This document shows positions 1 through 64,000 of a stretch of 64,000 nt of DNA, piece by piece. Positions within the stretch are counted from its first letter, which is position 1, and every line of letters starts with the position of its first letter. Both the position numbers and the translations under genes were made by a program. The stretch is from the NCBI GenBank assembly GCA_951406725.2, contig OX597824.1, positions 97,836,001 to 97,900,000 of the forward strand, read 5' to 3'. This DNA comes from Octopus vulgaris (lineage: Eukaryota). The notes below the pieces were generated by a model. It was given only the letters and a program-made list of their open reading frames with translations, did not search any database and was not told the origin of the DNA.

Positions 1-106
1 CACTGTGCAGCACCTTAGTCAACTGTTTTCGTCTACCTTAGCCCTGGGCCGACGATTGCTTTATGAGTGAGCTTGGTAGTCGCAAACTGTGTGGAAGCCC
101 ATCGTT

Positions 107-148
<42 letters not shown>

Positions 149-350
149 CAGACATATGTGTGTGTGTGGACATGTGTTTGTGTTTCTGTTTCTCCCCATC
201 ACTGCTTGACAACTGGTGGTTTGTCTACGTCCCCGTAATTTAGCGGTTCGGCAAAATGGGATCGATTGAATAAGTTCTAGACTTAAAGTATTTGATTGTT
301 TTTTTTTTGTTCTGCTAAACGTTTCAAGGCGCTGCCACGGCTGCAGTTTA
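1..350 (+). mobile_element. SINE (5' part cut by the window edge), diverged member of the most abundant family here
   Basis: Similar to the copies at 44505-44675, 54960-55460 and 63340-63630 (motifs gggccgac..., cttgacaac..., tagcggttcggcaaaa). Confidence 0.75.
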
Positions 351-929
351 AGGACTGCTACAGGTATAAAGAAAAGAAAGAAAACCTTATTATTAAAGCA
401 TTTTTATACATTTTTTACTTTGAACATTTTCCCGCCATAAAATTGTTATTTCATCCGTTTTACTCAGATAAAAAGATGAAAACCTGTTTTCTTCTTCATT
501 AATTAGTGGCAATAAAATTTCAAAGGGAAAATAACTTGAATGGAAAAGAATTTTTCTCTATATTTGAGATTTCTATTTGTTATTTTTTATATTTTTCTCC
601 AAAATGTATTTAATAATTGTAAAATAACCGTTTAATAACATACAAAATTCTTAATTTCATTTCAAAATTTAAATTTGCACGCAAGAATGTACTTTGCACA
701 TTCTAGTGTGCAAACTAAGTCACTTTCCCTGAAATAAATCTCAACTTAACCCTTGCTTGTCCGAATTGGTTTCATAAGTCCGTCCTAAATGTCTATGCTT
801 GTTTTCAAACATTTAGTCAGCCATTGGTTCACATATTCTGAGTAAGATAAAACTTTCCTTTCATAAGTTCCATGTTACTTCGGTGGTTGAGGAAAATTTG
901 AGAATGTTAATCATATGTGATGTTTGTTG

Positions 930-1233
930 TTGATTGTTCCTTCTCGAGCCATGCCTGGCTCAAAGGGCCGGTTTCCCGGTTTCCTTGGCGTATAGGTTCC
1001 CCACCTGGACGGGACGCCGGTCCGTCGCAGGTGAGCTGCAAGATGCAGGAGGAAAGAGTGAGAGAAAGTTGTGGCGAAAGAATCAGCAGAAGTTTGCCAT
1101 TACCTTCTGCCGGATCCACGTGGAGCTCAGGTGTTTCGCTCATAAACACACACATCGCCCGGTCTGAGATTCGAACCCGCGATCCCTCGACCGCGAGGTC
1201 TGCAGCTCTAACCAATAGGCCATGTGCCTCCAC
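930..1233 (-). mobile_element. tRNA-derived SINE (head B + tail U)
   Basis: A box TGGCCTATTGG and B box GGTTCGAATC. Body shared with 33321-33515 and 40484-40858. Ends in a (CAA)-rich tail. Confidence 0.85.
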
Positions 1234-1589
1234 TAATCATTGTGATACGTGGACATCAAGGAAATACGTCCTGTGCATCGCATGAGAGACACAGGAGAAG
1301 CAAAAGTCTTAAAGAGAATTTGATAGTTTTATGTTGAACTGAATGCATGACCAACGATGTCGTTGCCTTAGTTTCAAAACGCATGGTCCTTAGTTCAAAT
1401 CCCTTGCTAGGCACCAACAACTCAGAAGCACTGATTTATTGATGTACTCCTCAAACCAGGAATAGCCTTAAGCCAATACAAAACATAGATATGTAATATC
1501 ACTAAACCACAAACAATAACAGCAACAACAAAAACAACAATAAATAAATAACAACGACAAAATATAAAGAACAAAAATTTCATTTCATT

Positions 1590-1656
1590 ATATATAAATA
1601 CTTTAATTAATATATATAACTATATCCATGTATACATATACATATATATATACATA

Positions 1657-1703
<47 letters not shown>

Positions 1704-2516
1704 ATATATATAAATAAATATATATATATGTATATATATATATATACAATATACATATGTTTATATATTTATATATTATATATACATATATATATATATA
1801 TTGTGTATATATATATATATATTATAAATATAAGCACATACATATATATATAATATACATGTATAATATATATATATACATACATAAATACATGCATACA
1901 TACGTGCTATATATATATATACATATACACTTATATAGCTATATACATATTTGATACAGACACAAAATAAATTGTTCCATTTTTCTGTGGATGAGGCAAT
2001 GTTTAAATTAAATATATACATGTATAAATCAGAGTTAATATATATCTATATACATACATATGCACGGGTATAGAAAGAGGTGTGAATGCGTTATATGTGT
2101 GTGAGTGGCAGGTACAATTGTTGTGTGTATAATTTTATGATTATATACAATTTATATAATGCATACAATGTATACATGCAGATATAGTAATGAGTGGTGG
2201 CTCAGTACGACTGCATGCTTGAAGGAGCACACACGTTTGTATTATGGTGTATATGTGTGTCTGTGTGCATTTAGTTGTGTAGACATGGTACAAATGCGGG
2301 TGTACGTGTGTGTGTGTGTGGGTGTGTGTGTGTGCGTGTGTATATGTGTGTATGTGTATATGTGTGTGATTTTTCTGTTTGTGTTCATGCGTAAATGCAT
2401 CAAAGTCTGCTGTCTCTAATAAGAAACACATTAACGTCTATATACATTTCATTTCCTAAGTATATACAACCCATTTATATATATATGTATGTATATATGT
2501 ATATATGTATATATAT

Positions 2517-2563
<47 letters not shown>

Positions 2564-2608
2564 CATACATATACATACATATATATATACATACACATAT
2601 ATATGCAC

Positions 2609-2664
<56 letters not shown>

Positions 2665-2689
2665 ATATATGTATATGTATATATATGTA

Positions 2690-2764
<75 letters not shown>

Positions 2765-2805
2765 ATGTATATGTATATGTATATATATGTATGTATATAT
2801 ATACT
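1590..2805. repeat. (TA)n/(TG)n/(TACA)n microsatellite field, representative of dozens across the window
   Basis: Directly visible. Comparable fields occur at 22640-22995, 24600-25010, 31620-31950, 50700-53380 and 55460-56335. Confidence 0.97.
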
Positions 2806-3066
2806 CACACAACCGTCAAAAGAAGTATTGAGTCCCAAATATTTAGTTGATGTCGTCATCAATCTCGATAACGTTGGTCTTTAATTGTTGTTTGTGTCTG
2901 TTTTCGATTTCTTTAAAAGAAATCGATTCTCTTGCGTTCCTTTTTTTTTTTATCGGAAACCATAAATGGTAAAAAAAAAAAAGTTAATAAAAAAAACATA
3001 TCAGTCCATTTCCAATCCGTGTACTCCTTTTACTTGCGTGAAATGCCGTACACTTTGAGTGAGGTA

Positions 3067-3072
3067 TTTATT
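3067..3072 (-). promoter_or_regulatory. Candidate polyadenylation signal of the GPCR
   Basis: AATAAA on the minus strand followed by U-rich tracts (A runs at 2971-2996 on +). Other AATAAA hexamers lie nearer the stop codon. Confidence 0.3.
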
Positions 3073-4555
3073 GCATCAGAATCAAAGTTTGAGTTGAGTT
3101 CTCCGTGATTTGTTCAAATCCTAAGAGCAAGACGTGACTGAGTATTTGCTCAGCATTTGAGCTACTCAGATCATCACGTTTGACGCTTCGGAAGTTGAGA
3201 TGTCACACTCATTGTCTGAGTTTAATGATTTTTTTTTTTTAAGTCAAGTCATTTTTCGTAAAGTGAAGTGATGAAAACGTTTGAGTGAGAGGTAATCCGC
3301 CGGTGTTCATTTATCGAGTGTGAGGTCACACTCAACAAATGAAACACGGAAACCATTGTGTAATTAACAGGCTGTTGCATTATTTGGCTGAGTGGATCAT
3401 ACTGAAATCTGTTGAGTGAAGTGTAACACTCACTCATCGATCGGTATGACAAAATGTCGTATTTTTCAAATGATATGCTGTGAGTGAAGCATTGAGTGGG
3501 ACTTGAAAATGTCCCGAGTAGAGATATTGCACAAATGAGTTTGAGAATTATTTCCGGTTCTAGCGTATTATGGGATACTACATTTTTTAATTACATTTTT
3601 CTTTCTTTTCTTTTTTTTACATTTCTATTGTTTGTTTTTTTTTTGTTTTTTTTTTATTTGATTTGTTTATTTTCCTCTTGAGTGCTGTTCTTGAGGTGAA
3701 AGATAGAGATTGGGTGATTGAAGAAACATAAGAATTATCATTATTATTATTATTATCACCATGTTCATTACCGTTATCGTCATCATTATCATATCCATCA
3801 TCGTCATCATCATCACCACCATCATCACGATGATCTAGCCTGCTGTATGTAGATGAGATAATTCAGTGCCGTGTATGCAATTACGTTTGTGTCATTTCGA
3901 ATTCGCTTCCAGCACCGTCTCTGTCCCACCGCGAACACACCACTCACACCTCAGCATCCCTTCCTCTTATTCATCAATCAACTTCTTTCCCCGTCTCTTA
4001 TTTTATTCACCTCCTTCGACGCATATACATACATTCTCTTTCTTTTGTTCGCTTCTTCCCCCGTTTCTTCTTTCCTCACAATTATTACATCTTATGGAGG
4101 TCCTTTCTCTGAACTTCATCATCTTGACGAGAAATTCAGTTCGCTGTTTAAACCCGGAATTTGTCAAGTTCTGTGGATGCGGCTGTTTTTAAAGTGCCGA
4201 GCCCTTAGGCGTTCTCACACAAACGAAGGATCCCATGCAATCTGACAGTCTTCGACTTATTTCTTTATTCTTTTATATTCCTTCATTGCCAAATTAAAAT
4301 TGGTTTTGTTGATTCCGTTGTCGGTGTTGATGACATTCTTGCTGACTTTTATTTGGTTTTCTTGTCTTGTGTTCGTTTATTATTTTTTTTTAATATTTAT
4401 TCTCATAGACTTTCTTTTCCATTTCGTTTCTCAGTTCCGGATAATATTTTGGAACTTTTTTTCTGGAGGAAATTAAACTTAAAAGTGAAAAATGGTAAAA
4501 ACAATAATAATTACAATCATAATATTAATACTAATGATCAATCTATAGAAGCAAT

Positions 4556-5773
4556 CTACGGGTAACCACTTCGTTTTCTTCGTCGGAAGAGCTTGCAGAC
4601 TTCTTCACGGACTCTGTCATTGACGATTCCATAAACGATTGGATTGCTGGCGTTACCCACTAAAAACAGGTATCTCAATATAAGGCTGTTTGTGATGCTG
4701 AATATATCCAACCAGAATGGCACCCAAGCCACGATGTAGATGATAGTACAAAGGAACAACATCTTAGCTGTCCTGTTATGATGCATCGAACGTCTTTTGT
4801 CGGAGAATTTTCCATGTGTTTTGCACGACTCGTTGCCTTTCGTGCTTTTCCTGTCGCCGTTCGAGGACAGCGGCGGTGTCGGGGATTGAACTCCCGAATC
4901 AACATCGGAATCAACGGATGGTGTGAGTTTGCGGGCGTTGTTCAGAGTGCAGCCTGTCGAGTCTGACATTTCGTCGAAGTATTTCTTCTTTTCCGTACCA
5001 ACGCTTGGTGTAGAGCGATCAGAGCTGCTGTTGCTACTGCTAGAACTGGTCGGTATTCCGAGAGGGTTGGACAATTTCTTCCTGAGCTGAGCTTTCTTCC
5101 ATAATTTCGTGTAGATGAGGGTATAAAGTACAACGATACTGAAGCAGGCGAGCCCGTACGACATACTCAATAAAGCTTGGTAAGAGCGGGTTCCGATTTC
5201 TCCGAGGTAGGACATAGTGAAGTGACAGAAGGGCGGGTTTCGAGTATTGATAATATCTTCGGTACAATTACCGCTGTTGATTTTATAAGGACCAGGAACA
5301 ACGGCGAAAATAAATACTGACGGAATGGCCAAAACGACGCTAATAACAACGATGACTATCATACCTTTGTTGACCTGTGACAGGCTTAAGCGTCTGGTTG
5401 GTCGGCGCACGGCGACGCAGCGTTCCAGAGCAATGGCCACGAGCGAAGCGTTCGACGCCATGATGCAGAAATGGCGGACAACTTCGAAACTGTGACAAAT
5501 AGCGTCGGAAGTAACACCGCGAAGCTCGTACACGATCGTGTAGGGCATGACAAACATGCACACACATAGGTCGAGCAGCGCTAACACTCGGATAAACGTG
5601 CTACTCGATTTGCGATCTTGTTTCTTCAAGTAAACAATTAGAATTAGGACGTTACCCACAGTGCCAACCAGAGCGTAAAGGGAGATAATCACCGATAGAA
5701 TATATTGTTCGAGAGTCCAGTCCGAATATGTGACGGTCATATTGCATTTGGTGTCCATTGTGTGGATATCCAT
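4556..5773 (-). CDS. Class A (rhodopsin-like) G protein-coupled receptor, peptide-receptor-like orphan, 405 aa, uninterrupted CDS
   Basis: Seven hydrophobic segments with class A signatures: TM1 GN (VGNVLIL), TM2 LAxxD (LALLD), TM3 ERC (DRY-like), TM6 AWVP (CWxP-like), TM7 NPIVY (NPxxY). Cys at the top of TM3 and in ECL2, N-terminal NMT sequon, long Ser-rich ICL3. The ATG is in good Kozak context (ccacaATGg). Confidence 0.96.
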   Translation of the reverse strand: MDIHTMDTKCNMTVTYSDWTLEQYILSVIISLYALVGTVGNVLILIVYLKKQDRKSSSTFIRVLALLDLCVCMFVMPYTIVYELRGVTSDAICHSFEVVRHFCIMASNASLVAIALERCVAVRRPTRRLSLSQVNKGMIVIVVISVVLAIPSVFIFAVVPGPYKINSGNCTEDIINTRNPPFCHFTMSYLGEIGTRSYQALLSMSYGLACFSIVVLYTLIYTKLWKKAQLRKKLSNPLGIPTSSSSSNSSSDRSTPSVGTEKKKYFDEMSDSTGCTLNNARKLTPSVDSDVDSGVQSPTPPLSSNGDRKSTKGNESCKTHGKFSDKRRSMHHNRTAKMLFLCTIIYIVAWVPFWLDIFSITNSLILRYLFLVGNASNPIVYGIVNDRVREEVCKLFRRRKRSGYP

Positions 5774-6714
5774 TGTGGCAAATGGTTGCAGCTTTTGTTC
5801 AATTCACAAGTCGAAGATATTTTTTAAAAAATTAATTTAAATTTCAAATCCTTGCAGGAAAGTCACTCGAGTAACTTAAACACTCGGCGTTTGTAGCAGT
5901 AGTAGTAGTAGTTGTTGTTGTTGTTGTTGTAGAAAGTTTCTTCAAAGTAATATCTCAAATATGGAGAGAAATATGATGTTCTCACAATCCTTCTTAGGTT
6001 CTTTAAATCTTCTTTGTTTTAATTAAAATATTTATTCAGTGACAACGTAGGAGAGATCGAGAACGTATTGCATATGTAGGTATGATAAATCTATTTTCTT
6101 ATTCGTCATGCAAATATCTTTAAGTCATGAATGTCTGCGAGTGTGTGTGTGTGTGTATTGGGATGCATGCACAAAAAGAAATGACTAACGTGTCTTAAGT
6201 TAATGTCTGAGTACGTGTGTGTGTGTGTGTGTTGTGTTCTCTGTTCTCTTTTCTTCTTCTCCTCGTTTCTAGTTGTTGGGGATGATTTTGCTGACGAATT
6301 TCTTCGATCTTTTTTTTTTAGTCAAGTTCAAGAATAAAATTCCACGTAATTTACTTGAATCATAGATGTATCGATCCTATATCGATTGATATATTTGCAA
6401 TTATTTGAGTCAAGTTATTGTTTAATTTATCGTTTTTCTTTCTTTCTTTCTTTTGAAATAATTCATAAACAAATTTCAACAAAATACTCCAACAAATATT
6501 ATTCCTGTTATTATTTTTGTTATTATTAATTTCTTCATAAAATATATTCAACGGTTATTATTGTTGTTGCTGTTGTTGTTGTTGTTGTTGTTGTCGCTGT
6601 AGATATTATTCCAAGGAAATTCTTCTAAATATTCTTCAATCGAACTTTAACCAAACCAACAGTTAAATTCCAGAATTCCAGGAAGGTTAAAGAATGAAAG
6701 AAATTATATTCTCT

Positions 6715-6862
6715 CTAAAATAAAAGAAAAAAGCAATTAAATATATATATATATATATTTACGTGTACATGTATAAGTATATATATGTGTGTGCGTGCGA
6801 GTATATATATATATATTTACTTATGTGTCTATGCGTAACTATATCTAGATGCACGTGTATAC
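6715..6862 (-). other. Putative intron in the GPCR 5'UTR
   Basis: Minus-strand donor CAG|GTATAC at 6862 and acceptor CTTTTTTCTTTTATTTTAG| ending at 6715, enclosing (TA)n-rich sequence. Confidence 0.5.
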
Positions 6863-7269
6863 CTGAGAGAATTAATAAAAATAAAATAGCTCCAGGAAAT
6901 ATTGGAAATTAACAATTCTATGTATTCCAGTAGTAGTAGTAGTAGTAGTAGTAGTAGTCCTAGGAATTGGTCCCGAACGTTTCGGACAATTTCCTTAAAC
7001 GCTTTATAACGCTGTTGCTCTGTCCGAGTGAAACTGTTCGACTGAGGTGGTCAGCAGTTTCTGAGACCAACTTGTGATAAAGACGAGGACTGGTCAACTG
7101 GTCAAGCAATCAAAATTTAGTGACTGGTGGTGTACAGCAGCCGTGGTCACTAATAACGCAAGACACACGTCATCGAGAATAAATGTCATCAATTAAACAA
7201 GAGGGATAAAAAAAAAGACACAAACAACCAATAATAATAATGATAATAATAATAATAATAATAATGATG

Positions 7270-7312
<43 letters not shown>

Positions 7313-7318
7313 TAATTA

Positions 7319-7349
<31 letters not shown>

Positions 7350-7367
7350 AAGAAGAAGAAGAAGAAG

Positions 7368-7404
<37 letters not shown>

Positions 7405-8000
7405 GCAGTAGTAATACAACTGCTACTGATAAAAACAAAAAATATAAATAATAACAGTTATGAGAGTGATAATATGTCTACTTTAAGCCCCTTATATTGA
7501 AGTGCAATATCTATTTAGCCACTTCCTGAATGGTCACTTCCGGTCTCAACCTCGTTGTACATTTTTTAAGGTTTAAACTTCATATTTTTTCTTAATTTGT
7601 TCGTTGTTCTTTTTTTGTGTATTTTGTTCTGTTGTTGGTTTGTTTTGCATTTGTTTATTTCTCAGATTTTTACATTTTTTTCTCACGTAATTATTATAAT
7701 TCCCTTTTTGCTTCTTACTTTCCTTCTTTCCTTCTTTCTTTCTATTTCTTTAACTTAGATATTTCTCACATTCTTCTCACTCCCCCCCTCTCCTTCTTGC
7801 TACCTTTCAATCCGTCTGTCTGTCTGTCTGTCTGTCTATTTCCCTATCTGTATGTATGCATCTGTTTATCTAGCTGTCTGCCTGTCAGCCGGTCTATTTA
7901 TTTATTTATTTGCCAATCAATCAACCAATCAAGCAGTCAATCAACCAATCAATAATCTCTCGCTCTCTATCGATCTATGTGTGTGCGTGTGTGTGTGAAT

Positions 8001-8323
8001 GCGCGTGGCTTAGTGGTTAGGGGCATTCAGCTCACGATTGTAAGGTCGTGAGTTCAATTCCCAGCGAGGCGCTGTGTCCTTGAGCAAGACACGTTATTTT
8101 CACGTTGCTCCAGTCCACTCAGCTGGCAAAAATGAGTAGTACCTGTATTTCAAACGGGCCAGCCTTGTCATACTCTGTCTCACGCTGAATCTCCCCGAGA
8201 ACTACGTTAAGGGTACACGTCTCTGTGGAGTGCTCAGCCACTCGGATGCTAATTTCATGAGCAAGCTGTTCTGTTGATCGTATCACCTCCTGGGATTCAC
8301 GGTGTTGCAACAGACGGAGTGCT
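8001..8323 (+). mobile_element. tRNA-derived SINE (head A with CORE-like block + tail T)
   Basis: A box TGGCTTAGTGG, B box GAGTTCAATTCC, block GTGTCCTTGAGCAAGACAC. The 3' half matches 40484-40660. Confidence 0.85.
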
Positions 8324-8331
8324 CTAATATA

Positions 8332-8424
<93 letters not shown>

Positions 8425-8716
8425 TATTTGTTTATTTATTTATTTATATATATATATGTATATATATATATCGGTCGATATCTATCGATCTAACTACTTA
8501 TCTGTCTATTTATTTATCTAACGGTCTATCTATGTCTATATATTTCTCTATCTATCTATCTACCTGTCTATTTATCTGTCTGTCTGTCTGTCTATCTCTC
8601 ATGATTTCTTCCTCATACAACACCCTTTCCCTCCCTTTCTCTTCCTCCTTTTGATCTTCCTTCTATCTTTTCTCTTTATCTCTTCGTTTCTCACAGTCTT
8701 ACTTTCTCCTTCAACC

Positions 8717-8747
<31 letters not shown>

Positions 8748-9934
8748 TATCTATCTATCTATCTATCTATCTGTCCCTCACCTTTAAAAGTGAATGTCTC
8801 CTCTTAAATGCATCAAGTCCCACCGCCACACCCACCTCCCCAACAACAACATCCCCACCCTCAGCAGCTCATGGTCATCCCTAAATAGCCATCAAATACT
8901 TACGCAGGCTGGACGTTTCTCAGACCTATCACCAGCACAGATGAAGCTGTTTGTTTCTTTGGTAATAAACGACTGGTCACCGACTTTGTAGGCACCGGGG
9001 GTCAGCCAATTGACCTTTCAGGGTACTTCGCTCACAAAAACAATCTCAAAGCTATTAGCAATTTAATTGGATGGCCATTTAGCTTAGATCTTGCTCTTGT
9101 CCTCCTCCTCCTCCTCCTCCTCCTCGTTGCTGGTGTTGTCGTTGTTTGTGGTGTTGTTGTTGTTGTTGTTGTACTGGCTTTTAGCGCTGGGGATAGGGTG
9201 GGGGATGTGTTTCTGAAAACCTTACACTCTTGCCTCTTTTTGTTGTTTGTATTTATGTTGTTTTTGTAGATGTTGTCTTTTTGCTGTATATTGATGCTAC
9301 ACTAGTAGCAGTAGTTGTTGTTGCTGCTGCTGTTGCTGCTGCTGCTGATGATGATGATGAGGATGATGATGAGGATGATGATGATGATGATGATGGCGAC
9401 GAGATAGAAGGCGAAGTTGTCAAATGATTTTACTTGTTATGAATCCGTTGGTGTTGGTGATACGATCGGTGCTGTTGGTGGTGGTGTGCTGCAGCTAGGT
9501 CTGGCTCTGATACTGGTTCCGATAGAGGATCGCAAGTGCATCAATGCACCGGCTCGTCTTTAAACGTCAAAGAGAGTGAGACAGGAGAGGGGGTAGGAGG
9601 GAGATGAGGAAGAGGAGGAGGAGGGTGTGGTCAAATAGTGATCTGTGACGTAATTGTGATGTGGTCAACCGTTTCCAAAATATGCAAGGTGTGGACAGAA
9701 GCAGCAGGTGACTTGAGTTAATAAGTCCAGTGTTCAGTGGTCACTCATCAAGTGGTCAAGCCTAGAAAAAAAAATAAATAAAAAATAATTTAATCAAAAT
9801 ACTGTGCAGATGTAAACATAATTATGCATATATAACTCTGTATATATGTATATTATATACATACATACATACATAGTACATATATGTATGTATGTATGTA
9901 TGCATGTGTTTTATTTATTAAATTGATATTATAC

Positions 9935-10002
<68 letters not shown>

Positions 10003-10754
10003 ACAATTATATTTCTAATTACGGACAAAAGTACATACATATACACATGAATATATGTATGTATAATGTATGTATAATGTGTGTATACATCTGTGTATAG
10101 ATATGTTTGGACAGAGCGACATAGGTGTGAAAGCTGGAGTATCAAAATTAAGTTAATTGCTAAGTGGATATATGTAAGAAGATAATTAGCAAACAAATTA
10201 GTAAAGTTCTTGTAATAAACACACAACCGACGTGACTCAGCCACCCCCTCTTCTAGCACTGGTTACCACCAACATGGCACCGACAGTCTCGAGATCACTC
10301 ACATCCACTTGAGATATTTTCGGTTTTAAAGCCATCAAACGAATTTCTACTAAAGCAATCGACCTGCGAGAAATAACAACCATTTCTTCTCCAAAGTGCA
10401 CTCTACCTGCTCGTTTCGTAGGTTGTGCGGTGGTGGTGGTGGTGTGGGGGTGAGTGTTCATCAGTATTGCTCAGATGAAAGAGCTGCGCATACGGGTCAT
10501 TCTAGACCCTATGAGAAAGGGATTTCCGAGAAAAACTTAGCAGCAAGACGGAACCATGTCTCTGGATCTCAGGATGGAGGTCCTCTTAAAATTCAAGGGT
10601 TACGACAGTCGTTGGGATGCTTTGGGGTTCTTTTTATTTTCCCCTTTTTTTTTTTTTTTGAAGGGAGATGTCCAGTATGTTGTAAGGACTCCTCTTTGGC
10701 CTCCCGAATTTAATGTCACGACTGAACTCCCTCCTGATCTTGATGGGTCTTGCT

Positions 10755-11270
10755 CCAAGACCTGTGAGTTTGACTTCGTTAATGTTCCTCTTGAATCGTT
10801 GCAAGACAATGAAAGAAAAAAACAAACCTACAGAAACAGGGAGAGAATTCCTAAGAATGGATGTTCTTGAAAGGAAAGGATTGGGCGTAGGGATTAGTGT
10901 GGGCCATGGCGGGAGAGGAAGAGAGACAAGTAAATCAAGAATACCCGAGTGAAAGTGGCACGAGATCAAGAAAGTGAGGAAGTGGGATGACAGGGAAAGA
11001 GAGAGAGACATCACGGTTATCATCCAGAGTTTGGAATGTGTTGGTGAGTGACTTGGTGCTACTTACTGAGGCAGCTTTGGTGACGATAGATGGCGCTAGG
11101 CGTAGGGCCGCAGCAGCAACACTGCTCAAGATACAGCCGGAGGGTGAGTTGCCGTTGGGAAATATAGCAGTCTCTGGAATGCGTGGGAATAAAGGGCATA
11201 TGCGCAAAAAGACAGGATGGCCACAGTTGGGACGTCTTTGGTTATAGGTCCTCGGGATCAGTGCTGCTTG
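10755..11270 (-). mobile_element. Degenerate 3' end of a CR1/Jockey-group LINE ORF2
   Basis: Frameshifted peptides [16 protein letters not shown] and FLSRTSILRNSLP...LQRFKRNINEVKL resemble the conserved LINE C-terminus (FFPRT..LWNSLP...FK..IN). Confidence 0.6.
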
Positions 11271-11334
11271 ATGGTAGTGGTGGTTGTGGTGGGTTAAAGA
11301 ACTGAATACATATGTCCACTCACAAAATATACAG

Positions 11335-11387
<53 letters not shown>

Positions 11388-11455
11388 CAGACAAGGTATA
11401 TTACTGCGCGTACAGAAATAAATATTTATATATTCACGCACATACACGCGCGCGC

Positions 11456-11496
<41 letters not shown>

Positions 11497-12878
11497 CATA
11501 CACACTCGCACATACATCAATCCATCCATTCATCTATACATACATATACACACACGTACATACATACATACATACATACATACATACATACATACATACA
11601 TACATACGTATATACATACATACAAACATACATGCATACATGCATACATATATACATACATAGAGTACACACGGTATATACACAAACATTTGTATAAAGT
11701 TTGATGTTGTGAAGTTCACTGTCCATACATAAAAATCTGGACACACAATTGATTGTTGTTGACACATAACTGGTGTTGGTGGATTAAGGATTAAGGAGGA
11801 TTTAACGATGTGCAGTCGTTGTTGATCTTATTGTCTAGTCCCAGATCAGCCTTAATCGAGCTCAGCTCTGATCGAATATGTTACAGCCCCCATCATCAAC
11901 CTTTGTTTTTACTTTTTCTTTATATTCAGACGGCGTCTACCCTGGGGTACATTGCAATATAGCGTCTGTTTGTTCTCAAGATATGTAGGGTGCAGTTTGA
12001 GGGAGGTTCAGTTACTATTTCTAGCAGGCAACCATCTCGTAAATGGTTGTAGACTTAAGTAGTACGTTTGAGGGACTGCTTAGTTTATCCCTTTGGGACA
12101 GGGGAAGATTTTGCAGGGGTTAAGACAGAATAAACAAGAAGAGACAGATGGGTGGGGGCCGTTAGTTTACACGATGAATATGAGATGCTTTTATTAGAAA
12201 ACATACAACAAAACACATATAAAAGAAACATATCTTTATCAGTTTAATCTTAACCTTCATCCTTTCGACTTAATCCTCTTAATTCAAATGGAAATCCACT
12301 TTACACTATTTTTTCATGGCTTTCCTTCTCATTTCCCCAGTTTTGCTACTTTCAGTTTTTTCTTCTTTTTCTCTTCTTCTCTTCTTTTTTTTTCTGTCCC
12401 TAATCCTTTCTCGAAACCTTATTTATATATTCCTTCCCTCTTTCAATTATTTCTTCTCATTGTTGTTTATTTATTATTCATTTTGTTTGTTTCTTTGTCA
12501 CACGATATTCCTCTCTCCCCGGTTGTCCTCACTTTGCTGTCGCCATTTTTAAACAACTCTTCTATGGTGAATCAACATTTACAAATGGAAGCAAAAAACC
12601 AGAGTAAGCAAGATACACACACACACACACACACACGCACACACACTCACACACACACGCACACACACACACACACACACTCATACAGGACTGTACTCAC
12701 ACACGCGTCACACAAATACAAAGCGGCAGTCATAGGCACACATATATACACGAATATAAATCCACACATTCGTCCAAAAGACCAACGCAGTGAAGGGTGC
12801 ACAAACAAAAGAGAAAAGTACAGAGGACACAATTTATAATTTATTGGTGAATAGAATTTCACTTTATTGCTACTTGGG

Positions 12879-12919
<41 letters not shown>

Positions 12920-13878
12920 ACATGTATGTGGTCAGTCTGAATATACAGTGAAGAATGGTGGGAAGCATTGTGTCCACCGGACACTTGTGAAACCAGTTTC
13001 CATCCATACAGAAGAGTCATGTTATCGGATTTACTGCAGATTTGTAATTTTGTTTAAAACACCGTATTGAAGAAGAAGGATGCATCCTCTCCTCTTACAG
13101 CGCTGGATTGTATAAGGACCACGCCGTAACAGTCTCATGCAGTATGAATGGTCACAACATGGATAAATTGGAAATTATTTTATAGGAATATTTAAGAAGT
13201 TTGACTTATTACTAACTTAGCAATACCAAGCAAGACAAAGCGCTACATAAAGGCAAAGGAGAGCATCATTTATACTCATAGATATTCCAGCCACCCGCAA
13301 TCTATTATTATGAATATTGTCACTGGAATAGAAAGGACAGACTATGCCAACCACCAATAATGAAGTACCAGCAGATACCTTCAGTAAGAAATCAGTTTAT
13401 ATGGATAAGACCCAGTCTTCTACACATAACAGTAGAACTAGGAAAAGAAAAGTTATCGGGTTTAATCTGTCGAACAAATATAGCCACTTTTCCTGTCTAT
13501 GCATTTATACTATAAACTCTAACTCAAACAATGTTAAGGTCAGTTATCCCCGTATGGACAATATCCCTACACACACCAAACATTACAACCGCTCATATAT
13601 CCTCATAAAGTATCCCTTATCAGTAACTGAGGAATAGTTAGTGCCTTTATCCATATTTCCTTTTTCAAATATAAAATTTGTTTAAAAAATGCTTCCTTTT
13701 TTTTTGTTTATTTTAACAAGTGTTGCTTAGGAGACGAGTTTGCACTCGGCCTTTTAAAGAAGGAAACAAGAAGTCTGTTGGCAATAAAATGTCTTTCACT
13801 TCTCTTTCTCTTCCTCTCTCTCACCTCTTTCTCTCCCCCTCTCTCCATTATTTTACACACACACACACACAGATTACA

Positions 13879-13916
<38 letters not shown>

Positions 13917-13990
13917 AACATAGATACATACTCATATAGTTTATGTATATTCATATATGTACATATATATGTATGCATGTATATATATGC

Positions 13991-14062
<72 letters not shown>

Positions 14063-14294
14063 ATATATGTGTGTGGTGTGTATGTGTGTATTGTATAGTA
14101 TATCATATATATATATGTAAGTAAGTTTCCTATATTTATGTTTGTATGTGAGCATAAATGAATGGATGTAGAGTGAAACAATGAGAGAGAAAAAGGGGAA
14201 ACAAATATAGATAGATAGATAGATATTATTTCCGTACATTGTCATCTACGATACTGCTACGTTTGTGTGTGTGCGTGTGTGTGAGAAAGGGAGT

Positions 14295-14331
<37 letters not shown>

Positions 14332-14340
14332 TGAGTGATT

Positions 14341-14371
<31 letters not shown>

Positions 14372-14832
14372 GAACTGACGAACGAACGGCAGGACGGGTA
14401 TTGCTCGTGATGTACTGCTCCAGCTGACCAGAACAACTAAACCCGATCCGCTGGTCAGCCACCATGCTGCACTTTCTGAGGACGTGTTGCATTTTCAACA
14501 TGTTGAAACCGCTACATGTGCATTTGTCTGTGCACGTAACTACATTACACGCACGCTCGCTCGCACTCACGCACACATACACACACATACACGAATGGAG
14601 ATGAGAGAAGGAAAGAGAGAGAGATAAAGAAACTGACTGATAGACTGATAAGAGAGATGGACGACGGTCAGAGAGAGAGACATGGTTATAAAATATCTCT
14701 AGAAATATCGCACACATGTAACTCTTTGTAAATATGCGTCCAGAAACATAAACAAACGCATATACGAAACATATATTTATAAATACACCCACGCACCCAC
14801 GCACATACACACATACACAGACCCCCACCTCA

Positions 14833-14871
<39 letters not shown>

Positions 14872-15318
14872 ACACGCAGAAGTACACGGGAACTTCACAA
14901 AAAGACATGTAGTAATATATAGGATTTACCTGAATCTTATTAATTGCAGGGACGCTGCTCACCGAATACTGGGTATATCCTCATACAGGATATTTTCTGG
15001 AGACGGGTTCCGCCTCGCAAGAACCGTACAAGCTAAGATTTCTTATGGAAGCCTGTGGCATCAGTTTAGGGAGGTGTTGGTTATTACTTCGAAATCCAGA
15101 CAAAACTTGCTTTTAAGTTTAGATTAAAACTTCAGTAAAGAAAGGCAACTTCTCTGCATGAACGAAAACCTTCGTCTTTCGGCTACCCAAGGGCTTTTCT
15201 TACCCAATATTTTACACGCTATATTTATAGCTTTATCTACTTCGAGTTCCGCCGTTAGAATGATCTACTTGATATTTCTCGAAGTTTCCAAAACAAAAAT
15301 TTTCATCTACTGTAAATA

Positions 15319-15385
<67 letters not shown>

Positions 15386-18143
15386 TGTATGTATGTATGT
15401 ATGTATGTATGTATGTATGTATGTATGTATGTATGTATGTATGTATGTATGTGTCTGCTGATCCGCCAGAAGTAATAAATTTCAGGACTCGATACAAATG
15501 TAGAGCATTCTGTAATGCATTATAACTGAAACGAGCTACTCTGAGTATAGGAAATCGGAGCTTTCCAGTAATAACGTGTCAGACATATATATTAATTCTG
15601 TCCGTTTGTGGTGGGACGTGCGTTTTCTTCGGGGCAAACTCGAAGCGGATCCTCTGACGTAAATGGTTGGGCAGCACCGATATAAAGAGAGCGACTCTTT
15701 CAGAACATCTCCTTCCAACTGCCATCAGTTGTATAATGTTTGAAATTGTTCCCTAAGGATTACGAAAACCATTATTCTTTGATAATTCCTCTATTATTCA
15801 AGAATAAAGGAATGTCTTTTATTCTAGTTGATTTCTCTCCCCACCTCTATTTTTTTCATGTATTGTTATACTCTCCTGTATTTAATTATTGCTGCGGTGG
15901 GGGTGATGGTGGCTGGTTGGTTCTTTAGGGGTTTTTAGGTAGTTATATGTTCTTGCGGCTCGGTGAGTGGAGGAGGAAGAGCGGGAAGGTATTCAGGGAT
16001 GGAATTTGAGTGGGGTGGAATTTGAGAGGTGGGGTGCGGGGTGCGGGGTGAGTGGCGGGGGCGATGCAAGGTGAATTTAACAATAAGAAACATTGCAATG
16101 ACAGACAAAACCGTTTTGTCACATAAACTCATTTCCTTTAATTATAATCGAGGTTAATAAGAACGACGACAATGATGACGACAACGCTAATGATGACGAT
16201 GATGACGATGATGATGGTGATGATGATGATGAGGGTAAGGGTTAGTAATAGTGGTGGTGGTGGTGGTGGTGGCAGATGATTGTTCGAAAGAAGAATTCTG
16301 ATTTCCGTCAGAAAAAAAAAAGAGCACCTCAACTAAACAACAATAATAATAACAATGACGAAGACGATGACAGCGGCGGCGGCGGCGGCGGCAGTGGTGG
16401 TGGTGGTGGTTGTGGTGGTGGTTGTGGGGTGGGGTTGATGTGACATCGATGCGAAATCGGTTTGATATGTGGAAGGTGAACGAATTTTGACAATGTGTTT
16501 AATGGACCCCAAATATTTGACAATAATTAACAATTGTTCGGTTAATCATTTCTTATGGCTGCATAGACACCAACTCCACACCTCTAATTAAACACATCAT
16601 CACCACCACCCCTATCACCGACGCTGTCACCACCACCACCACCAACAACAACAACAGAACTACCATTTCTTTCATCTTATCACCCCAACCTTCCACCACT
16701 ATCATGACCACAACCACAACTCTACTACCACTACAACGACGGCAACTATTACTGCTACTGCGGCTACTACTACAACTACAACTACTACTACTACTACTAC
16801 TACTGTGTAAGAGGTATGAGACATTTTGGCACAGGCGTTTTGCCGCTGCCTATTTGCCGTCGCTAATTTAACGCTCATTTGATATCAAAAATCTTAAAAT
16901 TTCTATCATTTTAATGTTGCTCTCGTTCTCTCTTTCTCTCTTTCTCTCTCTCTCTCTCTTTCTCTTTCTCTCTCTCTCTCCTTCTCTCTTTCTCTAGCTC
17001 TATCTTCTTCTCTTTCTCGCTCTCTCAGTTCATAGGTATGAGTCTCCAGTTATGACTGTATATATGCGTAATCTCTCCCTCCTTCTCTCTCACTCAAACT
17101 AGCTGCGTGGTGTATTGTGTGTTGGTCTCTAGTGCCAAACCATACTGATGCAAACACAAGCTGAATATCCAGTCAGACCTAGCAACTGGCCAGTGCTCAC
17201 AAAGCCGCACCCGAACGTTCCATTTCGAAGGCGAAGGACGTTGGTTAAATCAGAAACCACAGATGTTAGAGACAGGGGTGTTTAGTTTCAGTTTTATACA
17301 TCTGGGAAAGTGCAGACGGTGTCGTTAAGCCATGAGAATACGATAATCCGTGTCGATAATCCCTGATCGAGTCCTTACAATGCAGCGGAATAAATTCTGC
17401 TAAAATTCCATCATTAACCAGGAAGTGGTACTAAACCAGGTGCTAGGATGAGCATACCAAACCCCATCTCCCTACCTTCGCCAAAAAGATTGTATAATAT
17501 ATTCCTAATTATAACTGGAACGGTAATCAGCGCAACGTCTCTTATCCCTGCATGAGTGAAGTTGACCTGAGGTTAACAAGGACAGCAAAAATAATTACGA
17601 GAAACTCTTGTGGAAGAATTTCCTGAAATATGTGGAAAGAGACGGTGTGACAATTATTATTTCTTGGTGCCAAAACAAGATAACTCCAGCCATAATTCCT
17701 CATTAAAAGCTAAGTCGTATGGCTAACAGTTGTCTGAGAGGAAACAGAAGGGTCTGTAATGATCCGACTCGGTCAGCGATCCAGTTTTTCACTTCCGGTC
17801 GAAGAAACTTCTTTTTATATTTACTTCTTACACTACGAAACCAAAACAAAACAAATAAAATAAATATAAAATATACAGAAAAGCATGAACATCCTCACAG
17901 CTTCCCTGTAAACCTTGAGTCATTTAGATTTGGATTATCTGGATGAACGACCAACGAATTAATATCTCTCCGTGATGACTCGTTATGTGAATTCCTGTGA
18001 CCCACGTCGACAGAAATACGTAACAGTAATTGCTTTACAAATGCCTTCACGCCAAATTAAGACACCATTATCACAATCGCGGCTTTCGCTGTGATTATCA
18101 TTCTCATTATCGTTGTTGTTGTTGTTGTTATTAGTATTATTAC

Positions 18144-18183
<40 letters not shown>

Positions 18184-19516
18184 GCATGTCTTCCTGTGTG
18201 CGATGGTAGATTAATTACATTGTTGCAGAAATTGTTAATTGTATCCCAATTTAATTTTTATGATCGCAATGTTGTCATCATTTTGTAAGTTTGTCTTGGA
18301 GGTGAAATGGGGCGGTGGGAGGCGGTGGTGATGGTGAGGGATGTGAGGGTGGCGGTGGCAGCGGTGTTGTCAGCTTGGGGAATTAGGGTATTAGCGATGT
18401 GAGGTAGAGGTAGGGGAGACGAAGGGTAAGGGTATAGATAATGAAGGCTGGTGAAAGGCTTAACATGGTGGCGGCGGCGGCGGTGGTGGTGGTTATATCA
18501 GAGAATGAATTGTTAATGGTGGTAGTTGTATAGAAATGAAGGTAATTGTGAAGGATGCGGTAGTGGTGGTGGTGATGTTGGGTTAGGAGGTGTCTATGGT
18601 GTGATAGTTAAAAGTGATGTTTCGTTGCTGCTGCTGTTGTTGTTGTTGCTTAACTACAGGCCAGACTCGGTCAAGTAGACCGTTGTTCAAAGACATTTCC
18701 AGTCGTGACCATCCCGTATTAGAAGTGAAATGTTGATGGGGAATATGGCGGGAATTCATATAAGTTTGTTCAATGTTATATATTATGGTGATCATCGATT
18801 TATGTAGGTAAATGTGGTTTGAGATTGAATGGAACTCAATGAGCAAACGTGGCTATCTATGAGAAAGAGAGAGAGAGAGAGAGAAAGAAAGAGAGGGAAA
18901 GAAAGTGAGAAAGTGAGAAAGAGACAGAGACTTATGGCGGTTGTATCTTATTGGTTTTAGGGTTTCCAGGCCCAAGTTGAGTGTTAGATACACATCTAAC
19001 ATTATCAACTGCCTTGAGGTAACTAAGTCGATATAAAAGGAATTAGGACAATCAACGTGATCTCCCTTGTTTGTATCTGGTCAGCAACTCTCCACAGATT
19101 TTCAGGCGCCAACATCAGTCACAAACCGAATCTCTGTTGAATCCTTTCAACACTTACATCAGCCACATTAGCAGACTTACCATTTATCCCCCCACCACCA
19201 CCCCTCTAATTTCATCGCCTCTCATAACATCACAATCCGTCCATCAGAACCTTGACCTTTGTTTTGGAAGGAAGAATGTCTACAATTCATCCTCTCATGG
19301 GTCACTTTCGAAGTGATGACTTGGATGGTCAACAGCTCTAGATCGTCCAAAGAATATCTGATAAGATTCAGTGTCACTCAGAGTTGACCATGTGATGGGG
19401 ATCTAGGCTTCAAACACACAAAGGATTCAGTTCTATATTTAAGAGATGAGGAATTTATGTACATTATTTACATTATTTACATTTGACGAGTATTTGTCCT
19501 CATCTTGTTTGTTGTT

Positions 19517-19562
19517 AACACAAAGTTTCGGCTGATATAGCCTCCAGCCTTCTTCAGGTGTC
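19517..19562 (-). ncRNA. Hammerhead-like motif (family A, mirror copy, stem III mutated)
   Basis: GACAC-CTGAAGA-A-GGCTG...CAGCC-GAAACTT-T-GTGTT. Confidence 0.6.
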
Positions 19563-19757
19563 TTGGGGAAATTTCGAACCCGGCAAAAAATCACTACGCC
19601 ATATACCGACGAGCATATGGAGTAGTAGTTAAGAGCGCGGACTACTAACCCCAAAATTCCGAGTTCTATTCCAGGCAGTGACCTGGATAATAACAACAAC
19701 AACAACAATATCGAAAAATGCCCTAGGAATGAGAACCCAGGTTCGAAATTTCCCCAC

Positions 19758-19803
19758 GACACCTGATGAAGGCTGGAGGCTATATCAGCCGAAACGTTGT
19801 GCT
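19758..19803 (+). ncRNA. Minimal type-I hammerhead ribozyme-like motif (family A)
   Basis: GACAC-CTGATGA-A-GGCTG(10-nt loop)CAGCC-GAAACGT-T-GTGCT. Canonical core, palindromic ACGT stem III, partial stem I. Confidence 0.75.
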
Positions 19804-19865
19804 AACAACAAACAAGATGAGGACAAATATCCGTCAAATGTAAATAATGTAAATAATGTACCCAA

Positions 19866-20360
19866 ATGATTGTTCCGAACATTGTTTTGAGGTTTCTCTT
19901 CTCGAGTTGTTTGGAGATGTTCGATGCCTATATACTCTTCATATCATCGAGAGTTTTCAAGGCAAACCCTTCAAGCTCTTTCATGTCCCTCACTGAATCC
20001 ATTGTGAAGATATTTCAAACTGTTGAAGTCAAAGAACTCTTAATCTCTTAAGATGAATAAGCTGAATGCTTCAACGTCTTGTGGTCAATTACATTATAGA
20101 AAATGTATTCCGTTTTCTTAGCAGTGGGGTGTATACTGACTTTGTTGCACTCGGTTTCGACTCTTGACAGAGTCTTGAGCATCTGTGGTTTCATACAACA
20201 AAGTATTGACGTCGACAAAGGGAATGTCAATCAATGCTACTTAAGCAAGACTCTTTGATGTTTTTGGTGTCGTAGCGAAGCACAACTCTTCAACTCCATC
20301 TGTTCGCCTGGACAGGGCGGAGTTCAGAACTCTGACGAAGATGGAAAGTGATAAAGCTGC
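19866..20360 (-). mobile_element. Degenerate non-LTR (RTE-like) reverse transcriptase fragment
   Basis: Peptide LSRVETECNKVSIHPTAKKTEYIFYN resembles the post-YADD motif L..VE.E...VGL.LN.KKTEYM. Many frame disruptions. Confidence 0.5.
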
Positions 20361-20992
20361 ACTTAGTAGGACACCAGTGAACACCTCAGCTGCTGAAGTT
20401 GCACCGTTTCACGTGACCACTTGCAATATGACGTCGATGCATGTGGCTCTACGATGATAAGGGTACACAGAATGAAGAAACGGGGTTTGCCTGTCCGGCA
20501 GAATATACAGGAGAAGTCATTGCAAATGGGAGACGGCAAACGTACGGAAACAGTGTTAAGTGTCAACAATTCAGACTATGGCACTGGTGCATGTGTTTTT
20601 AGATGCGTGTGAAAGCGTATGTAATAGCATATGTACATGTATGTATGTATGTATGTATGTATGTATGTATGTATTTATACATGTGTGTGTGTGTGCGCGC
20701 GTGTTTCTCGTGGGATCGGTATTTTCATAGACAGAGTGAAAAAGTGTTACATACTCAAAGAGAGAAAGAAGGAACAAGTCACTTAAAACTCTTTCGCTTT
20801 CTCTCTTTCTTCTCTCAAACGCTGAAGTACACATGCAATCATTATAGACACACACATATATAGTTATATACATACATACACATATACATACATATATATA
20901 TATATATATATAGGTGCGTTAGCACTGACGTGCTAATGCATGAAACTTGCTGGCTTGAATCACTCTGTTGCTTCTGCTAAATATGAATATAA

Positions 20993-21054
<62 letters not shown>

Positions 21055-21184
21055 AGACACAAACACATGCGTACATATGTATATACTTATAAGGACACAG
21101 TTTCCATTATTTGACACTGAGAGTGATCTCGCGAGTGGAGTGGCAGGTGTAAACTAAGCCAGTCTCTATGTAATAATGTGAGAA

Positions 21185-21219
<35 letters not shown>

Positions 21220-21457
21220 AAGAGTATGTTGCTCTTATGTGACATTGACGTCATAAGGCCATTAAGTAAAAGCTGCAAGTGACCACCACTCACTAGAATC
21301 TGATGGGTTGGTCGGTGCTAATTGCTCTCTTTACATCTTGAACATGTTTTCTGGTCCACTTGAAATACTATTGCCTGTCGATGACCCGCCACTCACTCAT
21401 ATGCCCACATGTATTCTTCTGCAGCGTGTATATACATATATATATATACATACATAC

Positions 21458-21491
<34 letters not shown>

Positions 21492-21607
21492 TAATTACAT
21501 CTGCAGCTACTTAGCACACACACATACACACAATCTCACACTCATGCGTAAATATATGCTTTCATTTATGAACACGTATCTATATGCATAAATTTATATC
21601 CATATAA

Positions 21608-21647
<40 letters not shown>

Positions 21648-21648
<1 letters not shown>

Positions 21649-21824
21649 TCGCTCGCCAAAAATACCTTTTTATTTTCTCTCCCTGTTTATTTCTGTGTTC
21701 CTTTCTGTTGAAGAGCGTAGGCTCGAAATGTAAAAGACTTTCTCACTTCCCGAGCATTAAACTAATACATCTGTTTGTTGTCTACACACCCGTCGTCGTC
21801 TTTTGTTTTTTGTTTTGTAAATGC

Positions 21825-21829
<5 letters not shown>
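21648..21829 (+). mobile_element. Short (TA)n-embedded PLE-like element, family B, hammerhead-like motif at 21701-21736
   Basis: CTTT-CTGTTGA-A-GAGC-GTAG-GCTC-GAAATGT-A-AAAG. Near-identical to 50005-50160. (TA)n on both sides. Confidence 0.75.
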
Positions 21830-21896
<67 letters not shown>

Positions 21897-22409
21897 TAAA
21901 ATGAAGAAATAAGTGTTATACAGCTCAACCGATTAGCGCTCTGATAGAGCTTCAGGAATATAAAATTAAGGAGAGGAGAAAACAAATTCAAAGGTCGATG
22001 TATATATTCATTCAATCTATATTAACGAAATTCTCCATGGTATACAAGGTACATACATAGATACATTCATCTATATGATATACAAAAAAATTTTCCAAGA
22101 ATTCATAAATATACACGAAAATCTCCAGAAATCTACGAACTTTATGAAAAAGTCAATTATGAAATTATACAATTTCAAGGTTCGCAGGAAGAATGTAGAT
22201 ATTTGGAATTGTCTATATTGCGTATTTCAAGAACAACAAAACAGGGGCAAAGGGCCCAAAATATCACTTGAACCGAGGAAAATTAGAAGGGGTGAAAAAG
22301 CGGCATCGGGGATGTTTATGTTGCGTGATCTCGTAATCGACCAGAACATCGGATATTGTCATACATCGCTAATCATAATACACTTTGCATCGTTTTAGTT
22401 TTTGAATGC

Positions 22410-22605
22410 TTTCAGCCTGCTGGCTAGGCGAGTGAGCCAATATTCCCCCCTGATCGGAAGATAGTCCATTGCAGGGTTACTCATTTACAGGGGAGTAAAA
22501 ATGAAGTGCTTTGCCCATGAATATAGCGCACTGCTCGGTCAGGGAATCGAACTCACGACCTAGCGACCGTGCGGGCAACACCGAAACCATTAGACCATGC
22601 TCATA
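22410..22605 (-). mobile_element. tRNA-derived SINE (head A + tail U), diverged
   Basis: A box TGGTCTAATGG, B box GAGTTCGATTCC, followed by AACCCTGCAATGGACT...CAGGGGGG similar to the tail of 930-1233. Confidence 0.7.
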
Positions 22606-22668
22606 GTGGTTAGAGTGTTGCAAACAGACACACACAAACACTACATATATATTTATATAAATATACAT

Positions 22669-22703
<35 letters not shown>

Positions 22704-22836
22704 CACAAAGACACACACACATATATAAATATATACAAATATATATATACATATACATATACATATATATACATATATATATACATATATATACATATAT
22801 ATATACATATATATATATATACATATATATATATAC

Positions 22837-22869
<33 letters not shown>

Positions 22870-22930
22870 CACACATATATAAATATATATAAATATATAT
22901 ATATATTTATATATATCTAAATATATATAT

Positions 22931-22996
<66 letters not shown>

Positions 22997-23141
22997 GCGA
23001 GGAAGCAGGGTAACAGAAACCTGTCAGCCATGACTCAACTATTCTTGGTCTGCTCCAATCGGTTACAGAAATACGCTGTGGAAATTGTGAATTTATGCTA
23101 AGGTTTCAATACTTAAAATTATTTGACAAATCTCTCTTTAC

Positions 23142-23209
<68 letters not shown>

Positions 23210-23213
<4 letters not shown>

Positions 23214-23285
23214 AGATCGCAGTGACATGAAACTCGAGTTGCGAGACAAGATCTGGTCTTCAGTTTTAATAAAAACGATATACAT
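23210..23285 (+). mobile_element. 5'-truncated PLE-like tail with the 3' half of a hammerhead
   Basis: Follows (TA)n. GAAACTCGAGTT contains the perfect palindrome ACTCGAGT and a GUU triplet, with AATAAA downstream. Confidence 0.5.
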
Positions 23286-23885
23286 GTATCTGTGCGTACG
23301 CGAACCTGCGTATGTGTTCCCGAGTGTGTGTGTGTGTTGACCCAGGCTGACATTGTTTGTTGACCTTTGACATGAAATCGAGATTTGATGAGTTTTTATG
23401 GTGTTAGGGGTGGGATAAGTTTTGGAGGTTTGCCAACAACAGCAACAAATGATTGAAAATTCAATAAATAAGGAGAATGAAGAGAGAGGGGCGAGAAGAA
23501 ACCCCGGTGTCAACACACACACGCATACACAAACGCACATTCTAACATGCGCACGGACAGACACACATGCATACATACATACACTCAAATATACATGGAA
23601 AGATAGATATACAAGTGCATGTATATGTGTGTGTATGTATATTCATGTAATACACATGTATATATACATACGTGCATACATTTACACACTCCTTAGATAT
23701 CAAATAGGAAAGGTTATCAGTAAAACAAGACATCTAATATGAAAGTATATATGTGCATGCAAAAGGCACACACACACACACACATACACACATATACATA
23801 TATACATATATATATATGTATATACGTATGTATATACGTATGTATATGTGTCACTGTCTACACATATATACATACATACATATAT

Positions 23886-23917
<32 letters not shown>

Positions 23918-24067
23918 GAATATATATACATACACACACGCATACACTTACACATATATATATGTATGTATATATGTATGTATGTATGCGTAGACAGTGA
24001 CACATCTTCTTCGCACGTGTAAATGAACATATAACCATCCGTATCTTTATATATCTTCATATATAAA

Positions 24068-24150
<83 letters not shown>

Positions 24151-24669
24151 GTATTATATATACACGCACACACACACACGCACGTACATATACGTATTGG
24201 TATATACGTATGACGCATACTTCTGAAGACGGTTGGAAAGGAGGGACAGAAGAAAGACAGTCTCACACCCACCTTCAGACCCTTCAAACACAGCGCTAGT
24301 CCCCCCCTCCTTGCACCGCTACACTCACTCCCACCGCACCTCTGCAACACTACAATGCAAACACCGAAGCGTGCACAAATATTGTTTTTGTTATTATCAT
24401 CATCCTCATTGTCATCGTCATCGCCATCATTACCGTTGTTGTTGTTGTTGCTCTTGCTGTTGTTGTTGTTACCATTCTTTAACTGACTATTGATAAATGA
24501 TTAACGCCTCCCCTTCATCACACCTGAACACCGCACACCCAGCAGGACCTGACTCATCCGCTTTTGTATAAACAGTCCGGGAAGCTGGTGCCTACACACA
24601 TACGTACATACACACACGTTCATACACACACACACACACTCATGCAGACGCATGCACATACAAATACAT

Positions 24670-24730
<61 letters not shown>

Positions 24731-24792
24731 GGTAGGTAGGTAGGTAGGTAGGTAGGTAGGTAGGTAGGTAGGTAGGTAGGTAGGTAGGTAGG

Positions 24793-24859
<67 letters not shown>

Positions 24860-24860
24860 G

Positions 24861-25007
<147 letters not shown>

Positions 25008-25097
25008 GTACATGCATAAACATATATTGTTATTGTTCTTTCTTACGAAAAATATAGAACTGCTTAAGAAGTGCTCGGCCTGAACCCGAGACCAAAG

Positions 25098-25481
25098 ATA
25101 AGAATTAAGATAGAAATTCAAATTAGGCAATCGAACTCATACAGTTATAAATACGACTTAAAAATATGAATATCTAAAAAAAAAATATTTATAGTGGAAA
25201 CGGCCGTAGGAAGTGGACTTCCCCGAACTGTATTATATACCTTATATACCATTTATATACAAAAATAAAAATACACATCGAATTCTGTGGATCTTTTAAT
25301 TGAAACTCTGAACTGCTTTTAATTTTAGTACAAAAAAATGTTTTTATCAGTTCCCTTTTTCTCACACTTCCATACGTATCCCACGTTGGTTTAATTTACA
25401 TGTATTTTTATGTCTATTCATATTTCATAAATATTTTTAAAAGTATGATTGCCTAATTTGAGTTTATATCTTAATTCTTAT
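25098..25481. repeat. Inverted repeat element with 35-bp outer arms
   Basis: 25098-25132 versus 25447-25481 match at 33/35 as reverse complements, with patchy similarity continuing inward. Confidence 0.75.
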
Positions 25482-25764
25482 ATATGTATAAGTCCTACAC
25501 ACATATACACACACATATACACATATACACACATCTAATGATTAGTAAACAACAACACCATCAACTATGATTGGGAAGCAAGACTCATTTATTCAATGAC
25601 TCAAGCGACCCCAAAATATCTCACCTGTCACCTGAATGACCAGGTAACTTATCAAATATATCGATTAAGTTGATGAAGCGAAGTACATCTCGCACCAGCT
25701 CTCTCGCTTTCTCTCTCTTTCCTCTCTCTGTCTCTCTCTCTCTCTTTCCGTCTTATTACTGCTT

Positions 25765-26035
<271 letters not shown>

Positions 26036-26592
26036 TATGAGCAACATCATCACCACCACCATCAGCAACAACGTCAACATGAACAACAACAGCCCGAAGA
26101 CTGAGGCATTTATTTAGACCCGGGGTCTCCTAATTTTGGTAATACCACCAGTTGATCATCCATCCGTCCCCTGACGCATCATTATTTTAATTGCAGTCAG
26201 AATCTGCTTCACTCGAACCTGAAACAACGGGCTCCACCGTTTTATGGTCAACTTTTTACGTTATGAGTTCAAATGTCGCCGTGGTCAGCTTCCTGCGTCA
26301 TGTCATCGATGTCTAAATTCAACTAACGAGGGAAATTCTTGGCTACTCTACATGCTAGAAACAGCAGTTCGCCTTCCTTAAAATCACACACTACTATCTA
26401 AATAATGAAGAAAACTGTGGCTATTGAAGCTTGAAAAAAAAATGAATGGTCACGTTTGGAAAGCCTTTGATCTTAAAACAGGTCGGGTGTTGCTGTTGTT
26501 TTAGACGTAGTGTTAATGTTACAATATTATGCGGACATTGCAAGTGAGAGGTGTCAATTGCAACAAAAGAGCAACCCATGAGAGATACTATA

Positions 26593-26872
26593 CAGCGGAT
26601 CTTCGGTTTACGAACAATTTTTCTAACATAAAACGTCTCGGGTGACGAACGGTGTGTCGAGTAACGAACACGCAAGCCAGGAACAACGTTTAGCGACAAG
26701 CTGGGAATGTCAGCGAGAGGGCGTCAGTTGGCGGCCTAGGTTTCGCTCATTGCACATCCCTGCTTCAATTTGCTGAGCCTTCACTTGGATTTCCAGTAGG
26801 GAAAAACAGTTTCGATTTACGAACATTTCAGCCTTGAGGAACGAATTAATTTCGTAAACCGAGGTTCTATTG
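26593..26872. mobile_element. Tc1/mariner (pogo/Tigger-like) MITE
   Basis: TIRs CAGCGGATCTTCGGTTTACGAA and TTCGTAAACCGAGGTTCTATTG, each flanked by TA. Internal TTACGAAC sub-repeats. Confidence 0.75.
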
Positions 26873-27796
26873 TATAAGCCTGCCTCCCTCACTGTCTCTG
26901 TCTGTCACTCTCTCTCTCTTTCTCTCTTTCTCTCACTCCAGCTCGTGTGAAACGGGTCGCAATCCGAACTCCTTTATTAAATTTTCTTTACTTTGTACAT
27001 TATGTTTATTTGGTAGAGAATACTGGGACCACACCGCGAGTGAAAGGTGTCAATTATCTCAGCCAATTAATAAATTAAGTCTTATTATAAGATTAATTGT
27101 CTCCAACACAGCCACACGTATTTATTTTCCTACCTCGTATTTATCACGACACTCTTCCCACACCTCGTCTCTCTCACTCTCCACCCCTATCTCTCTTTCT
27201 CTCTCCCTCTCCCTCTTTATCTCTCTCTCTCTCTCTCTCTTACATTACCTCTCACCACCACCATCAGCAACAACGTCAACATGAACAACAACAGCCCCGA
27301 AGACTGAGGCATTTATTTAGACCCGGGGTCTCCTAATTCTGGTAATACCACCAGTTGATCATCCATCCGTACCCTGACGCATCATTATTTTAATTGCAGC
27401 AGAATCTGCTTCACTCGAACCTGAAACAACGTGCTCCACCGTTTTATGGTCAACTTTTTACGTTATGAGTTCAAATGTCGCGTGGTCAACTTCCTGCGTC
27501 ATGTCATCGATGTCTAAATTCAACTAACGAGGGAAATTCTTGGCTACTCTACATGCTAGAAACAGCAGTTCGCCTTCCTTAAAATCACACACTACTATCT
27601 AAATAATGAAGAAAACTGTGGCTATTGAAGCTTGAAAAAAAAAATGAATGGTCACGTTTGGAAAGCCTTTGATCATAAAACATAGGTCGGGTGTTGCTGT
27701 TGTTTTAGACGTAGTGTTAATGTTACAATATTATGCGGACATTGCAAGTGAGAGGTGTCAATTGCAACAAAAGAGCAACCCATGAGAAATACTATA

Positions 27797-28076
27797 CAGC
27801 GGATCTTCGGTTTACGAACAATTTTTCTAACATAAAACGTCTCGGGTAACGAACGGTGTATCGAGTAACGAACTCGCAAGCCAGGAACAGCGTTTAGCGA
27901 CAAGCTGAGAATGTCAGCGAGAGGGCGTCAGTTGGCGGCCTAGGTTTCGCTCATTGCACATCCCTGCTTCAATTTGCTGTGCCTTCACTTGGATTTCCAG
28001 TAGGGAAAAACAGTTTCGATTTACGAACATTTCAGCCTTGAGGAACGAATTAATTTCGTAAACCGAGGTTCTATTG
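27797..28076. mobile_element. Tigger-like MITE, second copy created by the tandem duplication
   Basis: Same TIRs and TA flanks as 26593-26872. Confidence 0.75.
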
Positions 28077-28683
28077 TATAAGCATGTCTCCCTCACTGTC
28101 TCTGTCTGTCTCTCTCTCTCTCTTTCTCTCTTTCTCTCACTCCAGCTCGTGTGAAACGGGTCGCAATCCGAATTCCTTTATTAAATTTTCTTTACTTTGT
28201 ACATTATGTTTATTTTACAGAGACCACACCGCGAGTGAAAGGTGTCAATTATCTCAGCCAATTAATAAATTAAGTCTTATTATAAGATTAATTGTCTCCA
28301 ACACAGCCACACGTATTTATTTTCCTACCTCGTATTTATCACGACCCTCTTCCCACACCTCGTCTCTCTCACTCTCCACCCCTATCTCTCTTTCTCTCTC
28401 CCTCTCCCTCTTTATCTCTCTCTCTCTCTCTCTTACATTACCTCTTTCTCAGCCTTCCTCATAACCTTTCACTAATGGCGCTCTGGTAATCACTTCCGCT
28501 ATTTACAAGTGAAAAGTTTAATTAATAATTAATGATTTCTGCGGCGGCGTTGTGCCATTGCTCTGTCAGAAATATATATAATCGATGGTTCCTTATTTTC
28601 TCCTCATAAGCGACTGGAACTGAGCTAACATCACAGAAAGAACACAGCTCAAAATCCTCAAAAGTATATATATATATATATAT

Positions 28684-28798
28684 ACTTTATTTAAAGCAGC
28701 AGAAAATTCAACAAGACCTGTTACTCTGAGTTTCCCGTTGCCGTTCATTGGACAGTTTTTGCTAGAATAGAGCCGATATGTTAATTCTATCCAGACTA

Positions 28799-28799
<1 letters not shown>
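28684..28799 (-). mobile_element. Short (TA)n-embedded PLE-like element, family C, hammerhead-like motif at 28718-28755
   Basis: CTGT-CCAATGA-ACG-GCAA-CGG-GAAACTC-A-GAGT-A-ACAG, then AATAAA. (TA)n on both sides. Confidence 0.65.
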
Positions 28800-28860
<61 letters not shown>

Positions 28861-29112
28861 GTGTGTATATTTATGTATCTATATATGTGGATTTTGAAGC
28901 GATTAGACGCGCCTTTTTCGAAATATATTCGAGATTTAATGACAAGGCTGTCAAGATTTAACCTTTTAGAAATTAATTCTAAGAAGATTACAAAAAAATG
29001 GTAAACGCGTTTTTAAAACTATAAAAAAAAGTAACGTTTTAATTACAATCATAAATATTTATTTATGCATGCGCGTATGTACGTATGTGTATGCATATAT
29101 ACATGCATGTTT

Positions 29113-29337
29113 AAGGCGGCGAACCGGCAGAAACGTTAGCACGCTGGGCGAAATGCGTAGCTGTATTTCATCTGCCGTTACGTTCTGAGTTCAAATTCCG
29201 CCGAAGTCGACTTTGCCTTTCATCCTTTCGGAGTCGATAAATTAAGTACCAGTTACTCACTGGGGTCGACGTAATCCGTTTGTCTGTCCTTGTTTGTCCT
29301 CTCTTTGTTTAGCCCCTTGTGGGTAGTAAAGAAATAT
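29113..29337 (+). mobile_element. tRNA-derived SINE with a Nin/Deu-like central domain
   Basis: B box GAGTTCAAATTCC followed by GCCTTTCATCCTTTCGGAGTCGATAAATTAAGTACCAG. Copies at 48680-48910, 57360-57555 and 59422-59640. Confidence 0.85.
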
Positions 29338-30427
29338 ATATATACATGCATGTATGTATATATGTGTGTGTATATATATGTTTATATATATGCATATATG
29401 TATACACATACACACACTGATATGTACATATATATGTATAGGTATATATTGACACATGCGTGTATTTAACAAATGAGCCACCTGTGTGCATAGAGATGTG
29501 TGTGTGTGTGTGAGAAACCCTCTCGTCTTGCTTAAAAACGTATTCACACCCTTATGTACTTTTGTTACCCCCTTGCGCAGGTACCAGCAACCCCTTCCTC
29601 CTTCCTCTTGCCACCCCCTATGCTTCATCGACCCCCTTTATTCCCACACACTCTCACTGGCTTTCACTTCCTTGCATGTACACATTCGAGCCACACAACC
29701 GAAGAATTCACGCAAACGCACACACAGAGAAATACACACACATACGCACACACCAAACACACACACGAAGAAACACATACACACACACACACACCAAACA
29801 CAAGCACACACACACGGAGAAATACATGCACACACACACACCACACCAACTAGCCAATGCATTTTTACCAAATTTCCAGCACACCCACACATATACATCA
29901 CTCTCCTTCATGTCCGTTTCTAGGTGGGGGGGGGGGGGCTCTTATACTTGTATCCATACAACCCACTCCTTCTCCTCATAATCTCCCCCACTTTCCTCTA
30001 TTTCTGACCATTTCTCTACACTTCTTTCTTTTTTTCTGATGACAGACTCCGCTCCGAATCGTTCCGACACATTTTCGTCCCACTGAAGGTTTAAGCAAAT
30101 ACTTTACTTGTCAGACTTAGTTCTCCTTAAGTTGTCCTCTGTAAAGTTTGCTGCATTTACAATATACACACATACATACATACATGGATGCATACATACA
30201 TACATACGTAATATATATATTTATATATATGGTTCGTTTTGTTCTCTTACTTTATTATCATCTTATAATCATGTCATAATAATGACCTTTATGACTCGTA
30301 TTACTACCTCAGTCAATCTAAATATATATATTTGTCACTACCTGTCATAAATAGCCTTTTTCTATTTGCAATATGCATTTTCGTTGATTTTTCATATTTT
30401 ACCCTTATATATATATATATATATATA

Positions 30428-30720
30428 TATACAATATGTTACATTACTCGGTAGTCAAGATAAAACTCTGAGTTTCAGATGCCGAAGTGAAATCCACAAC
30501 ACCATCTCTTCGGTTATCTGGCTATTTGAAAACGTTATCTTATAACGTTTTCAAATAGCCAGATAACCGAAGAGATGGTGTTGTGGATTTCACTTCGGCA
30601 TCTGAAACTCAGAGTTTTATCTTGACTACCGAGTAATGTAACATATTGTATAGATAAATTTCCTCTATTTACATAATATTGAGGTCTCTTTCTTTCTTTT
30701 GTTATCTTACCGTTTTATCA
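30428..30720. mobile_element. Fold-back PLE-like element, family D: perfect 111-bp palindrome plus a 68-bp one-sided extension
   Basis: Arms 30428-30538 and 30542-30652, loop CTT, (TA)n flanks. The tail is homologous to 41078-41187 and 44388-44493. Confidence 0.92.
30561..30622 (+). ncRNA. Type-I hammerhead ribozyme-like motif (family D), with an identical mirror copy at 30458-30519 (-)
   Basis: AGATAA-CCGAAGA-GATG...CATC-T-GAAACTC-A-GAGT-T-TTATCT. 6-bp stem I, 4-bp stem II, ACTC/GAGT stem III, GUU triplet. Confidence 0.72.
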
Positions 30721-30754
<34 letters not shown>

Positions 30755-31686
30755 ATACACAGACTGTCGCAAAACTGCTTGTTATAACACGTTCTTAACA
30801 ACTTTGAAATCCCAGAAAATGGTGATCGGGGTCAGTGCCCTCCTTTCTGACTAAGCGATATAAAAAGGGAGTCCTTCTATGTTTCCCCGTCTGGAGTCAT
30901 ATTGTTACCGACGCCCTTGTTTTTGTACTCGTTTCTTTTTTGTTGTTCTTTTGCTCTTTTGCCTCTTGAAGTGCAATGTCCTCCGCCCCCACACTCACAC
31001 ACATTTACATACACTAAATGTAAATGCAGCTATCAATAAGACATCAATAGATGTTATTGTTGCGTGCACAAAATGGTGCATAAATACATCTGTGCATGTG
31101 CATATATTTCAACAGATTGCATCGAGGTGGAAGAACGGGTTTGTTATATGACTCACGGAAATGTGCAACAGCGGCGGAGGCGGGAAGATTGCACCGGCGG
31201 TAGTGGTAAGGGTGTGATTGATGGTGGTGGCGGTGGTGGTGGTCTTAGTTGTATGGTCCTGGTGGTTGGGTGCCAACTCCGGTGGTGATGGTCATTTTAA
31301 AGTGAAATGAAATTCTACCATATTCAAAACTATACACGCCAAAATCCTCATCTATCAAGATAACTACCACCACCAACACCACCCACCGCCATAGCCACAT
31401 CCTTCATCACGACTCTTAACCCTTCAGCCTCCTCCAACGAAGAAATGATGGCAATATCGCCACCACCACCACCACTACCATGTTAATCTACCTCCACACG
31501 TTAAAAGTAAATGTATTTTTCACACACACACACAAGTCTTAAGTAATTATCCGGTCCGTTTCACATCAAACCCTAACAAACTTCTGATCTCCATATGTTG
31601 CTCAATGTTATCTTTATTATATTACATTATATATACATGTATATACATATACGCAGAAACATACATATATATCACGCATATTCATA

Positions 31687-31747
<61 letters not shown>

Positions 31748-31906
31748 GTATATATATGCATATATATATATGTATCTATATATACATATATATACATACG
31801 TATATACATGTATGTGTATATATGTACATAAATGTATATATATGTATATACATATACATATGCATATGTATGTATATATACATATATATATGTATACATA
31901 TATATA

Positions 31907-31956
<50 letters not shown>

Positions 31957-32579
31957 CACACACATCATGCATAATTGCATTGTATCATACATTTAGAAAT
32001 TAGTTCTTTCTGTTTGTTCTTCCATTTTTTTCTTAGACTTAATGTCATAGCCTCGTAATTCGTAAGTTATATAAACAATTGTTGAGCACTTTTGGAAAAA
32101 CAATATAAATGGAAACCTCGCTAAGACTAATTATTGATGTACCCTGCGGAGTACGTGTGGGTGTGTTAGTGAGTGTGTGTATGTGAGTGATTGTGTGTGC
32201 GTGTGTGTTTAAATAGATTGAGAGAGAGAGAGAGAGAGAGAGAGAATTTCTCTTCTGACAATGTTATTTTTAATCCAATCTAACAACTTATTTAACTTCT
32301 AACAAGTTAGTTTATATGTGTGTGTATATATGTGTGTATATATGCTTGTACGTGTGTGTGTGTGTGTGTTGTTACGGAGTCCTGATATTAAATGTGTCCA
32401 TCGTACCTATTACATTGTTGCTATGTTATCAGTGAAGAGAAGACATCCGGTGTCACGTGGCGTTGTGTCGGCTGCGCTGAGTGTATTTCGGGTTTATACA
32501 GCCTGTTATATACATCCGCGACCGCATCATCACTGGAGCATACACATATATGATGGAAATGTATATAACATATTGCAAA

Positions 32580-32740
32580 TGGCGGTCAATTGCCGAGATC
32601 GTCGGAGAGGTCGGTAAAACGTTTGCCCGTATATCTTCTCCGGCTGTCCGAGTTCTGAGTTCAAATCGGGCCGAAGTCAATGTTTGCCTTTCATTATTTC
32701 GGTATTTGTGCATAAAATAAGAGTAATCCAGAACAGTGGA
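32580..32740 (+). mobile_element. Degenerate Nin/Deu-like SINE
   Basis: GTTCTGAGTTCAAATCGGGCCGAAGTCAATGTTTGCCTTTCAT matches the 29113 family. Confidence 0.65.
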
Positions 32741-33320
32741 TTGGTAGGATTGCAAGCGAATTAGACGGGTTGCATCTGTTCCGGTTCTTAGTGTCTTTAG
32801 TTCAAATTCCACTCCTGCTAATTGTCAACGCTAATGGCTAATTACTCAATCACGTGACGGCAATTGAATACGAAGGAGATTGAGGTGAAATGTGGCTATC
32901 ATTTTACTTGGATGATAATGATGTGCTGTTGTTGTTGTAGTGGTGGTGGTGGAGGTAGTGGTGGTGTGTACACAGACCTTTAGTGAAAGACATTCCAGCG
33001 GTGACCATCTAGATTTTATTTTCCCTCTGTAACATAACCTTGAATACGTTATCTGAAGTGACGCTTTTAAAGATAATTGGCAGCGATTCAGGGAGATGTA
33101 GCTACTATTTCTAGCAGGTCGTGCAACCATGATCAAGCAGTGAAGGTGTCAGTGGTTGTTGTTGTTGTCGTCATTGTTAGACCGAGATCCACATCATCAA
33201 TGATTGGACACAGAAACATGTGTAACAGACGAAATAAAGAATGCCAAATCCATGTTTTATGTTCTTCAGGTCCCTTTCGGACCCTGCAGCAAAAGGGATT
33301 TAACGCGGTTGTTATTTAGA

Positions 33321-33515
33321 GCGGAGGCGCAATGGCCCAGTGGTTAGGGCAGCGGACTCGCGGTCAGAGGATAGCGGTTTCGATTCCCAGCCCGGGCGTT
33401 GTGTGTGTTTATTGAGCAAAAACACCTAAAAGCTCCACGAGGCTCCGGCAGGGGGCGGGCGACCCCTGTTGTACTCTTTCACCCCAACTTTCTCTCGCTC
33501 TCTCTTCCTGTTTCT
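33321..33515 (+). mobile_element. tRNA-derived SINE (head B), 3'-truncated
   Basis: A box TGGCCCAGTGG, B box GGTTTCGATTCC. Matches 40670-40858. Confidence 0.85.
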
Positions 33516-33624
33516 TGAGTTCGACGCCACTGCCCGCATGTGTGTTTCCTGCCGAGAGGTAGGTTCGTCTGGAACCCCTGACAAGAAGAGATCGAGTTTA
33601 GCTTTAAAGAAACCCACATCCACA

Positions 33625-33628
<4 letters not shown>
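33516..33628 (-). mobile_element. CR1-like LINE 3'-terminal fragment
   Basis: Peptide FFKAKLDLFLSGVPDEP...RAVASNS resembles the invertebrate CR1 ORF2 C-terminus (FK.KLD.FL..VPDEP...RAA.SNS). Confidence 0.7.
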
Positions 33629-33672
<44 letters not shown>

Positions 33673-33676
<4 letters not shown>

Positions 33677-33997
33677 AATATTAGGGAATGAATCCAAATT
33701 TACAGGGAAAAAAATCAGAATTAGGGTTAAATCCAATTTTATAGTAAAATATTATATAATATAATTCGAGACAAAACCACTATTTTAAAACCAAACAAGG
33801 AAAGACTTAATCAATACATAAAATTTTAATATAAATTAAATAAACCGCCACTACAAATGTTTCATGTCTGCTCCGACAGTCGGAGCAGACATGAAACATT
33901 TGTAGTGGCGGTTTATTTAATTTATATTAAAATTTTATGTATTGATTAAGTCTTTCCTTGTTTGGTTTTAAAATAGTGGTTTTGTCTCGAATTATAT

Positions 33998-34000
<3 letters not shown>
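33673..34000. mobile_element. Fold-back element: perfect 122-bp palindrome plus a one-sided extension of about 80 bp
   Basis: Arms 33756-33877 and 33879-34000, 1-nt centre, (TA)n on both sides. GAAACATTTGTA reads outward from the apex. Confidence 0.92.
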
Positions 34001-34091
<91 letters not shown>

Positions 34092-34799
34092 ATATATACA
34101 TGTATCTGTGTGTGTGCATATAGTGAGCGGTGAGCGAGAGAGAGAGAGTGTGTATGTGTGTGTAGTATTAGTGAGACAACTTGCTTTTAGAGATAAGCTG
34201 TGTTAGGATTTGAACTGAAACTGGAAAGAGAGACAAATTGTGTATCAATCAGTGTTCCGCCGGCCATATTGTCTTGCAGAGATAATGGCAATGAAGTGTG
34301 TGGTTATTAATAGGGGGGGAGGGAAACAGGTTTAGAAATAGGGAGGAGGAGGAGAGGGAGGAAGAAAAGAAAGAAAGGCAAGAAGAAGAAGAAGAAGAAG
34401 AAGAAAAAGAACAGTGACGATAACGGCGGCAGCGGTGGCGAGGACGACGACGACGATGACGGTTGAAGATGGTGTAGGGGGGGGGGTCGTAGACGGGGAA
34501 AAAGTAAAGAACGTTTACGAAGAGTTTCCCATGTTTACAGAACTTAGAATAATTTCGTGACAAGTGATGACAGTATTGGGAATCGATCAGCTGACAGCTG
34601 ACACCGACACCACCGCCACCACCACCACCACCACCACGCTTGGTACTCTTGATACTGGAGCTTTTGTTGTTGCTGTTGTTGTTGCTGCTGCTGCGAGTGA
34701 TTTAGTCGATGCTGTTCCCAGCCATTGTATTTGTGACTAATGACTGACCCCACCGCCTCTATTTATAACATTATTCAGCGATATTGTGGGGGTGGGGGA

Positions 34800-34909
34800 A
34801 GTAGTAGTAGTAGTAGTAGTAGCAGCAGCAGTGGTGGTGGTGGTAGTGGTGGTAGTGGTAAAGGTAGTGGTAGTGGTAATAGTAGTAGTGGTAATAGTAG
34901 TAGTGGTAA

Positions 34910-34958
<49 letters not shown>

Positions 34959-35137
34959 GGTGGTAGTGATGGTGGTGATGGTAGTGGTAGAGGTAGAGGT
35001 AGTTGTAGTGGTAATAGTAGTAGTGGTAGTAGTAGTAGTAGTAGTAATAGTGGTGGTAGTAGTGGTGGTGGTGGTGGTAGTGATGGTGGTGATGGTAGTG
35101 GTAGAGGTAGAGGTAGTGGTAGTAGTAGTAGTAGTAG
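34800..35137. repeat. (GTA/GTG)n compound microsatellite with an internally duplicated block
   Basis: The block GGTGGTAGTGATGGTGGTGATGGTAGTGGTAGAGGTAGAGGTAGT occurs twice, about 114 bp apart. Confidence 0.9.
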
Positions 35138-35967
35138 AGGGACATGACTACAGAGGGGAAACTAGTGGCTTTACTAAGTCATCATCATGAGTCGAGACAG
35201 AAGAAGAGTGCAGAAGGTGGTGGTGGGGGAGGGCAGTCCTCTGGGGTGGCTCCTGCCCCACTTCCCATTCGAACACCAATACTACCAATCCAGTCTCACA
35301 ATGTGACCACCACCACGACGATACTATATCATTGTCATCGCGGCCATTACGCCCCCCCCCCCCACCCACCAACACCAGCGCCACTCACCATCGCGGCCGC
35401 CACAAACGCCATCACTGAGAGGTGCTTATCGGAGATGGGTTGTAACAGGGGCAAAAGGGGATTTGTTATGGGGTTTCAGGGGTGGGGGATGGGGTGAGAA
35501 TGTCAAAATAGGAAAGGCCACGGAGTGGGGGTACAATGATGAGAAATCCCAGCACGAAGAGATGGGGGGGGGGCGAGGAGGCATGTGGATGGCTGGTTGC
35601 CTGTGTCTATATACATACATCCCTTTACATCCATCCATGTATATATACATACACACACACACACACACATATATATATTATATATATATATATATCATAT
35701 ATAATATATATAGAGAGAGACAGACAGACAAACAAACAGACAGACAGAGAAAGAGAGACAGAGACAGACAGACAGAGACGGGTAGATAGATGTGGTGTGC
35801 GTTCTAATCGCCATTCTATCATCAGTAAACAGGAAAATTACCAGTAACGCCCTCTTCAAAACAGATACGACTTTTACTATGGAAAGTACATGCTATATAC
35901 GGATATACGGGTGTATATATGTGTGAATGAGTGTACATAGGTATATGTATACATACATATATGCATG

Positions 35968-36014
<47 letters not shown>

Positions 36015-36054
36015 TGTATATATATATATATATATATACATGTGTGTGTATTTA

Positions 36055-36116
<62 letters not shown>

Positions 36117-37091
36117 CTTTACCTCTCTCTTACTCCTCCTCTTCCTCCTCGACTCTCTCTGGCACGTGATCAGAGGGAAGCCATCTTCACCAAGACCAGA
36201 CCTGCTTATCCTGTCTCTTCATAAGCTGTCTTCTTAAGCGTTCAGAATAATTTTTCCATCGTCTTGACTAATGTTTGTTTTTTCTGTTTTGTTCTCATTG
36301 TTTTGCCTTTTACTGTTTTTACTTTTTTTATTGTTTTTACTGTTTTGTTCTTACTGTCCTGTTCTTGTTACCACGTTTACTCTCCGCAAAAATCTTAAAT
36401 TTTATTTAATTTGCTTTGCAGGAAGAACTGTTTCAACGAAGTCGCGTCTTGTCCTTACCTTCGGAACGCGGAGTAGACGAAACAGGGACAACTGAAGAAG
36501 GAGAATATTCTTTGTGTTGTATGTCTTGTGCTCTGTTTACTTCAGCACTGGATGAGGGCCATCACGAGGTGTCTCAATGTGGTAGCGTTCACTATCGGAT
36601 GTATGGTGCACGAAAACATCAGCTACAAGTTTCATGTGATGGGAATAACGCCTTTGATAAGAGAGGCAAGAAGCTGAAGAATCATCTAAGGACGTTACAC
36701 GCAATATCACGTGGTCTCCTAACTCTCAACATGAATGAAGCATTTGAATAACTGCGTTTGATGCATTGTCAGCGAGGGGACCGGACGACGGTCACTTAGT
36801 GTCCAACAATCGTAGGAGAGTGCCATGATAGGCACGGATGAAGAGAAGCCACCTGATGCTGTCACGCAGTGTGTTTTTGTCAGGATTGGTAGAACCCCTT
36901 CATTTTCATTTTTTTCTTTCTTCTTTATGAATCAAGTTGAATATGTCGGCCATCTTTCTGAGACTGTTTTTTTTCTACGTGGTGGCCTTGGGTCTTGTTT
37001 GTTCTCGGTTACCAGGCACGCACGAACATATTCGTACACACACACACACACATACACACACACGGACACACACACGCACACACGCGCACAC

Positions 37092-37124
<33 letters not shown>

Positions 37125-37894
37125 TCTAATATGTACGTGTGTGTGAGTGCATATGTATGCGTGTGTTTATGTCCGTCTGTCTTAATTCTTCCTTAACTCC
37201 CCCCCCAACCTTTATAGTCCTGGCTTCACGTGATAATTTGCTGTAAGTATATTTCCCCACGATCCGTTAGGAACCACCGATTAGCTGTGTCAACCACCCA
37301 CTCAATTCTTTGTAGTCACACACACGTGTATATATAATATATTTGTATATATGTATATGTGTGTGTATATACATACATATATATATATATGTGTGTGTGT
37401 GTGTGTATACATACGTAGATGCACGTACATGCACATATATATACACACATATACACTCGTAAATATGTATGTGTGTGTGCATGTGTGTGTGTTTGTGTGT
37501 GCGTGTATGTGAGAGGGGTAAGAGAATGCTATATACTTCTTTTATCTCTCGTCAACAGATGACATACTTTCACCATTTTCTGTTTATCAACAAATGTTCA
37601 CCATTTCATTCATTCAGAACTTCTGCAATGACTATAAAGTCCTTCCGGTGTAGTTTCATTGACTTCCGGTTATAACTTGGGAACACCCCCCAAATAGCTT
37701 AATCTTTAAAAAAAGCCTTCTCAAATATCTTAGGAGTTTCCCTCCAAAAGTTATCGTATCGCCAAATTTATTGTTGGTCTTCTGAAATAGATTCACCTTT
37801 TCGTAAATATTAAAGATCTCCAAGTAATTCCACATTACTGCAAATATTGTGACGTATCTGGAGTATCTGGCTACAATTTAGATATTGAAATGTA

Positions 37895-37957
<63 letters not shown>

Positions 37958-38496
37958 CTATATGTGTCTCATAAATGGAGAGTGTACAGATGAAAAGTTG
38001 ATGCCAGATAACATCGAAAGTCAAGTGTTTTGGAGTGACATCTGGAGCACAAGAAGGACGCTGAATGGTTGCAAGAACTGAAACAAACAGTAGTCTGTCC
38101 AAAACGGGCAGAACTAGTCATTTCAGTGAACGAAATCAGCAAAAAAGTTAGCAGCTGGAAGGCCCCGGGACCAGATGGAGTTCAAGTCTACTGGATCTAA
38201 AGATTTGAGGAATGTCATGCACCAATAGCTGCGCAACTCAACGCCTTGTTAAATGCCGACCAAGTAATATCAGAGTGGTTGACATTGGGTAGGACAGTGC
38301 TGTGCCTGAAAAAACATCGAAAAAGACAATACGGTAGACAATTATGGGCTGATATCCTGTTTGCCACTTATGTGGAAGTTGACTGGAATACTCGCAGAGT
38401 CAATGTACGAACATCTGGAATAAAATGGAGTCCTGCTACATGAGCAGAAGGGTTGCAAGCGTAAATGCAGAGGTACCAAGGATCAACTCCTGAAAT
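37958..38496 (+). mobile_element. R4/Dong-clade non-LTR retrotransposon RT fragment (pseudogenised)
   Basis: Broken translation FWSDIWS...SWKAPGPDGVQVYWI*...EWLTLGRTVL...[50 protein letters not shown]. Begins directly after (TAA)n at 37897-37957. Confidence 0.88.
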
Positions 38497-39942
38497 GGTA
38501 AGTTTCACTTTGTTTTCGATCTTCGCGGCGAAAATATATATATTTTTTCATTTTATAGAACTCACCCATTTCAAAATAAAAAGCATCGTACCGAAATTTT
38601 CAACTGCTTACCTCCCCGGGGTCAGTTTTTGGAACAGCGATCTCGGCCTTGTATTTCCCATGTTTAAGCCAAAGTTCCACCACTTTGGCCAAAGCCTACG
38701 CGAACAGCTCACGGCGTTGGAAATAACAACAACAACAACAAAGGCATCAAAATCGAAAAACATGGACACAAGCGACACCACCATCATCGCCGCTGCAATA
38801 AATAGCGACAACAACAGCAATAAGAACAACAATGGCGATGTCAAAAGTAAATAACAGAAACAGCAACGAAAGCGAAAAACGATAATGAGAAAATGGCCGA
38901 AATTAACAACAACAGCAACAACAGCAAGAACAAATGCTATCGCCATCACCACCACCATCACCACCTCAACTACCACCACAGCCACCACTATCATCACCAC
39001 CACTGTCACCACCATCACAATCATCACCACAACTACCGCCACAACCACCACAATCACCACCACACAACTGCCGACACAATGCCAAGCGTAGTGAAGACCA
39101 TTGTGGATAATAGCAGACTATATCGCAACGTTTCAAACCAAGGAATGTTGGCAGAACGATCTTACCAAACTTTCCGCGAAGCATAACAGACCTGATTTAA
39201 TCATTTGAAACGGGGAAAAGAAAATCGCATCGTCTTCGAGATCAACGTCTCTTCAGATTTGAACATCTCCTTCAGAATCAGTGAAAAGGATATAGGAAGT
39301 TGTTTTTGAAGCATAGAGCTTCTCTGCCATCATCATAAATTCATATCTATACCAGTAATTATTGGTGTGCATGGTTATGTTAGTAAATGTGTAAATGACA
39401 GTTTGGAAATAATGTAGTTTTTTTTTCAGCGACGAAAGTAACCGATTGACATACACTTTGTAAATAGAGGTAGTGTGCGGAACAATAAATATATACAAGA
39501 CGTTTCTAAATAACGATAGGTAACTCTTCATCTTATTCGAATCTTATGATAGACTTTTCTTTATCAAAGGCCAACAGCTTCTTAAAGAAGGAATTCAAAA
39601 ATATGTACAAGAACTGCGGGACAAATACACACACACATACATATACATGCATACATGCATGCATACATACATACAAACACATACGCTCATTCATTCAAAC
39701 ATTTTTACATACATACATATATACATATATTCATTCATAAACAAATACATGTTACACGCATACACACACACACACACTACAACACAACATAACATACAAA
39801 ACACATACACACTTATAACCACAGACAATTACAGAGAGATATATACCCACATATACATGTATACGCACAAGCGTAGACAAAAATATACACCTACTCACTC
39901 TGACGCACACATGCCAAGATATGCACACACACACACACACAA

Positions 39943-39986
<44 letters not shown>

Positions 39987-40483
39987 GCGCGCGCGTGCAC
40001 TCGTTTTCCTGCGTTATGTTGAACACGCTGTTATACAAAGATGTTAGTGTATTTAGAGAAGGAATTAATACAAGGTTAGATATCGGGTGGTCGTGATGCT
40101 GGGTGTTGAATGGTCGGGTATCGAGTGTCGGGTACTCGTTTGAAGTTTTGGGATGGTTTGGATGCTGAGTATTCGTGTGTCGAGTGGCTGCTTGCAGAAT
40201 GGTGAGGTTGTCAAGTGGTCGGGTACAGTCGGGTAGCCAGGGGGTCGGGGGGGGGGGTGAAAAACGGTTTGATTTTCTTTTTTGAGATTTTAATTTACAT
40301 TTTAAAAACACAAGGCCTCTGTAAATGTTAACACAGAACGGATGTCCCTGAACGCTTCATTCCCACGATGATAAGGCTTACACACACACACACACGCACA
40401 TACATACATACATACATACATACATACATACATACATACATACATACATACATACATACATACATGCAAACATACGTGCATCG

Positions 40484-40858
40484 TGGCACTCTGTCGGTTA
40501 CGAAAACGAGGGTTCCAGTTGATCCGATCAATGGAACAGCCTGCTCGTGAAATCAACGTGCAAGTGGTTGAGTACTCCACAGACATGTATACCCTTAACG
40601 TAGTTCCCGGGGAGATTCAGCGTGACACAGAGTGTGACAAGGATGGTCCTTTGAAATGCAGGCACAACAGAAACAGGAAGAAAGAGTGAGAGAAAGTTGT
40701 GGTGAAAGAGTACAGCAGGGTTCGCCACCACCCCCTGTCGGAGCCTCGTGGAGCTTTAGGTGTTTTCGCTCAATAAACTCTCACAACGCCCGGTCTGGGA
40801 ATCGAAACCGCGATCCTATGACCGTGAGTCCGTTGCCCCAAACGCTGAGCCATTGCGC
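40484..40858 (-). mobile_element. tRNA-derived SINE (head B + tail T)
   Basis: The 5' half matches 33321-33515 and the 3' half matches 8140-8323. Confidence 0.88.
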
Positions 40859-40957
40859 TTTCACGTACGTACATACATACATGCATGCATTCATACATTC
40901 GTACATGCACACACACGTATACACACATCTATCCGTTCACGCATACACATATAATAT

Positions 40958-40993
<36 letters not shown>

Positions 40994-41011
40994 CATATAC
41001 ATATATATATA

Positions 41012-41077
<66 letters not shown>

Positions 41078-41079
<2 letters not shown>

Positions 41080-41187
41080 AAAGAAAGAAAGAGACCTCGA
41101 TATTATGTAAATAGAGGAATTTATCTGTAAATATAATATGTGACAATTATCATGGCTACCGAATAATTGTCACATATTATATTTACA
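41078..41187. mobile_element. Family D remnant with a 25-bp fold-back
   Basis: Arms 41126-41150 and 41163-41187. Homologous to 30621-30701. (TA)n flanks. Confidence 0.8.
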
Positions 41188-41393
41188 TATATATATATAT
41201 ATATTAAACCCACAATATACGAAAGCATCTTTGCCCTGACGTATGGCCTCTTAGACGACTCACGTACACACACATACAAAGGGAGAGAGCGAGAGAGGGA
41301 GGGAAAGAGAGAGAGAGAGCGAGAGAGGGAAGGAAAGAGAGAGAAGCAAAAGAAAAGATGAAGATATACAGACGTACAGAGAGTTGAGGACTG

Positions 41394-41436
41394 AGGGTGC
41401 GTACAGGGTGTGTACAGGGTGCGTACAGGGTGCGTA
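41394..41436. repeat. 11-bp minisatellite (AGGGTGCGTAC) x4
   Basis: Directly visible. Confidence 0.9.
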
Positions 41437-41684
41437 AAAAATGTGTGAGACTTGGCAGTGGTTGAACAAATGTAGATTTTTCTTTTTAGCTGAATGTGTG
41501 TTAACTGTACTTTAGATAATGACAGATTTAGTAGGGGGTGGGGGGTAGGGTGGGGTGGATGAGATGAGGCCTTGACTTATAAAGATAGGATTCTGATATA
41601 CATACATACATATATACATATACATATACACGTACGCGAACGCACATACACACATACATGTACACATATATGCATATATAAGTA

Positions 41685-41771
<87 letters not shown>

Positions 41772-41774
41772 ATA

Positions 41775-41953
41775 AAGTTAATCCAAACATGAAAACACAA
41801 AGAGAAAACACAACAACGCGAGGACGTGGAACAAGTATAGTGTTATTGGACGCTCAGGAAAGAAGGAGGGTTTAACGTTTCGAGCGGAGCTCTTCGTCGG
41901 AAACATAGAAGGAAAGATCCAGAGAAGGGAAGACAGAGGAAAAAATCGCCAAC

Positions 41954-41955
<2 letters not shown>
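41775..41955 (-). mobile_element. Short (TA)n-embedded PLE-like element, family E, hammerhead-like motif at 41870-41904
   Basis: GTTT-CCGACGA-A-GAGC-TCC-GCTC-GAAACGT-T-AAAC. (TA)n on both sides. Confidence 0.75.
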
Positions 41956-41984
<29 letters not shown>

Positions 41985-41987
<3 letters not shown>

Positions 41988-42075
41988 CGCAGGAGTGGGT
42001 GTGTGGTAAGTAGCTTGCTTACCAACCACATGGTTCCAGGTTCAGTTCCACTGCGTGGCACCTTGGGCATGTGTA
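41985..42075 (+). mobile_element. SINE 5' head fragment
   Basis: Matches the reverse complement of 55375-55460 and 44585-44675. Confidence 0.8.
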
Positions 42076-42447
42076 TCGTTTCTCTGCTGTACGAATAAAA
42101 CAGCCAGTACTCAGCACGGCTTAGGCGCTCACCCACTCAGTTGCTTTTTAAAATGTAGAACTCATGTAAAAGCCATCAAAGTATTCTACATTTGGAGAAG
42201 AGGATGATTAGCATCGGAATCAATGTTGAAGACTCGGGGTCGGCGAGGAAATCGTAAGATGGCGAGGAAACTTGTTGACACTTCATAATAGACAGAAATA
42301 TTAAGAAATAAACTGTTTTAGAACAGAACAGAAAAGAATTTTATGTGTGATTCAGCAGCGAAAAATGACGGTTTTATGAAGTAATTTAGTTTCATAACAT
42401 GGTCGAATATGAAGTCATATGATAAATATACACAGGCACACACAGAC

Positions 42448-42478
<31 letters not shown>

Positions 42479-42568
42479 CACACACACGCACGCACACGTA
42501 CACACACGTAATACTTTAGTTTATCTAACAATCTAACACACCTAAGATTATATATTTAGGTTACTGTC

Positions 42569-42627
<59 letters not shown>

Positions 42628-42801
42628 TGAGTTGTTGTGTGTGCGCGCACACATACACACACACACACGCACACACACAGAACGCATACATATATATAGA
42701 TCTATTGACATAGCTGCACACACGCAGTCAGATACACATATCAACATATATATACGTCTATGCTTCTGTATTGTGTGTGCGTGTGTGTCTGTGTGTACCT
42801 G

Positions 42802-42844
<43 letters not shown>

Positions 42845-43149
42845 GTACCCGTGTTTTTATAGACACGTGTGATATAGAAAGCCGCTGATATATCTGATAC
42901 GATATATCTAACAATAACACATAAGCAGGGACCTCCTCCCTTTCATGTCTGACACATCTCCCTGATGAAACGATCGCTGCCTCCCCCGGGGATCGTTGTA
43001 TCATCCCAGAAATCACTCAGCGAACTTCGTTGGAAGCTAAAACGGAAACGTTGGAATCCTTAATCCTACATCCAAATCACAAATCCAGACCGTAAATCTA
43101 TATTTTAAGTGGAAATCATAAATCCACTCCTTAAAACCGAATTCTTGAT

Positions 43150-43830
43150 TCATGTCTCTTTTGCTGGTTTCAGTTATTGGATTGCGACCATGCTGGGGCA
43201 CTGCCCTGAAGAGTTTTAGTCAAACAACCTCAGACCAGAACTCGTGTGTTTTTGTTTGTTTGTTTTTTTTTTTTTTTTTTCAATTTTATGTCTGGTATTT
43301 ATTCGATCTGATTATTTTGCCGATTCGCTAATACGGGTACATACACAAGCCAACTGCGGTTGTCAAGCGGGTGTTGGAAACAAACACGAAGACAAACACA
43401 CGAATACATGCATGCATGCATACATACATACATACATACAAAAATACCTTGCTGTTGATGTTGAAATTCCAATGACGGAGCCTTGGATCTAGGTTAGAAA
43501 CCGGTTCTTTCTCTATTGGCAAGAAATCTTGGAATAAACTGTATAATGATATACATACATACATACATACATACATAAATACATACATACATACATACAT
43601 ACATACATGCATAAATACATACATACATACATACATACATACATACATACATACATACATACATACATACATACATACACAACTGGCTTCCACACAATTT
43701 CACTCGACTAAATCCATTCACAAGACTTTGGTCGGCCCACGGCTTTAATAGAAGACACACGCCCAAGGTGCGACGCAGTGGGACTGAAATTACGTTGCTG
43801 CAAAGCGAACCACGCACCCTCCAGTCATAA
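43150..43830 (-). mobile_element. SINE interrupted by (TACA)n and a nested insertion
   Basis: Colinear with the 55080-55460 copy. Confidence 0.7.
43441..43550 (+). mobile_element. Short (TACA)n-embedded element, family F, with a degenerate hammerhead-like motif
   Basis: CCAATGA-CGG-AGCCT(TGGATCT)AGGTT-A-GAAACCGGT-T with palindromic ACCGGT and a downstream AATAAA. Stem I is poor. Confidence 0.5.
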
Positions 43831-44273
43831 ATCCTAAGATGTATCGCTTTATTCTAGATCGTAACTCCGTGTTATTTATCCAAATCTGAACTTCACATCT
43901 CAAATCTAGATTTTAAATTTGCATTCTTATTCTGGATCTTAGATCCATATAAGAAATCCAAATTTTAAATCTAGATTTTCATCTGACCCTAAATTCACAT
44001 TTATAAAAATCCTGGCTTAGATATCCATTTAAATCGATATAATCGATTAAAGTTTCAAAGTGGTGTCCCATCTTGAGCTCTCCAGCTTAGAATGAAAGGT
44101 GAGTGTATCTCGGTCGATTGACAAACAACCACGAAACTTGTCGATTCGATCTCCAACGCATCCCAACTGTGGGTGTGGCGTAACACCGGTCGTCAAGCGG
44201 TGGTGGGACACAAATACAGACACACAGACGCACACACACACACACACAATATATAATATATATATATATATAC

Positions 44274-44362
<89 letters not shown>

Positions 44363-44387
44363 ATTTCGTGTATGTATATATATATAT

Positions 44388-44493
44388 TGATAGAAATGGT
44401 AAGACAACAAAAGAATGAAAGAGACCTCGATATTATGTGTAAATAGAAGAATTTATCTGTAAATATAACATGTGACAATTATATTTACAGATA
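44388..44493. mobile_element. Family D remnant with a 15-bp fold-back
   Basis: Arms 44454-44468 and 44479-44493. Homologous to 30640-30720 in reverse orientation. (TA)n flanks. Confidence 0.8.
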
Positions 44494-44504
44494 TATATAT
44501 ATAT

Positions 44505-44675
44505 ACGAAGGACTTCTTTCAGTTTCCGTCTACCAAATCCACTCGCAAGGCTTTGGTCGGCCTGAGGCTATAGTAGAAGACACTTGGCCAAGGTGCCATG
44601 CAGTGGGACTGAACCTGGAGCCATGTGGTTGGGTGGTAAGCAAGCTACTTACCACACAGCCACGCCTCCGCCTAT
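44505..44675 (-). mobile_element. tRNA-derived SINE, 5' part
   Basis: Matches 55295-55460. Confidence 0.85.
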
Positions 44676-45734
44676 AATACGTATGGAAATATATACACAG
44701 GAGTCCTCGGACCCAGACCACCGTCCTCCCCCCATACCAAGGCTCCCCCTCTCACTCACTCCGCCATCTGGATTCACACCTGCCACTCGGTATAATCAAC
44801 TCTCCACACACCTGCCTTTAATACTCCCCCCTACACAAACGCAAAACTAATTCCACCTCCTCCTTCCACTCACGATTATAATCCTACCCCCACCTCACTA
44901 CCATAACTGTACCCACCCACCCCACTTTTACGTGAGTTGATATCCTCCCACCCCGACATGGTTTCACGGACAAATCACAGCACAATTGTTTAATTGACCC
45001 CTTCCCTTTTCCTCCCCTCCCCTCCACCCACATAATACCCTTAATACACTTCTTGTGATCCGATCCGATCAACGTGACACCAACAGAGGGGTGGGTGGCA
45101 AGGCTGGATACCTTGAAATACAGGTACGACACACTTCTGCCAGCTAATTGGCTGGAGCTGCGAGAAATAAAGTGTCTTGCTCAAGAAAACAACACACCGC
45201 TGAGAAATCGAACCCACGACCTTCTGATCGCCAGCCGAATACTCCAAGCCACACATACACACACATACACAGAACTCACACACACATATACACGCATTCA
45301 CACATACATGCACAGCCATACAAACATACAAAGACATTTTGTGTGGTGACGACGACTACGACGGAGGACCACAGCGATGACGACGATGACCAAACAGCAG
45401 ACAAGGGAATTCCCCCGTTTCATGGTTACGTCATTCGTTAAGGGTGGAAGATATCGTTGCGTCGCGTCAACTGTTGGGGATTCTGTGTGTGTGTGTGTGT
45501 GTGTATGAATATATAGATTTATGAATACATCTGTGTATGTGAGAGAGAGAGTGGGGGAGAGGGGGAGAGAAAACGTTTGTGTGTGCGTATGTCGTAGACC
45601 TAGAGGCTGCTACTAAATTATTTGAAGGTCTTTGCGTCATTAACAAGAATGGCTGGTGGTGTTGGTGGTTGTTGTTGTTGTGGTGGTGGTGGTGGTGGCG
45701 GCAGAGAATGTATTTTTAAAAAATTATTATTATT

Positions 45735-46120
45735 ACTTCACTTGTTTTAGTTATTGGACGATTGCGGTCATGCTGGAGCAACACCTTGAACGGCCGAGCG
45801 AACCTATCCAAGCCTTTGCTTTTTTTAAATTCTGGTTCGTATTTTATCAGCCTCTAATTCTCGATTTGCTAAGTTACAGAAACGTAAACAAACGAAGACA
45901 GGACATCAAGTGATGGACAGCACAAATAAAAATACAAACACACACACACATACGATGGGCTTCCACACAGTCTCCATCTACCAAATTCATTCACAAAGCA
46001 ATTGCTGGCCCAGGAGGCAATAGCAGAAATACTTGACGAAGGAGCCACGCTGTGGGACTGAACCGAAATCCATAAGATTGCTTCTTATCTACGTAACCAT
46101 GTCAACGCCTGTCACACAGC
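45735..46120 (-). mobile_element. Diverged SINE
   Basis: Colinear with 55080-55460. Confidence 0.7.
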
Positions 46121-46160
46121 CATGCATACCACACACACACACACACACACATACATACAG

Positions 46161-46191
<31 letters not shown>

Positions 46192-46612
46192 TACACATAC
46201 ATGAATACATATGCACAGACATAAGTGCACACGCACGCATACAAACATGTATACATACATTCAACAGGCTTCAGTACAGTTTCCGTTTACCAAATTCACT
46301 CACAATGAATTGGTCGGTCTAGGACATTGGCAGGATTGATCCTGAAGCCTCCCCTCCAAACGGAGCCAAGTTCTTCAACACACGCGACCATAACTGCGCC
46401 GAGGAAAATTTATTTAAGTTTTGTGACGTCATTGTGTGTGTATGTGTGGTTGCATGTGCGAGGTTATGTGTTTGTGTATGTATTTATATATGTATGCGTG
46501 CGATTTTCGCATCTCAACGTCCTTGGGTGCGTGTACGTGTGTCTAAAGGAACACGCATGTATGTGTATTCGCATATACACCTGTTTGCGTGTATGCGTGT
46601 TTGTGAGTGTGC

Positions 46613-46696
<84 letters not shown>

Positions 46697-47113
46697 ATGC
46701 GTGCGATCGAAACAATATGAAAATCAGACAAAATCGGGAGAGGAAAAAAAGGGGCGAAAATGATATTTGTGTATATGCGTGTATGAGTGCGTGTATGAGT
46801 GCGTGTGTGTATGTATGAGTGTGTGATTGCGTCAGTATGCGTGTGTATACGGATATGTGAGATAATGAGTGTATGTGTGTGTGTGTGCTTGTGAGATAAT
46901 GTGTGAGAGGTGGTGGTGGTCGTGGTGGTGGCGATGTCGATTAAGGTTGATAACGATGATGGCGGTGGTGATGACGACGAAGAAAGCTAAACAAGTATTG
47001 TAAAGGGGGAATCCCCCATACTTCTGGGTCACGTGACATTATAGCCATCGTTGCAGAAAAGCAACCGTTGTGTGTCCATATGTGTGAGTGTGTGTGTGAG
47101 AGAGTGTATGTGC

Positions 47114-47196
<83 letters not shown>

Positions 47197-48069
47197 ACTG
47201 GTTACTGTGTTCGGCGCGTGATGTTTACGCGCGTGTGTGGTGGTGGGGGATGAAAGAAAAAAGGACGGGAGACACAGAGGCACCAAAAACAAATAACAAT
47301 AACTACTGCTGCTACTGCTGCTGCTGCTGCTACCGTATTATTATCTCTGATCTACAACAACAAGCGCAACAGTGAATTGTCAGAATCGAAAGAGCGCCGG
47401 ACGAAATGACTTGCGCTAGTGTAGTTTTGTTTGTTTGTTTGTTATTTGTATTCTGGGTTCAAATTCCACCCATGGCCTACCCGAGTAAATCGACTGAACC
47501 CGGTTTAACCCGACCCTTTGGTACTTGGGCCTCCCCTCTGGCGCAAGCAATCGGCTCAGGACTCGTCTCCGCTTTCTTCCTCTTGCGTCTCCGATTCGTG
47601 GGCCCTGCTCTGCCCTCATCACTAAGCAGGGAGAGGAGGAGGGGAGAGGGGGAGAGATGGGAGAGAGAGTGTGTGTATGCGAGAAGAGTGAAGCATAGCG
47701 AGAGACCCTCTTCGCACTCGTTCGTCCTGGTAGAAAAGATAGTCAAACCTACCTCAAAGCGCACAATCATGTTTTAAGAATTAATAGCACCTCACAAAAT
47801 GTGATTGTAATTATGCAAAAAGGACGCGGTGGTCACGTTTGGAACAACTGACCTGGGATTAAACGAAAGAAGCAGTAATACATTTCCTCACCACCATCAT
47901 CACCACCACCATCTCCGCCATGAGGTAGGTCCTTGCTAGAAAATGCAGCCAACCATCTAGCAATAAAAATTTGTCTCCTTATTAGAGGAAACATTGCGCA
48001 ATGTACTCCAAGATACACTTTGATTAACGGAGTGGGTGATCATGGCTGGAACAACTGTGATTACATTAT

Positions 48070-48386
48070 AAGCGCTAGATTAACCATTAAACAAAATATG
48101 GAGGTGCTTAGGGCAATAAAGAAAGGGGGCACCCCTGAAATGGTAGATGGTCTACGGCACAAAATAAACCCTTTTAAACTTGCCAAAATAATATTCTAAG
48201 TGTTGATGGGGTCACAGTGAAGATCTGATCAAAGACTTTGCAATAAAAAAACTAAAAAAAGTGGGAGAAAACTTTGCAAAAACGAATAAAATGGTTTATT
48301 ATTCTTTAGATTCCGAATTACATGTCTAAGGGAAAACCAAAATCTTTTAAATGTTTAGGGCCTCGATGGGTCTTAATCCAGCACTG
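48070..48386. mobile_element. Possible hAT-like MITE
   Basis: Imperfect TIRs AAGCGCTAGATTAA and TTAATCCAGCACTG. No clear 8-bp TSD. Confidence 0.4.
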
Positions 48387-48518
48387 TTTTAATCACACAC
48401 ATGTTTCGATGCATGTGGGGATATACACATAAATGTAGATGTGTATTTATGTTCATATATGTATATATCTATGTATATATATATAAGTGTATATGTGTGT
48501 GTGTGTGTATGTGTGTGT

Positions 48519-48573
<55 letters not shown>

Positions 48574-48679
48574 CACTGGAAACACAAATCGTTATATGCA
48601 GTAAAACACACACACACGCATAAAGCAGAATCGGCGTTGCTACAAATTTTTCTGTCTTCTACTACAGTGAATATATATT

Positions 48680-48910
48680 TATTTCTTTATTGCCCAGAGG
48701 GGGCCAAACTTAGAGGGGCCAAACAAGGACAGGCATAGGGATTAAGTCGACTACATTGTACCCAGTGAGTAACTGGTACTTATTTAATCGACTCCAAAAG
48801 AATGAAAGGCAAAGTCGACCTCGGCGAAATTTGAACTCAGAACGTAGCGACAGACGAAATGCCGCTAAGCATTTCGCCCGGCGTCCTAACGATTCTGCCA
48901 GCTCGCCGCC
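48680..48910 (-). mobile_element. Nin/Deu-like SINE
   Basis: Reverse-complement match to 29113-29337. Confidence 0.85.
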
Positions 48911-49054
48911 CTAGAGCGAATATATACTATACTATACATCGATATTATATATTATACTATACATATATACTATATATTGATATTGATTCTGTACGGCCCG
49001 AGTTTCGCGATCACAGATCGCTGTTAACTGTGATCCTAGCTTCTTATATACACA

Positions 49055-49215
49055 ATGGACTTCTTTCACTTTCTGTCTCCCAAATGCACCCAGAAGGCAT
49101 TGGTTGGCCCGAGGCTATAGTAGAAAACACTCATCCAAGGCACCACGCAGTGGGATTGAACCTGGAAACATGTGGCTGAGAGAGAAACTTCTTACCCCAC
49201 AGCCACGCCTGCGCC
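49055..49215 (-). mobile_element. SINE 5' part
   Basis: Matches 44505-44675. Confidence 0.75.
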
Positions 49216-49767
49216 AACAATTATTATCTTCTGCAGACAGAACTATGTTTGCAGTAGCACCACCACCACCCACCCCTGACCACCACCACCAAATAAACAA
49301 GCAGGTATTTTGCAGTCATCTGTCGAAAACATTACGACACGTTGCAAATGAAGGAACAACTTGTAAGAGAGAGAAACTTCTTCGGCAAAACGAAGAGAGA
49401 AACCGTTTTGGCATTCTTTCTAACTTCTAAAACGAAACTCTGCAAAGGGATTTCTTTCCACCAAAATAAATATCAATTTTTAAGACAACAAATAGAAACA
49501 TTTCTTCGCGCAAAGCATTTTGATGGGGAATGCGGTGGTGGTGGTGGTGGTTGGGGGGAGGGGAACACGAAAAGAAAGTGAAACATTCATAAGATGTTCG
49601 CCACGCAACTTATGCGGTTCTAGGTTCAATTCCCACAGCCCTGCGCATAGCGGGGAGTGAGTGCCTTTCACTGCAGCACCCAGCACCCTGCTGAGCAATT
49701 TCATTGAGAAATTTCGTAGAGGGTACTGCACATTCTCTCTCTCCCCCTTCCTGTCCCCTCTCTCTCT

Positions 49768-49808
<41 letters not shown>

Positions 49809-49813
49809 ACTCC

Positions 49814-49867
<54 letters not shown>

Positions 49868-49950
49868 TAAAAAATGAAGTTTGAAAATGCTGCTTCACTT
49901 CATTTTTTACAAATATATACCCACTCGTATACGAGCTAATCTTATTATAA

Positions 49951-50004
<54 letters not shown>

Positions 50005-50008
<4 letters not shown>

Positions 50009-50160
50009 CCCTGTTTATTTCTGTGTTCCTTTCTGTTGAAGAGCGTAGGCTCGAAACGTAAAAGACTTTCTCACTTCCCGAGCGTTAAACTAATACATCT
50101 GTTTGTTGTCTACACACCCGTTCTTCGTCTTTTTCTTTTTTTTTTTTTGTAAATTCGCTC
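50005..50160 (+). mobile_element. Short (TA)n-embedded PLE-like element, family B, hammerhead-like motif at 50029-50064
   Basis: CTTT-CTGTTGA-A-GAGC-GTAG-GCTC-GAAACGT-A-AAAG. Confidence 0.78.
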
Positions 50161-50168
50161 TATATATA

Positions 50169-50235
<67 letters not shown>

Positions 50236-50798
50236 CTATGCATACATTTAAATATGTCAATAAATACTTTTAGAAATGAAGGATAGCTCGAACGCAGGAG
50301 AATTGCCGGGAGAACAGTTTTAGAAAATCTGGTTAAAATACCCCTATAGGCGGAAAGAAGTGACCAGCGGTGCTACGGGGAACCGAACCCTGTGCCTCTG
50401 AAATTACGTACGCACACACACACATGCTGCCTTGCCTTGGAACCTCAACTCCTTTGTGGATTGATAGAAGCGCCATCGTGACGTAAGGGGCATCTGAGGC
50501 ATGTTTAGACCTGACGAAGCCCTTCCACTGCCAAGCATGGCAGATAAAAAGACAAGAGAGAAAGAAAGGAAGGAGTAGAAGACCAGGACCCGAGTACAGA
50601 ACTGGTACTTTATTTTGATCTATCTCTAAAGGTTGGAAAGATGAAATGGGGTGATTTGAACCCAGAGCTCTAAGAACCGAAACGACTGCCCTAACACTTC
50701 TGCTAAGACAGATAGACAGATAGATGGTTAGATAGATAGACAGGCTGACAGACAGACAGAGAGGCAGACAGATGGATGGATAGATAGATAGATGGATG

Positions 50799-50880
<82 letters not shown>

Positions 50881-50997
50881 GATTAATAGATAGATAGACA
50901 GACAGATACTTGTACATTACATATGCTTGCGCATGTGTGCTTGTGTATGGTGTTCAAGTGTGGATATTCACGTATACATATATGCATGTATGTTATA

Positions 50998-51064
<67 letters not shown>

Positions 51065-51159
51065 GTATATATCTATATATATATTATATATATATATATA
51101 TATAATGTATATATATGTATATATATATAAATTCATAATGAGGGTGAAAAATTAGATAT

Positions 51160-51209
<50 letters not shown>

Positions 51210-51274
51210 CATACATATACATATACATACATATATAAATATATATATACATACATACATATATAAATACACAC

Positions 51275-51327
<53 letters not shown>

Positions 51328-51411
51328 CAGAGAGAGAGAGATAGGATATATATACACGTGTTGTTATACACGCAATATATATTTATAGCTATAACAAATG
51401 CACGCAGACGT

Positions 51412-51486
<75 letters not shown>

Positions 51487-51891
51487 AACATACATATATG
51501 GGCGCGAAATTGTTATGATTTTTGGACGATAATTGACGAGGGAAGGACAACATGTCCACGCCTTGTGTGCGTGGATTTCCCGTGTGTTCCGTTGCCGTCT
51601 TTCCTGTGCAATACGTACGCGTATGCATCTATGTATGGATATATGTATGCATGGATGGGTGTATGACTAAGGTAAACAAAGCAACGAGAGCGCGATGCTG
51701 CCGCTGCTTCTGCTGCTGCCGCTGCCTGTTGGCATCTCTGTGACACTGGCCACCACAATGGATGAGACTTCTCTCTTCTTACTTTCCTAAGAGTTTTTTT
51801 ATTAAACAAAAACATGAACCGACAAAGAACCAGCAGTGTTTGTGTGTTTGTGTTTGTGTCTCTACCTGCATGTCTGAATGTGGATGTCAGC

Positions 51892-51940
<49 letters not shown>

Positions 51941-52031
51941 CATATACATATATATATACATATATATATATACATGTATATATATACATGTATATATATA
52001 CATGTATATATATACATGTATATGTATATAT

Positions 52032-52087
<56 letters not shown>

Positions 52088-52570
52088 GCACACATATATA
52101 TATATATTCTTTTATTATTTTATTTGTTTCAGACATTTGACTGCGACTATGCTGGAGCATCGCCCTATATATATATATATATATATATATCGATCGTCGG
52201 TAAAGCATAAAGTCGACAAAGAAGCATCCTCTAAAGTTATATATAAATCATAAAACTGTCATATATTCCACGGTTTCAGTTTCGGTCCTCCACATCAACT
52301 CCCAAGAGATATTGGTCGGCCCGAGGCTATAGCAGGAGACATTTGTCAAAGGCGCCTTGCTGTGGAACTGAACCCAGAACCGTGTGGTAGAGAGGCAAAC
52401 TTCACACGGCACAGCCAAGACTGCGATAAATATATATACATATATAAACATACACTTATGAGTAAGTGTATTAGTGTGTGTGTGTGTGAATATAAACGAA
52501 CGCGGCTTAATAAAGATTAATGCGCTCATATACATTCATGCGTGCAAAACATACACACGCACACACACAC

Positions 52571-52602
<32 letters not shown>

Positions 52603-52757
52603 TCCTTCTATATATGTATATATACATGTATACATGCATGCATGCTTAACATGCACATATATAAATATATACACATGCATACATATATATGTGTGTGCGT
52701 GTATATATATATATATACACGCAAATACATATATATATATATATACATACATATATA

Positions 52758-52816
<59 letters not shown>

Positions 52817-52938
52817 ATGGTGGAGATGTAAACAAATACATGAAAATATAAAATTTATTTTATAATACATACACGCTCATTTGTAAGTTTGTATGCATGA
52901 ATAGATAGATAGACAAACAGACAGACAGACAGACTGAC

Positions 52939-53005
<67 letters not shown>

Positions 53006-53279
53006 GAGATAGACAGTCATATATATATAATTCTTTAAGTGTGCACGTGTATATACTGTCATCAACGCATGCTGTAGTTGTATATAAACAAGCAAAATGA
53101 AACACAGCGCTATGATAAGAGAGAAAACAGAGGGTGTATATGTGTGTATATTTGTGTATTGATGCATATATATATATATATATATACACTATATACCTAC
53201 ATAAATATATATACAGTATATATATATATATATATACATATTAAATTATATCAATCATGTATCTATCTATCTATCTATC

Positions 53280-53368
<89 letters not shown>

Positions 53369-53925
53369 CTAGAATAGAATAGAATAGAAATGTGTTCTTA
53401 CCTGACCACTACTATAGAGAGGTGTCCAAAAAGATGGTTGGTTATGTCCGTATAAACAGAAACTTTAATGAGACCATCGGATTAACCGGCGGCTCCACCA
53501 GTGTGCAGCTCCTGTATCTGTGTGTCCGTGTGTCCGTGTACGGCTCTCTCTCGCTGACAGGCAGAAAAGCCAGACTCCCAGAAAGGATTTCACGCGGTTC
53601 TGTCTTAAACACAAGCCTTTTCAGCTTTCTTCATTACTATTGGAGTACATGGCTGCTGCTGCTGCTGATTCTGTTGTCGGTGCTTGGCGGGCGTCATGTG
53701 GAGGAGGGGGGAAACGGTGGGGAAGATGGTGATGGATACGGTGATGGCGGGGGCAGCGGTGGTGGTAATCTGCAACGGAGGAGGAGGAGGGGGCGCTGAT
53801 CACGCTTAGAACAGAGCGATGGGGATGGTGGTGGTAGTGTGTATATATACATACATACATATATACATATATATATGTGTGTGTGTGTGTGTATATATAT
53901 ATGTGTGTGTGTGTGTATATATATA

Positions 53926-53959
<34 letters not shown>

Positions 53960-54007
53960 GATGCGTTTGTGTGTGAGTGTATATATATATATGTGTGTAT
54001 GTGTGTG

Positions 54008-54044
<37 letters not shown>

Positions 54045-54067
54045 ATATATGTGTGTGTGTATGTGTG

Positions 54068-54110
<43 letters not shown>

Positions 54111-54618
54111 GTGTGTGTGTGTGTGTAGTACTAAATGTTGTGGTGGTGGTGTTGACGAGGGGGTTTGTTAATTCTTAATGGGAGATGATGATAACAACAG
54201 CATCGTCGGTGGGTGGTTGTTTTAATGATGGGGTGGGGTGGGGGGAGGAATAGGTTGCTTCATTGACAGGGAGGGAGGGGGGAGATTTTGAATCGGGAGT
54301 GAGGTAACATGTGGTGATGATAGTAAATGTATTGTTGTTGTTAGTAGTAGTGATGATGATGATGATGATGATGATGATGTGCTGTTGGGAGTATTTTTAC
54401 TGGTGTTGGGGTTGGTATTGGTGGTGATGTTGATCTAGAAGTTGTAGATGTAGTAGTAGTAGTGGCGGTGGTAGTGGTGGTGGTGGTGGTGGTGGTGGTG
54501 GTGGTGGTGGTGCGTTGACTTTGACTTGTGACTTTAAAGTTGACATGTTGACAATATCCGTCACATTGACAACGTAGAATGGAACAATCGGTGACGGGCT
54601 TCAGGGGGTTTACACACA

Positions 54619-54714
<96 letters not shown>

Positions 54715-54959
54715 TATACAGTCTACTCAAGTCTGGTCTCAGATGTGATGGCGAGAACGGATTAAGAGATTAAACCCCTCACACATATACAAATAGTCAC
54801 GCACTCTTCTATATACACACGCAGACACAAATACACATGAGATGTGTATATGTTGCTTGTATGTATGTATGTATGTATGTATGTATATACACATATATAC
54901 ACACACATATATATATACACATACACACATACATAAATATGTGTATGTGTGTGTGCGTC

Positions 54960-55457
54960 TTTGTGTCAGTGTTTGTCCCCCACCACCGCTTGACAACCGG
55001 TGTTGGTGTGTGTACGTCGCCATAACCTAGCGGTTCGGCCTAAGAGACCGATAGAGTATGTACCAGGTTTAAAAGAGTATTTACTTGTTCCAGTCATTTG
55101 ACTGCGGCCATGCTGGAGCACCGCCTTTAGTCGAGCAAATCGACCCCAGAACTTATTCTTTGTAAGCCTAGTACTTATTCTATCGGTCTCTTTTTGTCGA
55201 ACCGCTAGGTTACGGGGACACAAACACACCAGCATCGGTTGTGAAGCGATGTTGGGGGTGGACAAACACAGACACACAAACATATACATATATACGACGG
55301 GCTTCATTCAGTTTCCGTCTACCAAATCTACTCACAAGGCTTTTGTTGGCCCGAAGCTATAGTAGAAGACACTTGCCCCAGGTGCCACGCAGTCGGACTG
55401 AACCCGGAACCATGTGGTTGGTAAGTAAGCTACTTACCACACAGCCACTCCTACGCC

Positions 55458-55460
<3 letters not shown>
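54960..55460. mobile_element. Two same-family SINEs in inverted orientation (54960-55075 on +, 55080-55460 on -)
   Basis: 54962-55070 is reverse-complement similar to 55163-55275. The tRNA-like head is at 55375-55460. Confidence 0.85.
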
Positions 55461-55499
<39 letters not shown>

Positions 55500-55653
55500 C
55501 ATATGTTCGTCTGTGTATGTATGTTATATACATATAAGTAGTACGCATACACACACACACACGGATCCAACATCAATTTATTGTTATTCAATCGGTTAAT
55601 ATATCTATATATATATATATATATATATATCGTATATATGTGTATGTATATAT

Positions 55654-55700
<47 letters not shown>

Positions 55701-56198
55701 TTATTCTTAACCTCATCCATAACATGGCGTCTCTCTCTTCAAGGTCTGCCTCGAGTCTGTCTGAGAATTAGTCTGCCTAAATAAAGTGTACGTATACTTT
55801 ACATACAGAGATACAGATAGTGATAGAGAAGGGGAGAGAGAGAAAGAAAGAAAGAGGCTGACAGATAGACAGATAGACATACAGACAGACAGATAGATAG
55901 ATAGACCCAACTTTTGAGATGACACTATTCAAAGCGTTCAATAAATGAACACTGAATTAGTGCTTGAAACAGCTGTAAAGAAACTTTCAATGACTACATA
56001 TTGTCTCCACCGAATGTTGCTTCATTTATGTATTAGCTTCATTAAATGATATAATGTCGTACATATTACTTGTCGACCCTTTACCACTTTATCGATTTAT
56101 ATGAATTAATATATCTATCCCCTACAGATATGTGTATGTATGTGTTTATACATACACACACACATGCGTGTATATATGTATGTATGTAAACATGTCTG

Positions 56199-56337
<139 letters not shown>

Positions 56338-56694
56338 ATTCTACATTGAGAGAAGAAAGAGATGGACGCTTCAATTCTATGCTGTTGCCGCATTATGTCG
56401 TACGCGAATGAGAGGATTTGCATCCCCAACCAAGAATTTTTGATGTAACACATGTCCTTGTGGAAGGTGTTGTGCGCGGCTGAAAAATTTTAGGCCACAG
56501 ACATACATTATGCATTGTTATAAATCTGTCTAATAAAGGCCCGAAACATATGTACCCTCTGAATCTGTTCCGATTTGGCATCATGTTTTGGTATTTTGAT
56601 CAATTTACTCCACCACCTACACCACCAAACGATATACACAGGTGCTTATAATTATCAAGTACTCACCCCGAATTTATATATATATATATATATA

Positions 56695-56779
<85 letters not shown>

Positions 56780-57129
56780 GAAACTGCAAAGATAATCTGG
56801 AATTCGACTGATGAAAGAAAACACCGAATGGCCCGTCCTTGTTTTTTCTGGTCCCTTTTTGTATCATCTAACTGTCTGGATGTCTTTGTCGCCTGTTGCG
56901 TTCTTGTCCCATTTTTTGTACTCTTGATATATATACACATATATATGTATATTGTTATAAAGTTTCCCAGGCTGGTAAACCGGTAATATGAATACTTGCG
57001 GTTTCACAAGTTTGTTTCGTGATTTCCTTCAGAGAAACTCTTGAGAAACCAAGCTAAAATGCATACGTAAAGCACTCCAAGTGGCTATTTTGCAATGGCT
57101 ATTTATACATGGCTATTTATGTGTGTGTG

Positions 57130-57196
<67 letters not shown>

Positions 57197-57359
57197 AAGT
57201 ATGCGCGTATTCATTATCTTCCCCATCAGGATACAGCTATTTAAACAGTTAAGGGCCCACAAAACAGCGTTTGCTTATTTCTTGATAACATAGACTAATT
57301 ACGTCAACATTTTCGTTGAAATTCTATAACAAAATTCCACAAAGTCTATTGAAAATTGG

Positions 57360-57555
57360 CTTCAAATTTTGGCCCAAGGCCAGCAGCTTCAGGGTGTGGC
57401 AATAAACCGGTTGTTACATCGATCCCAATGCTGACTGATATTCGTTTTATCGATCCTGAAAGGATGAGAGACAAAATCGACATCGGCGACTTTTAACTCA
57501 GAATATAAAGGCGGTCGAAATGCCGCTAAGCTTTTTGCTAACGATTCTGCCAGAT
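57360..57555 (-). mobile_element. Diverged Nin/Deu-like SINE
   Basis: Reverse-complement match to 59422-59640. Confidence 0.75.
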
Positions 57556-57691
57556 TAAAGATCTTAGGGCCACACTCTTACTTTCTCTTCTCTCCTTTTT
57601 ATTTTCGTTTGATCCAGTTTATTGTTTTCGTTTAGTTGGCTAAAAAAAGTGTACATATACTTTACATACTGACATACAGATAGAGATAGAG

Positions 57692-57844
<153 letters not shown>

Positions 57845-57866
57845 GATAGACAGACAGACAGATAGT

Positions 57867-58622
57867 AGTTCAATACGCAAACAACGAGAGGAACAAATGG
57901 AAAACAGGACAATATAAAGAATGACCCTTCATCAGTTGTCTGCTGTCTCATTTCGAGCATTGAACGACATATAAGACTTTAAAGACAGTTGCTCCCATAA
58001 GTACCTAAATAAAATTTTGGATTTATGGGAAGAACAACAGGATAGTGGAGACATACAAGGAAGCCGAACGAAAACAAACATGGAGCGTCGTTAGCCTAGA
58101 ACGAGAGTAAAATAGCGAACGCTGGAGAAATATTTTCTTTGAAAAGAGAAACGAAAGAAGAGAGAGATAGAATACGTCCAGTTCTTAGGATAGTCCTGAA
58201 GAAAAGATGACCACGTGAAGTCCTAAGGACTGGACGTCTTCTGTCTCTCTCTTCTATCTTTTCTCTATTCAAAGAAAACATTTCTCCTGGGTTCGCTGTT
58301 TTACCCTCGTTCTGGTCCAACGATCCTCCATGTTTGTTTGCGTTCGGTTTCCTTATATGTGTCCAGTCCTATTGTTGTTCCCAACATAGACCCCACACCA
58401 TAAATCCCAAATTTTATTTTGGTACTCATGGGAGCAACTGTCTTCGAAGACTCATATTGTCGTTCAATGCTCCAAATGAGAAGTAGACAGACAGCCGACA
58501 ACTGATGAAGGGTCGTTCTTTATGTTACTCGTCCTGTTTCCCATTTGTTTCTCTCGTTGTTTGCGTATTGAACTCATCTGTTTTCGTATTTCATGTTGTT
58601 TACTGTTGGTGACGTCCTGTAC

Positions 58623-58625
<3 letters not shown>
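57867..58625. mobile_element. Large diverged fold-back element (arms about 325 and 355 bp)
   Basis: 57867-58190 is an imperfect reverse complement of 58221-58574. Spacer about 30 bp, one-sided extension about 50 bp, microsatellite flanks. Confidence 0.9.
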
Positions 58626-58668
<43 letters not shown>

Positions 58669-58746
58669 CGTAGAGATCTTTGTAATAAACACCGTACACA
58701 CACATTTAAATAAAAGAACGCATCTATCTGTATTTGTCTCCTTCTA

Positions 58747-58778
<32 letters not shown>

Positions 58779-59421
58779 CATTCGTGTGCGCGCATGTATA
58801 ATACGTATATACATGTGTATGTGTGTATGTGTGCGTATGTGTGTGTGTGTGCGTGTGTGTGCGCGCGGGAGTGCGGTCTAATTGTGTAAGGAGTAATTGG
58901 TGTGTTGTGCAAGAAATAAAGAGCAGAGAGGGGGGTAAGATTAGGCAAGAAGACGGGACAAAGAATGGTAAGAAAGTGGGCAAGGGAGGGTAGAAAGGGC
59001 TGCTGATTGGTCGGGGGATGGAGGGAAGAGGGGCCGGCAGCGAAGACTGAAGGTCGTTGGTGTTGCGCAGGACCCAGACAGTCGGGTGGGGTTTATGTAT
59101 GTCTGGCTGTATCTGTATGTGAGCGTATGTTTATACGTGGGGTGGGGGGCTTCTCTGAGTTTGTCTGGACCCGTTTGTCATTGTGGCTGTCCTAGTGTCC
59201 GTGTGTCCGTGTGTGTGTGTGTGTGTGTGTTAATAAAGCGTGAGAAAGCTAAAGAGGGAAAAGAAGGTGGAGATGGAACGCAAAGAGCGAGGAATGGTGA
59301 GAGACACTGAACAACTGAAGTAGGAGGTAGGGGAGGAGGAAGAGAGGAGAGGACGAGGAGACAGTAGTTATTGTTTTTATATGTAGTTTATTATTATTTT
59401 TGTTGTTTTTGTTGTTGTTAA

Positions 59422-59640
59422 GAAGGCGGTGAACTGGCAGAAGCGTTAGCACGCCGGACCAAATGCTTAGCGGCATTCGTCCGTCCTTACGTTCTGTGTT
59501 CAAACTCCGCCGAAGTCGACTTTGCCTTTCATCCTTTCGGGGTCGATAAAATAAGTACCAGTAATGCACTGGGGTCGATGTAATCGAATAACAACTCCAC
59601 CCCCAAAATTTCAGGCCTTGGGTCTACAACAGAAAGAATT
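59422..59640 (+). mobile_element. Nin/Deu-like SINE
   Basis: GCCTTTCATCCTTTCGGGGTCGATAAAATAAGTACCAG core. Confidence 0.85.
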
Positions 59641-59668
59641 AGCATTATTGTTGTTGTTGTTGTTGTTG

Positions 59669-59726
<58 letters not shown>

Positions 59727-59993
59727 CACGATAACAACAAACGTAACAACATCAACAATAACAGCAACATCATCAAAACATCAGCCACAACAATAGTTAC
59801 AAGAACAACAGCTAACAAACCAGAAGAGGAGGTCCCTAAGTGGTCGTTTAGTCTCCTAGAAATAGCGGTCAACATCATACAATGTTTCATTGACGAGCTT
59901 AAATAAGGCAGAAACATGTCCTCTAGTTAACCATCAGATCTCAAAACGTAAAGACAAACGAAATACCGCTGAACATTTTTCCCGGCGTGCGAT

Positions 59994-60052
59994 CGATTCT
60001 GCCAGCTTCCCGAACGATTCTGCTAACTTCCGGAACGATTTTGCCAGCTTTC
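59994..60052. repeat. 21-bp unit x3 derived from a SINE end
   Basis: CGATTCTGCCAGCTTCCCGAA and two variants. Confidence 0.8.
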
Positions 60053-62283
60053 AACCTTCAAGAACCTAAATAATAAAAAGTTATTTAATTGACGAGTAAT
60101 TGTATGTCACTCGCCTTGTTGTTTTTAGATATGAAATACACCACGTAAATGGAGTTTTTAGTCGCTAACTGCAAGGATAATCTCGCTCAATCATTTTTAC
60201 TTCACTATATTACTTTTGTAAGGACCCCACAACATTTATAGTGAAAGGTGTACCACTGAACTAATGCGAGAATTCGTGGAATGTTCGTTATGTTGAACAG
60301 CCGTAAAAAGTGAAGACATGACACGATATCAGCTTATCGATCTCTCCTGGAATCGATTTCTTCACGAAATCACCCTTTGATTCATTGATACACAATTCTT
60401 CAGTGAATTTCTTGGAGTCTACGAGTTGCCCAATATATATCGATTTCTAACATTACGTTAAGGTCTCGAAGTTGGATGGCGAAGGGAAGATTACAGCGAC
60501 TTAAGGGAATCTTTTGGGGGTAGAATTTGACATAAAATCCTCAGGAATCGATAGACAAATCCCCTTGTTGTTGCGGTTGTTATTTAGTAGTGATTGATCA
60601 GACTTATCATGAAAGACATTCCAGCCTTGACCTTCATCTCCAATATATTGCTCTTGTAGCGCGTAATCTGATGGTATTTAGCTGTTATTTCTTGTAGGTC
60701 AAGTATCCTCGTAGATACACATTCACTGACTCGATCAAATACCAGTAATATACTGCAATTTATGGAATCAACAATGCATCAGTGTTAGTTAGAAAGACAG
60801 CTGTTTGGCTGAACCGGTAGAGCATCAGACAAATTCTCTTGCAACATTTGCTTAATTCCTTTGTATTCCGTGTTCAAATCCCTGTCATTACACTTTTTAG
60901 ATCTTTGTGGATGTTAATAAATTACACGAAGCCAGTCATGTGCTGGGGTCGATGTTATCGCCTCTCCTCGAAACCCTGATTATGAAGTCCTACATAATTA
61001 TATGAACTATAATCAATTACTGAAAAGGAGAAATAGTGATTAAGTTATGTAATTGTTTAGCCCCAGAACACGTAAACCTGTAATCAAAGGCTCTCCAGCC
61101 ATGAGCATCCTGCCTTTACATGCCTTCCTGCAAATGGACAATATTATCTAATGTATCCTTCTTTACTTGAGACACTGTGTCACTTGAAGCCGATTTAGCT
61201 GCTATTTCTTCGCGTCGCCGTTGTATATGCTTGTTGGTCATTCTATCATGTAACACACAAATGACACTCTTGGGAAATGGCACCAATGTCACGAGTTCCC
61301 GGTTCTCCTCTCACCAGACTTTGGACTCCGTTTTGAAGGGGGGTTTTTTATACAAAGGAATATTATCTACTTCAATACATACATATTATTACAGTACATA
61401 CCCGGCTACTATGTATGATATTTGGCGTGCTTTCTCTCTGTACTAAAATTCCGTATTTAGTACAATTTGTGCGCAACGGGGGCACCCAACATTTATCTTA
61501 GGTCAGCGTCTTGAATGGAAACGAAGGAACATTTTGTCCTTGTTTGCATCTAAATCATTTTTTTTTTTTTTAAATTAAAATATTTCAAACGCATTCCTTA
61601 TTTTGGATTCCTTTGCAAACCGGTTGAATCCTCTAACCCTGGGTCTGCTGCAATCGTGTAACTCGATACTTAAAGCACAAGACATGTCAACAGAAGCAAC
61701 TCAGTGAGTCATTTGATTCCAGCCGCATCATTCTTCATACTTCGGTTGTGTTGTAAAGGAGGACTCCTGCGGTGGAATAAAATATTTGTGTTTTACTGTT
61801 TGACCGAGCGGAACAGCGACATGCAAACGGTGAAGCAAAACAGCTCTGTCTCTTGATAATGTAATGTTATTAAATGATGCGAGTCAGATCTTTTCATTTG
61901 TACAGGTTGTACAGTCAAATATTGGTCCAGGGCTGTTCTTACACTCAAAGACTTTCACACTCAAAATGTTTGTCAAGTTGCGTGACCAGAATAACGAATT
62001 ACATTTGCACATGGTGCTACAGCGGATTCACAAAATTTCTCTGTGTGAGAGTATGTGTCTGTGTGTCTGTCTGTGTGTGTCTGTGTGTGTGCGTGCGTGT
62101 GTGCGTACGTGTTTGTGTGAATCCCTTTATGCGATTTTCATTAATTTTATTATTGAAATCCCAGATAAGATGATAAATATATTTAGGAAGATTCTAGACT
62201 GCTGTGCAGCGAAGATGCGACCTGAAATGTTATATTTTGACTTTAAATCTGTAATTTCTGAATTTTGTCATTTCTCCCTGAAC

Positions 62284-62346
<63 letters not shown>

Positions 62347-63339
62347 AATGAACGCTACTTCATTAACTTATTATACTCGAGATCTGTTAATATTTAAGCT
62401 ACCCTTTTAATGACTTCTCTCAAATGTTTTATAACTTCATTTCCTAATAACCCTTCCCTTAAGACCCACATTATTGCTCACCTTTAAATCACAGCAACAT
62501 TTCACGAACTCAAATTTAAATTTCAGTTATTAAAATAGTCGTAATGTTCATTATCTCCTTTCAATTGCAGCACCTTATATTAGGATTGGTGTGGTGACTA
62601 AACCTTGAAAATGGAACCCCAGCATGGCATTTGCGCATTAAAGCATGCAATGTGGGCCGAACTTCACACATAGGACCCGGGTTGATTTTTTTTTAAGAAA
62701 TAATTTTTGCAAAAGAAGGGAAAGTGCCTTTTGTACACCATAAAATGTGTTACGTCTTTTCATTTCAACTTTTAACTCCATCGAGCTCAAATTTTTCTTT
62801 CATTTTTCCGATGTTGATATAATAAAGATATAAAATAATTAAGTGTGATGGTTTACACAGGATTAATTAAAATATGATTAATGAAAAGCTTTGAAGTGGT
62901 ATCCCAGAACGACTGATGTCCGTGACTAATTTAGTAAAATACACAACGAGCGGGCAGTAACACGATACACTGAAACACAATGAATAGTGACACAGTATAT
63001 AGCGCGCATATATTGTCCTTAAGAGTCCAGATCTTATCTATTAATAATAGTTTTTGTTACAATAAACTTTTGTCAGAAACTGGGATCTGACGTCTTTGTC
63101 CATCGAGACAACGTTGAACTTATTGTTAGACATACGTCATTCGGTGTTTATTCCAAAACACCAAACTATTGTACGTGTGGCCCTTGACTGTTCTGTGTCA
63201 CAGGCATTGTTTCGCGTCCAGTTCCTTTGACATCCATATGGTAAACGGTTCGATTCCACAGCAAGGTATCGTGCACTGATTTAGTCACATGTGGCAGTTT
63301 GGACGACGAAAACTGGAAATATATATACTTCGGCCACCC

Positions 63340-63630
63340 TGAAGCACCATCTTGAAATATTTTATAGCCTGATACTTATTCTGGCAGCCTATTTTGCCGA
63401 ATAGGGGACATAAACACACCAGCATCGGGGGAAAAACACAGGCACAATCACATGCCTATAGATAGATATATATACGACGGGCTTCTTTCAGTTTCCGTCT
63501 ACTGTCTCTACTTACATCCGTCAGCCCGAGGCTGTAGCAGAGGACACTTGCTGGATGTGCCACACAGTGGGATTGAACCTGGAACCATGTGGCTGGGAAG
63601 CAAACTTCTTATCACATAGCTATGCCTGTG
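63340..63630 (-). mobile_element. Diverged SINE
   Basis: Colinear with 55110-55460, with deletions. Confidence 0.75.
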
Positions 63631-63653
63631 CCTATATACGCGTATTTCTACGG

Positions 63654-63728
<75 letters not shown>

Positions 63729-63777
63729 CTGCCGATGTATGTCGATGAAAGAGATACACTTCGTCTAATGAACCGAT

Positions 63778-64000
63778 GGTGCATGGCTCAGTGGTTACAG
63801 TGTCGGGCTCACACTCATGAGGTAGGGAGTTCAATTCCCACACTGGGCTGTGTATTGTCTTCTTGAGCAAGACACTTCATTTCCCATCACTCCAGTTCAC
63901 TCAGCTGTAGAAATGAGTGGTGATGTCACTGGTGCCAAGCAGTATCGGCCCCTTTGCCTTTCCCTTGGATAACATCGGTGACATATAGACGAGAGGCTGT
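63778..64000 (+). mobile_element. tRNA-derived SINE (head A + a third tail type), cut by the window edge
   Basis: A box TGGCTCAGTGG, B box GAGTTCAATTCC, CTTGAGCAAGACACTT block. Confidence 0.8.

Follow-up and report, generated by a model that had tools for sequence, protein, structure and literature searches.

Fold-back elements in the window

The analysed stretch of Octopus vulgaris DNA (the window, 64 kb) holds seven fold-backs, all seven asymmetric: three copies of family D (D1, D2 and D3) and the elements of families A, B, C and E (Table 1). The family D copies occupy 30428-30720, 41078-41187 and 44388-44493, the places given for them in a preliminary description of the sequence. They are homologous, with pairwise identities of 86.7-93.4% over 69-85 nt (E 5e-28 to 3e-19), and within the 64-kb window the family is confined to these three loci (profile search; five arm matches at E<=5.3e-07, the next at E 0.78). 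The arms of each copy are identical (107/107 in D1, 25/25 in D2, 15/15 in D3) and enclose loops of 3, 12 and 10 nt, in agreement with the 111, 25 and 15 bp proposed earlier; D1 reaches 111 when its overlap with TA is included and 107 without it. Pure TA runs of 13-39 nt flank all three copies on each side, and since a TSD is unreadable inside TA, these flanks give no TSD length. Each locus consists of two 3' pieces of one element in head-to-head orientation, and the 3' end of each piece is fused to the TA array.

The same combination of a long and a short arm had been described for unrelated families at 19428, 33673, 49864 and 57867. The geometry holds at all four places, but the tails vary in length, at about 30 (with an outer end not independently fixed), 82, 41 and about 50 nt, and the TA setting is shared in part: the elements at 33674 and 49864 lie in (TA)n, that at 19428 has no TA, and that at 57867 has TA on its long side only, its short arm ending within a GATA/GACA array. 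Three hammerhead-bearing stubs in TA (families G and H) have no inverted arm, so the fold-back is not obligatory.

Table 1. Features of the fold-back elements and hammerhead-bearing stubs in the window
Feature	Position	Strand	Remarks
D1 short arm	30432..30538	(-)	107 bp; inverted 5'-truncated pLTR copy without tail
Mirror copy of hammerhead motif in D1 short arm	core at 30513	minus	
D1 apex loop	30539..30541	.	3 nt, closed by TTAT/ATAA
D1 long arm, portion common with short arm	30542..30652	(+)	
D1 type-I hammerhead motif	30556..30628	(+)	core 30567-30573, C at core position 4
D1 hammerhead parts			stem II 30574-30603; GAAA 30604-30607; palindromic stem III; GUU triplet
D1 predicted cut	first base after, 30617	(+)	
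D1 tail	30653..30720	(+)	68 nt, absent from short arm; tail-start motif at 30654
D2 tail	41078..41125	(-)	48 nt; tail-start motif 41114-41124
D2 long arm	41126..41150	(-)	25 bp paired; inner end at same base as D3 long arm
D2 short arm with 12-nt loop (41151-41162)	41147..41187	(+)	
D3 tail	44388..44453	(-)	66 nt; outer end same as D1
D3 long arm	44454..44482	(-)	15 bp paired plus 10-nt loop (44469-44478); 4-5 nt junction microhomology
D3 short arm	44479..44493	(+)	15 bp
Family A fold-back	19428..19860	.	arms 93% identical, 153-nt spacer; TA flanks absent
Family A hammerhead cores	19763; 19557	(+); (-)	
Family B fold-back in (TA)n	33674..34000	.	arms 122/122 identical, 1-nt loop, 82-nt tail
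Family C fold-back in (TA)n	49864..49954	.	arms ~17 bp, 41-nt tail; family label provisional
Family E fold-back	57867..58625	.	arms 78% identical; ~50-nt extension reaching (TA)n array
Family G copy 1	21650..21828	(+)	hammerhead-bearing stub in (TA)n, inverted arm absent
Family G copy 2	50005..50160	(+)	minimal type-I hammerhead, core 50033; in (TA)n, inverted arm absent
Family H	41775..41955	(-)	minimal type-I hammerhead, core 41900; TA-flanked, inverted arm absent

Hammerhead motifs and probable assignment to Penelope-like elements

The hammerhead motif of D1, a predicted ribozyme with stems I, II and III and a GUU triplet, had no match in any of 3000 shuffles of the arm. The ribozyme sense in both D1 arms points outward from the apex. 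The window contains five strict hammerhead cores; 40 shuffled windows had 0.125 on average and never more than one. Rfam made no hammerhead call in any of three short regions, that of D1 included, and the Rfam matches to the whole window (150 of 566 covered) are dominated by microsatellite miRNA matches. The ribozyme fold of D1 differs from its MFE structure. A motif search of the window found no complete hammerhead in family B and no intact one in family E. Above the Rfam cut-off, D1 matched mir-9 (60.4 and 60.3 bits on the two strands); this identity was rejected, as the match is equally strong on either strand, lies inside the perfect palindrome of a repeat and has a seed that differs from the Rfam consensus.

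Type-I hammerheads with a short palindromic stem III are the form described for the pseudo-LTRs (pLTRs) of Penelope-like elements (PLEs) (PMC6765202, PMC4209133), and hammerhead pairs on opposite strands, 100-700 bp apart, are reported in PMC4209133. The presence of such a motif in D1 therefore points to a PLE pLTR and not to a MITE. Family D is probably a severely 5'-truncated remnant of a hammerhead-bearing, (TA)n-targeting PLE that inserted by the mechanism proposed below. It contains an inverted, 5'-truncated copy in head-to-head orientation, and just one of its ends carries a tail, an arrangement known from PLEs (PMC3846280, PMC8557442). These two features and the hammerhead motif bear out the earlier argument against DNA-transposon TIRs. 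With EN+ PLEs (D. virilis Penelope; Adineta vaga Pen2a/Pen2; PMC3846280, PMC8557442, PMC2377424) family D shares the head-to-head 5'-truncated inverted copy, variable inverted arms, the tail on one side and the type-I hammerhead in the repeat; unlike them, it consists of the terminal 100-290 bp only, with no ORF between the arms. Inverted repeats of PLEs differ in size among copies, active Penelope copies included (PMC2377424), and for Octopus vulgaris there is a report of active Penelope families (PMC13282606). Structures of this class are already known, inverted pLTRs, the one-sided tail and the (TA)n bias all having been published.

A MITE or fold-back DNA transposon, flanked by TA target duplications and eroded at one end, would also display inverted repeats, TA flanks and no ORF. 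This origin is very improbable, as mutually inverted ends occur in 0/3 copies, the one-sided extension is conserved among copies that differ in length and centre, and a hammerhead motif lies inside the arm. We give still less credence to an assembly artefact caused by fold-back chimeric reads at microsatellites: the arms of D1 and family B are indeed 100% identical and abut TA runs, but the short-arm ends of three diverged copies fall at one element position, divergence has brought arm identity down to 93% in family A and 78% in family E, and the geometry agrees with published PLE structure.

The Naiad and Neptune clades (PMC8557442) resemble family D in (TA)n or microsatellite targeting, tandem/inverted structure and a tail. 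Naiads were rejected because the canonical hammerhead is absent from them (PMC8557442) and present as a motif in D1; in cephalopods they are remnants only, whereas family D has a hammerhead and identical arms. Membership of Neptune or another named PLE clade is decided on protein, by RT phylogeny and a Zn-finger-like linker, whereas family D is known from its non-coding ends alone. Non-LTR retrozymes (bioRxiv 10.64898/2026.07.22.740005) are likewise non-coding, PLE-related and equipped with a type-I hammerhead, but form direct tandem arrays with a ribozyme per unit; they too were rejected, as the stubs here are inverted pairs or solo copies only, with no direct tandem units.

RT or GIY-YIG endonuclease sequence, which a canonical EN+ PLE parent would carry in a single ORF, was not found linked to family D, the copies being too short to encode either; with no RT or endonuclease ORF found, we leave the PLE clade of the family unassigned. 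A Pfam scan of 113 of the 123 listed window ORFs, which left out 10 overlying a GPCR gene, revealed no transposon domain, only two sub-threshold matches. For a 46-aa frame in family A, a weak search found no homologue among longer proteins. ARAGORN predicted 0 tRNAs, and the relatives of the nearest gene are octopod.

Outer ends, apices and the TA target

Two fixed outer ends and a variable apex had been predicted for family D. The short arms do end near one element position, with a spread of 4 nt: in D1 and D2 the last base directly precedes the G of a common AGATAAA anchor, and in D3 the end lies 4 nt further on, a clustering with a chance probability of 0.006-0.017 depending on the range assumed. 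The long arm alone runs further, by 68 (D1), 48 (D2) and 66 nt (D3), much as the 50-70 bp described; these lengths were taken from an anchored comparison, and local alignments for D2, D3 and C, which locked onto TA runs, were not used. The long-arm outer end is identical in D1 and D3 and 19-20 nt shorter in D2, so a fixed long end holds for two of the three copies, and in this sample of three a third end exists. A stem-loop at the tail start is unsupported (z -1.36, -0.56 and +1.43 in D1, D2 and D3).

Loops and arms differ among the copies as predicted, but the apex does not vary freely: D2 and D3 share the base at which their long arms start. Both these apices lie on microhomologies of 4-5 nt (in D2, 4 nt between short and long arm at 41147-41150); at least 4 nt is found in 2-5% of the background per junction. 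The D2 loop is continuous with the short arm and the D3 loop with the long arm. The 5' start of the D2 short arm is the homologue of D1 30617, the first base past the predicted ribozyme cut.

Palindromes can lose their centre by deletion between short repeats. A PLE might insert as a long near-perfect palindrome whose centre is later lost between direct repeats of 4-5 nt, which would make the asymmetry primary and the apex secondary. The D2 (TTAT) and D3 (TTAT/ATTAT) junctions do lie on a direct repeat of one strand, with long arms stopping at the same base; read from the sequence, the D3 apex would result if a D2-type apex lost 30 nt. The long-armed copies, D1 and family B, have loops of 1-3 nt, and palindrome instability is general (PMC7999016). 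However, the start of the D2 short arm at the predicted ribozyme cut would be mere chance under deletion (one case, noted post hoc, and TTAT is there anyway), the 25-bp arms of D2 are still identical, and active Penelope copies already vary in inverted-repeat size (PMC2377424). Such a decay series is possible, if unlikely. The earlier statement that family D was captured at three fold-back lengths is unproven: the junctions of D2 and D3 are equally compatible with later loss of the centre from a longer palindrome.

In the preliminary description twin TPRT was further proposed, the RNA 3' end serving as one start and an internal site annealed to (TA)n as the other. In family D the in-phase TA overlap is only 4, 1 and 3 nt (D1, D2 and D3), which does not support annealing; the overlap in D1 has P 0.043 taken alone, and over five elements the total is 8 against 6.0 expected (strict test, P 0.30). 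Moreover, D2 and D3 each have their longest TA run (5 nt) some 10 nt upstream and bypass it. A looser TA measure, devised post hoc after the strict test came out negative, gave P 0.003 across the five elements and P 0.13 in family D alone. In families B and C the end lies next to the longest TA run of the element (6 and 7 nt) but one base out of phase; the short arm of family E overlaps its own microsatellite target by ~6 nt (by eye), and family A has no TA target. The long end differs in D2, and in PMC11167929 the start sites used in vitro by the protein of PAc (Poseidon of Anolis carolinensis) are both internal and without homology to the target. In this exact form the proposal seems to us rather improbable.

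Somewhat less doubtful, though still improbable, is a single priming event in which tail-primed cDNA, folded at a short inverted repeat, would serve as its own template and then use microhomology at an AT-rich site to join the other end of the target. It would make asymmetry obligatory, matching 7/7 fold-backs, and the D3 loop is continuous with the long arm; self-priming has been proposed for PLE palindromic junctions (PMC3846280), and the loops of 1-12 nt with short stems fit the 5-9 bp repeats with 3-12 bp spacers given in PMC7999016. The position of families B and C beside their longest TA run, with the loose test on five elements, also agrees. Nevertheless, a single snap-back of this kind cannot yield D2, whose loop belongs to the short arm and would require a later flip of the spacer. 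In-phase TA overlap at chance level, the better TA runs ignored by D2 and D3, and the ending of family A at the same motif as family D without a TA target likewise argue against it.

Proposed insertion from two internal start sites

In L1 twin priming cDNA is primed on each of the two target strands, and microhomology joins the resulting cDNAs, which are copied from two non-overlapping parts of one RNA. An L1-type product was rejected for family D, in which the arms duplicate the same 107, 25 and 15 bases and the second start is at a fixed site; as the same bases are present twice, the arms presumably do not derive from two non-overlapping parts of one RNA.

In a 2024 study (PMC11167929), a purified PLE protein cut both strands in vitro and extended them from two start sites inside the RNA, between which the tail lies. 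This biochemistry, and the fact that both element 3' ends face the target, support the earlier claim that both target ends are primed on element RNA; the further claim of a start at the RNA 3' end is unsupported, both starts being internal in that study. The mechanism of the preliminary description is thus largely published already. By analogy with the published biochemistry, we propose that an RT-endonuclease would nick both strands of the TA array and that each nick would prime cDNA at one of two preferred internal RNA start sites, the tail presumably being the stretch between them. The twice-copied bases of the arms may come from a pair of pLTR templates, located on separate RNAs or within a single tandem transcript, or else the new cDNA may itself have been copied. 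The two cDNA 3' ends would then join through 4-5 nt of TTAT/ATAA microhomology, setting the apex, and some apices were perhaps shortened later by deletion between the same short repeats.

PAc resembles family D, as interpreted here, in having two start sites bounding the tail, priming on both strands and an AT-rich target. The cut being at +26, its start region, given as 111-118 nt into the ORF, lies 85-92 nt beyond the cut; families D, A, G and H have their long ends about 90-104 nt beyond the predicted cut. In contrast, no difference in start site between the strands was observed for PAc, whereas all 7/7 fold-backs here are asymmetric, and PAc gave no reads ending at the ribozyme cut, whereas here one arm starts at the predicted cut.

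The short arm of family A ends right before an 11-nt tail-start motif that also lies just 3' of the proximal end in family D, although the two families are unrelated. One could speculate, with little confidence, about an obligately asymmetric complex: an RT dimer would bind two pLTR RNAs, which the palindromic ribozyme stem might hold together as a pair, and one subunit would always use the distal start, the other a proximal start set by the short cis-motif just 3' of it. Ribozyme-cleaved RNA would be usable as template in vivo, with cDNA running off at the cut. If true, the PLE hammerhead would gain a role in integration and the one-sided tail would be explained; the origin of inverted pLTRs and the one-sided tail, and the role of the hammerhead, are stated to be open in PMC8557442.

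The main use of these observations is in annotation, as the stubs resemble MITEs or miRNA hairpins yet represent PLE ends. The new testable details are the 7/7 asymmetry, the 11-nt motif in two unrelated families and the arm start at the predicted cut. With seven fold-backs and three solo ribozyme stubs in this one 64-kb window, an octopus genome should contain enough copies to tabulate where cDNA starts, which arm the loop belongs to and how often an end falls at the ribozyme cut, which would allow an in vivo test of the in vitro model by computation alone. For PLEs, tails of 30-40 bp have been published; those of family D (48-68 nt) and of the remaining TA-flanked families (41-82 nt) exceed this.

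Geometry of family D and other fold-backs

Re-reading of the sequence at each locus confirmed the three family D copies (D1, D2 and D3) where the preliminary description had placed them. The copies are homologous (86.7–93.4% identity in pairwise comparison of the three), and a profile search of the 64-kb window found no fourth locus. All are flanked on either side by TA runs of 13–39 nt, in a window rich in microsatellites (242 tandem-repeat rows). The long arm carries a tail and the inverted short arm does not; the two match perfectly over 107 bp in D1, 25 bp in D2 and 15 bp in D3, around loops of 3, 12 and 10 nt, respectively. As had been proposed, the short arms end at a common position (spread of at most 4 nt at a shared anchor; chance of such clustering 0.006–0.017), and the long arms run about 50–70 bp further (68, 48 and 66 nt). 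Of the two fixed outer ends predicted, the short-arm end was found, and the long-arm end is shared by D1 and D3, D2 stopping 19–20 nt earlier. The apex also departs from the prediction, in that the long arm starts at one and the same inner base in D2 and D3.

Among 47 islands of 35–700 nt between TA arrays, identified by an independent scan of the window, five carry a non-microsatellite fold-back touching a TA array (D1–D3 and families B and C), all asymmetric. Self-BLAST added families A and E, so that the asymmetry previously noted in these four families recurs in each, and in 7/7 fold-backs overall. Self-BLAST also lists the 43902 palindrome and two inverted pairs of other repeats with weak matches (54943, 59434), which are not part of this count. 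A TA flank is absent from family A and present on the long side only in family E.

Features located in the window
Feature	Positions	Strand	Remarks
7tm_1 receptor gene	4556–5803	−	Rhodopsin-family GPCR, single ORF; clearest gene
Family A fold-back	19428–19860
Family A spacer	19584–19736		A-box/B-box-like words, then (AAC)n stretch
Family G stubs	21650–21828; 50005–50160
Tandem duplication	26065–28362		Recent, about 1.2 kb; 97.7% over 822 bp, 94.3% over 229 bp (self-BLAST)
D1	30428–30720
mir-9 match	30498–30582		Rfam; 60.4 and 60.3 bits (two strands), gathering score 58.6
D1 ATG	30575–30625		At start of ribozyme stem II
Family B fold-back	33674–34000
Family B hexamer	33722–33730		Lone, in the tail
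Family E relative	36353–36540		Partial, non-inverted (E 1.7e-08); beside T-rich tandem repeat
D2	41078–41187
Family H stub	41775–41955
Palindrome relative	43051–43128		Weak (E 0.021)
Palindrome	43902–43978		77 bp, imperfect, near-symmetric; no TA flanks
D3	44388–44493
Family C fold-back	49864–49954
Inverted pairs	54943–55295; 59434–60005		Abundant SINE-like repeats, 73–78% identity (self-BLAST)
Family E fold-back	57867–58625

Hammerhead motif and relation to Penelope-like elements

Both D1 arms contain a type-I hammerhead motif (6-bp stem I, palindromic stem III, GUU triplet), with a predicted cut immediately before base 30617; 3000 shuffles of the arm gave no match. Strict hammerhead cores number five in the window; 40 shuffled windows average 0.125, and none has more than 1. 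Rfam made no hammerhead call in the three regions tested, and the predicted D1 ribozyme fold differs from the minimum-energy fold. The motif gives the orientation of the element: reading in each arm runs away from the apex, with the 5' ends meeting there and the 3' ends on the target side.

PMC6765202 and PMC6155905 give a type-I hammerhead with short palindromic stem III as the signature of the pseudo-LTR (pLTR) of Penelope-like elements (PLEs). Head-to-head inverted pLTRs with an optional one-sided tail, the same arrangement as in family D, are described for PLEs in PMC3846280, PMC8557442 and PMC8969392, and PLE inverted repeats differ in size among copies, like the family D arms (PMC2377424). 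Other papers note opposite-strand hammerhead pairs 100–700 bp apart (PMC4209133), very short 5'-truncated PLE insertions into microsatellites (PMC9977147) and recently active Penelope-like families in O. vulgaris (PMC13282606). Neither the 113 window ORFs nor a homologue search yielded a reverse transcriptase (RT) or endonuclease, so the PLE membership of family D rests on non-coding features. The earlier argument against DNA-transposon TIRs was borne out: none of the three copies has mutually inverted ends, and the MITE reading was rejected.

An ATG at the start of stem II, as in D1, is also described for the PAc ORF, but the D1 frame stops after 16 codons. Three hammerhead stubs lie in TA without an inverted arm (families G and H, weakly related at E about 1e-3); they terminate about 96–100 nt past the predicted cut, similar to the D1 long arm (104 nt).

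Proposed mechanisms for the outer ends and the apex

PMC11167929 shows for a purified PLE protein that it cuts the two strands and extends each of them, that reverse transcription begins at two internal RNA sites lacking target homology, and that these sites bound the tail. The both-strand extension supports the suggestion that both target ends are primed on element RNA; a start at the RNA 3' end is not supported, both starts there being internal. Annealing of an internal site to (TA)n is also unsupported, given those start sites and an in-phase TA overlap at the short end (4, 1, 3, 0 and 0 nt in five elements) summing to 8 against 6.0 expected (P = 0.30). A looser measure, the longest TA run lying no more than 1 nt away, was chosen after the strict test and gave 23 against 12.6 for the five elements (P = 0.003) and P = 0.13 for family D alone; there may thus be a weak AT-rich preference at the short end.

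One lead suggests that a cis-signal, instead of TA annealing, may set the short-arm end. The family A tail opens with an 11-mer that recurs unchanged in the D2 tail, 1 nt in from its start; no other word shared among the 33 cross-family arm pairs compared is as long (others 6–10 nt). All four window matches to the tail-start pattern lie at tail starts. Family A has no TA target.

Unlike L1 twin priming on one RNA, family D arms carry identical bases twice, which would require a second template or the copying of newly made cDNA. The D2 and D3 junctions lie on 4–5 nt TTAT/ATAA microhomology (background 2–5% per junction), and the same 4-mer closes the D1 stem. A single snap-back of tail-primed cDNA (geometry from PMC7999016) predicts a loop continuous with the long arm only, as in D3; the D2 loop, however, is continuous with the short arm, which, barring a later spacer flip, fits better with two cDNAs that annealed through their 3' ends. 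Centre deletion from a longer palindrome also fits the D2 and D3 junctions, so the claim that one family was captured at three lengths is unproven.

The D2 short arm begins at the base homologous to D1 position 30617, immediately past the predicted cut. An RT running off a cleaved RNA would give such an end. This is a single case noted post hoc, and PMC11167929 reports that cleavage is dispensable in vitro and that no reads end at the cut.

The literature already contains the PLE architecture, its target bias and the explanation by two starts. Papers listed for Penelope together with twin priming and inverted copies are on subjects other than PLE insertion, and listings and passages on octopus Penelope with hammerheads or microsatellites, from a library with few subscription journals and without Repbase, gave no description of these families. 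Non-LTR retrozymes (10.64898/2026.07.22.740005) are tandem units, unlike the family D fold-backs. A bolder reading, which we consider improbable, is a two-template complex that is obligately asymmetric, has a proximal-start motif in common between families and now and then uses cleaved RNA; it rests on the seven asymmetric fold-backs, a single shared motif and a single end that coincides with the cut. Independent equal choice of two sites per end would give 7/7 asymmetry once in 128, all seven having been named in the preliminary description.

Other repeats and annotation of the window

Sequence words in the family A spacer suggest either a nested SINE or a head of tRNA origin joined to a PLE-type 3' end; no tRNA was reported by ARAGORN. 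The telomere-like hexamer of family B is a single copy and likely due to chance. The SINE-like inverted pairs are, as far as examined, other than PLE-type fold-backs.

The mir-9 match on the D1 hairpin is an annotation trap. It probably arose by chance, its score raised by the perfect palindrome; on the strand opposite the ribozyme core, 19/23 positions agree with the mir-9 consensus 5' arm, and there is a difference in the seed. The host is an octopod, judging by the 7tm_1 receptor, which clusters at 90% identity with proteins named isotocin receptor(-like) in Octopus sinensis, O. bimaculoides and Argonauta hians.
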